In this document: positions 1 through 64,000 of the stretch, in pieces
Position numbering within the stretch: the first letter of the stretch is position 1
Layout of the letters: each line of letters starts with the position of its first letter
NCBI GenBank assembly: GCA_001799715.1
Contig: MGTZ01000028.1
Span: 10,954 to 74,953, forward strand
Direction: 5' to 3'
Length of the DNA: 64,000 nt
From: Elusimicrobia bacterium GWB2_63_16
GTDB taxonomy: Bacteria > Elusimicrobiota > Elusimicrobia > Elusimicrobiales > UBA9959
Notes under the pieces: model-generated
The model's input: the letters and a program-made list of their open reading frames with translations, nothing else
Database searches by the model: none
What the model was told of the DNA's origin: nothing
Position numbers and translations under genes: made by a program

Positions 1-1
1 G

Positions 2-295
2 CTGCTCGAGCGGGTCTACGCCGACCACGGCGTAGAGTACCGCGCACCGGAAGGGGCGGAGCGGGCGCTTAAAATACTGGCCGCGCTGGGGCGCGCCCCG
101 CGCACCGTGTACCTGCGCGACAGCTGGGCCAAGGCGGCCTCCGTGCCGGAGACGCTGCGTGAGATCGCCGTCAGCATGCGCGTCAACGGCGCCAGGTTCG
201 ACGAGGAGCGCACCCGCGCCCTGCTGAAGCAGTTCACGCGGGGCGGCAAGGTGCGGCAGCTTACCCGCGCCCGCAAGGCCGTGATAATCTGGTGA
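2..295 (+). CDS. 3' end of a CDS starting upstream of the window; product not recognised
   Basis: Frame is open from the window edge to TGA at 293-295 (track shows only the part from 107). Followed by a hairpin terminator. Confidence 0.45.
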   Translation: MLERVYADHGVEYRAPEGAERALKILAALGRAPRTVYLRDSWAKAASVPETLREIAVSMRVNGARFDEERTRALLKQFTRGGKVRQLTRARKAVIIW

Positions 296-321
296 CCTCT
301 CAGGGGACCGCCCCGGAAATA

Positions 322-355
322 AAGAAGGCCGCGCTAGCGCGGCCTTCTTCTTTTA
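322..355. terminator. Bidirectional intrinsic terminator between convergent genes
   Basis: Perfect palindrome aagaaggccgcgc-ta-gcgcggccttctt (322-349) flanked by A-run and T-run. Lies between the stop at 295 (+) and the ackA stop at 367 (-). Confidence 0.6.
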
Positions 356-366
356 AGGGCTGGAGC

Positions 367-1719
367 CTAGACCTTGGCTTCCGACGGGGCCTTCACGGCC
401 ACCTTCGCCAGCGCGGGCTTCTTGACGCACTGCTTGGCGAACGCGTCGTCGCGCAGGTGGTTGCGGTAGCCCGGGTGCTGGAACGTGTAGTCGAAGCGGG
501 TATGGATGTCGTAAGTGCCGTTCATCAGGCCCACCACGTCCTCCACGAACACGCGCTCCTCGTCGGTGGGGATCACGAACACCTTCACCTTGGAGGTCTT
601 GCAGGAGATCTCGGTCTCCGAGTTGCGGGTCTTGGAGATGTCGTTCTTCTCCTTGTCGAGCTTGATGCCCATGAATTCCAGGCCGGTCAGCGCGGCTTCG
701 CGGGTGATGGGGCCCATCTCGCCGACGCCGGCGGTGAACACGACGGCGTCTATGCCGCCGACGGCCGCCGCGTAGGCGCCGATGTACTTGCGGATGCGGT
801 TGGACTCCATGTCCAGCGCCAGCTGCGCGCGGGCGTCGCCCTGCTCGGCGGCCACTTCCACGTCGCGGGCGTCGCTGAACTTGCCGGTGACGCCCAGTTT
901 GCCGGATTTCTTATTGAGAATACCGTCCATCTCGCCGGGGTTCATGCTCTCGCGGGCCATGACGTAGAGCGGGATGGCCGGGTCGTGGTCGCCGGCGCGG
1001 GTGCCCATCACGAGGCCCTCGAGGGGGGTGAAGCCCATGCTGGTGTCGTAGCTGACGCCGTTCTTGACGGCGTTGACCGACGCGCCGTTGCCGATATGGC
1101 AGATGACGAGGTTGGTCTGGAAGGGGTCCTTGCCCAGCAGCACCGCGGCGCGCTTGGCATTGTAGAGGAAGGAGGTGCCGTGGAAGCCGTAGCGGCGGAT
1201 AGCGTACTTCTCGTACCAGGCGCGGGGCAGCGCGTACATATACGAGGCCTCGGGCATGGTCTGGTGCCAGGCGGTGTCCATGATGGCCATGTGGGGGATC
1301 TTGGGCATCAGCAGGCGGGCGGCCTCTATGCCCTGGATGTTCGGGGGATTGTGAAGGGGGGCCAGGGAGCTCAGCTCGCGGAAGGTCTCCACCACCTTGT
1401 CGTCGATGATGACGGATTTCACGAACTTCTCGCCGCCGTGCACGACGCGGTGGCCCACGGCGGAGATGCCCTCGAGGCTGTCTATGACGCCGTGCTCCTT
1501 GTGGGTCAGCGTGGTGATGACCAGCTGGATGGCGTCCTTATGGGTGGGGCAGTCCTGGTTGACGGTGACCTTCTCGCGGCCGGGGGCTTCGATATTGATG
1601 AAGGAGGCGCCTATGCCGACGCGCTCGACGAGGCCGGAGGCGACGGTGGTCTTGGCCTGCCAGTCGAAAAGCAGGTACTTCACGGAAGAACTGCCGCAGT
1701 TAAGACAGAGTATTTTCAT
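367..1719 (-). CDS. ackA: Acetate kinase
   Basis: N-terminus MKILCLNCGSSSVKY and motifs HRVVHGG, FHGTS, CHIGNGASV, VIPTDEE typical of AckA. AGGGGA SD upstream. About 45-aa C-terminal tail beyond the usual end. Confidence 0.95.
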   Translation of the reverse strand: MKILCLNCGSSSVKYLLFDWQAKTTVASGLVERVGIGASFINIEAPGREKVTVNQDCPTHKDAIQLVITTLTHKEHGVIDSLEGISAVGHRVVHGGEKFVKSVIIDDKVVETFRELSSLAPLHNPPNIQGIEAARLLMPKIPHMAIMDTAWHQTMPEASYMYALPRAWYEKYAIRRYGFHGTSFLYNAKRAAVLLGKDPFQTNLVICHIGNGASVNAVKNGVSYDTSMGFTPLEGLVMGTRAGDHDPAIPLYVMARESMNPGEMDGILNKKSGKLGVTGKFSDARDVEVAAEQGDARAQLALDMESNRIRKYIGAYAAAVGGIDAVVFTAGVGEMGPITREAALTGLEFMGIKLDKEKNDISKTRNSETEISCKTSKVKVFVIPTDEERVFVEDVVGLMNGTYDIHTRFDYTFQHPGYRNHLRDDAFAKQCVKKPALAKVAVKAPSEAKV

Positions 1720-1824
1720 TGAGGTTCCCCTTTGTGCAGGCCTGAAAGGTTACGCCCGGTCCTGCCGTTTTTCTATAATCTTATTCTACTAAAATAAACG
1801 CGGTTTGGTTCCCGGAGGAGTTTT

Positions 1825-2217
1825 ATGAAGCGCAGGATCATCATGATAGTGCTGGCGGCCGCGGCGGTTGGCGGCGCGGGCTGGGGGCTGTTCTACCTGC
1901 GGAGCGGTATGGACGCCGCCGAGGTGGTAAGGAAGCTCTCAGGGATCCGTCTCTCCCTGGAGCTCTACCGTCAGGAGCATAAGAAATACCCGGCCTCTTT
2001 CGCCGAAACGCTGCGCGCCGGCACGCTGGAGGCCGCGCCAGAGCTCAAGCTGCCCGGCCATTTAAGAAACTCGCAAGTGCGCGACACGCCCGCCCTGGCG
2101 ATAAAAGACACCGGCGGCTGGGCCTATGTCAGCGATCCCCGCAGCCCCGACTTCGGCCTCCTCTACATCGACTGCTCCCACCGGGACGAAAAGTCCCGCT
2201 TCTGGAGCGAGTTCTAA
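1825..2217 (+). CDS. Hypothetical protein with N-terminal hydrophobic anchor or signal
   Basis: GGAGG SD 6 nt upstream of ATG. N-terminal TM IIMIVLAAAAVGGAGWGLFYL. No family recognised. Confidence 0.6.
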   Translation: MKRRIIMIVLAAAAVGGAGWGLFYLRSGMDAAEVVRKLSGIRLSLELYRQEHKKYPASFAETLRAGTLEAAPELKLPGHLRNSQVRDTPALAIKDTGGWAYVSDPRSPDFGLLYIDCSHRDEKSRFWSEF

Positions 2218-2231
2218 CCTCACCAACCTCC

Positions 2232-2445
2232 GCCCCTGCCGGACTCGCTGGGAGCGATTTTAGTGTGAGGCCCGGCAAAGAGCGCGGCATAATTATGCCG
2301 CGCTCCGGGCCGCAAGGCCGGAGGCGATTTTTCAGCGAAAATCGCCGAGGCGGGGCCGCGCAAAAGCGCTGTGCGGTTTATGCGTGGCCAGGGCACAACA
2401 CCATACGCGCACGCTCTATGAGCGAGCAGCGAGTCCGGCAGGGGC
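2232..2445. repeat. 214-bp structured element bounded by a 19-bp perfect inverted repeat (MITE-like or structured RNA)
   Basis: 2232-2250 gcccctgccggactcgctg is the exact reverse complement of 2427-2445. Interior holds a 26-nt perfect palindrome (2280-2305) and a 9-bp hairpin ggcgatttt/aaaatcgcc (2323-2346). Confidence 0.5.
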
Positions 2446-2522
2446 AGGCAAGCAGGTGCGCTAAATGTTGCGCACGTTATAATGGAGCGAGGGGCCAGAT
2501 CACGAACGGGCCCGATAGACTA

Positions 2523-3566
2523 TCAGGACGCGAGGGAGTCTTCGTAGAGGCGCAGCAGGATGTTGGCCACCACGGGGACGGACATGTTGTTGTTGACGTA
2601 GTCGAAAGCCATCTTGGACATGGCGTGGCAGGCGGCGGGGTTGCCGATGAGGCGGATCACGGCCCGCGCGCAGGCCAGCGGGTCCTCGGGCGTCACTATC
2701 ACGCCGTTGCGCTCGTTCACCGTAAAATCGCTCAGGCCCTTCAGGCGCGGGATCACGCAGGTCACGCCGGAGGCCTGCGCCTCTATGAGCGACATCGACA
2801 GCCCCGGGCGCCGCGCGGTCTTGGCGTAAATGTGCATCATCGCCATCACCTCGGGCATGTCGTTGCGGTCGGAGAGGATGTCCACCTTGTGGCTGATATC
2901 CATGGAGCGGGCGAAGGCCCGGATGCGCTCGTCCTTGAGCCCCACCAGCATAAAATTGGTCTCCGGCATGACGGCCAGCACTTCCTTGGCCATCATCAGG
3001 AACAGCTCCTGTTCCTTGAGCGTCGGGTCCATGCTCACCGTGCCCACCCGGTAGGGGCGCTTCTGGAACATCGCGGGCTTGATCAGCATCGCGCTCTCCC
3101 AGCGGCCTATGCTCAGGCAGGGCGGCACCATGAAGGTGCGGCGCGGCTCCAGTCCGGCGGAAATGAACTCCTCCTGCACGGAATTGCAGGCGCCCAGGAA
3201 GAGCTCGACGTAAGGCGCCGCCTGCGCCAGCCGCTCGAAAGCCCTGGGGCTGCCCAGCTTGAACTGGGTGACGAAGACGCGCGAACCGGCAGCCTTGATC
3301 TTTTTGAGCAGCAGCGGGCTAAGCGAGTCCGGGTTGTGGAAATTCACGATGTCCCAGCCCGCGGAGTCGAAGAAGCCCAGCTTGGTCTTGAGCGTCAGCG
3401 GCATCACCTGCACCTTGAGTTTGGCGCACTCGGCGGCCAGGCGGGAGCCGCCGGGGCAGAGCACGGCGGCGTTGTGGCCCAGCTTGGCGTAGCGGGCGGC
3501 AGTGTGCAGCGCCTGATAGCCCACCAGGTCCCAGACAGCGGAATCGCAGACGTTGAGGATGTTCAC
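2523..3566 (-). CDS. Glycosyltransferase, family 4 (GT-B, group 1)
   Basis: 347-aa ORF. C-terminal half has a GT4-like pattern (LIEAQASGVTCVIP...GVIV). GTG start overlaps the upstream stop (GTGA). Confidence 0.85.
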   Translation of the reverse strand: MNILNVCDSAVWDLVGYQALHTAARYAKLGHNAAVLCPGGSRLAAECAKLKVQVMPLTLKTKLGFFDSAGWDIVNFHNPDSLSPLLLKKIKAAGSRVFVTQFKLGSPRAFERLAQAAPYVELFLGACNSVQEEFISAGLEPRRTFMVPPCLSIGRWESAMLIKPAMFQKRPYRVGTVSMDPTLKEQELFLMMAKEVLAVMPETNFMLVGLKDERIRAFARSMDISHKVDILSDRNDMPEVMAMMHIYAKTARRPGLSMSLIEAQASGVTCVIPRLKGLSDFTVNERNGVIVTPEDPLACARAVIRLIGNPAACHAMSKMAFDYVNNNMSVPVVANILLRLYEDSLAS

Positions 3567-4321
3567 GGGCGGGCTCCCGGGCCGCGCGCGAGCTTCCGCA
3601 GCTCCCGCTCGGCGTTGCGCAGGTAGAATTCGTCGCGGGAGGTGGCCAGGATGTCTGCGTAAATGGCCGCCGCCGCCGCGTAATTGCCGGCCCGCTTATT
3701 GAGGAAGGCCGCCAGCTGTTTGAGCATCACCGGGCAATCCGGCTCGCGCAGCAGCGGCTTGATGGCCTCGGCCACGGCCGCCGGGTCCTGCGCCTTGCTG
3801 TAGCCGATGGCCGCCAGCACGGTCAGGTACTTCCATTCCTTAGGGGAATATTTAAGGCCGTAATTGAGCAGCTCCTCCGCCTCGGCGGGCCGCTCCATGT
3901 TGAAGGCCAGCGACCCCGCGCCGTACAGGCAGGCAGCGGTAAAGGACGGGTCCACCTCCAGCACATGGCGCGCCATGGGCAGGAACCTCGGGTAATCGCC
4001 CTTGCCGTAGTTGGCGCCGTGGTCGCAATGCACATGGCCGTGTTCGTCCACGCGGTGCCGGTGCGTCTCGTGACCGGGCTGGTCCGAGACCTCGCTCACC
4101 TCCCGCCTGCCGTAATACTGCAGCAGCCGCACGAACCAGAGGTCGGCGAAGGCCCGGCGGGCGCCCAGCGCGAGCGCGAGCATATCGCCGCCGGCGCCGT
4201 CGAGCGGCGCGCGCATTTCCGAAGGCGGAGGGAACGGGGCGCGGTAGGAGGCCCCGGCCCAGGCTCCGGCGGCCCAGCACAACAGGGCGGCGGCTGGCAG
4301 GCCGTAGCCCCGGCTGCGCAT
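3563..4321 (-). CDS. Secreted His-rich protein with TPR-like helical repeats
   Basis: Track ORF 3563-4639 trimmed to ATG at 4321, which overlaps the permease stop (ATGA). Signal-like LPAAALLCWAAGAWAGA. HETHRHRVDEHGHVHCDH has 7 His in 18 residues (nt 4019-4072). Confidence 0.6.
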   Translation of the reverse strand: MRSRGYGLPAAALLCWAAGAWAGASYRAPFPPPSEMRAPLDGAGGDMLALALGARRAFADLWFVRLLQYYGRREVSEVSDQPGHETHRHRVDEHGHVHCDHGANYGKGDYPRFLPMARHVLEVDPSFTAACLYGAGSLAFNMERPAEAEELLNYGLKYSPKEWKYLTVLAAIGYSKAQDPAAVAEAIKPLLREPDCPVMLKQLAAFLNKRAGNYAAAAAIYADILATSRDEFYLRNAERELRKLARGPGARP

Positions 4322-5085
4322 CAGAATTCCTTCCTCGACAGCAGCCAGAGGCCGGCGAGGTAGCAGGCCAGGGTCCAGGCCGCCGCGGGCAGCAGTACCG
4401 AGGCGGGCAGGGCGCCGGCCGCGCCGGCGGCGTCGCGCGCGTTGAACAGCTGCAGATTGGGCACCAGGTTGATCAGCAGGCCCAGCAGCAGGCCCTTGAA
4501 GCCTGCCGCTTCCTCGGCGAGGAAGCGGGCCTCGGCGGCGAAATGCCCCAGGGTCCACATGATGGCCGAGATGACCAGCGTGGACACCGCGGAGGTGGAG
4601 AAGAGCGAGACGAAGAAGGCGAACGAGACTATAACGCACAGTTTCAGGAAGATGCCGGCCAGGGCCCAGCCGTAGAACGGGGGCAGGCCGAAGCCGCGGA
4701 AGTAGAGCAGGCTCAGGTGTATGGCGCCCATGAGCAGCAGCATCATCGCGCCGGTCAGCAGCGCCCCGGCCAGTTTGCCGGCCAGGTAGGCCCAGCGCGG
4801 CACCGGGCGGGAGAAGACCAGGTAGATAGTCTTGGTCTCGGCTTCCCGCAGCAGCGAGGACGAGGCGTTGAACAGCAGGTAAGCCAGCGTGGTCAGCTCG
4901 GTCAGCAGCAGGCCGAAGTCGCCCAGCAGGCGCTCCTCCTGGTCCACGGCCATCACGCCGGCCAGCACCGAGGCGTAAACCGCGGTGAAGGCGAAAACGG
5001 CGAACATCGTGAAGAAGCGGCTGCGCGCACCCTCCAGGAAGGAGTTCAGCGCCACGGACCAGACCAGGGCGGCGTATTTCCTCAT
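4321..5085 (-). CDS. ABC-2 type transporter permease
   Basis: Multi-TM protein. Start trimmed to MRKYAALVW at 5085, overlapping the ATPase stop (ATGA). Confidence 0.75.
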   Translation of the reverse strand: MRKYAALVWSVALNSFLEGARSRFFTMFAVFAFTAVYASVLAGVMAVDQEERLLGDFGLLLTELTTLAYLLFNASSSLLREAETKTIYLVFSRPVPRWAYLAGKLAGALLTGAMMLLLMGAIHLSLLYFRGFGLPPFYGWALAGIFLKLCVIVSFAFFVSLFSTSAVSTLVISAIMWTLGHFAAEARFLAEEAAGFKGLLLGLLINLVPNLQLFNARDAAGAAGALPASVLLPAAAWTLACYLAGLWLLSRKEF

Positions 5086-5816
5086 CTGACGGCCTCCACG
5101 AAGATGCCTTCCAGCCCCGCGGGAGAGGCCTCCCATTCCTGGCGCTTGACCGTGCGCGCGAGGGTGCCCCGCACCATGATCAGCACGCGGGAGCAGAGCT
5201 TCTCCACCTCGGAGATGCTGTGGGAAGAAAGGAAGATGGCCCGGCCTTCGGAGTTCAGGCCGGCCAGCAGGCTCCGGATGTCGTGGATGGCCAGCGGGTC
5301 GAGGCCGCTGACGGGTTCGTCGAGCACGAGCAGGTCGGGGGAGTGCAGCAGGGCCTGCGCCAGGCCCAGACGCTGCAGCATGCCTTTGGAAAATTCGGAG
5401 ACCCGCTTGCCGGCGTGCGGCTCCAGGCCGGTCTTGCGCATGGCGTCCTCCACCGCGGCGGCCAGCGCCGCGCCGGAGAGGCCCGAGAGGCGGCCGTAGT
5501 AGGCCAGCGCGTCGGCGGGTTTTAGCTGCGGGGGGAAATAGGGGAGTTCCGGCAGGAAGCCGACCCTGGCCTTGGCCGCCTCGTCGGAAGGGGAGTGGCC
5601 GAAGACCCTGATCTTGCCGGCGTCGGGGAACAGCAGGCCGGTGATCAGCTTCATGATGGTGGTCTTGCCGGCGCCGTTGAGGCCCAGCAGGCCGGTGACC
5701 TCCCCGGCCGGGAGCTCGAAGGAGACGTCCGTCAGCGCGGTATGGTAGCGCGCGCCCAGCAGGCCGGGGCGCCTATAGGTCTTGCCCACGCCAGCGAAAG
5801 AGACGGCGTGCTTCAT
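5082..5816 (-). CDS. ABC transporter ATP-binding protein
   Basis: Walker A GLNGAGKTT, signature FSKGMLQRL, Walker B LLVLDEP. Start trimmed to MKHAVSF at 5816, overlapping the DUF885 stop. Confidence 0.9.
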   Translation of the reverse strand: MKHAVSFAGVGKTYRRPGLLGARYHTALTDVSFELPAGEVTGLLGLNGAGKTTIMKLITGLLFPDAGKIRVFGHSPSDEAAKARVGFLPELPYFPPQLKPADALAYYGRLSGLSGAALAAAVEDAMRKTGLEPHAGKRVSEFSKGMLQRLGLAQALLHSPDLLVLDEPVSGLDPLAIHDIRSLLAGLNSEGRAIFLSSHSISEVEKLCSRVLIMVRGTLARTVKRQEWEASPAGLEGIFVEAVR

Positions 5817-7615
5817 CTTATGATCTTCGCCTCCTCGCGCTTGACGCGGCGCATTTCCTCGGCGATCCGCTCTATCGGGATCTCGCCCATCCTCAGGAAG
5901 GCGGTGTGGAATTTGCGCAGGTCGAAATACTTGGCCTCGGTGCGCTCGTAGTAACGGCGCATCTGCAGGATGCGGTCCAGGCCGTAGATGTAGCTGAAGC
6001 CGTCCGTGGGCGCCAGCGAGAGCTTGAGCACCTCGGAGTCCGCCTGGGCCCTGGTCATGCCCAGGTTCTCCTGGAAGAAGGCTGACGCCTTTTCGGCCGT
6101 CCACTTGCGGGTGTGCAGCGCGGCGTCGGCGTAGGCGCGCGCGGCGCGCAGCGCCCTGACGTAGCAGCGCAGGAAGCGGGACCAGTAGGAGGAATAGTAA
6201 CCCATCTCCTCGCTGAGCAGCTCGGCGTAGCAGGCCCAGCCGTTGGCGACCACCGGCTGGCGCGAGACGCGGCGGATGCGGGAGCGGTTGGAGGAGGCCT
6301 CGAAGCTGCGCAGGTGCAGGCCCGGCATGATGGAGTAGGCCGTCAGCAGCTCCACCTGGGCGTAGTTGAAGCCGGCCGCCAGCACGCGCTCGCGCGCGGC
6401 CTCGGGCATGGCGTCGGGCGGCAGCTGCACGTACAGGTCCGAGATGCGGGTGTCGTCGAGAGCGAAGGACGGGGCGTAGTAGACGTAAGGCAGCACGGAG
6501 CCCATGAAGGCCGGCATGCGCTTGATAAGCAGCCGCTGGCGGGGGAACTCCACCACTTTATGCTCGTCGAAGTGCTGGTAGGCGCGGTCCATCTCGTCCT
6601 GGAAGACCTGCAGCACTTCGCCGGGGGCCGGGTGCTCCTTGGGCAGCTTCTCCAGCACGCCGCGCCAGCCCTTCTCCTTGGCCAGCATCGCGTCGACGTT
6701 GGAGGCTTCGCGGGCCAGGTCCTTCATGGCCGTCTTGAAGGCCTTTTTGGAGTAGCTCATCGCCGAGCCGGGCGTCATGTCCAGCGCGTGCAGGCGCTCG
6801 AGGTAAAAGCCGTAGGTATAGTCCCCGGCCCTGAAATCGGAATCGGAATTGGGCAGGACGTTCTTCTGCAGGAAATCGGCGTAGCGCGACAGCGCGGTCT
6901 TCACCTTGTCCATCGTCTCGTCCACCTGGCCCTTCAGCGTGGGGTCGTAGCGGGTATAGCCGCGGAAGACCTGCGCGGAGTCGGCGACGAAATTATTGAG
7001 GGCCTCGTTGGTCTGCCTGATGGCCTGGCGGGTCCAGATCTCCGGCGGGCGGGACAGGTTGCGCTCGGCCTGCTCCAGTACCGACGGGAACAGCTTCAGG
7101 CGCGAGATGGCGTTGGAGGCGCGGGTGTTGTAGTCCTCGTAGTCCTTGCTCATCATCTGGTAGACGAGGAAGAGGGGCTCCAGGTAGGTCTGGGGGCGGC
7201 GCGAGAGCAGCCCCTGAGTCTCCAGCTCGTAAATATCCACCTCGAGCATGTGGTCCAGCGCCTCGTAGTCCACCTTGAGGGCGGGGAACATCGTGGCCTT
7301 CTTGATCTCGAGGAGCTTGGCACGCAGGCGCTTTATCGCCTCCAGCTGGCGGGAGACCCGCTCCTGCGAGCGCGAGGTGAGCACGGCGTCGGCCCCGTGC
7401 AGGCCCAGGCGCGTGGCGCGCTCCGGGTCGTACATCTGTATGGTGGCGAGGTACTGGGAGAATACCTCGTTGAGCTTGGTGCTCTCCAGGGTGCCCTCTA
7501 TTTCCTCGGTGCTGAGCTTATCCTCGTAGGCGGGCAGGGCGGCGGGGGACAGCAGGAGCGCCAGCGCCGCGCAGGCGGCGAGGGCGGATCTTCGCGTGGA
7601 AAGCAGTTCTCTCAT
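5813..7615 (-). CDS. DUF885 family protein (secreted)
   Basis: Signal peptide. C-terminal pattern NGWACYAELLSEEMGYY...FDLRKFHTAFLRMGEIPIE matches the DUF885 layout as I remember it. Confidence 0.7.
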   Translation of the reverse strand: MRELLSTRRSALAACAALALLLSPAALPAYEDKLSTEEIEGTLESTKLNEVFSQYLATIQMYDPERATRLGLHGADAVLTSRSQERVSRQLEAIKRLRAKLLEIKKATMFPALKVDYEALDHMLEVDIYELETQGLLSRRPQTYLEPLFLVYQMMSKDYEDYNTRASNAISRLKLFPSVLEQAERNLSRPPEIWTRQAIRQTNEALNNFVADSAQVFRGYTRYDPTLKGQVDETMDKVKTALSRYADFLQKNVLPNSDSDFRAGDYTYGFYLERLHALDMTPGSAMSYSKKAFKTAMKDLAREASNVDAMLAKEKGWRGVLEKLPKEHPAPGEVLQVFQDEMDRAYQHFDEHKVVEFPRQRLLIKRMPAFMGSVLPYVYYAPSFALDDTRISDLYVQLPPDAMPEAARERVLAAGFNYAQVELLTAYSIMPGLHLRSFEASSNRSRIRRVSRQPVVANGWACYAELLSEEMGYYSSYWSRFLRCYVRALRAARAYADAALHTRKWTAEKASAFFQENLGMTRAQADSEVLKLSLAPTDGFSYIYGLDRILQMRRYYERTEAKYFDLRKFHTAFLRMGEIPIERIAEEMRRVKREEAKIIR

Positions 7616-7655
7616 CTCAATCCTCCGCTGCGGCCAGGCGCCGCCGTTGCCGGCG

Positions 7656-10031
<2,376 letters not shown>

Positions 10032-10061
10032 GTCGTATGGTCCTGCGGTGCGCTATCCCCC

Positions 10062-10106
10062 AAAAAACGGCCGCGCCCCCGCCCCGGGAGGGGCGGGCGG
10101 GCGCGG
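10062..10106 (-). terminator. Candidate intrinsic terminator between clpP and lon
   Basis: GC-rich imperfect hairpin (10071-10106), followed on the minus strand by a U6 run (aaaaaa at 10062-10067). Confidence 0.45.
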
Positions 10107-10113
10107 GAGCGGC

Positions 10114-10722
10114 TTACTTCTTGCGGTGCTCGAGGACCGAGTCGATAATGCCGTATTCCTTGGCCTCGGCCGCGGAGAGGTAGAAGTTCCTTTCCATGTC
10201 GGCGCGCACCTTCTCCGGGCTCCTGCCGGTATGCTTGGCCATGATATTGATGAGCCGGGTCTTGCTCTCCTGCATTTCCTTGCTCTCGATCTCGATGTCG
10301 GTGGCCTGGCCGGAGATGCCGCCGCCCCAGATGAGGGGCTGGTGGATCATGATGCGGGAGTTCGGCAGCGCGTAGCGCTTGCCGGGGGAACCCGCGGCCA
10401 GCAGCACGGCGCCGAAGCTCATGGCCATGCCCATGCAGATCGTGGAGATCGGGGCCTTGATGAACTGCATCGTGTCGTAGACCGCCAGGCCGGCCGTCAC
10501 CATGCCGCCGGGGGAATTGATGTAGAGGTTGATCTCCTTTTCGGGGTCCTCGGCGTCGAGGTACAGCAGCTGGGCGATGACGGTATTGGCGGAGGCGGTG
10601 GACACCGCGCCCTCCGGGTCGCCTATGAAGACGATGCGGTCGCGCAGCAGGCGGGAGTATATGTCATACCCCATAGCCGAGCCGGCGCCTTTCCAGGTTT
10701 CTATGATCGTTGGGATTATCAT
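10114..10722 (-). CDS. clpP: ATP-dependent Clp protease proteolytic subunit
   Basis: 202 aa. [15 protein letters not shown] (catalytic Ser context) and IMIHQP motifs. Confidence 0.95.
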
Positions 10723-10747
10723 TAGTTCTCCTTACGGTACGGTCCGC

Positions 10748-12013
10748 TTAGACGTTCTCTTCCTTGATCACGGCCTTGCCCTTCACGAGGTCCATGGTCT
10801 TGCTCTCCACCATGGAAGCCCGTATGTATTCCTTGCGCTTCTCGAAAAGCTCGCGGCCCTTGGTCTTCTCCTCCTCGGTGTTGAGGCGGGCCATCACTTT
10901 CTCCAGCTCGGCGTCCAGTTCGGCGTCGGTGGCCTCGATCTTCTCTTTCTTGGCGATGTGGTGCAGGATATAGGTAAGCGACAGGTTGCGCTCGGCCACC
11001 GGCTTGAGGCGCTCGAGCATGGCCTCGTCGGGCAGGCGCTGCTCCATAGGGGCGCGGCGCTTGAACAGCTCCAGCAGCTCCTGGGCCTCTTCGTGGACCA
11101 GGGTGGGGGGCAGCGAGAGGGGGTTGCTCTTGATAAGCGCGTCCTCGAGCTGGCTCAGGAACTCTTTCTCGGTCTTCTCGGAGGCGCCCTGCTCCAGCAT
11201 CTTGCGCACGTTGACCTTGAGCTCGTCCACGGTCTTCACGCCGGCTTCCTTGAGGAAGTTCTCGTCGAGTTCCGGCACCACCTTGGCCTTGATCTCGTTG
11301 ACGGTCACCTTGAAATGCATCTTCTTGTCGCCGAAGGGCGCGTCGAACTCGCGGCTCTCGCCCTTCTTGGCGCCGATGACCGCGTCGGCCAGGCCGGCGA
11401 TGGTCTGCGGGCTGGAGAGGTCAACGATCTCGCCCTTCACGGCCCCGTCCTTCACCGGGACGCCGTTCTCGAGCGTGTCGTAGTCCACTATCACGAAGTG
11501 GTCCTTGGCCGCGGCCTCGCCTTCGGCGGCGGGCTTGAGGTAGGCGTTGTACTCGCGCACCTGCGTGATGTACTTTTCCACGTCGGCGTCGCTGACCTTG
11601 TGCGTCTTGCGCGTGGCGGCGATCTTCTCGTAGCCCTTGGGCTCCAGGGTGGGGGCGCATTCGAACTGCAGCTCGAAGTAAAGGTTCTTCTCCGGCTCGT
11701 AGGTCACGTTGCGCAGCATCGGGGCCACTACGGGGTTGAGCTGGGAGGTCTTGAGGATCTCGGGCAGGGCCGACTTGGCGGCGATGTCGAGGACCTCGTC
11801 CTTGACCATGGAGGGGAACTGGCCCTTGATCATCGCGAGCGGCACCTTGCCGACGCGGAAACCGGGCAGGCTGACCACGCTCTGCAGGCGCACGAGGGCG
11901 GCCTCGGAGGCCTCGCCCAGCTGCTTGGAGTCCAGCGTGACGCCGAACAGGTGCACGCAGCCGTCCTGCTTTATCTTCTTTATCTTATCTCCGAAACCAA
12001 GAGCGATGTTCAT
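10748..12013 (-). CDS. tig: Trigger factor
   Basis: 421 aa. PGFRVGKVP ribosome-binding motif region, central PPIase-like part. GGAGG SD. Position upstream of clpP. Confidence 0.9.
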   Translation of the reverse strand: MNIALGFGDKIKKIKQDGCVHLFGVTLDSKQLGEASEAALVRLQSVVSLPGFRVGKVPLAMIKGQFPSMVKDEVLDIAAKSALPEILKTSQLNPVVAPMLRNVTYEPEKNLYFELQFECAPTLEPKGYEKIAATRKTHKVSDADVEKYITQVREYNAYLKPAAEGEAAAKDHFVIVDYDTLENGVPVKDGAVKGEIVDLSSPQTIAGLADAVIGAKKGESREFDAPFGDKKMHFKVTVNEIKAKVVPELDENFLKEAGVKTVDELKVNVRKMLEQGASEKTEKEFLSQLEDALIKSNPLSLPPTLVHEEAQELLELFKRRAPMEQRLPDEAMLERLKPVAERNLSLTYILHHIAKKEKIEATDAELDAELEKVMARLNTEEEKTKGRELFEKRKEYIRASMVESKTMDLVKGKAVIKEENV

Positions 12014-12044
12014 GTGTTCCTCCGGGAGTAATTTGTTTTCAGAG

Positions 12045-12128
12045 TGTCGGGACGGGGACTTGAACCCCGACGGGTGTTACCCCACATGGTCCTAAGCCAT
12101 GCGCGTCTGCCAATTCCGCCATCCCGAC
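12045..12128 (-). tRNA. tRNA-Leu (anticodon TAG)
   Basis: Reverse complement GTCGGGATGGCGGAATTGGCAGACGCGCATGGCTTAGGACCATG...GGTTCAAGTCCCCGTCCCGACA. Class II tRNA with long variable arm. Anticodon loop CTTAGGA. Confidence 0.9.
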
Positions 12129-12149
12129 CCGGAAAACGGTCCGCTGCAG

Positions 12150-12233
12150 CATACAAATAAAAAGGAGTAATGAGTTCTGAGTTCCGGGGTGGTCGCGCCT
12201 TCGCCCTTTTACTCGCCGACTACTCATTACTCC
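12150..12233 (-). terminator. Extended hairpin plus U-run in the tRNA-Lys/tRNA-Leu spacer (terminator or processing element)
   Basis: 12-bp perfect stem ggagtaatgagt (12164-12175) / actcattactcc (12222-12233). Followed on the minus strand by TTTTTATTT. Confidence 0.35.
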
Positions 12234-12252
12234 GCTTTGCGTTCAAATCTTT

Positions 12253-12324
12253 TGGGCCATACGGGATTCGAACCTGTAACCTTGCGCTTAAGAGGCGCCT
12301 GCTCTACCGTTGAGCTAATGGCCC
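12253..12324 (-). tRNA. tRNA-Lys (anticodon CTT)
   Basis: Reverse complement GGGCCATTAGCTCAACGGTAGAGCAGGCGCCTCTTAAGCGCAAGGTTACAGGTTCGAATCCCGTATGGCCCA. 72 nt cloverleaf with anticodon loop CTCTTAA. One A-C mismatch in the T stem. Confidence 0.85.
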
Positions 12325-12332
12325 GCACGAAT

Positions 12333-12360
12333 ATTATACATAAACGGAAAAAAACTTCAA
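12333..12360 (-). promoter_or_regulatory. Sigma70-like promoter of the tRNA unit
   Basis: On the minus strand: TTGAAG (12360-12355), 16 nt spacer, TGTATAAT (-10 at 12338-12333). The -10 lies 8 nt upstream of the tRNA-Lys 5' end. Confidence 0.5.
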
Positions 12361-12427
12361 AATATTTTTTTTCGCTACGGCGGGCGGAGGGCTTCCCTTG
12401 CGGGCGCATAATTGCTAAATTTGTGCT

Positions 12428-14467
12428 ATGCTGAAGCTGAAAACCGCACTGCTGTGCCTGGCCCTGCCGGCGTTCGCCGCGGCCTCGCGCGCGCAGGAAG
12501 ACCTCTCTAAATTATATTCCGACGCCGCCGCGCAGTGGCTGGACGGCAGGCCCGAGGACGCCGCCGGCGCGCTGAAGTACGTGGTCTACCGCTCCTCCGA
12601 CCAGGCGCTTAACGCCGCCGCGCTGCGCGACCTCGCCGCGCTGTTCGCCGAGGCCGGCAAGAACGGCGAGGCGCTGGCCTACCTCGCCAAGGGCGAGATG
12701 CTCAGCCCCGAGGATTTCCACATACACCTGGAGAAGGGCTGGAACCTGCTGAGCCTGGAGAAGCACCAGGACGCCAGGGCCTCCTTCTCCAAGGCGCTGA
12801 CGCTCACGGCCGACCAGGACCTGGCCAGCCAGGCGCGTTTCGGCCTGGCCCTCGCCGAGGAACAGCTGGGCGGGCCGGCCGCCGCCATCGAGGAGCTGCG
12901 CTCCGTCTACACCCGCTACCCGTACCTGCTCTCGCCGGCGGCGCAGCTCATCAGCGCCAACCTGGAGCGGCTCAAGAAGCGGCCGCACGCCGTCAACTTC
13001 ATTAAGGAAGCGCTGACCTACGACCAGCGCAACATCCAGGCCGAGCTGGACCTGGCCAGGCTCTACGAGGAATCCGATTTCCAGGTGCCCGCCTGGCAGA
13101 CCTACTACACGCTCTCCGACATGGACCCGGAGGAGCCCTTCTTTATAGAGAAGGAGAAGAAACTGCGCAAGTACGTAAAGGGCCGCCTTGACAACCTGCT
13201 GTACTGGGGACGCATGGCCTGGCCCGCCCACAAGGACCCGCTGCCGCAGGCGGGGGCGAAGGTGAAGGTCGGCCTCTACGCCGACAAACACGGCGTCCCG
13301 TCCCTGATCACGGCCTTCAGCTTTATCTGCGCCGGCGAGTTCACACTGATCGACACGCGCCTGGGCGAGATCGCTACCGGCAGGCCCGGCATGCAGTGGA
13401 GCGTCACCTACGACGAGATGAACCGGGTCTACCAGATCCGCGACAGCATGCAGTCGGCGGCCCATACTACCACCAACAGCCTGCGCATAGTCCCCAAGGT
13501 GCCCGGCACCGTCATCCTTATAAAGAACCCGGAGCTGCCGGGCGTGCACGGAGTTAACCGCGGCGACAGGGAGGTCTCGGGCGAGCTGACCGCGCTGGTG
13601 CGCGAGAAGGGCGTCTGGCTGATCAACGAGACCCGCCTGGAGAACTTAGTGGCGCCGGTCACCTCCCGACTGGCCGACAGCTCGCGGCTGCCGGAGCAGC
13701 TCAAGGCCATAGCCGTGACGGTGCGCACGCGCCTGGAACGGCTGTCCAAGCTGTTCGTCCACGAGAGCCGCGAGTACCAGCTGTGCGACTCCGTACACTG
13801 CCTGGCTTTCCCCGGCGTGCAGGCCCAGAGCGGGCCGGCCACCGCGGCCGCGCACGCCACGCGCGGCGAGACCCTGCAGGCGGCGGCCGGCGGCCTGGCG
13901 CCGGCACACATGCACAGGGCCTGCGGCGGCTTCACGGAGAGCGGCGTCAGCGACGGCGGCAGGCCCCTGCCGCGCCTGACCCCCTTCAGCCTTTACGCCC
14001 ACACCCTGAGCGGACCGCCGCCCGGGCTGCTATGCCTGTCGGAGGACAAGACCGTCAGTTCCGACGTTTACTGGACGCTGCTGCTGAACCCGAAGTGGAT
14101 CGAGAACCGGGTGAACCGCATAAAGAAAGTAGGCTACGTGACCGCCATCGTCCCGCTGGGCCGGGCCCATAACGGCAAGATCAAGGCCCTGCGCGTGGAC
14201 GGCACGGCCGGCTCGGCGGTGGTGGAAGGCGCCGACGCCATCGCCACGGTGCTCGGCGCGGGCGCGCTGCGGTCCACGCTGTTCAGCATCCGCCCGGTCT
14301 ACAAGGGCAAGTACCCGCGCTTCTTCCTGCTGCGCGGCATCGGCACCGGCGACGGCGGCGGCCTCTGCCTGCTGGGCGCCGGCGGCCTGGCCAAGACGCG
14401 CGGCGCCAAGTACCGCGACATACTCAAACACTACTTCCCCTTATATAAGGTAGGGAAGGCCCGCTAG
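12428..14467 (+). CDS. TPR repeat plus SpoIID/LytB domain protein
   Basis: Signal peptide, N-terminal TPR-like repeats. C-terminal part has EYQLCDSVHCLAFPG and a GETL context typical of the SpoIID/LytB amidase-enhancer domain. Confidence 0.8.
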   Translation: MLKLKTALLCLALPAFAAASRAQEDLSKLYSDAAAQWLDGRPEDAAGALKYVVYRSSDQALNAAALRDLAALFAEAGKNGEALAYLAKGEMLSPEDFHIHLEKGWNLLSLEKHQDARASFSKALTLTADQDLASQARFGLALAEEQLGGPAAAIEELRSVYTRYPYLLSPAAQLISANLERLKKRPHAVNFIKEALTYDQRNIQAELDLARLYEESDFQVPAWQTYYTLSDMDPEEPFFIEKEKKLRKYVKGRLDNLLYWGRMAWPAHKDPLPQAGAKVKVGLYADKHGVPSLITAFSFICAGEFTLIDTRLGEIATGRPGMQWSVTYDEMNRVYQIRDSMQSAAHTTTNSLRIVPKVPGTVILIKNPELPGVHGVNRGDREVSGELTALVREKGVWLINETRLENLVAPVTSRLADSSRLPEQLKAIAVTVRTRLERLSKLFVHESREYQLCDSVHCLAFPGVQAQSGPATAAAHATRGETLQAAAGGLAPAHMHRACGGFTESGVSDGGRPLPRLTPFSLYAHTLSGPPPGLLCLSEDKTVSSDVYWTLLLNPKWIENRVNRIKKVGYVTAIVPLGRAHNGKIKALRVDGTAGSAVVEGADAIATVLGAGALRSTLFSIRPVYKGKYPRFFLLRGIGTGDGGGLCLLGAGGLAKTRGAKYRDILKHYFPLYKVGKAR

Positions 14468-15613
14468 ATGCTCAAGGTTGCGCACATCATCACCCGCCTG
14501 GACTTCGGCGGCGCGCAGGGCAACACGCTGCACACGGCGCGCACGCTCGATAAGTCGCGCTTCGAGGCCAGCATCGTCTGCGGCCACTGGGGAGACCTGG
14601 AGCACAGGGTTTTCGACAAGCACATCCGCTACGCTGAGCACCTCGTCAGGCAGATATCGCCGCTGAAGGATATCCGGGCTTTCTTCGAGCTGCTCAAGAT
14701 CCTGAAAGAATTAAAGCCGGACATAGTCCACACGCATTCATCGAAAGCCGGCATACTGGGCCGGCTCGCTGCGGCCGCGGCGGGGGTACCGGTAATAGTC
14801 CACACCTTCCACGGCTTCGGCTTCCACCCGCTGCAGAGCGCGCCGGTGCGCGGGCTTTACGTCTTCCTGGAGAAGATCTGCGCCTGGTTCAGCGACGCGC
14901 TGATCTTCGTCTCGAAGTCAAACCTGGAGACGGCGCGGGCCCTCGGCATAGGAGCTCCCGCCCGCTACCACCTGATACGCAGCGGCGTCGCGCTGGCCGC
15001 GTACCCCGCGAAAGCGGACCGCGCAGTCAAACGGGCGGTTATCGGTCTGGACGACACCCACACCGTAGTGTTCAGCATCGGCAACACCAAACCGCAGAAG
15101 AACCCGGACCACTTCATCGAGGCCGCGCGGCGCCTGGCGCCCAAATTCCCGTCGGCACGCTTCGTCTTCGCCGGCGGCGGCGCCGAGCTGAAAAAATACC
15201 AGGACAAAGTTCGGGAGCTCGAGCTGGAAAAAGCATGCCTGTTCATCGGCTGGCGCGAGGACACGGCCGAGTTGCTGGCCGCCTCTGACATTTTCGCCAT
15301 GACCTCGCTGTGGGAGGGCCTGCCCCGCGCGCTGGTGGAGGCGCTGCGCACCGGCCTGCCCTCCGTCTGCTACGCCACCGACGGCGTCACGGACATACTG
15401 AAGAGCGGCGTGAACGGCTGCTGCGTGCCGCAGGGCGACCTGGCCGCTTTCTGCGATTCCCTGGCAGCCCTGCTCGGCGACGCCGCGCTGCGCGCCCGGC
15501 TGGCCGCCGGGGCGGCCGCCACGGACCTGGCCGAATTCGACATAGATTTCATGGTCAGGCAGCAGGAAGAGCTTTACGAAGAACTGGCCGGCGGCAAAGG
15601 ACCCTCACGATGA
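14468..15613 (+). CDS. Glycosyltransferase family 4
   Basis: MLKVAHIITRLDFGGAQ N-terminus and EGLPRALVEALRTGLP (E-x7-E type region). ATG directly follows the upstream stop. Confidence 0.85.
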   Translation: MLKVAHIITRLDFGGAQGNTLHTARTLDKSRFEASIVCGHWGDLEHRVFDKHIRYAEHLVRQISPLKDIRAFFELLKILKELKPDIVHTHSSKAGILGRLAAAAAGVPVIVHTFHGFGFHPLQSAPVRGLYVFLEKICAWFSDALIFVSKSNLETARALGIGAPARYHLIRSGVALAAYPAKADRAVKRAVIGLDDTHTVVFSIGNTKPQKNPDHFIEAARRLAPKFPSARFVFAGGGAELKKYQDKVRELELEKACLFIGWREDTAELLAASDIFAMTSLWEGLPRALVEALRTGLPSVCYATDGVTDILKSGVNGCCVPQGDLAAFCDSLAALLGDAALRARLAAGAAATDLAEFDIDFMVRQQEELYEELAGGKGPSR

Positions 15614-16563
15614 GCGTGATAATTTCGGCGGTGATCCCGGTATTCAACGAGGCGGAGAACCTCGAGGCGTTCGAGCGCGAGCTGTCGGCGGCCCTGGCCT
15701 CGTCGCGGCAGGCGCACGAGATCCTCTGGGTGGACGACGGCAGCACCGACGGCTCCTTCGCCCGCCTCAAGGCCTTCGCGGCCAAGCCCGGCCAGAGCGC
15801 GCTGCGCCTGGCCCGCAATTACGGCCAGACCTCGGCGCTGGCCGCCGGCATCGCCGCGGCCCGGGGGGAGTGGATAGTGACGCTCGACGCCGACGGACAG
15901 AACGACCCGGAAGACATCCCCCGCCTGCTGGCCGCCGCCGCCGGCGGGGCGGACGTGGTGAGCGGCTGGCGCCGCCGCCGGCAGGACGACTTTTTTACGC
16001 GCGTGCTGCCCTCGCGCGCCGCCAACGCCTTCATCGCCTGGACCACCGGCGTGCGCCTGCACGACTTCGGCTGCACGCTGAAGGTTTACCGGGCCTCGCT
16101 GCTCAAGGCCGTGGACCTCTACGGCGAGATGCACCGCTTCCTGCCGGCGATACTCGCCTACTCCGGCGCCGTAGTGACGGAGCTGGAGGTCAACCACCGG
16201 CCCCGCACTGCGGGGCGCTCCAAGTACGGCCTCTTCCGGACTTTTAAAGTGGTGCTGGACCTGCTCACCGTGAAGTTCATGGGGGATTTTATCACCAAGC
16301 CCATCTACCTCTTCGGCGGGCTCAGCCTGGGCCTGCTGGCGGCCGCGGGCCTGATGGCCGGCTATACGCTGTACAACAAGCTCTTCAACGGCATCTTCGT
16401 CAAGGACCAGCCGCTGTTCCTGCTGGCCATCTTCTTCGCGCTGGTCGCCGTACAGTTCGCCGTGCTGGGCCTGCTGGCCGAGGTGCTGATACGCACCTAC
16501 CATTCTTCCAGCCGCAGGCCGCCCTACAACGTGGCCGAAAAGGCCGGCGGCGGCGCCCGGTAG
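15610..16563 (+). CDS. GT2 polyprenyl-phosphate glycosyltransferase (GtrB/ArnC-like)
   Basis: Track ORF trimmed to MSVIISAVIPVFNEAENL at 15610 (ATGA overlap). VDDGSTDGS and LDADGQNDPEDI motifs. Two C-terminal TM helices. Confidence 0.85.
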   Translation: MSVIISAVIPVFNEAENLEAFERELSAALASSRQAHEILWVDDGSTDGSFARLKAFAAKPGQSALRLARNYGQTSALAAGIAAARGEWIVTLDADGQNDPEDIPRLLAAAAGGADVVSGWRRRRQDDFFTRVLPSRAANAFIAWTTGVRLHDFGCTLKVYRASLLKAVDLYGEMHRFLPAILAYSGAVVTELEVNHRPRTAGRSKYGLFRTFKVVLDLLTVKFMGDFITKPIYLFGGLSLGLLAAAGLMAGYTLYNKLFNGIFVKDQPLFLLAIFFALVAVQFAVLGLLAEVLIRTYHSSSRRPPYNVAEKAGGGAR

Positions 16564-16575
16564 CGCCCCCCGCGT

Positions 16576-16604
16576 TTGACTGGCCCCTCTATAGTTGATA
16601 TTGT
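16576..16604 (+). promoter_or_regulatory. Sigma70-like promoter directly abutting the yceD start
   Basis: TTGACT (16576-16581), 17 nt spacer, TATTGT (16599-16604). ATG at 16613 is only 8 nt downstream, with no well-spaced SD. Confidence 0.45.
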
Positions 16605-16612
16605 ATTAGGCT

Positions 16613-17113
16613 ATGGAGGACAATAACCCTCTCGTTTTTAAATACGACGACATCAGGGACCGCGGCGGCCTCAATGTAAAACTGTCCCTGCCGGCGGCCG
16701 ACTACGCCGACGCCTTCGAGCGCCCCGACATGCTCAAGAAGGTGGACGTAGAAATGGATTTTTCCGTCGGGGGGGACTCCGTGCTGCTGGAGGGCCGGGC
16801 GGCGGCGGTTCTGGCGCTGGACTGCTCGCGCTGCGGCGAGCCGGTGACGCGCTCCTTCGAGGACGCTTTTGACGAGGTATACCCCGATTCGCTAGAATAT
16901 ATAGATACGCGCGAAGTGGTCAGGGAAACGGTAGCCCTGCTGGCGCCTATAAAGATCTTGTGCTCGGACGGATGCAAGGGCCGGTGCCTGGTGTGCGGGG
17001 TCAACCGCAATCTCCAGGCCTGTACCTGCAAGGCTGAATATAACAGCTCCTTCCAAGCCCTGAAGGACCTGAAGTTGGACAAGCCGGAAAACCCCGGGAA
17101 GAAGAAGCTTTAG
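16613..17113 (+). CDS. yceD: DUF177 / YceD family protein
   Basis: 166 aa, CxxC...C..C..C cluster near the C-terminus. Conserved position immediately upstream of rpmF. Confidence 0.8.
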   Translation: MEDNNPLVFKYDDIRDRGGLNVKLSLPAADYADAFERPDMLKKVDVEMDFSVGGDSVLLEGRAAAVLALDCSRCGEPVTRSFEDAFDEVYPDSLEYIDTREVVRETVALLAPIKILCSDGCKGRCLVCGVNRNLQACTCKAEYNSSFQALKDLKLDKPENPGKKKL

Positions 17114-17135
17114 TAAATAACGAGGTACAACAACT

Positions 17136-17348
17136 ATGCCTAATCCCAAACGCAAACACACACCGATGCGCCGTGACAAGCGCCGCTCGCAGAACTGGAA
17201 GCTGGAAGTGAAGTCGCTGTCGCCCTGCGGCAACTGCGGCGCGCTCCGCCTGCCCCACCGCGTCTGCCCTTCCTGCGGTTCCTACAACGGCAAGATCGAA
17301 GTGGCGCAGAAAGTCGCCAAGAACGAAGAAGGCAACGAGCAGAAATAA
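17136..17348 (+). CDS. rpmF: 50S ribosomal protein L32
   Basis: MPNPKRKHTPMRRDKRRS N-terminus and CxxC...CxxC zinc ribbon. Confidence 0.9.
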   Translation: MPNPKRKHTPMRRDKRRSQNWKLEVKSLSPCGNCGALRLPHRVCPSCGSYNGKIEVAQKVAKNEEGNEQK

Positions 17349-17365
17349 CCTCCCGGGACGCTAAG

Positions 17366-18394
17366 ATGCGAATAGCTCTTGACGCTCACGGCGGTGATTT
17401 CGGCCTGAAGCCCAACGTAGAAGGGGCCCTGCTGGCCGTGAAAAAGCTGCCCCACGAGGTGATACTCGTGGGCAGGGACCCGGAAATACGGGAGGAACTC
17501 CGTCGCCTCGGCGCGGAGAACCCCGAGCGGATAACCATAGTCCACGCTCCCCAGGTGGTGGACATGGCCGGCGAGCCCGTGGGGGAATGCCGCGCCAAGC
17601 CCGACTCTTCGCTGATGGTCGGGGCGGCCCTCGTCAGCGAGGGCAAGGCGGACGCTTTCGTGTCCGCCGGCAATTCCGGGGCCATCATGGTGGCCTCCCT
17701 GCTGAACCTCAAGCGCATCCCCGGCGTGATCCGCCCCGCGATAGCGGCCCCGCTGCCGACGTTCAAAGGCACCTGCGTGCTGCTGGACGCCGGCGCCAAC
17801 ATGGACTGCAAGCCCTGGCACCTGGCGCAGTTCGCCGTGATGGGCTCGGTCTACATGAAGTCCCTGTTCAAAATAGAGAACCCTTCGGTGGGCCTGCTCT
17901 CGATAGGCGAGGAGGAGACCAAGGGCAACGCGCTCGTGCAGGAGTCGCTGCCGCTGATCAAGAACATGGGCGTCAATTTCTTCGGCCCGGTGGAAGGCCG
18001 AGACATCCCGGAGGGCCTTACCGACGTGGTGGTGGCCGACGGCTTCACCGGCAACGTGGCGCTGAAACTCTACGAGGGCAGCGCCAAAACAGTTTTCAAG
18101 ATGCTCAAAGAGCAGATCATGCGCAAGTTCACCTACAAGATAGGCGCGATGCTGATGCGCAAGCTCTTCGCCGACATGAAGGTCAAGATGAGCGTGGACA
18201 TTTACGGCGGGGCCCCGCTGCTGGGCGTCAACGGCGTAGTGCTGGTCTGCCACGGCAAGGTCACCTCGAACGCTATCTTCAACGCCGTGCGCGTCAGCGC
18301 CGAGCTGGCCGCCGCCGGCATGGTCACCCATATCAGGAAGCGGATGGAACAGGTGAAAGACAAGATCTCGGCCGCCAGGGAGCAGGACGCATGA
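17366..18394 (+). CDS. plsX: Phosphate acyltransferase PlsX
   Basis: MRIALDAHGGD..., SAGNSGA, and VVADGFTGNVALK motifs. Confidence 0.95.
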   Translation: MRIALDAHGGDFGLKPNVEGALLAVKKLPHEVILVGRDPEIREELRRLGAENPERITIVHAPQVVDMAGEPVGECRAKPDSSLMVGAALVSEGKADAFVSAGNSGAIMVASLLNLKRIPGVIRPAIAAPLPTFKGTCVLLDAGANMDCKPWHLAQFAVMGSVYMKSLFKIENPSVGLLSIGEEETKGNALVQESLPLIKNMGVNFFGPVEGRDIPEGLTDVVVADGFTGNVALKLYEGSAKTVFKMLKEQIMRKFTYKIGAMLMRKLFADMKVKMSVDIYGGAPLLGVNGVVLVCHGKVTSNAIFNAVRVSAELAAAGMVTHIRKRMEQVKDKISAAREQDA

Positions 18395-19137
18395 AGCGCC
18401 TCGAAGGCAAGACCGCCCTGGTGACCGGCGCCGCCCGCGGCATAGGCCTGGAGATCGCCCTGGCCTTCGCCGCCGAAGGCGCGGCCGTGGCCGTGGCAGA
18501 CCTGTCGCAGGAAGACTGCGCCGCCGCCGCCGCGGACATAGCGGCCAGGACGGGGGCGAAGACCGCCGGCATAGCCCTGAACGTGACCAGCGAGGCCGAC
18601 TGCGAGCGCGCCGTGGCCGAGACCGAGAAAGCCTTCGGCCGGCTCGACATCCTGGTCAACAACGCCGGCATCACCAAGGACGGCCTGGTGCTGCGCATGA
18701 AAGAGGCGGACTTCGACTCCGTGATCGCCGTGAACCTGAAGGGGTCTTTCCTGATGGCCAAAGCGGCCTCCAGGCCGATGCTCAAGGCCCGCGCCGGCCG
18801 CATCATAAACATTTCCTCGGTGGTGGGCCAGACCGGCCAGGCGGGCCAGGCCAACTACTCGGCCTCGAAGGCCGGCCTGATAGGCCTGACCAAGTCGCTC
18901 GCGCGCGAGTTCGCGCCGCGCCAGGTGCTGGTGAACGCGGTGGCGCCGGGGTTCATCCGCACGCGCATGACCGACGGCCTCAAGGACGAGGCCAAAGCTA
19001 AGATCTCTGAAATGATACCGCTGGGCCGCATGGGCGAGCCCGGCGAGGTGGCGAAAGCTGCCCTGTTCCTGGCGGGGGATGATTCCGCTTACATCACCGG
19101 CCAGGTGCTCGCCGTAAACGGCGGGCTCTACATGTAG
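18391..19137 (+). CDS. fabG: 3-oxoacyl-ACP reductase
   Basis: Track ORF trimmed to MKRLEGKTALVTGAARGIG at 18391 (ATGA overlap with plsX). NNAG and YSASKAG SDR motifs. Confidence 0.9.
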   Translation: MKRLEGKTALVTGAARGIGLEIALAFAAEGAAVAVADLSQEDCAAAAADIAARTGAKTAGIALNVTSEADCERAVAETEKAFGRLDILVNNAGITKDGLVLRMKEADFDSVIAVNLKGSFLMAKAASRPMLKARAGRIINISSVVGQTGQAGQANYSASKAGLIGLTKSLAREFAPRQVLVNAVAPGFIRTRMTDGLKDEAKAKISEMIPLGRMGEPGEVAKAALFLAGDDSAYITGQVLAVNGGLYM

Positions 19138-19185
19138 CAGGGAACGCGGATCCAAGCGGATTTATACTAAGCAGGAGGCAATACA

Positions 19186-19434
19186 ATGGCTGTTGAGAAC
19201 TTCGAAGAGAGAGTTAAGAAAATCATAACCGAGCAGCTCGCCGTCGACGCGGCCGAGGTCACCCCGCAGGCCCAGTTCGTACAGGACCTCGGCGCCGACT
19301 CGCTCGACACCGTCGAACTGGTCATGGCGCTCGAAGAGGAATTCGACATCGAGATCCCGGACGAGGACGCCGAGAAGATCAAGACCGTCGGCATGGCGAT
19401 CTCCTACATCAAGGAAAAGGCGAAGAAAGACTGA
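19186..19434 (+). CDS. acpP: Acyl carrier protein
   Basis: 82 aa with the [19 protein letters not shown] phosphopantetheine site. Confidence 0.95.
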
Positions 19435-19444
19435 GCCGCCTTTA

Positions 19445-20131
19445 ATGCCTTCCCTTGAAGAAGTAATAGCCTACAAGTTCAAGGACAGGGAACTGCTGGC
19501 CGAGGCCCTCACCCATAAGTCGCACGCGACTGAAAGGGGAGGGCCGCGCCATAACGAGCGCCTGGAGTTCCTGGGCGACAGCGTCCTTGGGATGGTGGCG
19601 GCCTATTACCTGTTCATAAAGAACCCCTCCGAAGACGAGGGGTTCCTTTCAAAGACCAAGTCCGCGATAGTCTCGCGAGCCAACCTGGCGCGCTGGGCCG
19701 AAGCGCTGGGCCTGGGGCATCATCTTTATTTCGGGGCCGGCGAACATCTCAGCGGCGGGGCCAAGCGCCAGAGCAACCTGGCCAACGCGCTGGAGGCGGT
19801 GCTGGGCGCCGTCTACCTCGACGGGGGGCTGGGCGAAGTGGAGAAGATCATCATCCCGTGGCTGGAAGGGCAGGGCCCGGACAAGCTCGACGCCGACTAC
19901 AAGAGCTCGCTGCAGGAGCTGATCCAGAAGCGCCACAAACGGCCGCCCGACTACGAGCTGATGAGCGAGGCCGGCCCTGAGCACGAGAAACTTTTCACGG
20001 TGCGGGTCTACCTGGGCCAGAAGACGCTGGGCCTGGGCTCGGGCAAGAACAAGAAGGAAGCGCAGCAGGCCGCCGCCAGGAACGCCCTGGACTACCTGGC
20101 CACCCACGAAATAACCAAGCGCGATATCTAG
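19445..20131 (+). CDS. rnc: Ribonuclease III
   Basis: NERLEFLGDSVL catalytic signature and a C-terminal dsRBD (GSGKNKKEAQQAAARNAL). Confidence 0.95.
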   Translation: MPSLEEVIAYKFKDRELLAEALTHKSHATERGGPRHNERLEFLGDSVLGMVAAYYLFIKNPSEDEGFLSKTKSAIVSRANLARWAEALGLGHHLYFGAGEHLSGGAKRQSNLANALEAVLGAVYLDGGLGEVEKIIIPWLEGQGPDKLDADYKSSLQELIQKRHKRPPDYELMSEAGPEHEKLFTVRVYLGQKTLGLGSGKNKKEAQQAAARNALDYLATHEITKRDI

Positions 20132-20157
20132 CCGGCCGCCCGGCGGGGGAGGATAGC

Positions 20158-20496
20158 GTGAAGACGATCAAGACCAAAAAAGAATTCGAGGCCGAGCTGG
20201 CCGCGCCCGGCGGGCGGCTGGCCCTGTTCTATTCGGACTGGTGTCCTTTCTGCACGGCCTTCCTGCCGGCCTTTGAAAAGCTGGCCCATGGCGCGCCGGA
20301 GGCGGCCTTCAAGGTCTGCGTGGACGACCTGGGCGAACTCGAGGACCTGTTCTCGGTGGAAGTTGTGCCGACCGTGCTCTATTTCGTGGAAGGCAAACTG
20401 GCCAAGCGCCTCGATGGCCGTCTGGGCAGGGGCCTCAGCGCCGAAGGCCTTAGCGCCTTCTGCGCCAGCTGCGCCCCCAAGGGGCACAAGAAGTGA
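20158..20496 (+). CDS. Thioredoxin-family protein
   Basis: 112 aa with a WCPFC redox motif. GTG start. Confidence 0.75.
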   Translation: MKTIKTKKEFEAELAAPGGRLALFYSDWCPFCTAFLPAFEKLAHGAPEAAFKVCVDDLGELEDLFSVEVVPTVLYFVEGKLAKRLDGRLGRGLSAEGLSAFCASCAPKGHKK

Positions 20497-21563
20497 CCGC
20501 CTTACGCCAGCTGCTGGCCGCGCTGCTGCTGGCGGCCCCGGCCGCGGCGGCCGGGCCCGCTGACGGGCGCGCTACGGCCGCCGCCGAGGCCGGACTCCGG
20601 CTGGGCGGGGCCGAGCTGGTGGAGATAGAGGGCTTCACCTCCCCCGACGGGAGCATCCCCTGTTCGGGCAGATCCTTCTCTAATTCCTGGCATTACAAAT
20701 TCTACGCGGGCGGCGAGTGGCTGATCGTCAACGCCTGCGGGGAGAATTTCATCAACGCGGCCAGGCACAACCCCTACCGCAGCCCCGAAGAACCCAGAAA
20801 GAAACTGCCCTACGCTTTCGCCGGGCCCGCCGAAGTGCTGCGAAAAATGGAGAAGGACGGGGTCTTCAAACCGCAGCCGAACCCGCTGAGCCGCGACGTC
20901 CTGATGCGCGTCAGGATGCTGCCGGCGAAGGACGGCCGCCCGGAGGGCTGCTACTGGTTCGCCTCGCAGGGCAAGGCCAAGGCCCTGGCAGACTGCGCCG
21001 GAGAGAAGACCTGGGCGCTGGGCGCCCCGGCCGCGACAGGAAAATTCAAGGCGCAGGACCCGACGGCGCCCAGGCTGAAGCCCAGGAAGGCCAAGAGCAG
21101 GCTGACCGCCGGCAGGTTCATCGCCGACGCGCTCGCCATGGCCCGCGCCAAAAGCCCCGGCGCCTACCTGATGAACATAGAAGGCATAGTGGCCGCCGAC
21201 GGCTCGCTGGACTGCGGCCCCAATATCCCGATGCAGTTCACCTTCGCCCTGCCGGAGATCAACAACTTCGGCCAGACGGGCGCGAGCTGCAGCGGCAGGC
21301 TATCGGCTTTCAGCCTCGGCGATTTCGACCGCGGCAATAATTTCGCCAGCCTGGCCAAGGCCCCCGACCAGTTCAGGGACAGCGACGAGGCCGCGAGCGT
21401 GGTGCCCGGGAAATGCCAGCACAAGCGCGTCGTCATGAAGCTGCGCAACTACAAGCCCGGCAAATCCCCGGTGCCGGGCCACACTTTCCTCTGGGAGCTG
21501 CACTGCGGCTCGCAGCACCATTACATCGACGCGGTCAAAGGCCTGTACCTTGGCAAGGACTAA
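20493..21563 (+). CDS. Secreted hypothetical protein with internal duplication
   Basis: GTG start overlapping the upstream stop. Ala-rich signal peptide. Two similar modules (LVEIEGFTSPDGSIPCSG / LMNIEGIVAADGSLDCG). No family recognised. Confidence 0.6.
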   Translation: MTALRQLLAALLLAAPAAAAGPADGRATAAAEAGLRLGGAELVEIEGFTSPDGSIPCSGRSFSNSWHYKFYAGGEWLIVNACGENFINAARHNPYRSPEEPRKKLPYAFAGPAEVLRKMEKDGVFKPQPNPLSRDVLMRVRMLPAKDGRPEGCYWFASQGKAKALADCAGEKTWALGAPAATGKFKAQDPTAPRLKPRKAKSRLTAGRFIADALAMARAKSPGAYLMNIEGIVAADGSLDCGPNIPMQFTFALPEINNFGQTGASCSGRLSAFSLGDFDRGNNFASLAKAPDQFRDSDEAASVVPGKCQHKRVVMKLRNYKPGKSPVPGHTFLWELHCGSQHHYIDAVKGLYLGKD

Positions 21564-21581
21564 CCGCTGGAGGCTATCTGA

Positions 21582-22343
21582 ATGAAAAAGACCTGTAAAA
21601 TAGCGGCAGCTGCGGCGACGCTCGACGGCGTGTTGGACCTCATCGCCCTGCGCACCGCGCAGCGGCGCTCCACGCTGGCGATCTTCGACCTGGACGGTAC
21701 GCTGTTCGACAACCGCACGCGCACCATGTTCATCCTGCGCGAGATCTCCGAGAAATTCGACAGCCGCGTGCCGCAGCTGGCCGCGGCCTTCTCCTCCTTC
21801 CAGGACCTGTCCGTGGTGGACTACAGCCTGGACGTGACGCTGCGGCGCCTGCGCGTCAGGAACGCGGCCGAGATAAAATTCATCCGGGAAGAATGGGCCC
21901 GCCGCTTCTTCTCCGACGAGTACCAGAAGTACGACATGCCCCTGCCCGGAGCCAAGGCCTACGTGGAAAAAGCTCACAGGGCCGGCGCCACCGTGATCTA
22001 CCTGACCGGCCGCGACGTGGGCCGCATGCTGGTGGGCACCACCGAGGTGCTGCGCCTCTACGGCTTCCCCGTCGGAGTGGCCGGCACGATGACGATAGTG
22101 AAGAAGGAGTTCGAGCAGGACGACGAGATCTTCAAGAAAGAGGTCAGCGAGTACATCGACCGCCTCGGCGAGGTGGTGGCCGTGTTCGAGAACGAGCCGG
22201 CCAACTCCAACATCCTGCAGGCCCGTTTTCCCGGGGCCGCCTCCTTCTTTATAGATACGCAGCACCGCCCCGGCGCGCCCAGGCTCAACGCGGGCATAGC
22301 GCGCGTCAAAGATTTCCGCCCGGCGGGCCGGCGCGCGCGCTGA
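21582..22343 (+). CDS. HAD-superfamily hydrolase
   Basis: Motif I LAIFDLDGTLFDN and LTGR (motif II-like). Confidence 0.7.
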   Translation: MKKTCKIAAAAATLDGVLDLIALRTAQRRSTLAIFDLDGTLFDNRTRTMFILREISEKFDSRVPQLAAAFSSFQDLSVVDYSLDVTLRRLRVRNAAEIKFIREEWARRFFSDEYQKYDMPLPGAKAYVEKAHRAGATVIYLTGRDVGRMLVGTTEVLRLYGFPVGVAGTMTIVKKEFEQDDEIFKKEVSEYIDRLGEVVAVFENEPANSNILQARFPGAASFFIDTQHRPGAPRLNAGIARVKDFRPAGRRAR

Positions 22344-23044
22344 TGGAGCTCCGGGTAATTCTGGTACGGCCCAGGAACCCCGACAATATCGGGGCTGCGG
22401 CCCGGGCGATGGCCAACTTCGGACTGAAGGACCTCGCGCTCGTCGGCGCTTTCGCCTCCGACCGGGGGGAAGCCGAAAAGACCTGGAAGGCCGAGGCGTC
22501 CGTCTCCGCCATAAAGGCCATGGACGTGATAGAATCCTCCCGGCTGCACGCCTCCATCCCCGAGGCCGCGGCGGGCTGCGACCTGCTGCTGGGCACCTCT
22601 TCCCTGCATTACCTCAACCCCGAGCGCGACGTGCTGCTGCTCAGGGACGCCGCGCGATACTGCGGAGAGCGAGGTGCGGCCAGGCTGGGCCTGCTGTTCG
22701 GCGGGGAAAAGACGGGCCTGACCCGCGAAGACCTTTCCTACTGCTCGGCCGTGGTCAACATTCCCACGCTGCCGTCCCAGCCGTCCATGAACCTGGGCCA
22801 GGCGGTGGCGGTGGCCTGCTACGAGCTGGCCGGCCGCGGCCGTGCCGAACCCCGCGCCGGACGCAAGCCGGCGCCGCCCGAGGAGATAGCCCGAGCGGCG
22901 GAACTGATAGCGGCGCGGCTGGCCGCCGGCGGGCAGGGGCACTGGACCGGCAGGGCCCAGCTGCGCGAGCTCAGGCAGGGCCTGCTGGACGCGCGCCTGA
23001 CCAAGGGCGCGATGACGGCGCTCAGACTGCTGCTAAAGACGTAA
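22343..23044 (+). CDS. SpoU/TrmH-family RNA 2'-O-methyltransferase (TrmJ-like)
   Basis: Track ORF trimmed to MELRVILVRPRNPDNIGAAARAMANFG at 22343. LLFGGEKTGL and SMNLGQAVAV motifs. Confidence 0.85.
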   Translation: MELRVILVRPRNPDNIGAAARAMANFGLKDLALVGAFASDRGEAEKTWKAEASVSAIKAMDVIESSRLHASIPEAAAGCDLLLGTSSLHYLNPERDVLLLRDAARYCGERGAARLGLLFGGEKTGLTREDLSYCSAVVNIPTLPSQPSMNLGQAVAVACYELAGRGRAEPRAGRKPAPPEEIARAAELIAARLAAGGQGHWTGRAQLRELRQGLLDARLTKGAMTALRLLLKT

Positions 23045-23110
23045 ATTTATATAATAGCCTAAGTTCCGCGGGCGGCGCGGGACGGGCGGGTTCCAGAATC
23101 AGGACTATTT

Positions 23111-23119
23111 TGGTAGAAT
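23111..23119 (+). promoter_or_regulatory. Extended -10 element (TGgTAGAAT) 7 nt upstream of the nuoA ATG
   Basis: tggtagaat at 23111-23119, then ttaaaca, then ATG at 23127. No SD. Confidence 0.4.
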
Positions 23120-23126
23120 TTAAACA

Positions 23127-23480
23127 ATGCGCCAGTACCTCGCCGTATTGATGACAGTCGGGTTCGCGTTCGCGGTAGCCGCGGGCATGGTGCTGCTTTC
23201 CGTCCTGTTCGGGCCCAGCAAGCGCACCGCGGTCAAGCAGGAGCCGTTCGAATGCGGCATGCCGCCGGCCACCGAGCCCAGGGGGCTCGCGCGCGTCAAT
23301 TTCTACCTGGTCGCCGTCCTGTTCGTCATGTTCGATATAGAGATAGTCTTCCTGTACCCCTGGGCGGTATCCCTGAAGGAGCTGGGGGCGGGGGCCTTCT
23401 GGGCCATGACCGCCTTCCTGGCGGTGCTGTTCGCCGCGCTGGTCTACGCCGTTAAGAAAGGAGCCCTCGAATGGGATTAG
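23127..23480 (+). CDS. nuoA: NADH-quinone oxidoreductase subunit A
   Basis: 117 aa, 3 TM, QEPFECG motif. First gene of the nuo cluster. Confidence 0.9.
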   Translation: MRQYLAVLMTVGFAFAVAAGMVLLSVLFGPSKRTAVKQEPFECGMPPATEPRGLARVNFYLVAVLFVMFDIEIVFLYPWAVSLKELGAGAFWAMTAFLAVLFAALVYAVKKGALEWD

Positions 23481-23956
23481 AGACCGCCTTCGGCCACTCC
23501 TACCTGACGACCCGCCTCGACGAGGCCGTCAACTGGGCGCGCAAATATTCGCTGTTCAACTACCCCTTCGTCACCGCCTGCTGCGGCATGGAGTTCATGT
23601 CCGCTTTCGCCTCCACCTACGACATCTCGCGCTTCGGCGCCGAGTACCCGCGCTTCTCGCCGCGCCAGGCGGACGTGCTGTTCGTGGTGGGGACCGTCAA
23701 CGAGAAGCTGGCCCCGGTACTGAAGCGCGTCTACGACCAGATGTGCGAACCCAAGTGGGTGGTCTCGTTCGGCGTCTGCGCCACCTCCGGCGGCTTCTAC
23801 GACAACTACGCCACCGTGCAGGGCATAGACAAGATCATCCCCGTGGACATCTACATCCCCGGCTGCCCGCCGCGCCCCGAGGCAGTGCTCGACGCCCTGG
23901 TGAAGCTGCAGCAGAAGGTTTCGCGCGAATCCGTACTGGACAAGAAATACAAATGA
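23471..23956 (+). CDS. nuoB: NADH-quinone oxidoreductase subunit B
   Basis: CCGMEFM and PGCPPRPE (N2 cluster ligands). Confidence 0.95.
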   Translation: MGLETAFGHSYLTTRLDEAVNWARKYSLFNYPFVTACCGMEFMSAFASTYDISRFGAEYPRFSPRQADVLFVVGTVNEKLAPVLKRVYDQMCEPKWVVSFGVCATSGGFYDNYATVQGIDKIIPVDIYIPGCPPRPEAVLDALVKLQQKVSRESVLDKKYK

Positions 23957-24426
23957 CCAGCTATCTGATAGAAAACGTGAGGTCAAAATTCCCGGACGCC
24001 GTGCTGGAGGCTCACTCTTTCCGCGGCGACGAGACCGTGGTGGTGAAGAAGGAGGCCCTGGCGGACGTCGCGGCCTTCCTGCGCGACAGCCTCGGCTTCG
24101 ACATGCTGATGGACCTGACCGCCGCCGACTACCTGCCGCGCGAGCCCCGCTTCGAGCTGGTCTGCCATTTTTATTCCACCAGGCACAATTACCGCCTGCG
24201 CCTGAAATGCCCGGTCGGGGGGGAACAGCCCTCCGCGGCCTCGCTGACGCCCCTCTGGCCAGGCGCCAACTGGTTCGAGCGCGAGGTGTGGGACATGTAC
24301 GGCATCAGGTTCGAAGGCCACCCCGACCTGCGCCGCGTACTGATGTACGACGGCTTCGAAGGCCACCCGCTGCGCAAGGACTACCCGCTCAAGAAACGGC
24401 AGCCGCGCATAGCGCACAGGGACTAG
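23953..24426 (+). CDS. nuoC: NADH-quinone oxidoreductase subunit C
   Basis: Trimmed to MTSYLIENV at 23953 (ATGA overlap). EREVWDMYGIRFEGHPDLRR motif. Confidence 0.9.
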   Translation: MTSYLIENVRSKFPDAVLEAHSFRGDETVVVKKEALADVAAFLRDSLGFDMLMDLTAADYLPREPRFELVCHFYSTRHNYRLRLKCPVGGEQPSAASLTPLWPGANWFEREVWDMYGIRFEGHPDLRRVLMYDGFEGHPLRKDYPLKKRQPRIAHRD

Positions 24427-24427
24427 C

Positions 24428-25648
24428 ATGACGGACCGCAAGCACCACGAACTGCCCAAGAACTGGGAACTGGAAAAGCTCGAGGACGGGCGCATGGTGC
24501 TCAACATGGGCCCGTCGCACCCGGCGATGCACGGCATCGTGCGCGTGCTGCTGACCGTGCAGGGCGAGCGCATCACGGACTCCGACGTGGAGATAGGCTA
24601 CCTGCACCGCGGCTTCGAGAAGACCTGCGAGAACGTCACGTACAACCAGTGCGTGCCCTACACCGACCGCCTCAACTACGTCTCGCCCTTCATCAACAAC
24701 GTCGGCTTCGCGCTGGCGGTGGAAAAGCTGATGGGCATAGAGACCCCGGCCCGCTGCCAGTACATCCGCGTCATCATGAGCGAGCTCTCCCGGCTGACCG
24801 ACCACCTGACCTGCATCGGCGCCAACGCGATGGAGCTCTCGGCCTTCACCGTCTACTTCTACCTCATCAACGCCCGCGAGGCGCTGTACCGCCTGACCGA
24901 CTCCGTGGCCGGCGGCCGGATCACCCCGGCCTATACCCGCGTGGGCGGCGTCACCCGCGACCTGCCCCACGATTTCAAGGCCTCCACGGCCGAGGTGTTC
25001 AGGACCGTGCGCAAGAACCTCGCCGACGCCGAGAGCATGCTCACCCGCAACCGCATCTTCTACGACCGGCTGCACAATACCGGCGTCATCGGCAAGGAGG
25101 AGGCCATAGCGCTCTCCTTCACCGGGCCCGTGCTGCGCTCCACCGGCGTGCCGCTGGACGTCAGGAAGGCGACGCCCTACCTGGTCTACGACCGCTTCGA
25201 TTTCGACATCCCCGTGGGCTCCAACGGCGACAACTACGACCGCTACCTGGTGCGCATCGAGGAGATGAAACAGAGCATGCGCATCGTGGAGCAGGCCCTG
25301 GCCCAGCTGCCCGGCGGCCCGGTGAACCACCCCGACTACGGCGTCACGCTGCCCCCCAAGGAAGAGGTGTACGGCAACATCGAGGCGCTGATGGCCCATT
25401 TCAAGCTGACCTTCGAGGGCGTGAAGCCGCCCAAGGGCGAGGTCTACCAGGCGGTGGAGGGCGGCAACGGCGAGGTGGGTTTCTACATCGTCAGCGACGG
25501 CACCGGCAGCCCGTGGCGGCTGCGCGTGCGCCCGCCCTGCTTCCCGCTGACCGCGGGCCTGTCGCGCATGATCAAGGGCGCCTATATCGCCGACATCATC
25601 TCCACCTTCGGACAGGTGAACATGATAGGCGGGGAGCTGGAGCGATAA
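24428..25648 (+). CDS. nuoD: NADH-quinone oxidoreductase subunit D
   Basis: MVLNMGPSHPAMHGIVR and a C-terminal GELER-type end. Confidence 0.95.
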   Translation: MTDRKHHELPKNWELEKLEDGRMVLNMGPSHPAMHGIVRVLLTVQGERITDSDVEIGYLHRGFEKTCENVTYNQCVPYTDRLNYVSPFINNVGFALAVEKLMGIETPARCQYIRVIMSELSRLTDHLTCIGANAMELSAFTVYFYLINAREALYRLTDSVAGGRITPAYTRVGGVTRDLPHDFKASTAEVFRTVRKNLADAESMLTRNRIFYDRLHNTGVIGKEEAIALSFTGPVLRSTGVPLDVRKATPYLVYDRFDFDIPVGSNGDNYDRYLVRIEEMKQSMRIVEQALAQLPGGPVNHPDYGVTLPPKEEVYGNIEALMAHFKLTFEGVKPPKGEVYQAVEGGNGEVGFYIVSDGTGSPWRLRVRPPCFPLTAGLSRMIKGAYIADIISTFGQVNMIGGELER

Positions 25649-26142
25649 TGGCTTTCGTGACCGAAGAATTCAGGGTGAAGGCGGAGAAGATCTGCGCGAA
25701 ATACCCTAAGCGCGACGCCGCGCTGATACCGCTGCTGCAGGAGCTGCAGAAGGAGAGCGGCTACGTGGCCGAGGAGGCCATGGACGAGCTGGCCAGATTC
25801 CTGGACCTGCCCTACTCCCGCGTGAAGGCCGTGGTCACTTTTTACACGATGTTCAACCGCGAGCCCGCCGGCAAATACCACCTGCAGGTCTGCCGCAACA
25901 TCTCCTGCCATATGGCGGGCGCGCCCGGCCTGCTGGCCCGCCTGCGCAGCAAGCTCGGCATAACCGAGGGGGAGACCACCCGGGACGGCCTGTTCACGCT
26001 GTCGGCCGTGGAATGCCTGGGCGCCTGCGGGGCGGCGCCGGTGATGCAGGTCAACGACGAATATTTCGAGAAGCTCGACGAGAGCAAACTGGACGCGCTG
26101 CTGGAAGACTTGAAACATGGAAAATATCCTCTTAAGGGATAA
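25648..26142 (+). CDS. nuoE: NADH-quinone oxidoreductase subunit E
   Basis: Trimmed to MAFVTEEF at 25648. 2Fe-2S ligands CRNISCH...ECLGACG. Confidence 0.9.
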
Positions 26143-27382
26143 GGTCGCGGAGCTGGAAGGCTATTTCGCCGCCGGGGGCTACAGGGCCCTCAAGAAGGCG
26201 CTGGCCATGACGCCCGCGGCCGTGATCGACGAGGTCAAGAAGTCCGGGCTGCGCGGCCGCGGCGGCGCGGGCTTCCCGGCCGGCCTCAAGTGGTCCTTCA
26301 TCCCCGGTGACGCGCCCGGCCCGCGCTACCTGGTCTGCAACGCCGACGAGGGAGAGCCCGGCACGTTCAAGGACCGCGAGCTGATCCTGAAAAACCCGCA
26401 CGCGCTGCTGGAGGGCATGGCGATAGCCGGCCACGCCATCGGCGCCGCCTCCGGCTACATCTATATACGCGGCGAGTTCGCCGCCGAGGCCGTCAAACTG
26501 GAAAAGGCCATAGCGGCGGCCCGCGCCAAGGGCTTCCTGGGCCGCAACATACTCGGCACCGGCACGGATTTCGAGCTGCACGTGCACCGCGGGGCCGGCG
26601 CCTATATCTGCGGCGAGGAGACGGCGCTGCTGGAATCGCTGGAAGGCTTCAAGGGCCAGCCGCGCCTGAAGCCGCCCTTCCCTGCGGTAAAAGGCCTGTT
26701 CGCCAGCCCCACGGTGATCAACAATGTGGAGACGCTGGCCGCCGTGCCCGCTATCATAGAGCGTGGCGGGGACTGGTACGCCGCCATAGGCAACGGCAAG
26801 AGCACGGGCACCAAGCTTTTCTGCGTCAGCGGCCCCGTCAACAAGCCCGGCGTCTACGAGCTGCCGCTGGGCGTCACTTTCAAGGAACTGCTGGAGAAGA
26901 GCTGCGGCGGCCTGCAGGAAGGCAAACGCCTGAAGGCCGTTATCCCCGGCGGCTCCTCCACCCCGGTACTGACGGCCGAAGAGGCCTGGCTGGTGAAGCT
27001 GGACTATGAGTCGCTGGCGGCGGCCGGTTCCATGCTGGGCTCGGGCGCGGTGATCGTCATCGACCACGGCCAGTGCATGGTGAAGCTGCTGCAAGTGCTG
27101 GCCCGCTTCTACCACCACGAGAGCTGCGGCCAGTGCACGCCGTGCCGCGAAGGCTGCGGCTGGCTGGAGAAGCTCCTGAACCGCCTTGAGAGCGGCCGCG
27201 GCACCAAGAAGGACATAGACACCATAGTGTCCGTGGCCGAGGCCATGATGGGCCGCACGATCTGCCCGCTGGCCGACGCGATGGCGATGCCCGCGATAAG
27301 CTTTGTGAAAAAATTCCGCTCCGAGTTCGAGGCGCACGCGGCCGGCCGGTGCTGCCCGCCGGACGCGCCGGTGAAACACTGA
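26117..27382 (+). CDS. nuoF: NADH-quinone oxidoreductase subunit F
   Basis: [13 protein letters not shown] (FMN/NADH site) and [12 protein letters not shown] (N3 cluster). Confidence 0.95.
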
Positions 27383-28848
27383 TGCCCAAGATCACGCTGG
27401 ACGGTAAAATTTTAGAAGTGGACAAGGGGACCACGGTGCTGGAGGCCGCGCAGGCCGCCGGCGTCTACATCCCGCGCTACTGCTACCACCCGAAGCTTTC
27501 CGTCTCCGGCAACTGCCGCATGTGCCTCGTGGAGGTGGAAAAGTCGCCCAAGCTGCTGACCGCCTGCTCCACCGAGTGCGCCGACGGCATGGTGGTGAAC
27601 ACCGCCAGCGACAAGGTGAAGGCGGCCCGCCGCGACGTGCTGGAATTCCTGCTCATCAACCATCCGCTCGACTGTCCCATCTGCGACCAGGCCGGCGAAT
27701 GCGGTCTGCAGGACTACTACATGGAGTACAGCCGGGCCAGGAGCCGCTTCCCGGCCGAGGACAAGGTGCTCCGCCAGAAGCGCCGGGCGCTGGGCCCGCA
27801 TCTGATGCTCGACAACGAGCGCTGCATCCTGTGCACCCGCTGCGTGCGCTTCTGCTCCGAGGTCACGAAGACCGCCGAGCTGGAAGTGATGGAGCGCGCC
27901 GATCATTCCTTCATAGACCTCAAGGCCGGCAAAACCCTCGACAACGACTATTCGCTCAATATCGCCGACCTCTGCCCGGTGGGAGCCTGGACCTCCCGAG
28001 ACTTCCGCTTTAAACAGCGGGTCTGGTTCCTCAAGAAAGCCCCGACCGTCTGCCTGGGCTGCGCCACCGGCTGCCTGACCGAGGCGCACCATAACGAGGG
28101 GGAAGTTTACCGTCTGATGCCCCGGCCCAACGCCGAGACCAACACCTGGCTCTGCGACCGGGGCCGCATGGCCTACAAGTCCCTGCGCGCCGGCGACCGT
28201 CTGGTGAAGGGCTTCATCAAGAACGGCCTGATAGACCTGGAGCCCGCCCTGCGCGAGGCCGCCACCCGCATAGACGAGGCCAAGGGGGCCGCCGCCGTGC
28301 TGGGCTCGCCCTGGCTGTCCGTGGAGGACAACGCCGCGCTGGCCCTGCTGGCCGCCGCGATGAAGACGGAGAACGTCTGCTTCGATTTCAAGTTCGAGAC
28401 CGGCATCAAGGACGGCATCCTGATAAACAAGGACCCGTCGCCCAACGCCGCCGGCGCCGCCCTGCTGAAAGCCGCCAGGGGGGGGCTGGGGCTCGACGAG
28501 TTCCGGGCCAGGCTCAACTCCGGCGCGATAAAGCTGGTAATAGCCGAGGCCCGCGCGGCCGCCCTGCTCAAGGACGAGCTCAAGGCCTCCGGCGCCAGGC
28601 TGATCGCCTTCGCCACCAACCGCGGCGACATCCCGGCCGGGGCCTACGCCACGCTGCCTTACGCCTCCTATTTCGAAGTCCCTGGCACTTTCATCAACTA
28701 CCAGGGCCGGCGGCGCGCCGTGGAACCGGTAGTGGCCGCCCCCGCGGGCGTGAAGCCGCTCTGGGAAGTGCTCAACAAGCTCGCGGCCTACAGCGGCGCC
28801 TCGCTGCGGCTGGATTCCGCCGCCGACGCGATGAAAGGCATGGAATGA
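27382..28848 (+). CDS. nuoG: NADH-quinone oxidoreductase subunit G (short form, 488 aa)
   Basis: Trimmed to MPKITLDGK at 27382. 2Fe-2S Cys pattern, HPLDCPICDQAGEC, CILCTRCVRFC. Confidence 0.85.
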   Translation: MPKITLDGKILEVDKGTTVLEAAQAAGVYIPRYCYHPKLSVSGNCRMCLVEVEKSPKLLTACSTECADGMVVNTASDKVKAARRDVLEFLLINHPLDCPICDQAGECGLQDYYMEYSRARSRFPAEDKVLRQKRRALGPHLMLDNERCILCTRCVRFCSEVTKTAELEVMERADHSFIDLKAGKTLDNDYSLNIADLCPVGAWTSRDFRFKQRVWFLKKAPTVCLGCATGCLTEAHHNEGEVYRLMPRPNAETNTWLCDRGRMAYKSLRAGDRLVKGFIKNGLIDLEPALREAATRIDEAKGAAAVLGSPWLSVEDNAALALLAAAMKTENVCFDFKFETGIKDGILINKDPSPNAAGAALLKAARGGLGLDEFRARLNSGAIKLVIAEARAAALLKDELKASGARLIAFATNRGDIPAGAYATLPYASYFEVPGTFINYQGRRRAVEPVVAAPAGVKPLWEVLNKLAAYSGASLRLDSAADAMKGME

Positions 28849-29966
28849 TAGAGTTCTACGAAGCCAACAAGGATATACTCCTGTTCTCCGGAGCGGCCGC
28901 CGTGAAGGTGCTGCTCTTCCTGGGCGGCGTGATGAGCTTCACCGCGCTGCTGACGCTGGCCGAGCGCAAGGTGAGCGCGCTGATGCAGGACCGCGTCGGG
29001 CCCAACCGCGCCTCGGTCTTCGGCCTGGCGCTCAACGGCCTCTTCCACCCTATAGCCGACGCCATAAAGATGATCCTGAAGGAGGACTTCGTGCCGGGCA
29101 AGGCCGAGAAGCTGCTCTTCACGCTGGCCCCCTTCTTCGCCCTCGTGCCGGTGCTGGCGCTGTTCGCCTTCATCCCTTTCGGCGACTACGTGATGGTCTT
29201 CGGCTACCAGCTGGAGTTGCAGATAGCCGAGGTGCCGCTGGCGCTGTTCTACGTGCTGGCCCTCTCGGGCCTGGCCATCTACGGCGTGTTCCTCGGCGGC
29301 TGGGCCTCCAAGAACAATTTCGCCCTGCTGGGCGCCCTGCGCGGCGCCGCCCAGATGGTCTCCTACGAGGTGGTGCTGGGCCTCACGCTCGTCGGTCTGA
29401 TGATGATCTACGGCACCGCAGGCCTGCAGGACCTGGTGCGCGCCCAGGGCGCGCTGCTGTTCGGCTTCGTGCCCGCCTGGGGCGTGGTGGTGCAGCCCGT
29501 AGCCTTCATCCTCTTCCTCATAGCGGCCATCGCCGAGAACAAGCGCACCCCTTTCGACCTGGTGGAAGGCGAGTCGGAGATCATAGGCTACTTCATGGAG
29601 TACAGTTCCATGCGCTTCGCGGCCTTCATGTTCTCCGAGTTCGTAGAGATCATCCTGGTGGCCATGCTGGCGGCCACGCTCTTCTTCGGCGGCTGGCAGG
29701 TGCCCTATCTCTACGACACCGGCTTCATCCTGCCGGGCGGCAAGGCCCTCGCGCTGAACCATTATATAGTCGCCGCGCTCCAGGTGGGCTCCTTCTCCGT
29801 TAAAACCGTCTTTTTCTCCTGGTTCCTGCTCGTAGTGCGCTGGACGCTGCCGCGCTTCCGCTTCGACCAGCTGATGGGGCTGTGCTGGAAGGCGCTGCTG
29901 CCGCTGGCGCTGCTCAATATCCTGGTCACCGGCGCGGTGCTGCTGGCCCTGGGGAAGATCCGATGA
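28845..29966 (+). CDS. nuoH: NADH-quinone oxidoreductase subunit H
   Basis: Polytopic membrane protein with AENKRTPFDLVEGESE. Confidence 0.95.
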   Translation: MIEFYEANKDILLFSGAAAVKVLLFLGGVMSFTALLTLAERKVSALMQDRVGPNRASVFGLALNGLFHPIADAIKMILKEDFVPGKAEKLLFTLAPFFALVPVLALFAFIPFGDYVMVFGYQLELQIAEVPLALFYVLALSGLAIYGVFLGGWASKNNFALLGALRGAAQMVSYEVVLGLTLVGLMMIYGTAGLQDLVRAQGALLFGFVPAWGVVVQPVAFILFLIAAIAENKRTPFDLVEGESEIIGYFMEYSSMRFAAFMFSEFVEIILVAMLAATLFFGGWQVPYLYDTGFILPGGKALALNHYIVAALQVGSFSVKTVFFSWFLLVVRWTLPRFRFDQLMGLCWKALLPLALLNILVTGAVLLALGKIR

Positions 29967-30517
29967 TAAGCGTAAAGAAAGTGAACAACCGCCCGTTGAA
30001 CTTCCTCGAGCGGATCTACCTCCCGGAGATAGCCCGCGGCCTGGCCGTCACCATGCGGCATTTCTTCGTCAACCTCTTCAACCCAGGTGGCATGCCCACG
30101 GTGCAGTACCCCGAGCAGACCCGCCCGCTGCCCGGCAACGCCAACCTGCGCACCCGCCACCGCCTCAAGGTGCGCGCCGACGGCAGCCCGAAGTGCGTGG
30201 CCTGCTTCATGTGCCAGACCGCCTGCCCGGCCTACTGCATCCATATCGAGGCCGCCGAGTACGCCGAGAATTCCGTGGAGAAGTATCCCGCCGTCTTCGA
30301 CATAGACCTGTCGCGGTGCGTGATGTGCGGTATGTGCGTGGAGGCCTGCCCCGAGGACGCGATAGCGATGGACACCCGCGAGATCCCCGGCGGCGCGCTG
30401 CACCGCGGCGAAATGCTGATGAACAAGGAAGGCCTGCTGCGCAACCTGCCCGGCGAGCCCTCCACGCTGGGCGCGTCCAACCGCCTGGCCAACGAATACC
30501 TGGAGGGCAAGAAATGA
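29963..30517 (+). CDS. nuoI: NADH-quinone oxidoreductase subunit I
   Basis: Trimmed to MISVKKVNN at 29963. Two 4Fe-4S motifs CVACFMCQTACP and CVMCGMCVEACP. Confidence 0.9.
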   Translation: MISVKKVNNRPLNFLERIYLPEIARGLAVTMRHFFVNLFNPGGMPTVQYPEQTRPLPGNANLRTRHRLKVRADGSPKCVACFMCQTACPAYCIHIEAAEYAENSVEKYPAVFDIDLSRCVMCGMCVEACPEDAIAMDTREIPGGALHRGEMLMNKEGLLRNLPGEPSTLGASNRLANEYLEGKK

Positions 30518-31008
30518 TAGCCGCCGCCGTCTACTTTTTCGGCGGCCTGGCCGCCCTGGCCACGCTGCTGATGATCTTCCAGCGCGACCCCGTAAAGGCC
30601 GCGATGCTGATGCTGGCCGCGCTGCTCTCCACCGCCGGCCTCTACCTGGCCCTCAGCGCGCAGCTGCTGGCCGCCCTGCAGGTCATCCTTTACGCCGGCG
30701 CCATCATGACGCTGTTCATCGTGGCGCTCACCGTAATGCCGCAGGCCTGGCGCGACCACCAGCCGAAGAACGTATTCACCCGCGTGCTGGGCCTGGCCGC
30801 CGCCGCCGTGCTGCTGACCGAGCTGGTCAAAGTCTCCGCCGTGCTCAGGACGGCCGTGCGCAACGTGGATTTCTCCGAGTCGGGCGTGCTGGGCCTGGCG
30901 CGTGAGCTGTTCGGCCGCTTCGCCTTCCAGTTCGAACTGCTGTCGCTGGTGATCCTGACCTCTATTGTCGCCGCCGTCACGCTGGCGGCCAAGAGGAGGG
31001 AAGCATGA
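30514..31008 (+). CDS. nuoJ: NADH-quinone oxidoreductase subunit J
   Basis: Trimmed to MIAAAVYFFGG at 30514 (ATGA overlap). Hydrophobic ND6-like protein in the nuoI-nuoK position. Confidence 0.85.
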   Translation: MIAAAVYFFGGLAALATLLMIFQRDPVKAAMLMLAALLSTAGLYLALSAQLLAALQVILYAGAIMTLFIVALTVMPQAWRDHQPKNVFTRVLGLAAAAVLLTELVKVSAVLRTAVRNVDFSESGVLGLARELFGRFAFQFELLSLVILTSIVAAVTLAAKRREA

Positions 31009-31294
31009 GCGCTTATACCCTCGCCGGCATCAGTTTCCTGCTCTTCGCGCTCGCCGCGGCCGGCTTCCTGACCTGCGGCAGCCTGGTGCGCATGCTGATG
31101 TTCCTGGAGCTGATGCTCAACGCCGCCAACGTGGCGCTGGTGGCCCTCGGGCCGCAGCCCGCCTCGCAGGCCTACGCCGTCATGCTTTTCGCCATAGCCG
31201 CGGCCGAGGCCGGCGTAGGCCTGGCCCTGATCATAACGCTGGCTTCGACCTTCAGGACGCTGGAAGCCGCCAATATAAAGGAACTTAAAGGCTG

Positions 31295-31295
<1 letters not shown>
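31005..31295 (+). CDS. nuoK: NADH-quinone oxidoreductase subunit K
   Basis: 96 aa, 3 TM, LELMLNAAN motif. Confidence 0.9.
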
Positions 31296-33190
<1,895 letters not shown>

Positions 33191-34735
33191 ATGGAACTGC
33201 TCATCAACCCGCTTTCCCTCACCGTGCTGCTGCCCGCCATCGCGGGCCTGGGCATCTTCGCCATCCCGCGCGACAGCGCCGCCGCGCTGAAGGGCTACGC
33301 CCTGGCGGCCTCGCTGGCCGTCTTCGCGGTCTCGCTGCGGCTGTGGACCGGTTTCGACGCGGCCGCCGCGGTCATGCAGTTCGGCCTGGACAAGCCGTGG
33401 CTCCCTTCCTACGGCATCCATTACGCCCTGGGCATCGACGGCATCAGCCTGCTGATGATACTGCTGACCACCTTCCTGGTGCCGCTCTCAGTGCTGGCGT
33501 CCTTCAATTACATAAAGGAAAGCCAGCGCGCCTACTACGCCTGCCTGCTGTTCCTCGAAGCCGGCATGGTGGGCGTGTTCGCCGCGCTGGACCTCTTCGT
33601 GTTCTACCTGTTCTGGGAAGCCATGCTGATACCGATGTACTTCCTCATCGGCATCTGGGGCGGCCCGCGCCGCGTTTACGCGGCCCTCAAGTTCTTCATC
33701 TACACGATGGCCGGCTCGGTGCTGATGCTGGCCGCCATCCTGTGGGTGGTCGCCGCCCACCACGCCGCCGCCGGCGCCTGGACCTTCTCCATCCCGGCGC
33801 TCTACGCCGGAGCGCTCACCGAGCAGGCGCAGTTCTGGCTGTTCGCCGCCTTCGCGCTGGCCTTCGCGGTGAAGGTGCCCCTGTTCCCTTTCCATACCTG
33901 GCTGCCCGACGCGCACGTGGAAGCCCCGACGGCCGGCTCCGTCATCCTGGCCGGCGTGCTGCTGAAGATGGGCGTGTACGGCTACCTGCGGCTGGCGGTG
34001 CCCCTGTTCCCGCAGGCGGCCGTGACTTTCGCCCCGTGGCTGGCGGGCCTGGGCGTGGTGGGCATCATCTATGGCTCGCTCGTGGCCTGGAGCCAGCGCG
34101 ACATGAAGAAGATGGTGGCCTATTCTTCGGTGGCGCATCTCGGCACCGTGATGCTGGGCGCGATGGCCTTCGAGCCCGCGGCCGTCTCCGGCGCGGTGCT
34201 GCAGATGGTCAACCACGGCCTCTCCACCGGCGCGCTGTTCCTTTTGGTCGGCGTGCTCTACGAGCGCCGCCATACGAGGCTGATAGAGGACTACGGCGGC
34301 CTGGCCAAGGTGATGCCCGGCTTCGCCGCGGTGTTCATGATAGTGACCCTTTCTTCCGTCGGCCTGCCCGGCCTCAACGGCTTCATCGGCGAGGCGCTGG
34401 TGCTGTTCGGTTCCTTCCGGGTCTACCCCTGGCTGGCCTCGGCGGCCGTGGCCGGCGTGATCCTATCGGCGGTCTACATGCTGGGCATGTACCAGCAGGT
34501 GGTCTTCGGCCCGCTGCGCCATACCGAGAACAAGATCTTGAAGGACCTGGACCTGCGCGAGTGGCTGTACCTGGCCCCGCTGCTGGTCTTCATCGTCCTC
34601 ATCGGCGTGTGGCCCAACCCCTTCCTGCGGCGCGTCCTGCCCGCCGTGGATAATTACATAACCCTGTCGCGCCAGCAGCCGGCCCCGCCGCCGGCGCTGG
34701 TCAAGCTGGCGCTGGACGGGGAGGAGGCGAGATGA
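33191..34735 (+). CDS. nuoM: NADH-quinone oxidoreductase subunit M
   Basis: 514 aa with FWEAMLIPMYFLIGIWG. Confidence 0.95.
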   Translation: MELLINPLSLTVLLPAIAGLGIFAIPRDSAAALKGYALAASLAVFAVSLRLWTGFDAAAAVMQFGLDKPWLPSYGIHYALGIDGISLLMILLTTFLVPLSVLASFNYIKESQRAYYACLLFLEAGMVGVFAALDLFVFYLFWEAMLIPMYFLIGIWGGPRRVYAALKFFIYTMAGSVLMLAAILWVVAAHHAAAGAWTFSIPALYAGALTEQAQFWLFAAFALAFAVKVPLFPFHTWLPDAHVEAPTAGSVILAGVLLKMGVYGYLRLAVPLFPQAAVTFAPWLAGLGVVGIIYGSLVAWSQRDMKKMVAYSSVAHLGTVMLGAMAFEPAAVSGAVLQMVNHGLSTGALFLLVGVLYERRHTRLIEDYGGLAKVMPGFAAVFMIVTLSSVGLPGLNGFIGEALVLFGSFRVYPWLASAAVAGVILSAVYMLGMYQQVVFGPLRHTENKILKDLDLREWLYLAPLLVFIVLIGVWPNPFLRRVLPAVDNYITLSRQQPAPPPALVKLALDGEEAR

Positions 34736-36150
34736 CTTTCGACCCCGTACCCTACGCCGCCTCCGCCCTGGCCGGCCCGCTGCTGCTGACCCTGGCCGCT
34801 TTCGCGGTGCTGCTGCTGCCGCTGTTCTTCAAAACCCTGCGCGGCACGCAGGGCCTGGTCTCGCTGGGCGCGGTGCTGGTGACGCTGGTCTTCTTCAGGG
34901 CCGCCCCGCCGGCGCAGCTGGCCTTCTTCAGCGGGGCGCTGAACCTCTCGCCCCTGTCGGCCTACCTGTGGGCCTTCGCCATGGGCGTGCTGGCCCTGTT
35001 CATAGCGCTGTCGCTGGCCCGCCCCGCCGCGCCGGCCGAGCACGAGGGGGAATACTATTTCCTCGCCTCTATGGCCACCATAGGCCTCATGGTCATGATG
35101 GCCGCCGGCGACCTGTTCACCGCCTTCATCGCGCTCGAACTGCTGAGCCTGCCGGTGTACGCGCTGGCCGGCATACGCCGCTCCAAGCCCGGCCTGGAGG
35201 CCGCCTACAAGTATTTCATGCTGGGCGCCTTCGGCTCGGGCATGACGGTGCTGGGCATAGCCGTGCTCAACGCCCTGTACCCGTCGCTGGACTTCGTCTC
35301 GCTCAAGGCCGCCCTGCCGGCGCAGCCGCTGGCGCTGGCCGGCTTCCTGCTGGTCATCTCCGGCTTCGCCTTCAAGACGGCCCTGGTGCCTTTCCACATG
35401 TGGGTGCCGGACGCCTACGAGGGCGCCCCCACGCAGGTCTCGGCCTTCATGGGCGCCGCGGTCAAGGCCGGCGGCGTGGTGCTGCTGTGGCGGCTGTTCT
35501 CACTTTTCGACGGCGGCCCGGTGCGGGAGATCTTCTGGTGGCTGACGGTAGTCACCGCCGTGTTCGCCAACCTGGCCGCGCTGGCCCAGAACGGCCTAAA
35601 GCGCCTGCTGGCCTATTCCAGCATAGCCCACGCCGGCTATATCGCGGTGGCTTTCTTCGGCGGTACCCGCGGCTGGGAAGCCGTGCTTTATTACCTGCCC
35701 GTCTACGCCATGGCTACCATAGGCGCCTTCGGAGTTACGCTTATCCTGGAGCGCGACGAGAAGGGCCCGAAGATAGACGACCTGGCCGGCCTGGGGCGCA
35801 CCCGCCCGTGGCTGGCCGCGGCCATGGCCGCCTTCATGTTCTCGCTGGCCGGCGTGCCGCCCCTGGCGGGCTTCTTCGCCAAGTTCTACGCTTTCGCCGG
35901 CGCGGTGGCCTCCGGCTATACCAGCCTCGTAGTCATCGCGGTGCTGATGAGCGCCGTCTCCATCTACTACTATCTGCGCGTCACCGTGGTGATGTATATG
36001 AAAGTCCCCGCCAACGGAGAGGACCACCCGGCCGGGGCTCCCGGCCTGGCCGAAGCGGTAGTCTTTCTCATGGCCGCCGGCGTGCTGCTGGCCGGCCTCT
36101 TCTCGCGGCCCCTGCTGGCCCTGGCCGCCGAAGCTGCCCGCTGGTTCTAG
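34732..36150 (+). CDS. nuoN: NADH-quinone oxidoreductase subunit N
   Basis: 472 aa antiporter-like subunit with LELLSLPVYAL. Last gene of the cluster. Confidence 0.9.
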   Translation: MTFDPVPYAASALAGPLLLTLAAFAVLLLPLFFKTLRGTQGLVSLGAVLVTLVFFRAAPPAQLAFFSGALNLSPLSAYLWAFAMGVLALFIALSLARPAAPAEHEGEYYFLASMATIGLMVMMAAGDLFTAFIALELLSLPVYALAGIRRSKPGLEAAYKYFMLGAFGSGMTVLGIAVLNALYPSLDFVSLKAALPAQPLALAGFLLVISGFAFKTALVPFHMWVPDAYEGAPTQVSAFMGAAVKAGGVVLLWRLFSLFDGGPVREIFWWLTVVTAVFANLAALAQNGLKRLLAYSSIAHAGYIAVAFFGGTRGWEAVLYYLPVYAMATIGAFGVTLILERDEKGPKIDDLAGLGRTRPWLAAAMAAFMFSLAGVPPLAGFFAKFYAFAGAVASGYTSLVVIAVLMSAVSIYYYLRVTVVMYMKVPANGEDHPAGAPGLAEAVVFLMAAGVLLAGLFSRPLLALAAEAARWF

Positions 36151-36168
36151 ACCCCGCCGACAAGTAAG

Positions 36169-36197
36169 ACGCCGGGCAGCCCCGGCGTTTTTCTTTT
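36169..36197 (+). terminator. Intrinsic terminator after nuoN
   Basis: Hairpin acgccggg-cagc-cccggcgt followed by ttttctttt. Confidence 0.7.
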
Positions 36198-36258
36198 GCC
36201 CGCGCGCTGCCGCTCCCTTATGATTAATGTGATTTTTGTTACATTTAACATTTGCCTG

Positions 36259-36288
36259 TTGACAATAGTCAGCCAATTTACATAAAGT
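36259..36288 (+). promoter_or_regulatory. Sigma70-like promoter in an AT-rich gap
   Basis: TTGACA (36259-36264), 17-18 nt spacer, ATAAAGT (36282-36288). Locally much lower GC than the flanks. Confidence 0.45.
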
Positions 36289-36399
36289 TATTACAAGCCG
36301 GTACCCTGGGGGGGCGCCGGCGGAATATACAAAGGGACTACTAACGCGCTGCCGGTACCGCCTTGCGGTGCCGGCCGAGGCGCCAACGGGGGAGGCAGG

Positions 36400-36564
36400 A
36401 TGAGATACGTCGCAAAAGCCGCGGCGGCGCCCAAACGGCGCCGCTCCAGGAAGCAGACCGGCAGGGCGGATAACCCGGCCGAATTCCTGCGGCGCACCTT
36501 CTATTACATCAAAGGCGAGCAGCTGCTCAAACTATCCAGCCGTCTTCTTTACGAAGCCGCTTAG
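36400..36564 (+). CDS. Small hypothetical protein (54 aa, basic N-terminus)
   Basis: Below the track length cut-off. GGAGG 5 nt upstream of ATG. 39 of 54 codons end in G/C by hand count. MRYVAKAAAAPKRRRSRKQTGR... Confidence 0.35.
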   Translation: MRYVAKAAAAPKRRRSRKQTGRADNPAEFLRRTFYYIKGEQLLKLSSRLLYEAA

Positions 36565-36592
36565 AGACCCGCCGGGGGGCGGAGGGGGAGAT

Positions 36593-36841
36593 ATGCTCAG
36601 GGAAAATACCGTTTTCGCTCAGAAAATACTGGATTTCTACTCCATGAAGGGAGTCGACTGCTCGGTAGTGGACGAGCACCAGACGCTGCTGGTCTCGCTG
36701 GCGGCCGAAGGCCGGACGCGCGAGTTCCGCTACGGCAAGAGGGCCTTCGCAGGGCTGCACCATTCCAGGAAGTTCTACGCCACGCTGGAGAGGGAATTCT
36801 GCAATCTCTGGACGGCGCCGGAACCGGCCGCCCGCAATTAG
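36593..36841 (+). CDS. Small hypothetical protein (82 aa)
   Basis: GGAGGGGGAG upstream of ATG. 66 of 82 codons end in G/C by hand count. No family recognised. Confidence 0.45.
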   Translation: MLRENTVFAQKILDFYSMKGVDCSVVDEHQTLLVSLAAEGRTREFRYGKRAFAGLHHSRKFYATLEREFCNLWTAPEPAARN

Positions 36842-36850
36842 GGGGGCGCC

Positions 36851-37000
36851 ATGAACGATAAATATCTGCGCCTGGCCAACGCCATACTCAGGCTGATACA
36901 GCGCGGCAAACAGGCCGGGCCTGACGCGGACGGAAAATCGCCGAAACGGCATTTCCGCGTCCTGTATCACCGCCTGGCGGCGGCCAGACCGGGGAAGTAG
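36851..37000 (+). CDS. Small hypothetical protein (49 aa)
   Basis: Below the track cut-off. AGGGGGG upstream. Starts 10 nt after the previous stop. MNDKYLRLANAILRLIQRGK... Confidence 0.3.
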   Translation: MNDKYLRLANAILRLIQRGKQAGPDADGKSPKRHFRVLYHRLAAARPGK

Positions 37001-37053
37001 GACGTAAACAGCGGACCGCCGGAGATTACCGGCGGTTCATCGTTCACGGCGTT

Positions 37054-37656
37054 TCAAATAAAACCGTTCTCTTTAAGGAAGTCCCTGGTGATGCCGGGGG
37101 TTTTGGCCGTTGCGTACTTGCCCAGTATGTCGTACTCGATATTAAGCAGCCCGCCGGGCTTCAGGTCTTTCAGGACGCTATTGGCCCAGGTGTGCGGAAT
37201 GACGGCGGCCTTGAACGAGGACGGGGAAATGTCGTAAACCGTAAGGCTGACGCCGTCGAGGGCCACCGAGCCCTTCTCCACTATCACCGCGTCCGGCCCT
37301 TTCTCCACCTCTATGATACGGCTGTTGCCGTCGCTCCGCACGCCGAGCAGCCGCGCCGTGCCGTCTATGTGCCCCGTCACGAAATGGCCGCCCAGCCGCG
37401 CGCCCACCGCCAGGGCCCGCTCCAGGTTGACCGCGCAGCCAGGCTTCAGCCGGCCCAGGGTGGTGCGGGAGAAACTCTCGGGGCTGACCGCGAAGGCCGC
37501 CAGGCCCGGCCTGTGGGCCGTGACCGTAAGGCAGGCCCCGTTCACGGCCACGCTCTCCCCGTCGGCCAGCGACCAGGCCGCCGGCACGGAGACTTCCAGT
37601 TTCCCGGAGGAAACCGATTTTACCTTTTCCACCGCTTCTATGATCCCGGTGAACAT
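37054..37656 (-). CDS. ribE: Riboflavin synthase
   Basis: MFTGIIE N-terminus and duplicated GESVAVNGACLTV / GSVALDGVSLTV barrels. Confidence 0.9.
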   Translation of the reverse strand: MFTGIIEAVEKVKSVSSGKLEVSVPAAWSLADGESVAVNGACLTVTAHRPGLAAFAVSPESFSRTTLGRLKPGCAVNLERALAVGARLGGHFVTGHIDGTARLLGVRSDGNSRIIEVEKGPDAVIVEKGSVALDGVSLTVYDISPSSFKAAVIPHTWANSVLKDLKPGGLLNIEYDILGKYATAKTPGITRDFLKENGFI

Positions 37657-38747
37657 CAGTCGAACCTCAGGTCCAGCATCAGGTCGGGACCGGCTGCAGT
37701 AATGGAAGCCAGCCGCGGCCTGAGGCCCAGCTCCGGCCTGGCCGCGTTGAGATCGTCGGGCCAGACCATGGAATTTTTTGAATCCGTGCCGCCTATCAGC
37801 ATAGGGGCAACGAAACAGATAAAGCGGTCGGCCAGGCCCTCGCTGATAAAGGAGCCGGCCACCCGGCCGCCGCCTTCCACCAGCACGTGGGCTATGCCGA
37901 GTTTGCCCAGCTCGCCCAGCAGCGCCCGAAGCGAGACGCGGCCCTTCTCCGACGGCAGCACCAGTATCCTGGCGTTGTGGGGGAATTTCTTCATGGCCGT
38001 GACCGAGGCCTTGCGCGTGGTGGCTATCAGCACCCGCTCGTTCTTAAGTATCTGCGCCTTGCGCGGCACGCGGAAGGACGAATCCAGCGCCACTATCCAC
38101 GGCTGCTGGCGCACCTTCACGCCGCGCACGTTGAGCAGAGGGTCGTCGGCCAGCACCGTGCCGATGCCGGCGAGCACGGCGTCGGCCTCGGCGCGCAGTT
38201 TGTGCGCCTCCAGCCGGGACTGCGGCGAGGAGATCCAGCGCGAGCGGCCGGCCGCGTCGGCTATGCGGCCGTCGAGGCTCTGCGCTATCTTTACCGTCAC
38301 GTAGGGCAGGCCGGTACGCATGAACTTGTTGAAGGCGGGGTTAAGCGCCTCGCATTCCCGCCCCAGCACGCCGGCCCTGACCTTGATGCCCGCGCGGCGC
38401 AGTATGCCCGCGCCCCGGCCGCTATGGGCCGGGTTCACGTCTTTGGCCCCGTAATAAACTTCCTTAATTCCGGACTTTATCAGCAGGTCGGTGCAGGGCG
38501 GCGTCTTGCCGCGGGTGGAGCAGGGCTCGAGGGTTACATAGATGGCCGCGCCCGCGGGACTGACCTTGCACGAGCGCAGGGCATTCACCTCGGCGTGCGG
38601 CCCGCCGTAGGCCAGGTGGGCCCCTTCGCCGATGATCCTGCCGCCCTTTACCAGCACGGCGCCGACCATGGGGTTGGGATGGGTGGTATAGCGCCCGCGC
38701 CGGGCCAGTTCCAGGGCGCGGGCCATGTAGCCCTCGTGCCGGTCCAT
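37656..38747 (-). CDS. ribD: Bifunctional diaminohydroxyphosphoribosylaminopyrimidine deaminase / 5-amino-6-(5-phosphoribosylamino)uracil reductase
   Basis: NPMVGAVLV, HAEVNAL, and TLEPCSTRGKTPPC deaminase zinc motifs, plus a C-terminal reductase domain. Confidence 0.9.
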   Translation of the reverse strand: MDRHEGYMARALELARRGRYTTHPNPMVGAVLVKGGRIIGEGAHLAYGGPHAEVNALRSCKVSPAGAAIYVTLEPCSTRGKTPPCTDLLIKSGIKEVYYGAKDVNPAHSGRGAGILRRAGIKVRAGVLGRECEALNPAFNKFMRTGLPYVTVKIAQSLDGRIADAAGRSRWISSPQSRLEAHKLRAEADAVLAGIGTVLADDPLLNVRGVKVRQQPWIVALDSSFRVPRKAQILKNERVLIATTRKASVTAMKKFPHNARILVLPSEKGRVSLRALLGELGKLGIAHVLVEGGGRVAGSFISEGLADRFICFVAPMLIGGTDSKNSMVWPDDLNAARPELGLRPRLASITAAGPDLMLDLRFD

Positions 38748-39205
38748 TACAGGTGCTTGAAGAGGTTGGCCATCTCTATGGCGCTCACCGCGGCCTCGGC
38801 GCCCTTGTTGCCGAGCTTCACGCCGGCACGCTCTATGGCCTGCTCCAGGTTGTCGGCGGTAATGACGCCGAAGGCCACCGGCACCTTGTGCTTCATCGAG
38901 ACGGCCGCTATGCCCTTGGCGGTCTCCTGGGCGACGAAGTCGAAGTGGGGAGTGTCGCCCTTGATGACCGCGCCCAGGCAGATGATGGCGTCGTAGGGGC
39001 CGGAGGCCAGTTTTTCGCAGACCACCGGGATCTCGTAGGCGCCGGGGGTCTTAACCACGGTGATATCCTTCTCGTCGGCGCCGTGGCGCTTCAGGGAATC
39101 CACCGCCCCGTCGAGCAGGCGCCCGGTGATGAAATCGTTGAACCGGGAGACTATGATCGCGAACTTCAGCTTGTCGGCCTTAAAGCCGCCTTCTATGGTT
39201 TTCAT
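38747..39205 (-). CDS. ribH: 6,7-dimethyl-8-ribityllumazine synthase
   Basis: 152 aa. [20 protein letters not shown], and GDTPHFDFV motifs. Confidence 0.95.
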
Positions 39206-39215
39206 TTTATTCTCC

Positions 39216-40439
<1,224 letters not shown>

Positions 40440-40620
40440 AGAAAAAGCCCCGAAGCTGTCTTCAGGGCTTTAACCGCGCGGCAAGGCGTAGCCGTCCGCG
40501 CGGGGTCGTTCTTCTATCATCCGGACTTTACCGTCGGCCCCGGAGTTACACCGGATCTGCTCGTAAGAGCTTGCGGGCTTTACCGCCGGTGGGGAAATGC
40601 TCCCCGCCCTGAAGAACTAC
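40440..40620 (-). promoter_or_regulatory. FMN riboswitch (RFN element) with terminator/SD-sequestering hairpin
   Basis: Minus strand reads GTTCTTCAGGGCGGGGAGCATTTCCCCACCGGCGGTAAAGCCCGCAAGC...GATCCGGTGTAACTCCGGGGCCGACGGTAAAGTCCGGATGATAGAAGAAC, with P1 at 40611-40617 / 40508-40514. Then a 9-bp hairpin (40447-40468) plus U5, ending 2 nt before the ribBA AUG. Confidence 0.85.
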
Positions 40621-40626
40621 AGGGAT

Positions 40627-40632
40627 ATTATA
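40627..40632 (-). promoter_or_regulatory. TATAAT -10 box for the rib leader
   Basis: Reverse complement of attata at 40627-40632. Sits 4 nt after the stop of the upstream fibre gene and about 7-10 nt before the riboswitch P1. Confidence 0.4.
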
Positions 40633-40636
40633 GCAC

Positions 40637-43600
40637 TTACTCCACGGTCGAACATATAGCGTACGCGGTTATATCCACGTTTGAGGCGAATTCGCAGGTC
40701 CAGACGGTATCGCTGGACGGGTAGGACTTCAGCAGGTTCACGGTCCCGGTCTGCGTGCAGCCGCCGCCCATCAGCACTTTGCCCGCCGTACAGCCGGCGG
40801 CGCAGATCGTATTAGCGGGACAGGGGGCGCTCACGCGCTCGCGCGAGGCGGCGAAACCGGTGGCCTTCACCTTGCCGGCCACGTCCAGCCGCTCGGCCGG
40901 GGAGGCGACGCCTATGCCCACGGTGCCGTTGGCCCTGACCACCAGGGTCGAACCTACTACCTCCAGCACGCTCTGCGTACCGGCGAGGCCGCCGCCGAGG
41001 ACGGAGGCCGAGGCGGAGAACAGCGAGTAGCCGTCCACGTGCAGCCTGGCCTGCGGCGCGCCGGTGTTGACGCCCAAGGACCTGGACGCCGTAGAGACGT
41101 ACAGCGCGGGGGTGGAGCCCGCGCCCGAGACGCTGACGGTCAGGTCGGTGGCCACGTGCAGGCGCGAGGCCGGGAGGAAATTCTTGTCGACCTCGCCGAC
41201 GATGAACGGTCCGGTATCCTTGATCCTGAAGGCCTGCACGCCGTTGCCCAGCGTGGTGGCGCCGCCGCGGTAGACGAGGTCGCGCTCCGAAGAGACCATC
41301 CCCAGCACGCCCTTCTGCGGGGTGGCGCCCTCGTTCCAGACTATATACGAGTTGCCGCCCAGGTTGGGGTACAGAGACAGGACCACTTCTTCGCCCGCCT
41401 TCTGGTCCAGGCGCAGCTGGCCCTTAAGATGGAGGTCCGACTGCGGGTTGAACAGGCCGCCAACGGCCAGCTTATTCTGCACGTAGACGCTGGTGCTGAA
41501 CAGCACGGCGTCGTAGAGGCCGCCGGTGCGGGCGGTGATGGTGGAGATCTGTATCAGGCCGGGCAGAGAATCCGTCACCAGGTTCGTCAGGCCCGAACCG
41601 TCGCCGAAGAAGCCGCCCTGCGCCGTTACGGAGGAGACGGCGTTGATGCCGCCGTTGACGGTGAGCAGGTGGGTCTGCGCCGTAGTGCCGATGGAGACCT
41701 TGCCGGCCGTTGTGCTGACGTAAAGTAAGGGCATGGCGTTGGCCGTGGCGCTGCTCACGAGCAGGTTCGCCATCACGTGGAATTTCTCGCGCGGCTGGTC
41801 CGCCGGGCTCGGCGAGCTGCCTATGCCGAACAGCCAGTTGCCGTACTGGTCGGCCTTTACGCGGAAGACTTCCTGGCCGCCGTTCCACGGGTCGCTGCCG
41901 ACCGCCCTGTAGATAAGGTCGCGCTCGAGGCCGCCGGGATAGCCCAGCACGCCAAGGTTCACGCCGCCGGAAGCCACCAGAGAGGAGTTGGTCCAATGTA
42001 TGTAGCTGTAATCGTTATAAGACTTGATGCTCAGTTTGGCCGCGCCGGTGACGGTGTTGGCGTAGGAGACCATGGCCTCGCCGGCCACGTCCAGCGGGGC
42101 GGCGGGGGCAGGCACCAGGACGCCCACCCTGCCGGCCGTGGTGACCGCCAGCGTATACGCGTTGGAGGTGGCCGAGCTGGACACCGTGAGGGCGTATTTA
42201 TGAGCGCCGAAGGAGGCCAGCGTGGCGCTGGCGGGTGAGACTATAAAGTTGCCGGTCATCGTATCCCCGGCCTTGAGCAGCTTGGTGGAGTCGGTGCCGG
42301 TCACGCTGGTGAGCAGCGAGCCGTTGCCGACGAAATACGGCGCGTTGACCACGCCGGCGCGCACCAGCACGCCGCTGGCCGTATCCAGGCTGTAAGTGGT
42401 CCCGGGGTCCCAGCCCCATATGGTGCCGGTGGTGGCCGTCACGTTGTAGAAGTTGCCGATGCCGGAGGGGGCGTGCACGGAGGCCGCGTGCATGGAGCCC
42501 TGGGCCGTAATGCTGGAGGTGGCGATGATGCCGCCGCCCACGGTCAGGCGGGCCAGGTAGGAGGCGCTGCCGATAGCGGTATTGCCGCCGAGCACCGAGA
42601 GGCTGGAGCCGCCCACGGAGAAGGCGCTGCCGGTCACGGTCAGCGTGGAGCCGGCGAGGGTCAACTGGCCGGTCATCGTGTCGCCGGCCTTGAGCACCTT
42701 GCTGGTGTCGGAGGAGATAAGGTTGATCAGGCCCGACCCGTCGCCGTAGAAAGTGGCCCCGGGCATCAGGTAAACGTGGGAGCTTATGAATATACCTCCG
42801 CGCTGCGCGGCGGCGGCCGAAGAGAGTTCTATCCCGCCGGCGAATTTGATCTTGGGGGACAGCAGGCCCTCGGCCGAAGCCACGGTCAGGGTGGAGCCGG
42901 AGAGGGTCAGTTGGCCCGTCATCGTGTCGCCCGCCTTGCGCAGCACGCCGGTGAGCGTGGTGCCGTCGCCGTAAAAAGAGCCCCCGTGCACCTGGCCCAG
43001 GCCGTTAACGAGGAACAGCTGGGAGGTGCCGGTGGAGACCAGCAGCAGGTCGCCGGTGTCGCCGGCGGCGGAGGAAATGTGCAGCCTGGCCTGCGGGTTG
43101 GTATTGTTCTGGCCGATGGACACGTTGCCGGGATTGATGGAGTAGACATGGGGGCCGGCCACTTCCCACATGGTCAGGGCGGCGGCCCTGGTCTGCACGG
43201 ACCCGTCGGGGAACTTGAAGCCGCAGGAGAGATCGTCGGCGCAGGCCGGCAGGGAGCCTTTGCTCTCCACCATGCCGGCCACGGCCAGGGTCTGGCCGGG
43301 GGAAATGGAGCCTACCGAGATGCCGCCCAGCACGAACAGGTTGGTGGAGATGGTGATCGCCCCGTTGGCGGTGGTGGGGTGCGCGCCGATGGTGTCGGCC
43401 AGGAACATGGAGGTGGCCACGGAAGAGGTGGTGGCGTAGACGGAGCTGAAAGAATACGGGGAAGCCTGCAGCTTGACGCGGGGGGACATGGCCTCGAAAG
43501 CGCCGGCGCAATCGTTGTCGCCGTCCACCTGGATCTCCAGCCACAGGCCGTCGCGCTCGGCGAAGATACTGGCGGGGATGCCGCCGGCTACCGCGGAACC

Positions 43601-43858
43601 TATCTCCACGTCATAGCGGCCCTTGGTCACCCTGACGTCGCAGCGGGTCTCGGAGAACAGCGGGCTGGTGATGCCGGTGGGAGTATCGTAGATATAGAAC
43701 TTCAGGTCCTGCGGCGTTTCCACCGGCAGGTTGGTGATCTTGCTGATCAGGTAGCCCTGGTAGTTTATCGTCGGGGTTATCACGGCGGCGGCTGGCGCCG
43801 CGAGCAGCAGCGCGCCCAGCGCGCCTGCGAGCAGATTTTTAACGTGAGTAGAATTCAT
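40637..43858 (-). CDS. Large secreted tail-fibre-like repeat protein with Cys-rich C-terminal knob
   Basis: 1073 aa with signal peptide and an N-terminal INYQGYL module. Repeated F(Y/F)GDGSGL..(L/V) and LKAGDTMTGQLTL(A/S)GSTLTV motifs (aa 295-326, 369-408, 508-540, 749-762). Duplicated ARLHV modules. Last ~70 aa contain 6 Cys. GGAGG SD. Confidence 0.8.
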   Translation of the reverse strand: MNSTHVKNLLAGALGALLLAAPAAAVITPTINYQGYLISKITNLPVETPQDLKFYIYDTPTGITSPLFSETRCDVRVTKGRYDVEIGSAVAGGIPASIFAERDGLWLEIQVDGDNDCAGAFEAMSPRVKLQASPYSFSSVYATTSSVATSMFLADTIGAHPTTANGAITISTNLFVLGGISVGSISPGQTLAVAGMVESKGSLPACADDLSCGFKFPDGSVQTRAAALTMWEVAGPHVYSINPGNVSIGQNNTNPQARLHISSAAGDTGDLLLVSTGTSQLFLVNGLGQVHGGSFYGDGTTLTGVLRKAGDTMTGQLTLSGSTLTVASAEGLLSPKIKFAGGIELSSAAAAQRGGIFISSHVYLMPGATFYGDGSGLINLISSDTSKVLKAGDTMTGQLTLAGSTLTVTGSAFSVGGSSLSVLGGNTAIGSASYLARLTVGGGIIATSSITAQGSMHAASVHAPSGIGNFYNVTATTGTIWGWDPGTTYSLDTASGVLVRAGVVNAPYFVGNGSLLTSVTGTDSTKLLKAGDTMTGNFIVSPASATLASFGAHKYALTVSSSATSNAYTLAVTTAGRVGVLVPAPAAPLDVAGEAMVSYANTVTGAAKLSIKSYNDYSYIHWTNSSLVASGGVNLGVLGYPGGLERDLIYRAVGSDPWNGGQEVFRVKADQYGNWLFGIGSSPSPADQPREKFHVMANLLVSSATANAMPLLYVSTTAGKVSIGTTAQTHLLTVNGGINAVSSVTAQGGFFGDGSGLTNLVTDSLPGLIQISTITARTGGLYDAVLFSTSVYVQNKLAVGGLFNPQSDLHLKGQLRLDQKAGEEVVLSLYPNLGGNSYIVWNEGATPQKGVLGMVSSERDLVYRGGATTLGNGVQAFRIKDTGPFIVGEVDKNFLPASRLHVATDLTVSVSGAGSTPALYVSTASRSLGVNTGAPQARLHVDGYSLFSASASVLGGGLAGTQSVLEVVGSTLVVRANGTVGIGVASPAERLDVAGKVKATGFAASRERVSAPCPANTICAAGCTAGKVLMGGGCTQTGTVNLLKSYPSSDTVWTCEFASNVDITAYAICSTVE

Positions 43859-43873
43859 AAGTCCTCCGCCGCC

Positions 43874-45490
43874 TTACCTGACCACGACCACGGTGCCGTT
43901 ATAGACGGTGCCGTCGGCCTCCAGCTGGTAGATGTAGACCCCGCCCGGCACCGCCTGGCCGCCGGCCTTGGCGTCCCAGACGAGGGAATTGGACACGGGA
44001 CCGCCCGTCATGCTGCCCACCAGGGCGCCGCGCAGGTCGTAGATCTTGCCTTTCACGCTCTTCTCCTGCGGGTTGTCGAAAATAAAGACCATCGTATCAT
44101 TTTTGCCGTCCCCGTTTGGAGTGATCAGGCGGTTGGTCAGGCCGGCTTTGTCCGCCGAGAAACCGCCGCTGCGCTCGGTGGTCCGCAGCTGGTAGCGCCC
44201 CAGCAGCCTGGTGTCCAGGCGCACGCTGCGCTCGTCCTCGTCGACTATGCCGTACATCTGCAGCCAGCGCGCGCCGTTGAAGTAGTACATGCTCAGCGCC
44301 TTGGCGTCCGCTCCGGCGGAGGGAACTATCGCGCCGCCGGCTTTGGCGTAATAGAGTTTCAGCGTGCCCTTGCTGGCCAGCTGGAAGAGCGGGTCAGCCT
44401 GCAGACCGCCGCGGTAGGCGGAGAACTCCACCGATTTGACCACGCGCCCGCTCAGGTCCTCGATATGCGTGGAGATGTCGAGAGTGTAGACGTCCATCGG
44501 ATCGGCCGAGGGGGAGAAGAAGCTGCCGGTGCCCTCCTGCGGCACCTCGAAGACGCTCTGGTTGTCGGGGGCCAGGAAGTAGAGGCCGCCCGACTCGCTG
44601 GAACGCACGTACGAAGGCAGCGAGACGCCGGCCTGGTTCACCGCGCGGGCGTGGTAGTAGTAGGGATCGGCGGTGGGAACGATGTCCGTCCAGTTCAGCG
44701 TGCTGGAGGAGGTTTCGGCGATCTGCACCCACTCCGCGTCGGCGGGAGCCGTGGCGCGGTAGACCTCGTATCTCTTTACCTCATAGGGGTACGACGGGCT
44801 GAAGCGGTTGTCGAAAGGGATGCGGTTCATGTACCCGGCCGGCGGGATCCAGGTCATGGTGACGGCGTTGCCGGTGCGCGCGAGCTGGAAGTTCATCGGG
44901 GCCAGCGGGGTCAGGGCCAGCGCCGCGGCGGCGTTGGAGATCTCCGAGCGCAGGTAATGGCTGTTGAGCGTCTCCATGGCGAAGTAATAGGTGGTGCCGG
45001 CCTGGAACCCCTCTACGATCCGGCTCTCGCGCGTGCCGGGCTCCAGCGGGACCCAGTCCTGGCCGTAGACCTGCGCCGCCGCGAAGCCCTCGTCGGTGGA
45101 GACCGGGGCGACGGAGCTGTAGCGCAGTATATAATAGCCGGCGGCCTCGGCGTTCCGGCTGGCGTCGGCGGAGGGGGCCGTCCAGGTGAGCCGGATGGAA
45201 TAACTGGAGACTATCACCGGCGTCAGGTCGAAGACCGGGGCGGGGAAAGGGTAATAAGCCAGCTTGCCGCTGCGGTGGATCAGACCGGAGGCCTCCTGCG
45301 TGGAGACGGCCAGGTCCTGCACGTTGCCGTTCATCTCGAAACTCGGCGAGACCATGTAGGAGGAGCCGTTGCCGGTGGCGCCGGTGATGTCTATGAAATT
45401 CGCGGAGGTGAGCCGGGAGGCGCGCGCCTGCCCGGCCGGCAGCAGGGCCGACAGGGCGAGCAGGGAAAAGAAACAGCGCCTGAAGTTCAC
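43874..45490 (-). CDS. Secreted protein with two FN3-like domains and a CHU_C / T9SS-type-B-like C-terminal domain
   Basis: C-terminus ITPNGDGKNDTMVF...KIYDLRGALV...WDAKAGGQAVPGGVYIYQLEADGTVYNGTVVVVR. FN3-like LTWTAPS / MTWIPPAG modules. I prefer the GTG at 45490, directly before the signal peptide FRRCFFSLLALSALLPAGQARA and 6 nt after a TATAAT. The track start is the ATG at 45562. Confidence 0.75.
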   Translation of the reverse strand: MNFRRCFFSLLALSALLPAGQARASRLTSANFIDITGATGNGSSYMVSPSFEMNGNVQDLAVSTQEASGLIHRSGKLAYYPFPAPVFDLTPVIVSSYSIRLTWTAPSADASRNAEAAGYYILRYSSVAPVSTDEGFAAAQVYGQDWVPLEPGTRESRIVEGFQAGTTYYFAMETLNSHYLRSEISNAAAALALTPLAPMNFQLARTGNAVTMTWIPPAGYMNRIPFDNRFSPSYPYEVKRYEVYRATAPADAEWVQIAETSSSTLNWTDIVPTADPYYYHARAVNQAGVSLPSYVRSSESGGLYFLAPDNQSVFEVPQEGTGSFFSPSADPMDVYTLDISTHIEDLSGRVVKSVEFSAYRGGLQADPLFQLASKGTLKLYYAKAGGAIVPSAGADAKALSMYYFNGARWLQMYGIVDEDERSVRLDTRLLGRYQLRTTERSGGFSADKAGLTNRLITPNGDGKNDTMVFIFDNPQEKSVKGKIYDLRGALVGSMTGGPVSNSLVWDAKAGGQAVPGGVYIYQLEADGTVYNGTVVVVR

Positions 45491-45496
45491 AATGTA

Positions 45497-45502
45497 ATTA
45501 TA
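45497..45502 (-). promoter_or_regulatory. TATAAT -10 box 6 nt upstream of the GTG at 45490
   Basis: Reverse complement of attata at 45497-45502, within the AT-rich divergent intergenic region. Confidence 0.4.
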
Positions 45503-45594
45503 TACCGGCCGTGCGACCAAAATATTACAAAGAGATTTCGGCTTACGCCGGGCAGAATCCATAAATATGAAACAAAACAGTCACAAATGAAAAG

Positions 45595-45600
45595 TAGAAT
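45595..45600 (+). promoter_or_regulatory. TAGAAT -10 box 8 nt upstream of the ATG at 45609
   Basis: tagaat at 45595-45600, then tagtctgt, then ATG. No SD. Confidence 0.4.
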
Positions 45601-45608
45601 TAGTCTGT

Positions 45609-46010
45609 ATGAAGCCCTGCAAAGCCGTTCTCAGCCTCCTCGCCGCGCTGGCGCTCGCCCCCGCGGCGGCGTTCTGCTCCGCGTCGGCGCTCGGCCGCTC
45701 CGTGGCGCTCAACCGCCTGGTGACGCCCAACAACGACAAGAAGAACGACACTTTTATTTTCCGCTGCTATAACCCGCGCGACGCGGCCGTGGACGCGAAG
45801 ATCTACGACCTCGCCGGCCGCGAGGTGGCCCAGATGCGCCTCAAGCAGCGCTCCAACGGCACGCCGCCCGTACAGGACAACAGCTCGGGAGAATTCTACG
45901 ATCTGGAGTGGGACCCGAACCGGGGGGAGAAGTACCCCGGCGGCGTCTACGTCTACCAGGTCCGGACGGAAGAGCAGGTGTATAAGGGTACTGTAGTCAT
46001 TATAAGGTAA
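45609..46010 (+). CDS. Stand-alone CHU_C / T9SS-type-B-like sorting-domain protein (signal peptide plus domain only)
   Basis: 133 aa. Signal peptide, then LVTPNNDKKNDTFIF...KIYDLAGREV...WDPNRGEKYPGGVYVYQVRTEEQVYKGTVVIIR, collinear with the C-terminus of the 43874 gene. Confidence 0.75.
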   Translation: MKPCKAVLSLLAALALAPAAAFCSASALGRSVALNRLVTPNNDKKNDTFIFRCYNPRDAAVDAKIYDLAGREVAQMRLKQRSNGTPPVQDNSSGEFYDLEWDPNRGEKYPGGVYVYQVRTEEQVYKGTVVIIR

Positions 46011-46017
46011 GCGACAT

Positions 46018-47988
46018 ATGAACCGCGCCACCGCCACGAAGACCGCTCTGACCGCAGCCCTGCTGCTGGCGCCGCTTTGCGTACGGGCGGCCTTCGAGGA
46101 CCTGGGCTTCGGGGCCAGGGGCCCCGGCATGGGCGACGCCGTCACCGGCGTGGCCGACGACGTTTCCTCGGTCTACTACAACCCCGCCGGCCTCGGCGGC
46201 CTGGAGCGCCCGAAGGCGCTGGCCTCCCATTCCCTTTTCCACGGGGGGCTCAGCGACGGCTCCAGTCTGGGCCTCAGCGTGGCCGCGCTGGCCATGCCCA
46301 TAGGCAACGGCCGCCACGGCACCATCGGCGCGGCCTGGCAGGATTTCTCGCTCTCCGGCGTCTATTACGAGAAGACCGGCACCGTGGCCTGGGGCTACCG
46401 CTTCGACCGCGGCAGCCGCTACGAGAAACTTTCGGTGGGCGCGTCGCTGAAATACCTGTCGCACGGCTTCTCGCGCCTCGACGAGGCTTACAACGCCGTG
46501 ATGGAAAACCTCTCCCAGACCGGCGCCACGGACCCGGTGCTGGCCGGCGCCAACTCCCGCGGCGCCCTGGACGCCGATCTGGGCGCGCTGTACCGCCTCA
46601 CCAACCGGTGGACGCTCGGCGCGGCCATACTCAACGCCATGCAGGCCAACGTGGCTTTCAGCGAGTCCGACAAGGACCCCGTGCCCATGAAGGCCCGGCT
46701 GGGCGCCTCGTTCAAGAGCCTCTGGCTGCTCCTGTCCGCCGACGCCAGGCTGCAGAAGGGCCCCGACGGCAGCCTGGACAAGCAGTTCGTGGTGGCGGCC
46801 GAGAAGGTGTTCCCCAGCCTCGACCGCGGCGAGTTCGGCGTGCGGGGCTCGCTCGGCGCCGGCGACAGGGAATTCAAGCAGGCCACGCTGGGTCTCTCCT
46901 ACAAGATACAGCGCATACAGTTCGACTACGGCTTCATGCTGCCCATCGGAACGGTCAAAGAGACCTCCGGCAACCACCGCATGGCCCTGTCCTACCATTT
47001 CGGCACGCCTACCCAGTCCGAGATCGCCGAGAGCGAGCTGCTGGACCAGTACAAGCGCCTGCGCGAGACGCAGAACTACAAGGGCGCCCGCGATACCGCC
47101 AGCCTCAACGACCCCCGCCTGGCCGAAGTGAAAGAGCAGGTGCTGCGCGAGAATTATTACGCGGCCAACAAGCTGCTGGTGGCCAAGGCGGGCGAGCTGC
47201 TGCCCGATTCCTCCGTGGTCAACCTCACGCGCCGGCTCTCGGCCGTCGCGGCCTACTACCCGTCGCTGGCCCCCGAGCCGGGCCGCGGCCGCCAGCGCTG
47301 GGAGGACCTGCTCGCCAGCGGCGTAAGGGATTTCGTGAACGGCGCCGACAACCGCGCCATGAAGAAGCTGGCCTACGCCCAGAGCCTCAACCAGCAGGAC
47401 GGCGGGCTGGCCAACTTCCTGGACAAGGCCGGCGAGATCTCCCGCATTACGCCGGACAAGGTGCCGGCCGATTTCAGCCGCGGCTGGCCCGAGTACAAGC
47501 TGGACCAGTCCGACGAGTTCTACGCCAAGAAGCGCTATTCCGAGGCGCTGCGCAAGCTCGAGGAACTGCTGGACATAGAGCCGGCCTACCTGATGGCCCT
47601 TAAGAAGAGCGGCTCCTGCAACTATATGCTGGGCGCCTACTCCCGCGCCGCCCGCGACTGGGAGAAGGCCTCGCGCGCCGAGCCGGACCCGGTGGAGAAG
47701 GCCAAGCTGGCCAAGATGACCGCGGAGGCCCGCAAGAAGCAGGGCACGGAATCTTCCTGGGAGCCCGAGACCGGCTCCTACCGCGACGAAGCGGCGGGCG
47801 AGCCCGTGCTAACCGGCGCGGCGGCCAACGCCAGGGAGATCGAGAAGCTCTACCAGGCCGGGGCCGACGCCTACGCGAAGGGCGAATACGGCAAAGCGGC
47901 CGACGCCTTCCGCAAGATCCTGACGCTGGACCCGCAGAACACGCAGGCCAAGAAGGCCCTGGAGCGCATCATCAGGCTCTCCAGGTAA
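46018..47988 (+). CDS. Outer-membrane beta-barrel (PorV/PorQ/FadL-like) fused to a C-terminal TPR/helical domain
   Basis: Signal peptide. GARGPGMGDAVTGVADDVSSVYYNPAGLGG motif near the N-terminus, as in the PorV/PorQ/TraF/FadL-type barrels I recall. Alternating-strand pattern to about aa 330 (ends HRMALSYHF). Then TPR-like repeats to aa 656. Confidence 0.65.
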   Translation: MNRATATKTALTAALLLAPLCVRAAFEDLGFGARGPGMGDAVTGVADDVSSVYYNPAGLGGLERPKALASHSLFHGGLSDGSSLGLSVAALAMPIGNGRHGTIGAAWQDFSLSGVYYEKTGTVAWGYRFDRGSRYEKLSVGASLKYLSHGFSRLDEAYNAVMENLSQTGATDPVLAGANSRGALDADLGALYRLTNRWTLGAAILNAMQANVAFSESDKDPVPMKARLGASFKSLWLLLSADARLQKGPDGSLDKQFVVAAEKVFPSLDRGEFGVRGSLGAGDREFKQATLGLSYKIQRIQFDYGFMLPIGTVKETSGNHRMALSYHFGTPTQSEIAESELLDQYKRLRETQNYKGARDTASLNDPRLAEVKEQVLRENYYAANKLLVAKAGELLPDSSVVNLTRRLSAVAAYYPSLAPEPGRGRQRWEDLLASGVRDFVNGADNRAMKKLAYAQSLNQQDGGLANFLDKAGEISRITPDKVPADFSRGWPEYKLDQSDEFYAKKRYSEALRKLEELLDIEPAYLMALKKSGSCNYMLGAYSRAARDWEKASRAEPDPVEKAKLAKMTAEARKKQGTESSWEPETGSYRDEAAGEPVLTGAAANAREIEKLYQAGADAYAKGEYGKAADAFRKILTLDPQNTQAKKALERIIRLSR

Positions 47989-48015
47989 GGGGGGACGGAC
48001 CGCAGGCGCAGCCGT

Positions 48016-49347
48016 ATGAAATTATTCCACAAATTCAGCGCGGCCCTTATGGCCGCCGCTCTGGCGGCGGCCCTGCTGCTTTCCGGCATCTTCTTCAGCT
48101 TCCAGAACCGCACCGTGCGCCAGGCGCAGGAGGACCGCCTGCAGGCCCTGGCGCAGTCCGCGGCGGCCATGCTCGGCGAGGCAGAGCTGGCCGGCGACCC
48201 GCTGATGGCGGTGGATTACCTGTCCGGCTTGTGCTCGTCGCGGGCGGAGATAGCCGCCTGCCGCCTGGACATCGGCCGCGGCCTGCGGCCGGTGAAGACC
48301 CGCGGCAAGGCCCCGGCCCCGAAGGGGGACGTTCCCGTGCCGCGCGAGCTGCGCGGCGGCAAATATTCCGCGCAGCTGCTGTTCTCGTCGGCGGCGCTGG
48401 AGCGCGAGCGGCGCGAGGCCCTGGCCGGCGTCTGGCATGACCTGGCCGCCGCCTTCCTGGGCGCCATGGCCGCGGCGGCCCTGCTGGGCGTGCTGGTGGC
48501 CCGCCGGCTGACGCGGCGCCTGCGGCGGCTGGCCGAGGAGGCCGCGCTGGTGGGCGAGGGGCGCTTCGGCGCCAAGACCGACGCCTCCGGCTCCGATGAG
48601 GTGGCCGAGCTGGCCGGCGCTCTGAACGCGATGAGCGACCGCCTGCTCGAGCTGGAGACGATGAAGAAGAACTTCACCGCCTCCGTCACGCACGAGCTGC
48701 GCTCGCCGCTGGGGGTAATAGAGACCTACGCCGCGCTGCTCCTCAAGGAGAAGGAAAAATTCAGACCCGAGGACCTGGAGGTCTTCACGCGCATCAAGGA
48801 GAACGCCGGACGGCTGGCCAACTTCGTGACCGCCATGCTGGACCTGGCCAGGATCGAGCGGGGCCGGATGGACCTGCGCCCGGCCGCCGAGGACCCGCTG
48901 GCGCTCGCGCGAGATGCGGCCGACTTCCTCCGGCCTAAGGCGGAGGAGAAGGGGATAACCCTGGCGGTGGAAGGCGGCCCGCCCGGCGGCACCGCGCGGC
49001 TGGACCGCGAACTGGTCACGCATGTCCTCACCAATCTGCTCTCCAACGCCCTCAAGTTCACCCCGGCGGGCGGGAGCGTCACGCTGCGCGCCGCGCTTGC
49101 CGGCGGCAGGTGCCGGTTCGAAGTAGCCGACACCGGGCCCGGCCTGCGCGAAGGGGAAGCGCAAAAGCTGTTCGCCCCTTTCACGCAGGGCTCGGCGGCG
49201 CCCGGCCACGGCGGTACCGGCCTGGGCCTGGCCCTGGTGAAAGCCATCGCCGAGCTGCACGGCGGCAAGGCGGGCTGCGGCCCGGCCCCCGGCGGCGGCG
49301 CGGCGTTCTGGGTAGACCTGCCGGACGGCGGGGAAACCCCGAAATAA
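48016..49347 (+). CDS. Sensor histidine kinase (2 TM, HAMP, HisKA, HATPase_c)
   Basis: H-box FTASVTHELRSPLGVIE, N-box LTNLLSNALKF, and G-boxes DTGPGL / GGTGLGLA. Confidence 0.9.
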   Translation: MKLFHKFSAALMAAALAAALLLSGIFFSFQNRTVRQAQEDRLQALAQSAAAMLGEAELAGDPLMAVDYLSGLCSSRAEIAACRLDIGRGLRPVKTRGKAPAPKGDVPVPRELRGGKYSAQLLFSSAALERERREALAGVWHDLAAAFLGAMAAAALLGVLVARRLTRRLRRLAEEAALVGEGRFGAKTDASGSDEVAELAGALNAMSDRLLELETMKKNFTASVTHELRSPLGVIETYAALLLKEKEKFRPEDLEVFTRIKENAGRLANFVTAMLDLARIERGRMDLRPAAEDPLALARDAADFLRPKAEEKGITLAVEGGPPGGTARLDRELVTHVLTNLLSNALKFTPAGGSVTLRAALAGGRCRFEVADTGPGLREGEAQKLFAPFTQGSAAPGHGGTGLGLALVKAIAELHGGKAGCGPAPGGGAAFWVDLPDGGETPK

Positions 49348-49366
49348 CTTTGTAACCTGCTTTATA

Positions 49367-49372
49367 TACAAT
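49367..49372 (+). promoter_or_regulatory. TACAAT -10-like hexamer 6 nt upstream of the GTG at 49379
   Basis: AT-rich 30-nt gap after the kinase stop: tttatatacaatatagct GTG att ATG. Confidence 0.3.
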
Positions 49373-49378
49373 ATAGCT

Positions 49379-50830
49379 GTGATTATGACCGCACCCCTAC
49401 GCCTTTTAGCCGTCCTGTCCCTCTGCCTGACCCTTAACGCGGGCGCGCAGGAGGCCGACCCGGCCCTTTCGCCCACCGCCCAGGGCTCCGAGATCTCGGC
49501 CCGCATGCAGGAGGACGTGTCGAAGCTGCTCGAGGAACTGCTCGGCCGCGGCCGGGCCCGCGCTTTCGTCACGGTGGAGGGGGAGATAGTGCTCAAGAGC
49601 AAGAGCGAGTCCGGCTCCCCGCCCGAAGAGAACCTGACCCTGCCCGGCTACTCGGCCGTCAACATCCTCGAGAAGACCGGCGAGTACCTCAAGCAGCAGC
49701 GCGCCGAGAGCCAGCGCACCAGCGAGTTCCGCGTCAAGCGGCTCGCGGTTTCACTCGTTTTCGACCGCGCCGTCCCCGACGCCCGCGTGAACGCCATCAA
49801 GCTGATGATCGCCGAAGTGCTGCGCGTCAGCGAGCAGCGCGGCGACACCATCATCACCGCCAAGGCCGAAATGCTGCCCTGGTGGAAGAGCGCCCTCGAG
49901 GCGCCCGAGATCCGCCCGGTGCTGGTGGCCTCCGCCTTCGGCGCGCTGGCGCTCGGCGTGTTGCTGATCTTCGGCTACATCCTGGCCTCCAAGCTGCTCA
50001 GCGGCTTCGTGGACTACGCCCGCATCAACGGCCCCGCCGCGGCCGCCGCCGGCCCCGCGGGCGGCGCCCTGGGCGGCCCCGGAGAAAGCGAGGGCGGCGA
50101 GGTGGGCGAGTTCGGCGAGATCATAGACGTGGAGTCCAAGGCCGCCTCGGGCGGCGCCATGCTGACGGCCGGCTCCGCCTTCGATTTCATCGAAAAGCTG
50201 CCTCCGTCGGACTCCGCCGAGCTTATCGCGGACCTGCCCGACGAGGACGCCGCCATCATCATAGCCAACCTGGCCGACCGCAGGCCCCATATTTCCTCCA
50301 AGGTGCTGCTGGCGCTGCCGCCCGCCAAGCGCCAGTCCGTCTCCGCCTTCCTGCTGGGCCTCAAGCAGGCCGAGCCCGAGCGCGTCTACGAGATCGAGAA
50401 CGACCTGCGCCTGAAGCTCGAGAAAAGCCTCAAGGGCGCCGAGAAGCTGGGCCGCCTGCTGTCGCTGGTGGACGAGGGCGCCCGCAGCGAGATCATGGAC
50501 AATCTCAACCGCGCCGACCCGAAGGCCTCCGAGGAACTGCGCAGCAGGATGGTGACGTTCGACGACCTGTGCCGCCTCGAAGAGAAGAACCTCAAGCCGC
50601 TCGTGGTGTCGCTGCCGTACGCCGACTGGGCCACCGCGCTGGCCGGCGCCGGCGAGGTGGCCACGGGCAACGTGACCCGGCTGCTGCCCGAGGACGTGCG
50701 CCTGGTGGTCAAGGACCTGATGATGACCCGCCCCGAGGACGAGCGGGTGATCGGCGCCAGGGCCAAGATAATTTCCGCCGCGATGGACCTCAACGCGAAG
50801 GGCCGCATAGTCCTGAAGGGGGGCGCGTGA
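49379..50830 (+). CDS. FliF-like (ring-building motifs plus TM) / FliG-like fusion protein
   Basis: Signal peptide. Periplasmic part has LEELLGRGRARAFVTVEGEI and RLAVSLVFDR...IAEVLRVSEQRGDTIIT (FliF/YscJ RBM-like). TM at aa ~179-207 and a Gly/Ala linker. aa ~265-483 is collinear with FliG N/M/C (ADPKASEELRSRMVTFDDLCRLEEKNLKPLV...ATALAGAG...KGRIVL). Start is the GTG at 49379 or the ATG at 49385. Confidence 0.7.
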   Translation: MIMTAPLRLLAVLSLCLTLNAGAQEADPALSPTAQGSEISARMQEDVSKLLEELLGRGRARAFVTVEGEIVLKSKSESGSPPEENLTLPGYSAVNILEKTGEYLKQQRAESQRTSEFRVKRLAVSLVFDRAVPDARVNAIKLMIAEVLRVSEQRGDTIITAKAEMLPWWKSALEAPEIRPVLVASAFGALALGVLLIFGYILASKLLSGFVDYARINGPAAAAAGPAGGALGGPGESEGGEVGEFGEIIDVESKAASGGAMLTAGSAFDFIEKLPPSDSAELIADLPDEDAAIIIANLADRRPHISSKVLLALPPAKRQSVSAFLLGLKQAEPERVYEIENDLRLKLEKSLKGAEKLGRLLSLVDEGARSEIMDNLNRADPKASEELRSRMVTFDDLCRLEEKNLKPLVVSLPYADWATALAGAGEVATGNVTRLLPEDVRLVVKDLMMTRPEDERVIGARAKIISAAMDLNAKGRIVLKGGA

Positions 50831-52812
50831 GCCGCCCCGCCGACGCCTTCGACTCCGACCTGGACTACCTGTGGCGCGCCGTGGGCGAGGCCCAGGACGC
50901 CTCGTCCCGCTCCGAGGCAGAACGCGCCGAGGCCCGCAAAAGCCTCGCGCTCTATGCCTCCAGGGCCGCGCTGCTTGAGAAACAACTGGCCGAGAGCCAC
51001 GCCCGCGAGAGGCATTTGAAGGCCGAAGCCGAGAAGCTGCGCTCCGCCGCCGGGCTCGGCTCGGAACGGCTGGCCGCCGCCGCCGCGGCCGCGCGCGAAG
51101 CCGAAGAGCTGCGCAGCGCCCTGCTGCGCAAGGAGGGTGAGCTCGCCGCCGCCGCGCCCGAACTCGAGGACCTGCGCGCCAGATCGAAAAATCTGCGGGA
51201 GGCCCTGGCCGCCCGCGACGAGGCTATCGCCGCGTTCAGGGGCAAGCTCACGGCCATAATGGAACTGCCCGAGATAGACCGGTTGCTGCGCGCCGACGAG
51301 GCCGCCACCGGCAAGCCCCGCCCGCTTTACGAGGAACTGCTGGAACGCCTGGAAGCCTCCAGGCGCGCCGCCGCCGGCTCGGCCGCCGCGCTGGCCGCCG
51401 CCGCCGAAGGGGAGGCCGCAGCCCGCCTGACCCTGGAAGCCGCCGAAAAGGAACTGGCCGAACAGCGCGACGCGCTGCGGCAGAAGAATTTGGATCTGGA
51501 AGGGCTGAAGAAGGCTGTCAGCGAGGCCGCCTATCAGGCGAGGATCTCCGGGGAGGAGAAGCAGGCGCTGGAAAGCCGCGCCGCCGCCCTCAAGGCCGCC
51601 ATAGCAGAGAAAGAAGCCGCCCTGGCCGCGGCCGCCGACGAGTCCGCCTCGCTGCGCGCCCGCCTGGACGCCTCCCGGGAGGAGGCCGAGCGCCTGCGCC
51701 AGTCAGCCGACGAGCATTCGGTAAAGGCGCAGGAGCAGCGCAGCAATTTTTCGGGAGCGGTGAGCCAGGTCTTCGACCTGCAGAACCGCGCCGCCGCGCT
51801 CAAAACGGCGCTGGGCGAGGCGCAGGAGCGCAGCGCGGCCGCCGCCTCCATGCTCAAGGCCCGCGAGGCCGACCTGGAAAAGGTCAACGGCCTGCTGCGC
51901 GACGCCAAGGGCGCCCTGACGCAGGAGAAGGAAGTTTCCCGCCGGGAAATGGTGAAGATAAAGGCGCTGGAGGCCGAGATAGACGCCCTCAAGACCAAGC
52001 TGGGCGCCGCCGCCGATTATTCGGCGCGGCTGCTCAAGGCCGTGGAGGAGCGCGACCTGGCCCTGGGCGCCGGCAAGGCCGCGCAGGCGCAGGACGGCAA
52101 GAAGCTGGCCGACCTCGAGATCGAGAACGAGGACCTGCGCCGAAAGAACATAAAATTTACCGGCCTCCTCAAGCGCGAACAGGCCGATTTCTCGGCCAGG
52201 ATGCTGGTCTCGCTGGAGCGCTCCGCCAGGGAGCTCAAGAATTTCAACCTGCGCATCCCCGCCGCCGAGCGCAAGGCGCTCGAGCCCGCGCTGAAGACGC
52301 TTTTCGCCTCCGTGAACCTGCTCAAGGGCTGGCAGGAGTACCTGGACCCCGAGACCCCCGACATGGAAGACACCGACCTCGCCTCCCTGGTTTCCGTCGA
52401 GACCGGCAAGTGGGAACGCGCCTTCAAGCAGCGCAAGATCTCCATCACCGCCGCCATCCTCAACCCGCGGCTGCGCGCGCGGCTGGCGCCCGAGCGCGTG
52501 AAGATGCTGTTCTACAACCTCATCAAGAACGCCTACGAGCGCCTGCAGCAGGGCGGCAGCCTGCGCGTGACCATGAAGAGTTCCGACGACGCGCGCCTGG
52601 CCGTCTTCACCTTCGAGGACACCGGCCCCGGCTTCGCCCGCGAGGCGCTGGACAAGCTTTTCGCCCCGTTCAACACCACCGACAAGGGCAAGGCCGGCAT
52701 AGGCCTGGCCGTGGCGCGGCGCATAGCCGAGAAGCACGGCGGCACGCTGGAAGTCACCAACAAGAAAGAACGCGGGGCCATAGTGGAAGTGCGCCTGCCC
52801 CTGGGCGTATAA
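50827..52812 (+). CDS. Cytoplasmic long coiled-coil protein with C-terminal HATPase_c domain (kinase-like, H-box apparently degenerate)
   Basis: Track ORF 49882-52812 trimmed to the GTG at 50827 (GTGA overlap with the upstream stop). About 450 aa of Ala/Glu/Leu/Arg heptad-like sequence. C-terminus has N-box FYNLIKNAYERL and G-boxes EDTGPGF / GKAGIGLAVA. The H-box position reads VSLERSARELKN. Confidence 0.65.
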   Translation: MSRPADAFDSDLDYLWRAVGEAQDASSRSEAERAEARKSLALYASRAALLEKQLAESHARERHLKAEAEKLRSAAGLGSERLAAAAAAAREAEELRSALLRKEGELAAAAPELEDLRARSKNLREALAARDEAIAAFRGKLTAIMELPEIDRLLRADEAATGKPRPLYEELLERLEASRRAAAGSAAALAAAAEGEAAARLTLEAAEKELAEQRDALRQKNLDLEGLKKAVSEAAYQARISGEEKQALESRAAALKAAIAEKEAALAAAADESASLRARLDASREEAERLRQSADEHSVKAQEQRSNFSGAVSQVFDLQNRAAALKTALGEAQERSAAAASMLKAREADLEKVNGLLRDAKGALTQEKEVSRREMVKIKALEAEIDALKTKLGAAADYSARLLKAVEERDLALGAGKAAQAQDGKKLADLEIENEDLRRKNIKFTGLLKREQADFSARMLVSLERSARELKNFNLRIPAAERKALEPALKTLFASVNLLKGWQEYLDPETPDMEDTDLASLVSVETGKWERAFKQRKISITAAILNPRLRARLAPERVKMLFYNLIKNAYERLQQGGSLRVTMKSSDDARLAVFTFEDTGPGFAREALDKLFAPFNTTDKGKAGIGLAVARRIAEKHGGTLEVTNKKERGAIVEVRLPLGV

Positions 52813-52839
52813 AGAAAAAGGGCGGGAAAGCTCCCGCCC
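52811..52839. terminator. Bidirectional terminator between convergent operons
   Basis: Hairpin gggcggga-aagc-tcccgccc (52820-52839) preceded by aaagaaaaa. This gives a U-run on the minus strand. Confidence 0.6.
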
Positions 52840-52860
52840 GTGCCGCCGGTACAGCCAGCC

Positions 52861-53541
52861 TTACAGCCTGAAAATGTAGCCCAGCCTGAAGATAGTCCCT
52901 ATCTTGCTCCCGAAGCGCCCCAGCTTGCGGCGCAGGGCCTCTATGCGCTTGTCCACGGCGCGGGGGCCGGCTTCGGCCGCGTCCTTCCACACCTGTTCCA
53001 GCAGGACGTAGCGCGAGACCACGCGCCCCTGGTTGCGGAGGAAATAGAGAAGGATGTCGAATTCCAGGGCCGTGAGCCTCACCTTTTTGCCGCCAACGCT
53101 GGCAGCGCGGGCCTCCGGCGAGATGAGCAGGTCGCCGAACTCGTACTCGGCGGGTTTCTCCGGCCGCGGCCGGCCGGCGGGGCCGCGCCCCAGCAGGTTC
53201 AGCAGCCGCGCCCGGAACAGCAGCGGGTCGGGGGGGAAGGCGAAATACTCGTCGGCGCCGCTATCGAAAGAGGCGGCGGCCGCGGCCGGGGAATAGGGGG
53301 CGGCGCCGGTCAGCACCAGCAGCAGGCCGGCGGTCCCGGGGGACCCGCGCAGCGCGGCCACCAGGTCTCCGCCGCCCATGTCCGGCAGCGCGGCGTCTAT
53401 CACGGCCAGCCCGGCGGCCGGGGGGGCTTTCAGAAAAGCGGCGGCGGTGGGGTAGAACTTCAGCGCGAAGCCCGCCAGCGCGGCGCGGTAAAAGGCCCGG
53501 GCGGCGGGATCGGAGGTAAGACAGAAGGCGGCAGGCTTCAT
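52861..53541 (-). CDS. OmpR-type winged-helix regulator with atypical receiver domain
   Basis: C-terminal LTALEFDILLYFLRNQGRVVSRYVLLEQVW...VDKRIEALRRKL trans_reg_C pattern. The receiver keeps the D in VIDAALPDM, lacks the N-terminal DD pair, and has YFAFP where Y-x-x-KP is expected. Confidence 0.8.
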   Translation of the reverse strand: MKPAAFCLTSDPAARAFYRAALAGFALKFYPTAAAFLKAPPAAGLAVIDAALPDMGGGDLVAALRGSPGTAGLLLVLTGAAPYSPAAAAASFDSGADEYFAFPPDPLLFRARLLNLLGRGPAGRPRPEKPAEYEFGDLLISPEARAASVGGKKVRLTALEFDILLYFLRNQGRVVSRYVLLEQVWKDAAEAGPRAVDKRIEALRRKLGRFGSKIGTIFRLGYIFRL

Positions 53542-53915
53542 GCGGGCAGCACGGCGGCTTTAATGCGGCGCAGGAGCTCGTCGGGGTCGAACGGCTTGAG
53601 CACGTAGCCGGCCGCGCCGAGCGCGAGGCCCTGCGAGACCATGTCCAGCTCGGAACGCACGGTAAAGAAAATGATGGGGGTTTTGGCCAGGGCCGGGACC
53701 TTGCGGATACGGCGGGCGGCCTCGAACCCGCTGACGTCGGGCAGACCCACGTCGAGCAGGATCAGGTCGGGGAGTTCCCTGGCGGCCAGCTCCACCCCCG
53801 GCAGGGCGGCGGCGGCGGTGAGCACGGCGCAGCCGGCCTTGGCCGCTATGCGCGAGGCGATGCGCAGGTAATCGGGTTCGTCGTCCACCACCAGGATCAC
53901 GGGGCGGGGGGTCAT
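53538..53915 (-). CDS. Single-domain response regulator (CheY-like)
   Basis: ILVVDDEPD, LILLDVGLPDVSG, FFTV, and YVLKPF. Confidence 0.9.
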   Translation of the reverse strand: MTPRPVILVVDDEPDYLRIASRIAAKAGCAVLTAAAALPGVELAARELPDLILLDVGLPDVSGFEAARRIRKVPALAKTPIIFFTVRSELDMVSQGLALGAAGYVLKPFDPDELLRRIKAAVLPA

Positions 53916-54298
53916 TTCTTCCTGGTCAGGTCCTCTACTTTCTTCTGCAGGTAGGAGAGTTCCACGGTCTTGCTCATGAACTCGCGGCAGTTGGACTCCT
54001 GCCGGAACAGCTCGCTCATGTTCTTGTCGAAGAACGTGCCGGTGATGACCAGCACCGGGATGGAGCGGGTCTCGTCGTCGGCCTGCAGGCCGCGGATGAC
54101 CTCTATGCCGCCGATGTCGGGCATCATCACGTCGCAGAGGATGATGTCCGGGCGTATGGCCTTGGCCTTCAGCAGGCCCTCGCGCCCGTTCTCTGCGATC
54201 TCCACCGTGAAACCGAGGTCGGTGAAATAATCGCAGACCATAGTCCGGAATTCCACGTTGTCGTCAACGATAAGCATCAGTCCCATATTCTGTCCCAT
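53912..54298 (-). CDS. Single-domain response regulator (CheY-like)
   Basis: LIVDDN, IILCDVMMPDIGG, and VLVITG. Confidence 0.9.
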   Translation of the reverse strand: MGQNMGLMLIVDDNVEFRTMVCDYFTDLGFTVEIAENGREGLLKAKAIRPDIILCDVMMPDIGGIEVIRGLQADDETRSIPVLVITGTFFDKNMSELFRQESNCREFMSKTVELSYLQKKVEDLTRKK

Positions 54299-54330
54299 GC
54301 GGTCTAGTATATTTCAAATGCGCCCGGTTT

Positions 54331-56451
54331 TCAAGAGGGCGAGGGGATGGGCGGGGGCGGGGCCGCCAGCGACTTGGCCACGGTGAAGATGAACTTGCTG
54401 CCTTTGCCCACCTCGGACTCCACCCAGATGTCGCCCTTGTGCAGCTGCACCGTCATCTGGCACATGGCCAGGCCCAGGCCGAAGCCCTGGCTCTTGTGCT
54501 CCTCCATCTGGCCGTATTTCTCGAAGATCTCCTTGCGCTTGGCCTCCGGAATGCCGGGGCCGGTGTCCTGCACGGCGAAGAACACCTGCTTATCGTCCTC
54601 CCAGGCGGAAAGCGTGATGGTGCCGCCGCCGGGGGTGAACTTGAGCGAGTTGCCCATCAGGTTGGTGATGACGCGCTCGAGCAGGGTCGGGTCGGCGGTG
54701 AAACTGATCTTCGCCGGCGGGGGGACCACCACGAGCTTGATGTTCTTGGGCCCGGCGACCGGCTCGTGGTTGTCCTTGATGCGCGCGATCACGGTCTCGG
54801 CGTCCACCGTGTCGAGCTGCAGCGTCATCGTGCCGCGCTCGAGCTTGGTGACGTTGAGGATGTCGTCGATCATGCCGCGCAGGCGGCGCGACGAATAGAG
54901 CATGCTCTGGAGATACTTGTCGGTGGCGGGGGAGGGGCCGATCTTCTTCATCAGCAGCTCCGTATAGCCCTGCAGGGTCGACAGCGGGGCGCGCATGTCG
55001 TGCGTGATCATGTGGAAGAAATCTTCCTTGGCCTTTTCGATCTCCTTCTCGCTCGTGATATCGCGGATGATGATGACGCGGCCCGGGCGCTTGAGCGTGG
55101 CCAGCAGGAACTGGTTGGAGATGACGCGGAAGCTCTTGGTCACCGTGGAAGTCTCGTTGACGAGCGGGGCGTCCAACTCGGTCTTAAGGTACTTCTCCTT
55201 GTGCGCCAGCATCTCGGTCAGGGCGTTGAAGAAAGCTTCGTTCTTGACGGAGCGGGGGACGGCCACCTCGGGGGAGATCTTGGGGATGCCGAGGAGCTTG
55301 AGCGCGGTGTTGTTGCAGTAGATCAGCGAGCCGCGGTCGTCTATCAGCAGCACGCCGTCGGAGATGGTGTCGATGAGCGCCTGGGCCTTGCCCTTCTCCT
55401 CCACGATCTGGTTGAGCTGGAAGGCGCGGTAGGCCTGCAGCTCCAGCATCAGTCGGTTGAGCACGCCCACGAGCGACTTGATCTCGGGCCAGCCCTCGGC
55501 GGGGATCACATTGTCCAGGTGCTGGGTGCGCAGAAAGCCTTTGACGCCGCCCACCATGTTGTTGATGGGGCGGATGATGCGGTTGGAGACCAGGAACACC
55601 ACGACCATGGCGATGGCGAAAATGACGACGGCCAGCGCCGCGAACACGATGATGGATTTGCGCTGCTTGCCGTAGAGTTCCTCTTCGGACTGCACCGAGA
55701 CGGCGGCCCAGTCCAGGTCCTCGATGGCGGCGTAGGCGCCGGCGAACTCCTCGCCGGAGAAAAGGAACTGGGACAGCGTGCCGGTGCGGCCGCCGCTGCG
55801 GAAGACCTTGCGCAGGTCCTCCGGCTTGAAGTCCAGGCCTTTCATGTCCTGGCAGGGGAGGGGCTTGCCCTGGCGGTCGGAGATGAAGACGCGGCCGCTG
55901 GCGCCGGTCTTCTGGGAATTGATCTTGCCCAGCAGTTTGTCCATCGAGAAATGGAACACGACCACGCGGCCGTCCACCAGCGGGTAGGCCAGCGGGAAGT
56001 AGGTCTGCGCGCGCAGGCAGATGGGGTCCCCGGTGGAGACCACGCCGCTGTCGGCGGCCTTGGCCACCAGCGCGGCCTGGAAGGAGGCGAGGGACTTCTT
56101 TTCGCGCACGGTCTCGCTCTGCAGGAAGAACAGCTCCTTCCCGTCGGCGGCGACCAGCGCCAGCGACATGATATCGGAATTGATGCGCGCCGCCTGCTGT
56201 ATCACCTGCGTCTCGTCCACCTTCCTGCCGCGCAGGGGGTTCTCGAACTCGTAGAGAAAGGCGAGGTTGCGGTTGGTGTTCTTGAGCCACTCGTCCACGT
56301 TGGCGGCCGACAGCCGGGACAGGCCCTTGTGCAGTTCGAAATAGCTGGCCACCGAGGAGTTGTACTGATAGACGTTCCAGCCGACGGCCAGCACGAGCGG
56401 GAGCACCGCTATGCCCAGCAGGATCAGCAGGAACCTCGTGGTCAGTTTCAT
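54331..56451 (-). CDS. Sensor histidine kinase (periplasmic Cache-like domain, HAMP, PAS, HisKA, HATPase_c)
   Basis: Two TM helices flank a ~240-aa periplasmic domain. H-box FFHMITHDMRAPLSTLQGY. NLMGNSLKF, QDTGPGI, and GFGLGLA motifs. Confidence 0.9.
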   Translation of the reverse strand: MKLTTRFLLILLGIAVLPLVLAVGWNVYQYNSSVASYFELHKGLSRLSAANVDEWLKNTNRNLAFLYEFENPLRGRKVDETQVIQQAARINSDIMSLALVAADGKELFFLQSETVREKKSLASFQAALVAKAADSGVVSTGDPICLRAQTYFPLAYPLVDGRVVVFHFSMDKLLGKINSQKTGASGRVFISDRQGKPLPCQDMKGLDFKPEDLRKVFRSGGRTGTLSQFLFSGEEFAGAYAAIEDLDWAAVSVQSEEELYGKQRKSIIVFAALAVVIFAIAMVVVFLVSNRIIRPINNMVGGVKGFLRTQHLDNVIPAEGWPEIKSLVGVLNRLMLELQAYRAFQLNQIVEEKGKAQALIDTISDGVLLIDDRGSLIYCNNTALKLLGIPKISPEVAVPRSVKNEAFFNALTEMLAHKEKYLKTELDAPLVNETSTVTKSFRVISNQFLLATLKRPGRVIIIRDITSEKEIEKAKEDFFHMITHDMRAPLSTLQGYTELLMKKIGPSPATDKYLQSMLYSSRRLRGMIDDILNVTKLERGTMTLQLDTVDAETVIARIKDNHEPVAGPKNIKLVVVPPPAKISFTADPTLLERVITNLMGNSLKFTPGGGTITLSAWEDDKQVFFAVQDTGPGIPEAKRKEIFEKYGQMEEHKSQGFGLGLAMCQMTVQLHKGDIWVESEVGKGSKFIFTVAKSLAAPPPPIPSPS

Positions 56452-56457
56452 ACGTAC

Positions 56458-57084
56458 TTAGATCTCGTGCCTTATGATGTTGATCTCTATGCGCCGGTTC
56501 TTGGAGCGCCCTTCGGGGGACTCGTTGGTCTGTATCGGCTTGAACTCGCCGTAACCCACGGCGGAGAGCTTCTCGGGGGCCACGCCTTCCTTAATGAAGA
56601 ACTGCAGCACCGAGAAGGCGCGGGCGCTGGAGAGTTCCCAGTTGGAGCGGAAGCGGGTGCCGCGGCCCAGCGGGCGGTTGTCGGTGTGGCCCTCTATCTG
56701 GATGGGGTTGGGCAGGTCCTGGAAAACGGCGGTCAGGCGGCGCAGGTGGGGGTAGGAGGAGGGCTTGAGCACATCGCTGCCCGGCGTGAACAGGATAGGG
56801 TCGGAGAAATTGATGCTGATCTTGTTGGCCGAGATCTCCACCTGGGCTATCTGCTGTATGCCGTGCTTGGAGAACAGGGTGCTGGCCACCTCGGTGTCCT
56901 TGCCGAAGGTCTCCTCGATGGCCTTGGCGGAGAACTGGGAGGTGATGTTCTTGGAGCTGTAGAAAGCGAAGAGGATCATGAAGAAGATCATCAGGTAGCT
57001 CATCATGTCGCCGTAGGTGATGGCCCACAGCGCGCCCCGGTTGAGCTCGTTCTCCAGTTCGTCCTCGCGTTCGTAGAAGCGCAT
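56458..57084 (-). CDS. motB: MotB-type stator subunit (OmpA-like peptidoglycan-binding domain)
   Basis: WAITYGDMMSYLMIFFMILF with the conserved channel Asp. C-terminal IEGHTDNRP...NWELSSARA...NRRIEI OmpA-like motif. Confidence 0.85.
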   Translation of the reverse strand: MRFYEREDELENELNRGALWAITYGDMMSYLMIFFMILFAFYSSKNITSQFSAKAIEETFGKDTEVASTLFSKHGIQQIAQVEISANKISINFSDPILFTPGSDVLKPSSYPHLRRLTAVFQDLPNPIQIEGHTDNRPLGRGTRFRSNWELSSARAFSVLQFFIKEGVAPEKLSAVGYGEFKPIQTNESPEGRSKNRRIEINIIRHEI

Positions 57085-57088
57085 AGTT

Positions 57089-57862
57089 TTATTTACCCTT
57101 GGCCGCGGAGCCGCCGTCGAGCGTCAGGTAGCCGCGCAGGTGCATGTCTATGAGGTGGGGGGTCTTGCCGCTCATGATATCGATCACGCCCTCGAGGATG
57201 AGCTGCAGCACCAGCGTCTCCTCCATGGCGCGCAGGCGGATCTTGTTGGCCACCGGCACGCAGAACATGTTGGAGAAGCCGATACCGAACAGGGCCGAAG
57301 TGATGGCCACGGCCATGGAGCGGCCGATGGCGGTGGGGTCGGAGATGTTGGAGAGCGTCTGGATGATGCCGAACAGGGTGCCGATCAGGCCGAACATGGG
57401 GGAGAGCACGCCGGCGGTGCGGTACAGGTTGGAGTCCTCGGAGATGTCCAGGCGGCGCAGGCGGATCTCCTCTTCCAGTATGGCGCGGGTCTCGCGCGAC
57501 TCCGCGCTGACCATGGCCACGCCCACCGCGCGCTTCAGGAAGCCGTTGGCGAAGGAGGCGTCCACGCTGGTCAGGGCCATGATGCCGCCCTGCTTCTGCG
57601 CGGTCTCGGCCATGCCCACGAGCATGCGCACCGCCTCGTGCACGGAGGGCATCTTGGGGGAGGAGAAAATGGCCGCGAGGGCCTTGAGGCCGGTCACGAA
57701 GCGCCTGTAGGAGGTGTTGATGATGGTGGCGGCCAGGGTGCCGCCCAGCACTATCACGATGCCGTGGGAGTTGAAGATGTTGCCGGCCACGCCCGAGGAA
57801 TAGGCGCCCCAGGCCACCACGGCCCCGCCCAGCACGAAACCCACGATCGTCATCATATCCAT
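57089..57862 (-). CDS. motA: MotA-type stator subunit (MotA/TolQ/ExbB proton-channel family)
   Basis: 257 aa, 4 TM. Collinear by eye with MotA/PomA (MDMMTIVGFVLGGAVV..., GVLSPMFGLIGTLFGII, AITSALFGIGFSNMFCVPVANKI, ILEGVIDIMSGKTP). GGAG SD. Confidence 0.85.
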   Translation of the reverse strand: MDMMTIVGFVLGGAVVAWGAYSSGVAGNIFNSHGIVIVLGGTLAATIINTSYRRFVTGLKALAAIFSSPKMPSVHEAVRMLVGMAETAQKQGGIMALTSVDASFANGFLKRAVGVAMVSAESRETRAILEEEIRLRRLDISEDSNLYRTAGVLSPMFGLIGTLFGIIQTLSNISDPTAIGRSMAVAITSALFGIGFSNMFCVPVANKIRLRAMEETLVLQLILEGVIDIMSGKTPHLIDMHLRGYLTLDGGSAAKGK

Positions 57863-58049
57863 AGTTGAGTCTCCAAAAACGGTTATCCTTACGGAGTAAT
57901 TGTACAGGAACCATGTTACCGAATTTTTACATATATATAATATAAAATTGCGCGGTGATTTTAGATTTTGATACCATTTATACCTGAAACGGCCGGACCG
58001 GCCCCGGAAAGGGCCAGGCCGCGGATTTTCGCCGAAACAGGAGCCAACT
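57863..58049. promoter_or_regulatory. AT-rich divergent promoter region (motA operon / acyl-CoA dehydrogenase operon)
   Basis: Markedly AT-rich, with tatataatataaaatt on the plus strand and TACAAT on the minus strand (57899-57904). Both flanking genes have SDs. Confidence 0.45.
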
Positions 58050-59204
58050 ATGGATTACTTACTCACCGAATCCCAGATCATGATACGGGACCTGGCGCGC
58101 AAGATCGCCCAGGAGAAGATAAAGCCCGTGGCGGCCCAGTACGATGAGAGCGAAGAATTCGCCTGGCCGATCATGAAGGTCCTGGCCGAGAGCGACCTGT
58201 TCGGCGTCTACCTGCCCGAGCAGTACGGCGGCCTGGGCGGCGGCATCCTGGATATGTGCCTGGTGACCGAGGAACTCTCCCGCGCCTGCGGCGGCATAGC
58301 CCTGGGCTACGCCGGCACCGGCCTGGGCACCCTGCCCATCCTGCTGCACGGCTCCGAGGAGCAGAAGAAAAAGTATCTGCCCGACATCGCCAGCGGCAAA
58401 CGGCTGGCCGCTTTCTGCATCACCGAGGCGGAAGCCGGTTCCGACGCGGGCTCCATAAAGACCACCGCCCGCAAAGAGGGGAACAAGTACATCCTCAACG
58501 GCACCAAGCAATGGATCACCAACGCCGGAGAGGCGGAGATCTACACCGTGATAGCCCTGACCGACAAGGCCAAGGGCGTGCGCGGCGCCAGCGCCTTTAT
58601 CGTGGAGAAGGGCACCAAGGGCATGGAGTTCGGCAAGAAAGAGAAGAAGATGGGCATCCGCGCCAGCGCCACCCGCGAGGTCATCTTCACCGACTGCGAA
58701 GTCCCGGCCGAGAACCTGATCTCCCGCGAGGGCATGGGCTTCATCGTGGCCATGAAGACCCTCGACACCTCCCGCCCCGGCGTGGCCGCCCAGGCCGTCG
58801 GTATCGCCCAGGGCGCCCTCGACTGCGCCCTCGACTATTCCCGCACCCGCGTGCAGTTCGGCGCGCCCATCTCCAGCTTCCAGGCGATACAGCATATGCT
58901 GGCCGACATGGGCACCCAGGTGGAGGCCGCCCGCGCGCTGGCCTATTCGGTCGCCCGCCTGGTGGACTCAGGCGCCAAGAGCGTGTCCAAGGAAAGCGCC
59001 ATGGCCAAGCTCTTCGCCAGCGACGTGGCGATGAAAGTCGCCGTCGACGCGGTGCAGATCATGGGCGGCTACGGCTATATGCGCGACTACCCGGCGGAGA
59101 AGTTCATGCGCGACGCCAAGATCACGCAGATCTACGAAGGCACCAACCAGATCCAGCGCAACGTCATCGCCGCCAACATGATCAAGGAAACCCTCAAGAA
59201 ATAG
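58050..59204 (+). CDS. Short-chain acyl-CoA dehydrogenase (Bcd-like)
   Basis: 384 aa. TEAEAGSD, WITNAG, and IYEGTNQIQR motifs. AGGAG SD. Confidence 0.95.
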   Translation: MDYLLTESQIMIRDLARKIAQEKIKPVAAQYDESEEFAWPIMKVLAESDLFGVYLPEQYGGLGGGILDMCLVTEELSRACGGIALGYAGTGLGTLPILLHGSEEQKKKYLPDIASGKRLAAFCITEAEAGSDAGSIKTTARKEGNKYILNGTKQWITNAGEAEIYTVIALTDKAKGVRGASAFIVEKGTKGMEFGKKEKKMGIRASATREVIFTDCEVPAENLISREGMGFIVAMKTLDTSRPGVAAQAVGIAQGALDCALDYSRTRVQFGAPISSFQAIQHMLADMGTQVEAARALAYSVARLVDSGAKSVSKESAMAKLFASDVAMKVAVDAVQIMGGYGYMRDYPAEKFMRDAKITQIYEGTNQIQRNVIAANMIKETLKK

Positions 59205-59205
59205 C

Positions 59206-59988
59206 ATGAACATAATCGTCTGCATCAAGCAGGTCCCCAACACCACCGACGTACGCATAGACCCGGTCACGAATACGCTGATACGCGACGGGGTGGAGAG
59301 CGTGATCAACCCGTTCGACGCCTACGCCATAGAAGAGGCCGTGCGCCTCAAGGAGCGCTGCGGCGGCAAGGTGACGGCCGTCACCATGGGGCCGCCCCAG
59401 GCGGAGACCGCCCTCAAGGAGGCCATAGGCCTCGGCTGCGACGAGGCCGTGCTGGTCAGCGACCGCAAGTTCGCCGGCTCCGACACCTGGGCCACCTCTT
59501 ACACCCTGGCCTGCGCCATAGAGAAGCTGGAAGCCTACGACGTGATAATCTGCGGCAAGCAGGCCTCCGACGGCGATACCGCCCAGGTGGGCCCCGGCAT
59601 TTCCACGCACCTCGACATTCCGCAGGTCACCTACGTCAAGAAGATCGTGGAGATCAACGATAAGAGCGCCCGGGTGGAGCGCATGACCGAGGAGGGTTAC
59701 GACGTGGTGGAAGTGCCGCTGCCCTGCCTCTTCACCGTGGTCAAGGAGATCAACACGCCCCGCATGCCGTCGCTCAAGGGCATGATGCGCGCCAAGTCCG
59801 CCAAGATAGCCAAATGGACCGCCGCCGACCTGGACGCCGATCCGGCCGCCCTCGGCCTGGACGGCTCGCCCACGCGCGTGGTGAAGATCTTCACCCCCGA
59901 GGCCCGCAAGGGCGGGGAGATGATCTCCGGCTCCACCGACGAGGTGGCCAAAGAGCTCGTAGAGCTGCTCAAAGGGGAGGTGGTGTAA
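59206..59988 (+). CDS. etfB: Electron transfer flavoprotein beta subunit
   Basis: MNIIVCIKQVPN N-terminus and ICGKQASDGDTAQVGP motif. Confidence 0.95.
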   Translation: MNIIVCIKQVPNTTDVRIDPVTNTLIRDGVESVINPFDAYAIEEAVRLKERCGGKVTAVTMGPPQAETALKEAIGLGCDEAVLVSDRKFAGSDTWATSYTLACAIEKLEAYDVIICGKQASDGDTAQVGPGISTHLDIPQVTYVKKIVEINDKSARVERMTEEGYDVVEVPLPCLFTVVKEINTPRMPSLKGMMRAKSAKIAKWTAADLDADPAALGLDGSPTRVVKIFTPEARKGGEMISGSTDEVAKELVELLKGEVV

Positions 59989-61187
59989 TGGCCTCCATCA
60001 AGATCCTGCTGGATAAATGCACCGGCTGCACCCTGTGCGTAAAGACCTGCCCCTTCGGCGCCATCCACATGGCCGACCGCAAGGCCGTCATAGACATGGC
60101 CAAGTGCACCCTCTGCGGCTCCTGCGTGGCCGCCTGCAAATTCTCGGCGATAGAGCTGGAGAAGTCCGGAGGCCCCAGGAAGGACCTGTCCGGCTATAAG
60201 GACGTCTGGGTATTCTGCGAGCAGAAGAAGGGCGTCATCCAGAGCATCTCTTTCGAACTGCTGGGCGAAGGCCGCAAGCTGGCCGACAAACTGGGCGTGA
60301 AACTGTGCGCCGTGCTGCTCGGCCACGACATGGAGACCGCCGCCGGCAAGCTGGGCGAGCGCGGCGCCGACAAGGTCTATCTGGTGGACCACCCGGCCCT
60401 GGCGGCCTACCAGGACGATCCCTATACCGCCGTGCTGGTTAAGCTCGTCGAGGAATACAAACCGGAGGCGCTGCTCTGCGGCGCCACCACCATAGGCCGC
60501 AGCCTCATCTCGCGCGTCGCCATAAAGACCAGCGCCGGCCTGACGGCCGACTGCACCGGCCTCGACGTGGACACCAAGGAGCGGCTGCTGCTGCAGACCC
60601 GCCCCGCCTTCGGCGGCAATATCATGGCCACCATCATAGCGCCCAACCACAGGCCGCAGATGGCCACCGTGCGCCACAAGGTCATGCAGGAGGCCCCGGT
60701 GAAGCCGGGCCGCGGCGTGGAGATAGTCAGCAATGTCTATCCCGAGGAGACCTTCGCCTCCAGAAGCAAGCTGCTCGAAGTGGTGGAAGAAATAGCCAAT
60801 ACGGTCAATATCTCCGAGGCCGACATCATAGTGGCCGGCGGCCGCGGCATGGGCGGCAAGGAGAATTTCGCGCGGCTCGAGGAGCTGGCGAAGGTGCTGG
60901 GCGGCGCCGTGGGCGCCAGCCGCAGCGCGGTGGACGCCGACTGGATCGGCTACTCGCACCAGGTGGGCCAGACCGGCAAGACCGTGGTGCCCAAGCTGTA
61001 CTTCGCCTGCGGCATCTCCGGCCAGATCCAGCACCTGATCGGCATGCAGTCGTCCAAGGTCATCGTGGCCATAAACAAGGACCCCGACGCGCCCATCTTC
61101 AAGGTGGCCACCTACGGCATCGTGGGCGACGTCAATGAACTGGTGCCCGCGCTCACCCGCGAATTCAAGCGCGCGCTGAACAAATAA
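59988..61187 (+). CDS. etfA: Electron transfer flavoprotein alpha subunit with N-terminal 2x[4Fe-4S] ferredoxin domain
   Basis: Trimmed to [10 protein letters not shown] at 59988. [12 protein letters not shown] and [13 protein letters not shown]-terminal [18 protein letters not shown]-binding motif. Confidence 0.9.
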
Positions 61188-61197
61188 GGAAAATACC

Positions 61198-62826
61198 ATG
61201 GCTGACATCACCCCGCTGAAGAGCCTGCCCGAATGGAAGGCCCTCGAGGGCCATTATCAAAAAATAAGCCGCGTACACCTGCGCGACCTGTTCGCCGCCG
61301 ACCCGAAGCGCGGCGAGAAACTTGCGCTGGAGGCCGCCGGGATCTACTTCGACTATTCCAAGCACCGCGTCACCGAAGAGACCATGGGGCTGCTCGCCGA
61401 CCTCGCGGAGGCATCGGGCCTGCGGGAGAAGATAGAGGACATGTACACCGGCGAGAAGATAAATCTCACCGAGGGCCGCGCCGTACTGCACACGGCCCTG
61501 CGCGCCCCGAAGAACGCCACAGTAGTAGTGGACGGGGAAAATGTAGTGCCGCATGTGCACGCCGTGCTGGAGAAGATGGAGCAGTTCGCCGAGAAAGTGC
61601 GCGGGGGACATTGGAAGGGCCATACCGGCAAGGCTATAAAGAACATCGTCAACATCGGCATAGGCGGCTCGGACCTGGGGCCGGTCATGGCCTACGAGGC
61701 CCTGAAGCACTATTCCCGGCGCGGCCTGGTCTTCCGCTTCGTCTCCAATGTGGACGGCGCCGACTTCGCCGAGGCCGTCATAGACCTGGACCCGGCCGAA
61801 ACACTTTTCATCGTGGCCTCCAAGACCTTCACCACTCAGGAGACCATGGCCAACGCCGAGACCGCGCGCGACTGGGCACTCGAGACCCTCAAGGACAAGG
61901 CCGCGATAGCGAAGCATTTCGTGGCCGTCTCTACGAACGCCGCCAAGGTTTCGGCCTTCGGCATAGACACCGCCAATATGTTCGGCTTCTGGGACTGGGT
62001 GGGCGGGCGCTACTCCATGTTCTCCGCCATCGGCCTGTCTACGATGCTGGCCATTGGCCCGAAACATTTCAGGGAGATGCTCGCCGGGGCGCACGAGATG
62101 GACGAGCATTACCGCAACGCGCCCTTCGAGCGGAACCTGCCGGCGCTGATGGGCCTGCTCGGCATCTGGTACAACAACTTCTTCGGCGCGCAGAGCATAG
62201 CCGTGCTGCCCTACGAGCAGTACCTCAAGCGCTTCCCAGCCTACCTGCAGCAGATGACCATGGAGAGCAACGGCAAGCGCGTCACGCTCGACGGGCGCGC
62301 CGTGGATTACCAGACCAGCCAGATCTACTGGGGCGAGCCCGGCACCAACGGCCAGCACTCCTTCTACCAGCTGATACACCAGGGCACCAAGCTCATCCCC
62401 TGCGACTTCATCGCCTTCTCGAAGACGCACCATAAGCTGGGCCGCCACCACGACCTGCTCATGGCCAATGTCTTCGCGCAGGCCGAGGCCCTCGCCTTCG
62501 GCAAGACGGTGGAGGAACTAAAGGCCGAAGGCGTTAAGGACTGGCTGGTGCCGCACAAGACCTTCGAGGGCAACCGCCCGTCCACCACCATGCTGCTAGA
62601 TGAACTGACCCCAGCCGCGCTGGGCCGCCTGGTGGCGCTCTACGAGCATTCCGTCTTCACGCAGGGCATGATCTGGCAGGTGGGCCCCTTCGACCAGTGG
62701 GGGGTGGAACTGGGCAAGGCCCTGGCCGGGCGCATAGCCCCCGAGCTGGAAGCCAAGTCCGAGCCGGAACTCAAACACGACTCCTCCACCAACGCCCTGA
62801 TACGCCGGTACCGGAAAGCCAGGTAG
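61198..62826 (+). CDS. pgi: Glucose-6-phosphate isomerase
   Basis: 542 aa. [37 protein letters not shown] motifs. Confidence 0.95.
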
Positions 62827-62828
62827 CC

Positions 62829-64000
62829 GTGAACATAGCCCCCGGGACAGCGCGCAGGCTGGCGGCCGCCAGGGACATAGCGGCCGTGCTGCTGTTCTGC
62901 GCGCTGGTCTGGCTGGGCGGCAGCGCCGTCCTGGGCTCGCCCTACCTGCAGAAAGAGCGCCTCACCCGCCGGGAGGCCGCCGCAGACATAGACGCCTTCT
63001 TCTCCAGAATTGATAAAACACACCCCCTGCCGCGCGCCGGCCTGACGCCGGAGAGCTGGGACGGGCTCCGGCGGGCCGCGCAAGAGGAGGCGGACCTGCG
63101 CCTCGACGAGTTCGGCCGCATAACGGTCAGGGACCTGGCCTACTTGCTCTACAAGGCGGGCGCCGGGCTGGGGGACGCCAACACCCGGCCGCTCTGGCGG
63201 CCCCGCCGCAAATGGAAGGACCAGGAGCTGAAATACCCGCCCTTCACCGTGGATTACAGGCTGGGCAAGTTCGTGATAGACGCCGCCGCTGACGGGGAGC
63301 TGGCAGGCGAGGAACTGACGGCCATAGACGGAGTGCCGTTCGAAACTTATATCGCGCCGCTGCTGGGGAGAATCTCCGCCGCCGACGCCCGCTACCGTCG
63401 GGCGGCTTTCTGCGCCGAGCAGGGTTTCTGGTGGGACATTTCGGGACTCCTGGAGGGGAAACAGGCCGTGCGGCTGAACTTCAGGCTGCCCGACGGCAAA
63501 GTACGGGTAAAAGAAGCGCCCCTGGTTTCTGCCTGGGAATTCCGCCGACTGGCCGGTACACCGGAACACGTCAGGCCCAAGTTGCTGGTATCGCGCGGCG
63601 TGGCCTGGGTGGATTTGCCGACGGCCGCCTATAACAGGTCCTGGCGGAAGGCCTGCGACGCCGTCTTCGCCCAGCTTCGCCGCCAGCGCGTGAGCGCCCT
63701 GGTGCTGGACCTGCGCCGCAACGCCGGCACAGATGCCCGCGCCGCTTCCTATCTGCTCTCCTACCTCGCCGCCGGCGCCGGCTCGCCGGCCAGGGGGCAG
63801 GACGAGATCTATAGCGGCCGTACCAAGCTGCTGATAGGCCCGGGCACCGCCAACGCCGCCGCGCTGCTGGCCGCGCGCCTGCGCGCGCTGGGCGCCGCCG
63901 AGCTGCTCGGCGAGGAGAGCGGCGGCCCGCGGGACGCCTACAGCCCGCCCGTGACCTTCAAACTGCCGCACAGCGCCATGAGCTTCAGCGTGTCCTCGCG
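62829..64000 (+). CDS. S41-peptidase-like protein, 5' part (runs off the window)
   Basis: Not in the track because it has no stop. I translated the frame from the GTG at 62829 and it stays open to 64000. N-terminal TM. LVLDLRRNAG and LLIGPGTANAAALLA resemble S41 motifs. Confidence 0.55.
   Translation, partial: MNIAPGTARRLAAARDIAAVLLFCALVWLGGSAVLGSPYLQKERLTRREAAADIDAFFSRIDKTHPLPRAGLTPESWDGLRRAAQEEADLRLDEFGRITVRDLAYLLYKAGAGLGDANTRPLWRPRRKWKDQELKYPPFTVDYRLGKFVIDAAADGELAGEELTAIDGVPFETYIAPLLGRISAADARYRRAAFCAEQGFWWDISGLLEGKQAVRLNFRLPDGKVRVKEAPLVSAWEFRRLAGTPEHVRPKLLVSRGVAWVDLPTAAYNRSWRKACDAVFAQLRRQRVSALVLDLRRNAGTDARAASYLLSYLAAGAGSPARGQDEIYSGRTKLLIGPGTANAAALLAARLRALGAAELLGEESGGPRDAYSPPVTFKLPHSAMSFSVSS

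Follow-up and report, generated by a model that had tools for sequence, protein, structure and literature searches.

In the RetS-GacS pair, a pseudokinase forms a heterodimer with its partner kinase and blocks the partner's autophosphorylation. In Myxococcus, the long cytoplasmic coiled-coil proteins AglZ and FrzS, which have a pseudo-receiver domain at the N-terminus and lack HATPase_c, are associated with non-flagellar motility machines that MotAB/TolQR-type motors drive. DivL retains every histidine kinase (HK) box and lacks only the His; its DHp docks the phosphorylated single-domain receiver DivK-P, and the signal runs "in reverse" (PMC4211667). PsmA, in which the critical His is missing, modulates, together with coiled-coil proteins, the polarisome based on DivIVA (PMC12963549). 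In the flagellar switch protein FliM, the N-terminal EIDAL motif is the binding site for CheY-P (PMC6946799; bioRxiv 10.1101/2022.04.21.489128). Here we describe g07, encoded within a 64,000-nucleotide stretch of DNA from Elusimicrobia bacterium GWB2_63_16 (the window), which is very probably a cytoplasmic partner of the FliG-like protein g06 that has an HK fold but lacks the phospho-acceptor His. The first-pass annotation, made from the sequence alone, had proposed an ATP-binding scaffold or pseudokinase coupled to a rotor protein, and the absent His, the invariant ATP motifs and the coupling in 17/17 loci support it. The genes and features are collected in the table.

Features of the g07 locus, in positions of the window
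Feature	Position	Strand	Basis
g01: 1073-aa secreted fibre-like protein, KAGDTMTGxLTL repeats	40637..43858	-	translation; syntenic in all long loci
g02: 562 aa, fn3 + CHU_C	43874..45562	-	Pfam; TIGR04131 type B sorting domain E 1.5e-6, below cut-off
g03: 133 aa, CHU_C / T9SS-sorting-like domain	45609..46010	+	Pfam CHU_C E 1.2e-7; NCBIfam
g04: PorP/SprF/PorV-like outer-membrane barrel + TPR repeats	46018..47988	+	NCBIfam PorV/PorQ, Pfam TPR; PorP_SprF on orthologues
g05: canonical HAMP-HisKA-HATPase histidine kinase, H-box THELRSPL present	48016..49347	+	Pfam
g06: signal peptide + FliF-RBM3-like periplasmic domain + TM + FliG middle/C-terminal domains	49379..50830	+	Pfam, alignment, AF2/Foldseek
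Shine-Dalgarno-like AAGGGGGG (50816-50823), 4 nt upstream of g07 GTG; GTGA overlap (50827-50830)	50816..50830	+	sequence
g07: coiled-coil His-less HK-like protein, 661 aa	50827..52812	+	ORF, orthologues, HATPase_c as sole Pfam domain
g07 coiled-coil rod, residues 4-421, breaks near 146-167 and 237-241	50836..52089	+	AF2, periodicity, composition
g07 N-terminal motif D11-L-D-Y-L-W16, consensus (E/D)(L/M/I)D(Y/F)LW, EIDAL-like	50857..50874	+	family alignment
g07 mid-coil patch EQ(R/K)xNFxGAVxQVFxLQ, residues 303-319	51733..51783	+	conserved in family alignment
g07 DHp-like helical hairpin without His: alpha1 425-474, loop, alpha2 479-506	52099..52344	+	AF2, Foldseek, His census
g07 H-box-equivalent stretch F455-S-A457-R458-M-L-V-S-L463	52189..52215	+	MAFFT + hhalign via short-coil relatives
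g07 CA (HATPase_c) domain; N, G1, F, G2 boxes intact	52360..52803	+	Pfam, PDB sequence matches, invariant residues
g08: OmpR-type regulator (Trans_reg_C), degenerate receiver	52861..53541	-	Pfam, alignment
g09: single-domain receiver; D11, D12, D55, T85, K107 all conserved	53538..53915	-	Pfam, alignment, PDB matches
g10: single-domain receiver, closest to PleD, CheY, RR468, DivK	53912..54298	-	Pfam, alignment, PDB matches
g11: dCache-PAS-HisKA-HATPase sensor kinase	54331..56451	-	Pfam
g12: MotB, plug + OmpA-like peptidoglycan-binding domain	56458..57084	-	Pfam, NCBIfam MotD/MotB
g13: MotA, flagellar PomA/MotC type	57089..57862	-	Pfam; NCBIfam flagellar motor models E 2e-46 vs TolQ 4e-4

The g07 reading frame is a genuine gene, and both the length of its product and the overlap of its GTG start with the g06 stop (as GTGA) agree with the initial reading. 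An (A/G)TGA start/stop overlap with an AAGGAGG-type Shine-Dalgarno sequence is present at the g06/g07 junction in all 17 of the loci compared, one remote locus (L007) included. A longer in-frame ORF from 49882 was rejected as the start, the orthologues being 644-669 aa long and conserved from about residue 6. Orthologue length, N-terminal conservation and the overlap and Shine-Dalgarno sequence in these 17 loci rule out a start further downstream that would leave no coil, such as the ATG considered in the first-pass annotation. The family was found in Elusimicrobiota only: the full-length orthologues, 58 in number (47-98% identity), all come from Elusimicrobia, and remote relatives were drawn from 1.84 billion proteins searched with a profile. 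Contig context was available for three remote loci. In two of these the FliG-like gene lies directly upstream, overlapping by the same 4 nt in L007 and separated by 113 nt in L089; in L008, that position shows an unannotated 227-aa ORF.

The first-pass view of g06 as FliF/FliG-like is borne out by Pfam (FliG_C, FliG_M and a weak YscJ_FliF_C), by alignment to T. maritima FliG (E 1e-12) and by Foldseek searches with the AF2 model (FliG MC, 1e-8; FliF MS-ring RBM3, 3.5e-4). g07 is co-translated with this single-polypeptide FliF-RBM3/TM/FliG_MC "rotor" protein and therefore probably binds it. The two genes belong to a non-flagellar MotAB cluster conserved in Elusimicrobiota, whose 13 genes all keep their synteny throughout the long loci. 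Of 17 such loci, 15 have the cluster at one fixed place in the chromosome, and L090 and L091 carry it whole between different flanks. The 13 genes include no FliM or FliN. Both single-domain receivers, g09 and g10, have intact phosphorylation residues in the alignments, and the nearest solved relatives of g09 are the OmpR-family, PleD and Spo0F receivers rather than CheY, a point against the adaptor/switch proposal below. In g03, the NCBIfam type A T9SS sorting domain scores at the cut-off (23.6 vs 23 bits) and type B below it. Zorya, with its long-tailed ZorA and its ZorC/D, or another MotAB defence system was considered and rejected: PADLOC matches MotB alone (ZorB-like) and nothing on g07, g06 or MotA, and the place of the cluster in the chromosome is fixed in most long loci.

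The C-terminal part of g07 has the architecture of an HK core. Its AF2 model is all-helical until the CA domain, which is directly preceded by the DHp-like hairpin, and in Foldseek it aligns over ~230 columns with the entire DHp and CA of ZraS (TM 0.71-0.78), RetS (0.70-0.75), DivL (4q20; 0.69), HK853 and EnvZ. The HATPase_c domain (Pfam, residues 555-659, E 5.9e-21), with NLIKNA at 564, DTGPGF at 598 and GKAGIGLAV at 621, is as complete as it had first appeared, and N568, D598xGxG602, F615, K620 and G624xG626 are invariant among orthologues. PDB sequence matches to this domain are to ZraS, ThkA, KinB and EnvZ, and kinases of the NtrB/ZraS/ThkA/KinB type are closest to it in sequence and structure (E 1e-17 to 1e-15). 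Together, these features show that g07 derives from a sensor kinase of class I (NtrB/ZraS/KinB-like) and has retained the DHp fold and a complete ATP-binding CA. A GHL ATPase (GyrB/Hsp90/MutL/MORC) identity was rejected: column 564 reads H17/Q10/N8 and never the Glu of ExxxN, and the best matches are all histidine kinases. Every ATP-binding residue is strictly conserved, which a pure adaptor would not need, yet DivL has the same pattern.

Among the four His residues of g07 (58, 63, 297 and 637), only H637, in the "KHGG" of the ATPase, is conserved, and it is the sole invariant His in the 35 aligned orthologues used for residue conservation and the His census. Residues 425-510 are entirely free of His in 30 of these 35, and in the orthologue P0026 the only His of the entire sequence lies inside the ATPase domain. 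No His occurs at column 457, 458, 460 or 461 in 43 family sequences, nor at the candidate H-box positions of the remote relatives from the profile search. Judged from these alignments, the phospho-acceptor His is lost throughout the family, and the conserved DHp His that the first-pass annotation had allowed for did not appear. Likewise, the HisKA-type profile comparison it had suggested gave no Pfam match in g07, even with the isolated segment 434-542 at E<=10.

For the position of the missing residue, g07 was aligned (MAFFT, hhalign) to short-coil relatives, which keep "x(I/V)(K/R/I)KPL", and these in turn to canonical HKs. In this bridged alignment, the phospho-His equivalent is more likely A457, with R458 at His+1, than Leu460; the initial claim of a Leu at the His position is thus right that no His is there but off by 2-3 residues. 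Across the family, column 457 is A/T/S/G/D and column 458 is R31/K10/Q2. Two of three informative short-coil relatives (P0098 and P0108) have a His at the His+1 column, on which evidence some lineages might still be kinases. That g07 is an ordinary autophosphorylating kinase with an overlooked His, or a wrong gene model, is scarcely credible. Direct hhalign against nine canonical HKs does pair "HE" with R450-E451, where the sequence of a single orthologue (P0056) is RHEQADF, but alignment confidence is low there and column 450 is R in 48, N in 5, Q in 2 and H in only 1 of 56 family members. Furthermore, the bridged alignment favours residue 457, P0026 has no His outside the CA, and the start codon is confirmed, so that this explanation is effectively refuted.

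g07 may be a scaffold rather than a signalling kinase, as first suggested, and a substrate in trans or other than His is possible. We consider it unlikely that g07 is an active kinase acting on something other than its own DHp His, either a His in trans, as the P1-less CheA4 of Rhodobacter sphaeroides phosphorylates a His on CheA3, or Ser/Thr/Tyr, as phosphorylated by the HK-like PDK/BCK kinases and SpoIIAB. Candidate substrates would be g06, whose FliG_M-like domain contains an invariant H304-x-S306 with S307 nearly invariant, or g07 itself. The H304-x-S306 motif would fit such a role, as would the full invariance of the ATP-binding and lid residues, the standing of the CA as the most conserved region (mean column conservation 0.83, with 0.80 for the DHp and 0.59-0.71 for the coil) and its closeness to the active kinases ZraS, ThkA and KinB. 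However, Pfam finds no HPt, H-kinase_dim or CheW domain in g07 or elsewhere in the cluster, and in the family alignment no S/T/Y is conserved around the place in DHp alpha1 where catalysis would be expected. DivL also keeps all CA boxes, though the CA is dispensable there (PMC4211667). A CheA-type identity was rejected, as g07 has no Pfam match to P1 (HPt), P3 (H-kinase_dim) or P5 (CheW-like) and no conserved His outside the CA.

In place of a sensor domain, g07 has a rod of ~420 residues that could span up to ~60 nm when extended. The AlphaFold2 helices (4-145, 148-161, 168-236 and 242-421), a 3.5-residue hydrophobic periodicity that is significant across much of residues 1-420, and an A+E+L+R+K content of 69% in residues 1-450 agree with the ~450-residue heptad-like region first annotated, of which ~420 residues are coil. 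A TM segment, also judged absent at first reading, is not found in g07 (maximum Kyte-Doolittle 19-residue mean, 0.99). At the break near 146-167 stands a conserved LPE...SGK...Y (P148, G162 and Y168), and in the mid-coil patch, which is recognisable in remote members, N307, F308, A311, V315, L318 and Q319 are invariant. These conserved breaks and patches, the length of the rod and the translational coupling to a membrane ring protein could suit a mainly structural g07, a long coiled-coil track or filament by which FliG-like/MotAB units are linked or held in position along the membrane, in a role comparable to that of AglZ/FrzS and with CA ATP binding regulating assembly only. The Streptomyces pseudokinase PsmA, which modulates a DivIVA polarisome involving coiled-coil proteins (PMC12963549), is in keeping with this. 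We nevertheless rate a structural role as quite unlikely, since conservation is lowest in the coil and highest in the DHp and CA, which suggests that function centres on the HK module; moreover, homology to AglZ/FrzS was not detected, Pfam giving faint generic coiled-coil matches only.

The N-terminus of g07 resembles the FliM EIDAL motif, over 5-6 residues only and as recognised after the fact. Within it, D13, L15 and W16 are invariant among orthologues, and L15 and W16 are retained in remote relatives at 24-35% identity. E[ILMV]DxL within the first 30 aa is found in 45 of 66 family members versus 0 of 136 other HK-like proteins, with ~0.008 expected per protein. Our tentative proposal, to which we give somewhat less than even weight, is that g07 works as an adaptor or switch and not via autophosphorylation. 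The genuine kinases g05 and g11 would phosphorylate g09 and g10, which would then dock on the EIDAL-like peptide of g07 and/or on the receiver-docking face of its His-less DHp, the latter modelled on DivK-P/DivL. g07 would relay the signal to the FliG-like ring on which the MotAB stator acts, thereby filling the role of the absent FliM/FliN switch. Genetic context, namely the coupling of g07 to g06 and the two receivers in the cluster, is what would favour such a role independent of phosphotransfer. The whole explanation, a pseudokinase plus an adaptor/switch on a FliG-MotAB motor, seems to us evenly balanced between right and wrong. It is very unlikely that g07 instead acts as a RetS-like antagonist, its DHp heterodimerising with that of g05 or g11 and blocking autophosphorylation. 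g05, g06 and g07 do lie in one apparent operon, and the g07 model superposes on the RetS kinase region, but the translational coupling is to the FliG-like gene and not to a kinase, the sensor and receiver domains of RetS are absent, and no similarity in sequence was detected between the g07 DHp and the HisKA domain of either g05 or g11.

More speculatively, and with less than even odds in our view, the adaptor/switch proposal may extend to the entire cluster (40637-57862), which would then encode an ion-driven machine, not described before, of Elusimicrobiota that lack flagella. A flagellar-type MotAB stator would act on a one-polypeptide MS-ring/C-ring (FliF RBM3 + TM + FliG_MC), with g07 replacing FliM/FliN as a receiver-responsive switch or clutch. 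The output would be movement or display of cell-surface fibres, made of CHU_C / T9SS-sorting-like proteins and held by the PorP/SprF-TPR outer-membrane protein. If so, a gliding-like apparatus would have arisen outside Bacteroidota.

Among known systems, AglZ and FrzS, with which g07 was initially compared, stand as an analogy (a long coiled coil at a non-flagellar motor) and show no sequence or fold relation to it. At its N-terminus, g07 resembles FliM over the short EIDAL-like stretch, and FliM acts on FliG as g07 is coupled to the FliG-like g06. g07 differs in having no CheC-like middle and no SpoA domain (Pfam), and the two are not homologous outside that stretch; where FliG has the EHPQR that binds FliM, g06 shows a conserved EDAAIxIAN, as read by eye. 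g07 has the NAxE N-box and the short "F-x-P-F-x-T-T-x-K-G" ATP lid of NtrB/ZraS/ThkA/KinB but no HisKA H-box, His, sensor or TM region; of the H-box, remote family members keep the "x(I/V)xKPL" half alone. RetS (Pseudomonas aeruginosa), the best structural superposition among pseudokinases, and PsmA (Streptomyces venezuelae) are likewise HK-like and act without autophosphorylation, but these are hybrids with receiver and/or sensor domains, with no long coil of their own and no motor link. No specific sequence relationship to DivL (Caulobacter crescentus) was found, and DivL carries Tyr where the His would be, is anchored in the membrane and has PAS domains at its N-terminus, whereas g07 has Ala/Arg in place of the His, no sensor domain, a 420-residue coil and a FliG-like partner; both keep a class I DHp and CA with the N, G1, F and G2 boxes and no phosphorylatable His. 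g07 is best read as a histidine pseudokinase of the DivL/RetS/PsmA functional class, in which the HK fold is kept and the His is absent across orthologues.

g07, the gene immediately downstream of the FliF-RBM3/TM/FliG_MC fusion gene g06, very likely encodes a kinase-fold protein without the phospho-acceptor His that acts as a partner of this FliG-like protein. ORF calling and translation give a protein of 661 aa, whose GTG start overlaps the TGA stop of g06 as GTGA, with AAGGGGGG located 4 nt 5' of the GTG. An (A/G)TGA overlap together with an AAGGAGG-type Shine-Dalgarno sequence is present in 17/17 loci examined, in agreement with the reading frame and start proposed in the first-pass annotation. 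Orthologues are 644-669 aa long and conserved from about residue 6. An in-frame extension back to 49882 is not used, and a downstream start that would remove the coiled coil is excluded. The proposed lack of TM segments and the Ala/Glu/Leu/Arg/Lys-rich, heptad-like region are likewise supported: hydrophobic segments are absent from g07 (Kyte-Doolittle means over 19 residues reach 0.99 at most), these five residues account for 69% of positions 1-450, and much of residues 1-420 shows a significant hydrophobic periodicity of 3.5 residues. The motifs NLIKNA, DTGPGF and GKAGIGLAV are found where they had been quoted, at 564, 598 and 621, within the sole Pfam match, HATPase_c (residues 555-659, E 5.9e-21). 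HisKA, HisKA_2, HisKA_3 and H-kinase_dim do not match the isolated segment 434-542 even at E<=10.

A search of 5.8 billion proteins yielded 58 full-length orthologues (47-98% identity), and every one to which an organism name is attached is from an Elusimicrobia metagenome-assembled genome; their database names include 'ATP-binding protein', 'hypothetical protein' and 'signal transduction histidine kinase'. In a species-level scan of 185,579 genomes, full-length g07 occurs in 14 loci, 13 from named Elusimicrobia/Elusimicrobiota MAGs and one labelled 'bacterium', with none named outside Elusimicrobia/Elusimicrobiota. When a profile of residues 425-661 was compared with 1.84 billion cluster representatives, 11 clusters matched the whole profile (E 1e-121 to 3e-47), followed by a sharp drop to ordinary kinases matching the ATPase part only, and the g07 family is therefore a discrete clade. 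Only one gene of the cluster evolves faster than g07, whose identity is 47-67% across the loci, apart from the near-identical L001 (90%). A remote orthologue at L090:10452-12512 has no Pfam entry on record; ATPase loss is ruled out there since the translation shows the HATPase motifs, with a G1 box reading 'DNGHGF', and the protein ends, beyond this domain, in a run of prolines (PPPPPPPPPPKKA).

In the 35-sequence alignment of the family, a single His is invariant, H637, which is part of 'KHGG' in the ATPase domain. His58, His63 and His297 are not conserved, 30 of the 35 sequences have no His in residues 425-510, and remote members (24-35% overall identity) also have no conserved His. A conserved His in a DHp helix (the H-box-bearing helical hairpin of histidine kinases) is thus excluded. 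That g07 is an ordinary kinase whose acceptor was overlooked is hardly conceivable, since H637 is the only invariant His and one family member, P0026, contains no other. Because the acceptor is absent, g07 falls outside the definition of a histidine kinase, and it also lacks the domains that define a CheA-type kinase or the switch protein FliM.

An AlphaFold2 model built from the 35-sequence alignment (mean pLDDT 75) predicts helices at 4-145, 148-161, 168-236 and 242-421, then a helical hairpin (425-474 and 479-506) and an alpha/beta domain (514-658). Foldseek against the PDB aligns the last ~230 residues to complete modules of DHp and CA (the HATPase_c ATP-binding domain), including ZraS (9jfj, TM 0.71-0.78), HK853 and EnvZ, and the model also superposes on two known pseudokinases, RetS (TM 0.70-0.75) and DivL (TM 0.69). 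The nearest sequence relatives of the CA domain are ZraS, ThkA, KinB and EnvZ. g07 therefore ends in a class I kinase core, with a DHp too diverged for profiles to recognise. The superposition on RetS brings to mind a RetS-like antagonist of another kinase, a role that we consider highly unlikely for g07.

Three alignments differ on the exact column of the lost H-box. Direct hhalign of residues 425-661 against nine canonical HK DHp+CA segments placed it on R450-E451, which was not taken as the primary assignment because local confidence there is minimal, and because hairpin-apex spacing and an alignment bridged through short-coil relatives favour 457/458; position 450 is R in 48, N in 5, Q in 2 and H in 1 (P0056 only) of 56 family members. 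Half of an H-box is kept in these short-coil remote relatives, as 'sGEVIKPL' in P0088, 'iSHIKKPL' in P0098 and 'vRHVRKPL' in P0108; in hhalign comparisons with canonical kinases, the His of the latter falls on G, S and R and their Glu on E, H and H, respectively. The same stretch aligns to A457-R458-M-L-V-S462-L463 of g07 (MAFFT and hhalign, probability 100). Residue counts in 43 sequences of the main family are A16/T7/S7/G6/D5/E1/Q1 for column 457 and R31/K10/Q2 for column 458. Residue 457 is most likely the His equivalent, the column being exact only to the candidates 450, 457/458 and 460. The first-pass annotation had placed Leu460 at this position by eye, which is 2-3 residues off by the bridged alignment; its claim that the acceptor His is absent is unchanged by this correction. 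The 'xKPL' half-box of the remote relatives suggests that the family may descend from a genuine kinase.

ATP binding by the ATPase domain appears feasible from its sequence, with N568, D598, G600, G602, F615, K620, G624 and G626 invariant. Four positions ahead of N568, the family has N, Q or H, never Glu, and g07 is therefore not a GyrB/Hsp90/MutL-type (GHL) hydrolase, a reading ruled out on this ground. Judging by DivL, which keeps all CA boxes and yet has a dispensable CA domain (PMC4211667), the conserved boxes are no proof of kinase activity, and a kinase acting in trans or on a non-His substrate appears unlikely. Mean column conservation is highest in the DHp-like hairpin (0.80) and the CA domain (0.83), compared with 0.59-0.71 in the coil; that g07 serves mainly as a structural track is in our view unlikely.

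The upstream partner g06 aligns with the T. maritima FliG MC at E 1e-12, and its model matches FliG MC (1e-8) and the RBM3 region of the FliF MS-ring (3.5e-4). It has 117 homologues, and 20/20 of those with an organism name are Elusimicrobia. Of three remote g07 relatives with readable contigs, two have a FliG-like gene directly upstream, one with the same 4-nt overlap (locus L007) and one at a distance of 113 nt, where the cluster order is preserved up to the end of the contig (L089); in the third (L008, 2.8 kb), the upstream gene is an unannotated 227-aa ORF. Genetically, g07 is linked obligatorily to the FliF/FliG-fusion protein, and the link is probably translational as well.

In g06, a largely conserved 'P.EDAAIxIAN' at residues ~286-298 replaces the EHPQR site where FliG binds FliM, and H304 is invariant. 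MotA R90/E98 and FliG R281/D288-289 form charge pairs (PMC12505986), which were mapped onto the window proteins by eye only. In this mapping, the torque-helix equivalents D439, K445 and D446 of g06 are kept and the R281 equivalent is not, and in the MotA protein g13 Thr seems to occupy the E98 position. The interfaces of the rotor with stator and switch may have changed in concert.

Features of the g06/g07 cluster, in window positions or, for parts of g06, in residues
Feature	Position	Strand	Basis
g01, secreted fibre-like protein, 1073 aa, KAGDTMTG repeats	40637-43858	(-)	
g02, fn3+CHU_C protein	43874-45562	(-)	Pfam
g03, small CHU_C protein	45609-46010	(+)	Pfam
g04, PorP/SprF/PorV-like barrel fused to TPR repeats	46018-47988	(+)	
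g05, HAMP-HisKA-HATPase kinase	upstream of g06		Pfam
g06, FliF-RBM3/TM/FliG_MC fusion	49379-50830	(+)	
g06 signal peptide	N-terminus	(+)	
g06 periplasmic alpha-beta-beta-alpha-beta domain	residues 93-162	(+)	
g06 TM helix	residues 179-217	(+)	
g06 disordered Gly/Ala-rich linker	between TM helix and FliG domains	(+)	
g06 FliG middle + C-terminal domains	residues 269-473	(+)	Pfam, model
g07, coiled-coil, His-less kinase-like protein	50827-52812	(+)	ORF call, translation
g08, OmpR-type regulator	52861-53541	(-)	
g09, g10, single-domain receivers, intact phosphorylation residues		opposite g06/g07	
g11, dCache-PAS kinase		opposite g06/g07	Pfam
g12, MotB		opposite g06/g07	Pfam
g13, MotA		opposite g06/g07	Pfam

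The unit around g06 and g07 comprises 13 genes (40637-57862), all of them kept in synteny (42-98% identity) throughout the long loci, and contains no FliM or FliN. In the window, it lies between riboflavin genes and, downstream, acyl-CoA dehydrogenase/ETF genes (58050-61200), whereas in two remote loci, L090 and L091, the downstream flank is purB/purA. The cluster is intact there despite the changed flanks and is therefore one functional unit, conserved as a block. To its left (~26000-40440) are ordinary housekeeping genes, a nuo-like NADH:quinone oxidoreductase operon and a riboflavin operon (ribBA, ribH, ribD, ribE). Two ORFs, 42473-45772 (+) (1099 aa) and 52840-53607 (+) (255 aa), have no family match and were rejected as shadow ORFs; they lie opposite the genuine genes g01, g02 and g08 in DNA of 65-70% GC and would mislead a naive ORF caller. 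A Zorya reading of the cluster was also rejected, since a PADLOC scan matched MotB/ZorB only and found no defence system in the cluster.

The fibre-like g01 is the fastest-evolving cluster gene (42-83% identity), with a repeat unit 'KAGDTMTGxLTL(A/S)GSTLTV', a Cys-rich C terminus and no Pfam or NCBIfam match above threshold; its repeats resemble those of phage tail fibres or chlorovirus glycoproteins. Both g02 and g03 reach the Pfam CHU_C threshold, and their similarity to T9SS type A/type B sorting domains is mostly below NCBIfam cut-offs, with only g03 type A reaching its cut-off (23.6 vs 23 bits). This similarity adjoins the PorP/SprF-like g04, in a phylum outside the Fibrobacteres-Chlorobi-Bacteroidetes group. 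g13 matches flagellar PomA/MotC-type models at E 2e-46, compared with 4e-4 for TolQ, and g12 carries a plug and an OmpA-like domain, which are flagellar-type traits of MotB according to a recent survey (PMC12505986). In the clade of the window, g08 has a degenerate receiver with no acidic pair (Response_reg only at E 0.09), whereas the syntenic gene in the remote L089, L090 and L091 still scores Response_reg and Trans_reg_C; phospho-signalling capacity would then have been lost a second time within the cluster. The nearest solved relatives of g09 are OmpR-type, PleD and Spo0F receivers, and it is described as a single-domain receiver and not as a specific CheY orthologue.

Conservation in the g07 rod peaks at residues 11-16, (E/D)(L/M/I)D(Y/F)LW, and L15, W16, A22 and Q23 do not vary even in relatives of 24% identity. 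This motif resembles EIDAL, the FliM N-terminal peptide that binds CheY-P (PMC6946799; bioRxiv 10.1101/2022.04.21.489128). E[ILMV]DxL occurs within the first 30 residues in 45/66 family members and in 0/136 other kinase-like proteins (expected ~0.008 per protein). The motif is short and was recognised after the fact; it serves as a lead, not as proof. We tentatively propose that g07 is an adaptor, a dimeric rod that would bind the FliG-like ring and receive phosphorylated single-domain receivers, either through the EIDAL-like peptide and/or through the receiver-docking face of its His-less DHp, in the manner of DivL and DivK-P. In this way, signals sensed by the two genuine kinases could alter motor output. 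We regard this mechanism as possible rather than probable.

Free-living Elusimicrobiota reportedly have no flagellar structural genes, yet carry motAB and fliG homologues of 'unclear' role (bioRxiv 10.1101/2022.07.08.499144), and nothing specific was found in the literature on a FliG/MotAB/PorP system or on Elusimicrobia gliding. The conserved cluster provides a concrete, testable parts list for this puzzle and hints at a possible way of regulating a FliG-MotAB torque unit in the absence of FliM/FliN. It is also relevant to how flagellar rotor and stator can be reused in other envelope functions, and to the question of T9SS-like surface anchoring (PorP/SprF and C-terminal sorting domains) beyond the FCB superphylum.

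In the searchable literature, we found no pseudokinase with a long coiled coil and no sensor, or with a FliG-like rotor partner. g07 belongs in kind with the histidine pseudokinases DivL, RetS and PsmA (PMC12963549), of which few cases are known, a ChrS variant being another. What would be new compared with these is its architecture, a rod of up to ~60 nm in place of a sensor, and the kind of its partner, a FliG-like rotor protein; the machine around g07 may be more novel than g07 itself.

Follow-up and report, generated by a model that had tools for sequence, protein, structure and literature searches.

What do motA and motB do in a bacterium where they are transcribed beside a sensor kinase and response regulators? 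The question is raised by a 64-kb stretch of DNA (the window) from a groundwater bacterium of the Elusimicrobiota (Elusimicrobiales, UBA9959), in which the first-pass annotation read the minus-strand order motA, motB, a kinase, two receivers and an OmpR-type protein, all of which are found in that order (Table 1). As that annotation also held, these genes stand apart from flagellar ones; the genes for MotAB and FliFG, the FliF-FliG fusion described below, are accompanied by none for an export gate, a rod, a hook, a filament, FliM or FliN, and of some 55 coding-type ORFs in the rest of the window the roughly 50 examined matched no flagellar family, the scope of this absence being the 64-kb window together with the general statement of one preprint. 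According to that preprint, motAB and fliG occur in free-living Elusimicrobiota without flagellar structural genes, which is the state of most free-living members, and their role is enigmatic; complete flagellar gene sets are present in a few Elusimicrobiota.

A conserved cluster of 13 genes

The six genes make up half of a cluster of 13 whose order is constant in about 45 species-level Elusimicrobiales genomes, across which FliFG identity drops to 46%, so that the suggested linkage of the six-gene set to a FliF-FliG fusion holds. The other seven genes encode HK443, FliFG, ccHK, TPR656, two proteins with type-B-CTD-like ends and big1073; the first-pass annotation had missed the PorV/PorP-like and CTD-bearing outer-membrane proteins among them, and had placed a FliG-like protein across the terminator, where FliFG does lie, one gene further on, with ccHK coming first. 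All six minus-strand ORFs are of coding type (GC3 0.87-0.95) and, reading from motA to the OmpR-type gene, the sequence bears out the reported spacing, with successive gaps of 4, 6 and 32 nt and then two overlaps of the form ATGA. At related loci motB is next after the kinase gene in 32 of the 33 whose contig extends beyond that gene, and motA is next after motB wherever the contig goes on (30/30), and the arrangement is therefore beyond chance.

Table 1. Genes and transcription signals of the cluster, by position in the window
Feature	Position	Strand	Description
motA	57089-57862	-	257 aa; flagellar-type (PomA-like) stator A subunit; Pfam MotA_ExbB
motB	56458-57084	-	208 aa; stator B subunit; Pfam MotB_plug and OmpA
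HK706	54331-56451	-	706 aa; TM-dCache-TM-PAS-HisKA-HATPase_c sensor kinase
RR1	53912-54298	-	128 aa; stand-alone receiver; Pfam Response_reg alone
RR2	53538-53915	-	125 aa; canonical stand-alone receiver; Pfam Response_reg alone
OmpR-type regulator	52861-53541	-	226 aa; Pfam Trans_reg_C alone
AT-rich element upstream of motA	57897-57980	-	…ATGGTATCAAAA…GCGCAATTTTATATTATATATATGTAAAAATTCGGTAACATG…TACAAT; conserved
Internal promoter-like site	54306-54334	-	TTGAAA-17 nt-TATACT; overlaps HK706 stop codon
Intrinsic terminator	52820-52839	-	between two convergent gene sets
ccHK	50827-52812	+	long coiled coil, then HATPase_c
FliFG	49379-50830	+	Pfam FliG_C, FliG_M, weak YscJ_FliF_C
HK443	48016-49347	+	TM-HAMP-HisKA-HATPase_c kinase
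TPR656	46018-47988	+	signal peptide, PorV/PorP-like barrel, C-terminal TPR
CHU133	45609-46010	+	small secreted protein consisting of a type-B-CTD-like domain; Pfam CHU_C
Gene between CHU133 and big1073	43874-45562	-	orthologues in L086, L087
big1073	40637-43858	-	1073-aa secreted fibrous repeat protein

Stator subunits

Computation shows MotA and MotB to be stator subunits of the flagellar type: the channel Asp, a plug and an OmpA-like anchor to peptidoglycan are present, as is a cytoplasmic torque domain resembling that of PomA. MotA matches Pfam MotA_ExbB (E 1.3e-18), its top NCBIfam families are "flagellar motor protein" and PomA (158 bits, under the cut-offs) with TolQ at 20 bits, and its PDB sequence matches are to flagellar MotA/PomA only (E 1e-37). 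The best 23 Foldseek matches to its AlphaFold model (pLDDT 85.5) are all flagellar stators, with query-normalised TM scores of 0.70-0.88, ExbB reaching about 0.5 and TolQ about 0.35. A separate Agl-, Tol-, Exb- or Zor-like clade had been envisaged for this stator; profile scores and predicted fold both give a flagellar, PomA-like type and rule out an Exb, Tol or Zor identity for MotA, which gave no match to ZorA. PomA residues R88, E96 and E97 are replaced by Q, T and S, and K89 and E99 are retained as K90 and D101.

In MotB the channel Asp and OmpA-like domain noticed at first reading are both present, the former as D26 within YGDMMSYLMIFF and the latter by Pfam (OmpA, E 2e-20; MotB_plug, E 1e-9). 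Its best NCBIfam families are MotD, MotB and MotS, each under its cut-off. Conservation within the cluster is highest in MotB, whose motif NxGALWAxTYGDxMSxLMIFF is common to the deep lineages too.

A FliF-FliG fusion as partner

The constant genomic partner of MotAB is shown by computation to be a single protein, FliFG, which runs from a signal/anchor helix through a FliF RBM3-like periplasmic domain, a TM helix and a disordered linker to the middle and C-terminal (torque-helix) domains of FliG. It is 481 aa long in its database copy and probably starts at the ATG at 49385. The FliG middle and C-terminal domains are recognised in the PDB by sequence (E 1e-12) and by Foldseek (E 8e-9); the match to the FliF RBM3/S-ring is modest (E about 1e-3, target-normalised TM about 0.5), the AlphaFold model being of low confidence in places (pLDDT 71.6), and YscJ_FliF_C scores 20.1 bits, under the Pfam threshold of 23.8. 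The torque-helix charges D439, R441, K445 and D446 are conserved and the hinge MVTFDD is MFxF-like. The positions of FliG R281 and R297 are acidic, and stator-rotor charge pairs of the canonical type are retained in part only; the FliM-binding EHPQ motif has become EDAA, and FliG_N and RBM1/2 are absent from the protein. The family, which is large and includes HK::FliFG and FliFG::TPR fusions, yielded 62 cluster representatives at E <1e-30 and 991 at E <1e-10 in an exhaustive profile search.

The start of ccHK overlaps the stop of FliFG (GTGA), and neither a HisKA domain nor a phospho-acceptor His was found in it. A coiled-coil protein comes after FliFG in every examined lineage whose next gene could be characterised (L082, L086-L089), a tally that excludes the unannotated genes of 426-428 aa after FliFG in L084 and L085.

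Kinases and regulators

HK706 has an intact H-box (ITHDMRAPL), matches Pfam dCache_1 at 48.8 bits (cut-off 45) as well as PAS, HisKA and HATPase_c, and has orthologues in L086, L087 and L089. The two small regulators had been described as CheY-like and the third as OmpR-type. They are indeed two stand-alone receivers and a protein with Trans_reg_C; however, the scores of the NCBIfam CheY model rule out CheY orthology, RR1 reaching 45 bits against a cut-off of 189 and the model being absent among the best 25 families listed for RR2, and in the OmpR-type protein the winged-helix DNA-binding domain lies behind a degenerate, poorly conserved receiver that has no Pfam Response_reg match and is without the acidic pair or the conserved Lys. 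RR1 is highly conserved and carries the phospho-acceptor residues DD, D56, T and K. Its orthologue in L089 is flanked by the partner gene of FliFG and by motA, and none is present in L086. The genes for RR2 and the OmpR-type protein, which adjoin in L086 and L089, go with that of the Cache-PAS kinase. The normal targets of CheY are FliM and FliN, both absent from the cluster; of the two receivers put forward at first reading as candidates for direct motor control at the FliG-like protein, gene order favours RR1 alone as a candidate motor-associated receiver.

Transcription signals

The six genes had been taken for one operon, and their tight packing does continue up to a strong terminator 21 nt past the last stop codon, a stem-loop (GGGCGGGA-GCTT-TCCCGCCC, then TTTTTCTTT, read from 52839 to 52820) with a stem of 8 bp, 7 of them G-C pairs. 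However, the promoter-like site at the HK706 stop codon agrees with the consensus at 10 of 12 positions, and 12 of 19 related loci retain it at the nucleotide level. A second promoter, internal to the set, is thus probable for the receiver genes, and the six genes are probably two nested transcription units. Upstream of motA, the conservation of an AT-rich element was seen in an alignment of 17 intergenic regions. Its TACAAT lies 37 nt ahead of the motA ATG, its motA-proximal half is missing in L027, a locus without motAB, and it was not reported by a sigma-70 scan.

Linkage in deeper lineages

Linkage that outlasts rearrangement is a classical sign of functional coupling, and in the deeper lineages of Elusimicrobiota the same genes are linked in differing orders. 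Examples are FliFG-MotA-MotB in L079 and L080, MotA-FliFG-coiled coil-MotB in L082, HK::FliFG-x-MotA-MotB in L085, RR-OmpR-MotA-MotB convergent to FliFG in L086, and FliFG-ccHK-RR1-MotA-MotB in L089. As exceptions to the linkage, one genome, L027, retains the kinase, receivers and FliFG, with motAB missing at this site, and in L087 no motAB lies within 10 kb. The reshuffling argues for functional coupling and ties the signalling genes to the motor, in line with the first proposal that the stator is coupled to its own signalling module.

Outer-membrane neighbours

The barrel of TPR656 occupies about residues 25-330. The protein matches the NCBIfam PorV/PorQ family (E 2e-14, under cut-off), its family profile has PorV (6h3i, E 6e-13) as its only PDB match, and family members match Pfam PorP_SprF (8e-17). 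A gene of this type adjoins FliFG in L079, L082 and L085-L088 and is two genes away in L080. CHU133 contains VTPNNDKKND… and exceeds the Pfam CHU_C cut-off (32.1 bits against 27). Giant FlgD_ig/NHL proteins adjoin the core in L079, L080 and L085; the place of big1073, with its KAGDTMTGQLTL repeats and Cys-rich end, is conserved in the cluster.

Comparison with known systems

The stator family, its fold, channel Asp, plug and OmpA-like anchor, the FliG domains with their charged torque helix and MFxF-type hinge, and the RBM3-like ring-building domain are all shared with the flagellar motor, in which MotA5B2 or PomA5B2 acts on FliG of the C-ring and FliF forms the MS-ring. Unlike that motor, the present one comes without a type III export apparatus, rod, hook, filament, FliM/FliN, FliG_N or RBM1/2, has FliF and FliG in one polypeptide with key charge pairs and EHPQ altered, and is encoded among genes for two-component and outer-membrane proteins. 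The Chlamydiaceae, bacteria without flagella, also have a naturally fused FliF-FliG protein in which the periplasmic region is shortened (Bergeron 2016, PMC4768692); that protein, however, is of about 330 aa, comprises an RBM2-like part, an RBM-like segment and the FliG middle region only, and is discussed as an injectisome partner, with no MotAB partner or kinase genes described (PMC4768692).

In the T9SS/gliding apparatus of Bacteroidota (GldLM/PorLM, PorX-PorY, SprB-SprF) an inner-membrane ion motor of 5:2 type drives barrels of the PorV/PorP family in the outer membrane, to which adhesins with CTDs are held; the PorP-like SprF, for instance, anchors the type-B-CTD adhesin SprB, and the genes of the two adjoin. 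A two-component system is attached, and its CheY-like domain binds the motor. The present locus differs in having MotAB and a FliG-type rotor instead of GldLM, in a barrel fused to TPR and in its phylum, and neither a GldK/N ring nor a SprA translocon was seen. MotAB-family proton channels do non-flagellar envelope work in Myxococcus Agl-Glt and in Tol/Exb, but those are TolQR/ExbBD-type subunits without a large torque domain or a FliG-like partner, and MotA here matches flagellar stators far better than ExbB or TolQ. Zorya, an anti-phage system, also has a MotAB-like pair (ZorAB) outside the flagellum; here, however, there are no ZorC/D-like genes, and the similarity of MotB to ZorB is generic only.

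A possible machine and its alternatives

Judging by sequence, predicted structure and gene neighbourhood, we consider it slightly better than an even chance (roughly 55%) that Elusimicrobiota possess a conserved ion-driven machine other than a flagellum, of which the six genes encode the stator-and-control half. In such a machine FliFG would form a ring in the inner membrane, which peptidoglycan-anchored MotA5B2 units would turn or load through the FliG-like domain. The work would cross the periplasm to the TPR domain of the PorV/PorP-like barrel, which may hold the type-B-CTD surface proteins and the fibrous adhesin, so that surface proteins would be moved, secreted or anchored in a manner resembling the gliding machinery. 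HK706 would act through RR2 and the OmpR-type regulator to set transcription, RR1 would be the best candidate for binding the motor itself, and HK443 and the His-less ccHK may be located at the rotor. The stator-rotor machine is probably coupled to outer-membrane proteins; as neither a T9SS translocon nor GldK/L/M/N genes were seen, the outer-membrane output is the weakest step of the model. Also counting against the model are the partial retention of the stator-rotor charge pairs, the sub-threshold score and modest fold match of the FliF-like domain, the loci L027 and L087 without nearby motAB, and the lack of an RR1 orthologue in L086.

That the pair, acting like Ton/Tol or PorLM, energises a T9SS-like export or anchoring of the CTD proteins encoded nearby, without moving the cell, is a tentative possibility. 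It would suit the PorV/PorP-like barrel, the CHU_C type-B-CTD-like domains of two neighbouring proteins and the giant proteins beside the core in three deep loci, but no SprA/Sov, GldK/N or PorU genes were found in the cluster or the 64-kb window, T9SS is considered to be limited to Bacteroidota and relatives, and NCBIfam sorting-domain models match the CTDs weakly (18.6-28.2 bits, cut-offs 23 and 35), CHU133 included, save that its type-A match, at 23.6 bits, is just above the cut-off of 23. It is doubtful that the motor is itself the sensor. Flagellar stators report load, surface contact or proton-motive force, and the FliFG ring with MotAB might pass such a signal to the attached kinases, with receiver phosphorylation and OmpR-type transcription as the output instead of mechanical envelope work. 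For a single motor the signalling load is heavy, with three kinases and as many regulators, among them a transcription factor; ccHK is translationally coupled to FliFG, and the adjoining kinase HK443 is fused to it in other lineages (proteins of 788-847 aa, in at least six 50%-identity clusters, namely five scanned and P0326/P0425). Against this, the torque helix and the cytoplasmic domain of MotA show the conservation found in working motors, and in the deepest versions, L079 and L080, FliFG and MotAB are accompanied by a giant surface protein and a PorV-TPR protein, with no kinase or receiver nearby, so that signalling looks added to a mechanical core.

It would seem very unlikely that these are ordinary stator genes of a flagellated bacterium, with the other flagellar genes elsewhere and the signalling genes as chance neighbours. 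MotA and MotB are flagellar-type in sequence and fold, and a few Elusimicrobiota do carry complete flagellar sets; however, no flagellar NCBIfam model reaches its cut-off, the sole FliG-like gene found is the fusion to a truncated FliF, lacking FliG_N, RBM1/2 and EHPQ, most free-living members lack flagellar structural genes according to the preprint, and the linkage of motAB to the fusion and to the same signalling genes outlives several rearrangements. The presence of motAB with kinases and regulators beside FliFG and genes for outer-membrane adhesin carriers thus points to an ion-driven, non-flagellar machine of a kind not previously described, which may be a conserved feature of the Elusimicrobiota.

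The motAB block and its transcription signals

The six minus-strand ORFs running from motA and motB through a 706-aa dCache-PAS kinase (HK706) and two receivers (RR1, 128 aa and RR2, 125 aa) to an OmpR-type gene are borne out as the first-pass annotation described them, with a GC3 of 0.87-0.95 and the codon-position GC pattern of real genes. The spacing it gave is confirmed from the sequence, with gaps of 4 nt between motA and motB, 6 nt between motB and the kinase gene and 32 nt between the kinase gene and RR1, and an ATGA overlap at both the RR1/RR2 and RR2/OmpR-type junctions. Pfam likewise returns the expected domains, namely MotA_ExbB in MotA, MotB_plug and OmpA in MotB, dCache_1, PAS, HisKA and HATPase_c in the kinase, and Response_reg alone in the two small proteins. 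Some of the names need qualifying: the OmpR-type protein has a Trans_reg_C domain but its receiver part is degenerate, and the two "CheY-like" proteins are indeed stand-alone receivers but not CheY orthologues by NCBIfam score, as RR1 reaches 45 bits against an equivalog cut-off of 189 and the CheY model is absent from the best 25 families of RR2. Furthermore, the gene directly across the terminator, a strong hairpin and T-run just 3' of the OmpR-type gene, had been taken to be FliG-like; it is a kinase-like coiled-coil gene (ccHK), and the FliF-FliG fusion gene (FliFG) lies one gene beyond.

The block had also been read as one operon starting in the AT-rich region upstream of motA. A start there is supported by an intergenic element of ~85 bp, nearly base-for-base identical in relatives, that lies between motA and a divergent acyl-CoA dehydrogenase gene, although a sigma-70 consensus scan of the AT-rich region calls no promoter. 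The element contains GCGCAATTTTATATTATATATATG and ends in TACAAT, 37 nt ahead of the motA start codon; it could serve both divergent promoters or be bound by a regulator such as the OmpR-type protein. A sigma-54 promoter was rejected by eye at this site as the GG-to-GC spacing does not fit. The idea of a single transcript stands less well: a promoter-like sequence, TTGAAA-17-TATACT, overlaps the HK706 stop codon and is kept base for base, between variable flanks, in 12 of 19 related loci, so the receiver genes probably also have their own promoter.

Beyond the element, next to the cluster, lie genes for the acyl-CoA dehydrogenase, for EtfB and for an EtfA that carries a 2x[4Fe-4S] ferredoxin domain at its N-terminus; in most relatives these genes are syntenic with the cluster. 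The rest of the window is housekeeping in character (acetate kinase, Lon, ClpP, trigger factor, complex I, riboflavin synthesis, Bcd/EtfAB, PGI), and also holds a 679-aa protein with TPR repeats and a SpoIID-type domain.

Features of the window, and counterparts of its cluster in related loci (L) and FliFG-family proteins (P)
Feature	Location	Strand	Description
MotAB block	window 52861-57862	-	motA, motB, HK706, RR1, RR2, OmpR-type gene
Promoter-like site	window 54306-54334	-	TTGAAA-17-TATACT
Intergenic element	window 57897-57980		5' of motA
Acyl-CoA dehydrogenase, EtfB, EtfA	window 58050-61187		adjoin the cluster
ccHK	window 50827-52812	+	kinase-like coiled-coil protein
FliFG	window 49379-50830	+	FliF-FliG fusion
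HK443	window 48016-49347	+	HAMP kinase
656-aa protein	window 46018-47988	+	barrel/TPR
133-aa protein	window 45609-46010	+	CHU_C end
562-aa protein	window 43874-45562	-	CHU_C end
1073-aa protein	window 40637-43858	-	secreted, fibre-like
679-aa protein	window 12428-14467		TPR repeats, SpoIID-type domain
motAB missing at site	L027:16900-17260		UBA11697, contig DMXM01000034.1
Gene order	L079		giant protein - barrel/TPR - FliFG - MotA - MotB
Gene order	L082		barrel/TPR - HK - MotA - FliFG - coiled coil - MotB
Gene order	L085		giant protein - TPR - HK::FliFG (single 842-aa protein) - 426 aa - MotA - MotB
Gene order	L086		CTD proteins - TPR - HK - FliFG - ccHK - PAS kinase, convergent to RR - OmpR - MotA - MotB
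Gene order	L087		FliFG half only
Gene order	L089		FliFG - ccHK - RR1 orthologue - MotA - MotB, convergent to Cache kinase - OmpR - RR2
HK::FliFG	L084:8821-11349; L085:10001-12529; P0349, P0351, P0382, P0391, P0397		HisKA-HATPase_c + FliF-like + FliG-like, 788-847 aa
FliFG::TPR	P0323, P0325, P0358, P0411, P0334		cytoplasmic TPR repeats after FliG_C, 629-705 aa
Giant proteins	L079:1-6806; L080:5679-12671; L085:1-7672		2330-2885 aa, NHL or FlgD_ig-type matches
Lipoprotein-like gene	L079:11513-12625; L080:14304-14918		43-47% identical to each other

Conservation of the cluster in Elusimicrobia

A search with the FliFG protein against one genome per species recovered 45 Elusimicrobia loci, and in these the gene order is constant: the HAMP kinase HK443, FliFG and ccHK run towards the OmpR-type gene, RR2, RR1, HK706, motB and motA on the opposing strand. 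The linkage of the motAB, kinase and receiver block to the fusion, on which the first-pass annotation had made its reading depend, holds in related genomes. Where the contig extends past HK706, motB adjoins it in 32/33 loci, and motA is next in all 30 where the contig continues. Four genes ahead of HK443 are equally constant where the contig permits, those for the 1073-aa and 562-aa proteins on the minus strand and those for the 133-aa and 656-aa proteins on the plus strand. The exception, the UBA11697 locus L027, has retained FliFG, ccHK and the kinase along with all three regulators but has no motAB at the site; there the conserved upstream element and promoter region abut the kinase gene, with the motA-proximal half gone, which looks like a clean deletion or relocation of motAB.

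The proteins most similar to MotA and FliFG are encoded by Elusimicrobia MAGs, HGW-Elusimicrobia-3 and GWC2_64_44 among them, and FliFG is 97% identical at the nearest genome locus. GTDB places these MAGs in the Elusimicrobiales, family and genus UBA9959; they are from groundwater and have genomes of ~3 Mb.

A flagellar-type stator

By computation MotAB is a flagellar-type stator. MotA aligns colinearly from end to end with PomA and MotA of the solved stators, which are its only PDB sequence matches, and follows the plan of a flagellar A subunit, in which TM2 and TM3 of the four TM helices are separated by a large torque-generating domain in the cytoplasm. The 23 best Foldseek matches of its predicted model (pLDDT 85.5) are all flagellar stators, with TM-scores of 0.70-0.88 against ~0.5 for ExbB and ~0.35 for TolQ (all normalised to query length). 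In NCBIfam, too, MotA scores highest with flagellar stator families (125-158 bits, against 20 bits for TolQ). The curated flagellar stator cut-offs are not reached, the best scores being 158 bits against 237 for MotA and 154 against 283 for MotB.

The TM3/TM4 prolines of MotA, which among 45 homologues are invariant (P155) or at least 90% conserved (P203), both align with PomA prolines, and the equivalents of the FliG-pairing PomA residues R88, K89, E96, E97 and E99 are Q89, K90, T98, S99 and D101; of these D101, together with R148 (PomA R135), is invariant or nearly so and K90 is at least 70% conserved. MotB is the most conserved protein of the cluster, and its channel aspartate, D26, lies in a YGDMM motif whose G and D never vary in the family and whose Y is conserved at 90% or more. 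Both MotB_plug (38.3 bits) and the peptidoglycan-binding OmpA domain (73.3 bits) score above their Pfam cut-offs.

Two other identities were tried and rejected. A Tol/Exb/Agl transporter with a condensed cytoplasmic domain is excluded by the profile scores and the fold, and Zorya (ZorAB-ZorC/D) by PADLOC, where MotA has no ZorA match and MotB has only generic ZorB matches of 27-82 bits.

A FliF-FliG fusion as putative rotor protein

FliFG is, again by computation, a fusion of an RBM3-like part of FliF to the middle and C-terminal domains of FliG. In its predicted model a helix at the N-terminus precedes the periplasmic alpha/beta domain (32-162), which is followed by a long TM helix (179-217) and, past a disordered linker, by a helical domain (269-473). 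The helical domain is identified as FliG middle and C-terminal by PDB sequence (E 1e-12) and by Foldseek (E 8e-9), and in Pfam by FliG_C at 52.5 bits and FliG_M at 24.2 bits, marginally below its cut-off of 25; FliG_N, which in FliG binds the C-terminus of FliF, is absent, the FliG part beginning at about residue 265 after the TM helix and linker. The periplasmic part is a single alpha/beta domain of ~130 aa which matches the RBM3 or S-ring domain of FliF (E ~1e-3, TM ~0.5, target-normalised), with weaker fold matches to PrgK, EscJ and SpoIIIAG, and neither RBM1 nor RBM2 is found in the predicted model or by fold search. Pfam YscJ_FliF_C scores 20.1 bits against a cut-off of 23.8 in the window protein, and 33-38 bits in relatives. 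The database copy of FliFG, at 481 aa, starts two residues after the GTG start, and an exact look-up with the GTG start finds no match.

The FliM-binding EHPQR motif of FliG aligns to E289-D290-A-A in FliFG, where E289 and D290 are at least 90% conserved, and no fliM or fliN is present within the cluster. The FliG hinge MFVFED reads MVTFDD, and on the torque helix the charges D439, R441, K445 and D446 are conserved, with the positions of E. coli R281 and R297 acidic. Judged from the alignments and the model, this anatomy is what one would expect of a ring-forming rotor that still meets its stator and no longer meets FliM.

Signalling partners

HK706 and HK443 both have intact H-boxes, and RR1 and RR2, which are generic stand-alone receivers, have all their phospho-acceptor residues. 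RR1 equals MotB in its conservation within the group (mean column identity 0.835), and RR2 and the OmpR-type protein lie lower. Furthermore, in the rearranged locus L089 the RR1 orthologue lies within the FliFG-ccHK-MotAB operon and RR2 and the OmpR-type regulator remain with the Cache kinase; locus L086 has no RR1 orthologue. We infer that HK706 with RR2 and the OmpR-type protein forms a sensory and transcriptional arm, with RR1 as the candidate for a receiver that binds the motor. For such a role of RR1 the closest precedent is PorX, whose phosphorylated CheY-like domain binds the GldL/PorL motor.

The ccHK gene overlaps the FliFG stop codon with its own start (GTGA), and encodes a long coiled coil and an ATP-binding domain. 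Neither the window protein nor its orthologues in L086, L087 and L089 have the phospho-acceptor His at the H-box, and the N, G1 and G2 motifs for ATP binding are preserved in each of them; by these motifs ccHK is a putative pseudo-kinase or ATPase. A plain coiled-coil protein replaces it in other lineages.

Putative outer-membrane and surface proteins

The 656-aa protein has a signal peptide, a predicted barrel domain and then a TPR domain, which should be periplasmic from its position in the sequence. A family profile of the barrel domain has PorV (6h3i, E 6e-13) as its only PDB match, and relatives of the protein match Pfam PorP_SprF (8e-17); with the NCBIfam PorV/PorQ model the 656-aa protein itself scores 53.9 bits, under the cut-off of 90. 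The neighbouring 133-aa and 562-aa proteins end in CHU_C domains (32.1 and 31.6 bits, above the Pfam cut-off of 27) that contain the TPNGDGKND-type motif of type-B sorting domains; against the NCBIfam type B sorting-domain model they score 22.7 and 28.2 bits, under the cut-off of 35. The 1073-aa protein, with a Cys-rich C-terminal domain and repeated KAGDTMTGQLTL motifs such as fibre proteins carry, has no curated family match. In Bacteroidota, adhesins with type-B CTDs are anchored by adjacent PorP-like barrels, as SprB is by SprF. Among the genes examined in the window and related loci there is no GldL/GldM (PorL/PorM), GldK/N or SprA/Sov.

Rearranged clusters in deeper lineages

Outside this group of loci the nearest MotA relatives are 36-45% identical and again have MotB, a FliG_C protein of 500-530 aa, a TPR protein and giant surface proteins as neighbours, in the varied orders listed in the table; two of these loci, L079 and L080, belong to Elusimicrobiota by the names of near-identical proteins. 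The giant proteins beside the FliFG/MotAB core may correspond, as cargo or adhesins, to the window's 1073-aa and 562-aa proteins. A lipoprotein-like gene with no counterpart in the window cluster lies right after motB in L079 and after the giant-protein and TPR genes in L080.

A word-indexed profile search with distant FliFG members added almost nothing, and it was an exhaustive profile search that widened the family, to 62 cluster representatives below E 1e-30 and 991 below 1e-10, with most of the top 150 matches spanning the periplasmic domain through to the FliG end. Several 50%-identity clusters hold a fusion of FliFG to a kinase, and several a fusion to TPR repeats. Loci L046-L077 (Desulfobulbus and others) were discarded, as they matched through the FliG C-terminal part alone at 21-28% identity and were taken to carry ordinary FliG.

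The stator and FliFG genes are constantly linked, both to one another and to genes for kinases, for receivers and for a PorV/PorP-like barrel with CTD proteins. Because this linkage survives rearrangement and gene fusion, there is strong evidence that the gene products work together.

Comparison with known machines and possible function

To our knowledge FliG-type rotors with flagellar-type stators are known only inside flagella, and where relatives of MotAB serve elsewhere (Tol, Ton, Agl, GldLM, Zorya) their partners differ. With the flagellum the cluster has in common the stator and half of the rotor, and with the chlamydial FliF-FliG protein the idea of the fusion; in its proposed outer-membrane logic and receiver-on-motor control it resembles the T9SS and gliding machinery. 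Going by the defining features that were examined, it probably belongs to none of these families. We rate it as a variant of the MotAB-family ion-driven machines, with a real chance of being a new machine in its own right, and no description of it was found in the literature searched. A genome survey by Méheust et al. does not discuss motility. According to a preprint, complete flagellar gene sets occur in few Elusimicrobiota, and the majority of free-living members have no flagellar structural genes yet have motAB and fliG homologues, whose role it calls enigmatic; the composition of FliFG fits this statement.

Our main reading, which we hold slightly more probable than not, is of a conserved non-flagellar ion-driven machine. 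Its boldest form, to which we give a probability of roughly 0.3, is an undescribed envelope-spanning rotary machine of Elusimicrobiota, in which a FliF(RBM3)-FliG ring and its flagellar-type MotAB drive would operate without a type III export apparatus or axial structure. FliFG would form a ring in the inner membrane, to be turned or loaded by peptidoglycan-anchored MotA5B2 units, and the work would pass through the periplasmic TPR domain to the PorV/PorP-like outer-membrane carriers of the CTD adhesins and so power gliding or surface-protein transport. Resident kinases would steer it, with RR1 binding the motor and the OmpR-type protein regulating the cluster. Such a machine might have descended from the flagellar motor by loss of parts, or it might be a relative, still extant, of the rotor-stator module that went into the making of the flagellum.

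That motAB encodes an ordinary flagellar stator is unlikely; the MotA matches would suit it, and set against them are the constant FliFG partner and the genes examined in the 64-kb window, which include no other flagellar gene and no type III or T9SS core gene. It is rather doubtful that the ring energises export and not movement, a view to which the carrier and CTD genes lend themselves, with the same dearth of export core genes on the other side. Rather improbable is a ring that senses load or PMF on behalf of its kinases, a role that would suit the HK::FliFG fusions.

If the rotary machine is real, the torque-generating core would be put to a new use in a conserved stator-rotor pair that works with neither an export apparatus nor a rod or filament, and at one rotor protein and two stator proteins this would be the simplest natural version of that core. 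Several questions are made testable: the possibility of coupling rotor to stator in the absence of the type III secretion core, an old question about the origin of the flagellum; the direct action of receivers and kinases on a FliG-type rotor that has no FliM/FliN switch; and the powering of T9SS-like outer-membrane carriers by a motor other than GldLM. The work defines a large unannotated protein family of FliF-FliG fusions, some joined to kinases or TPR domains, and offers a candidate function for the motAB and fliG genes of free-living Elusimicrobiota that have no flagellar structural genes.
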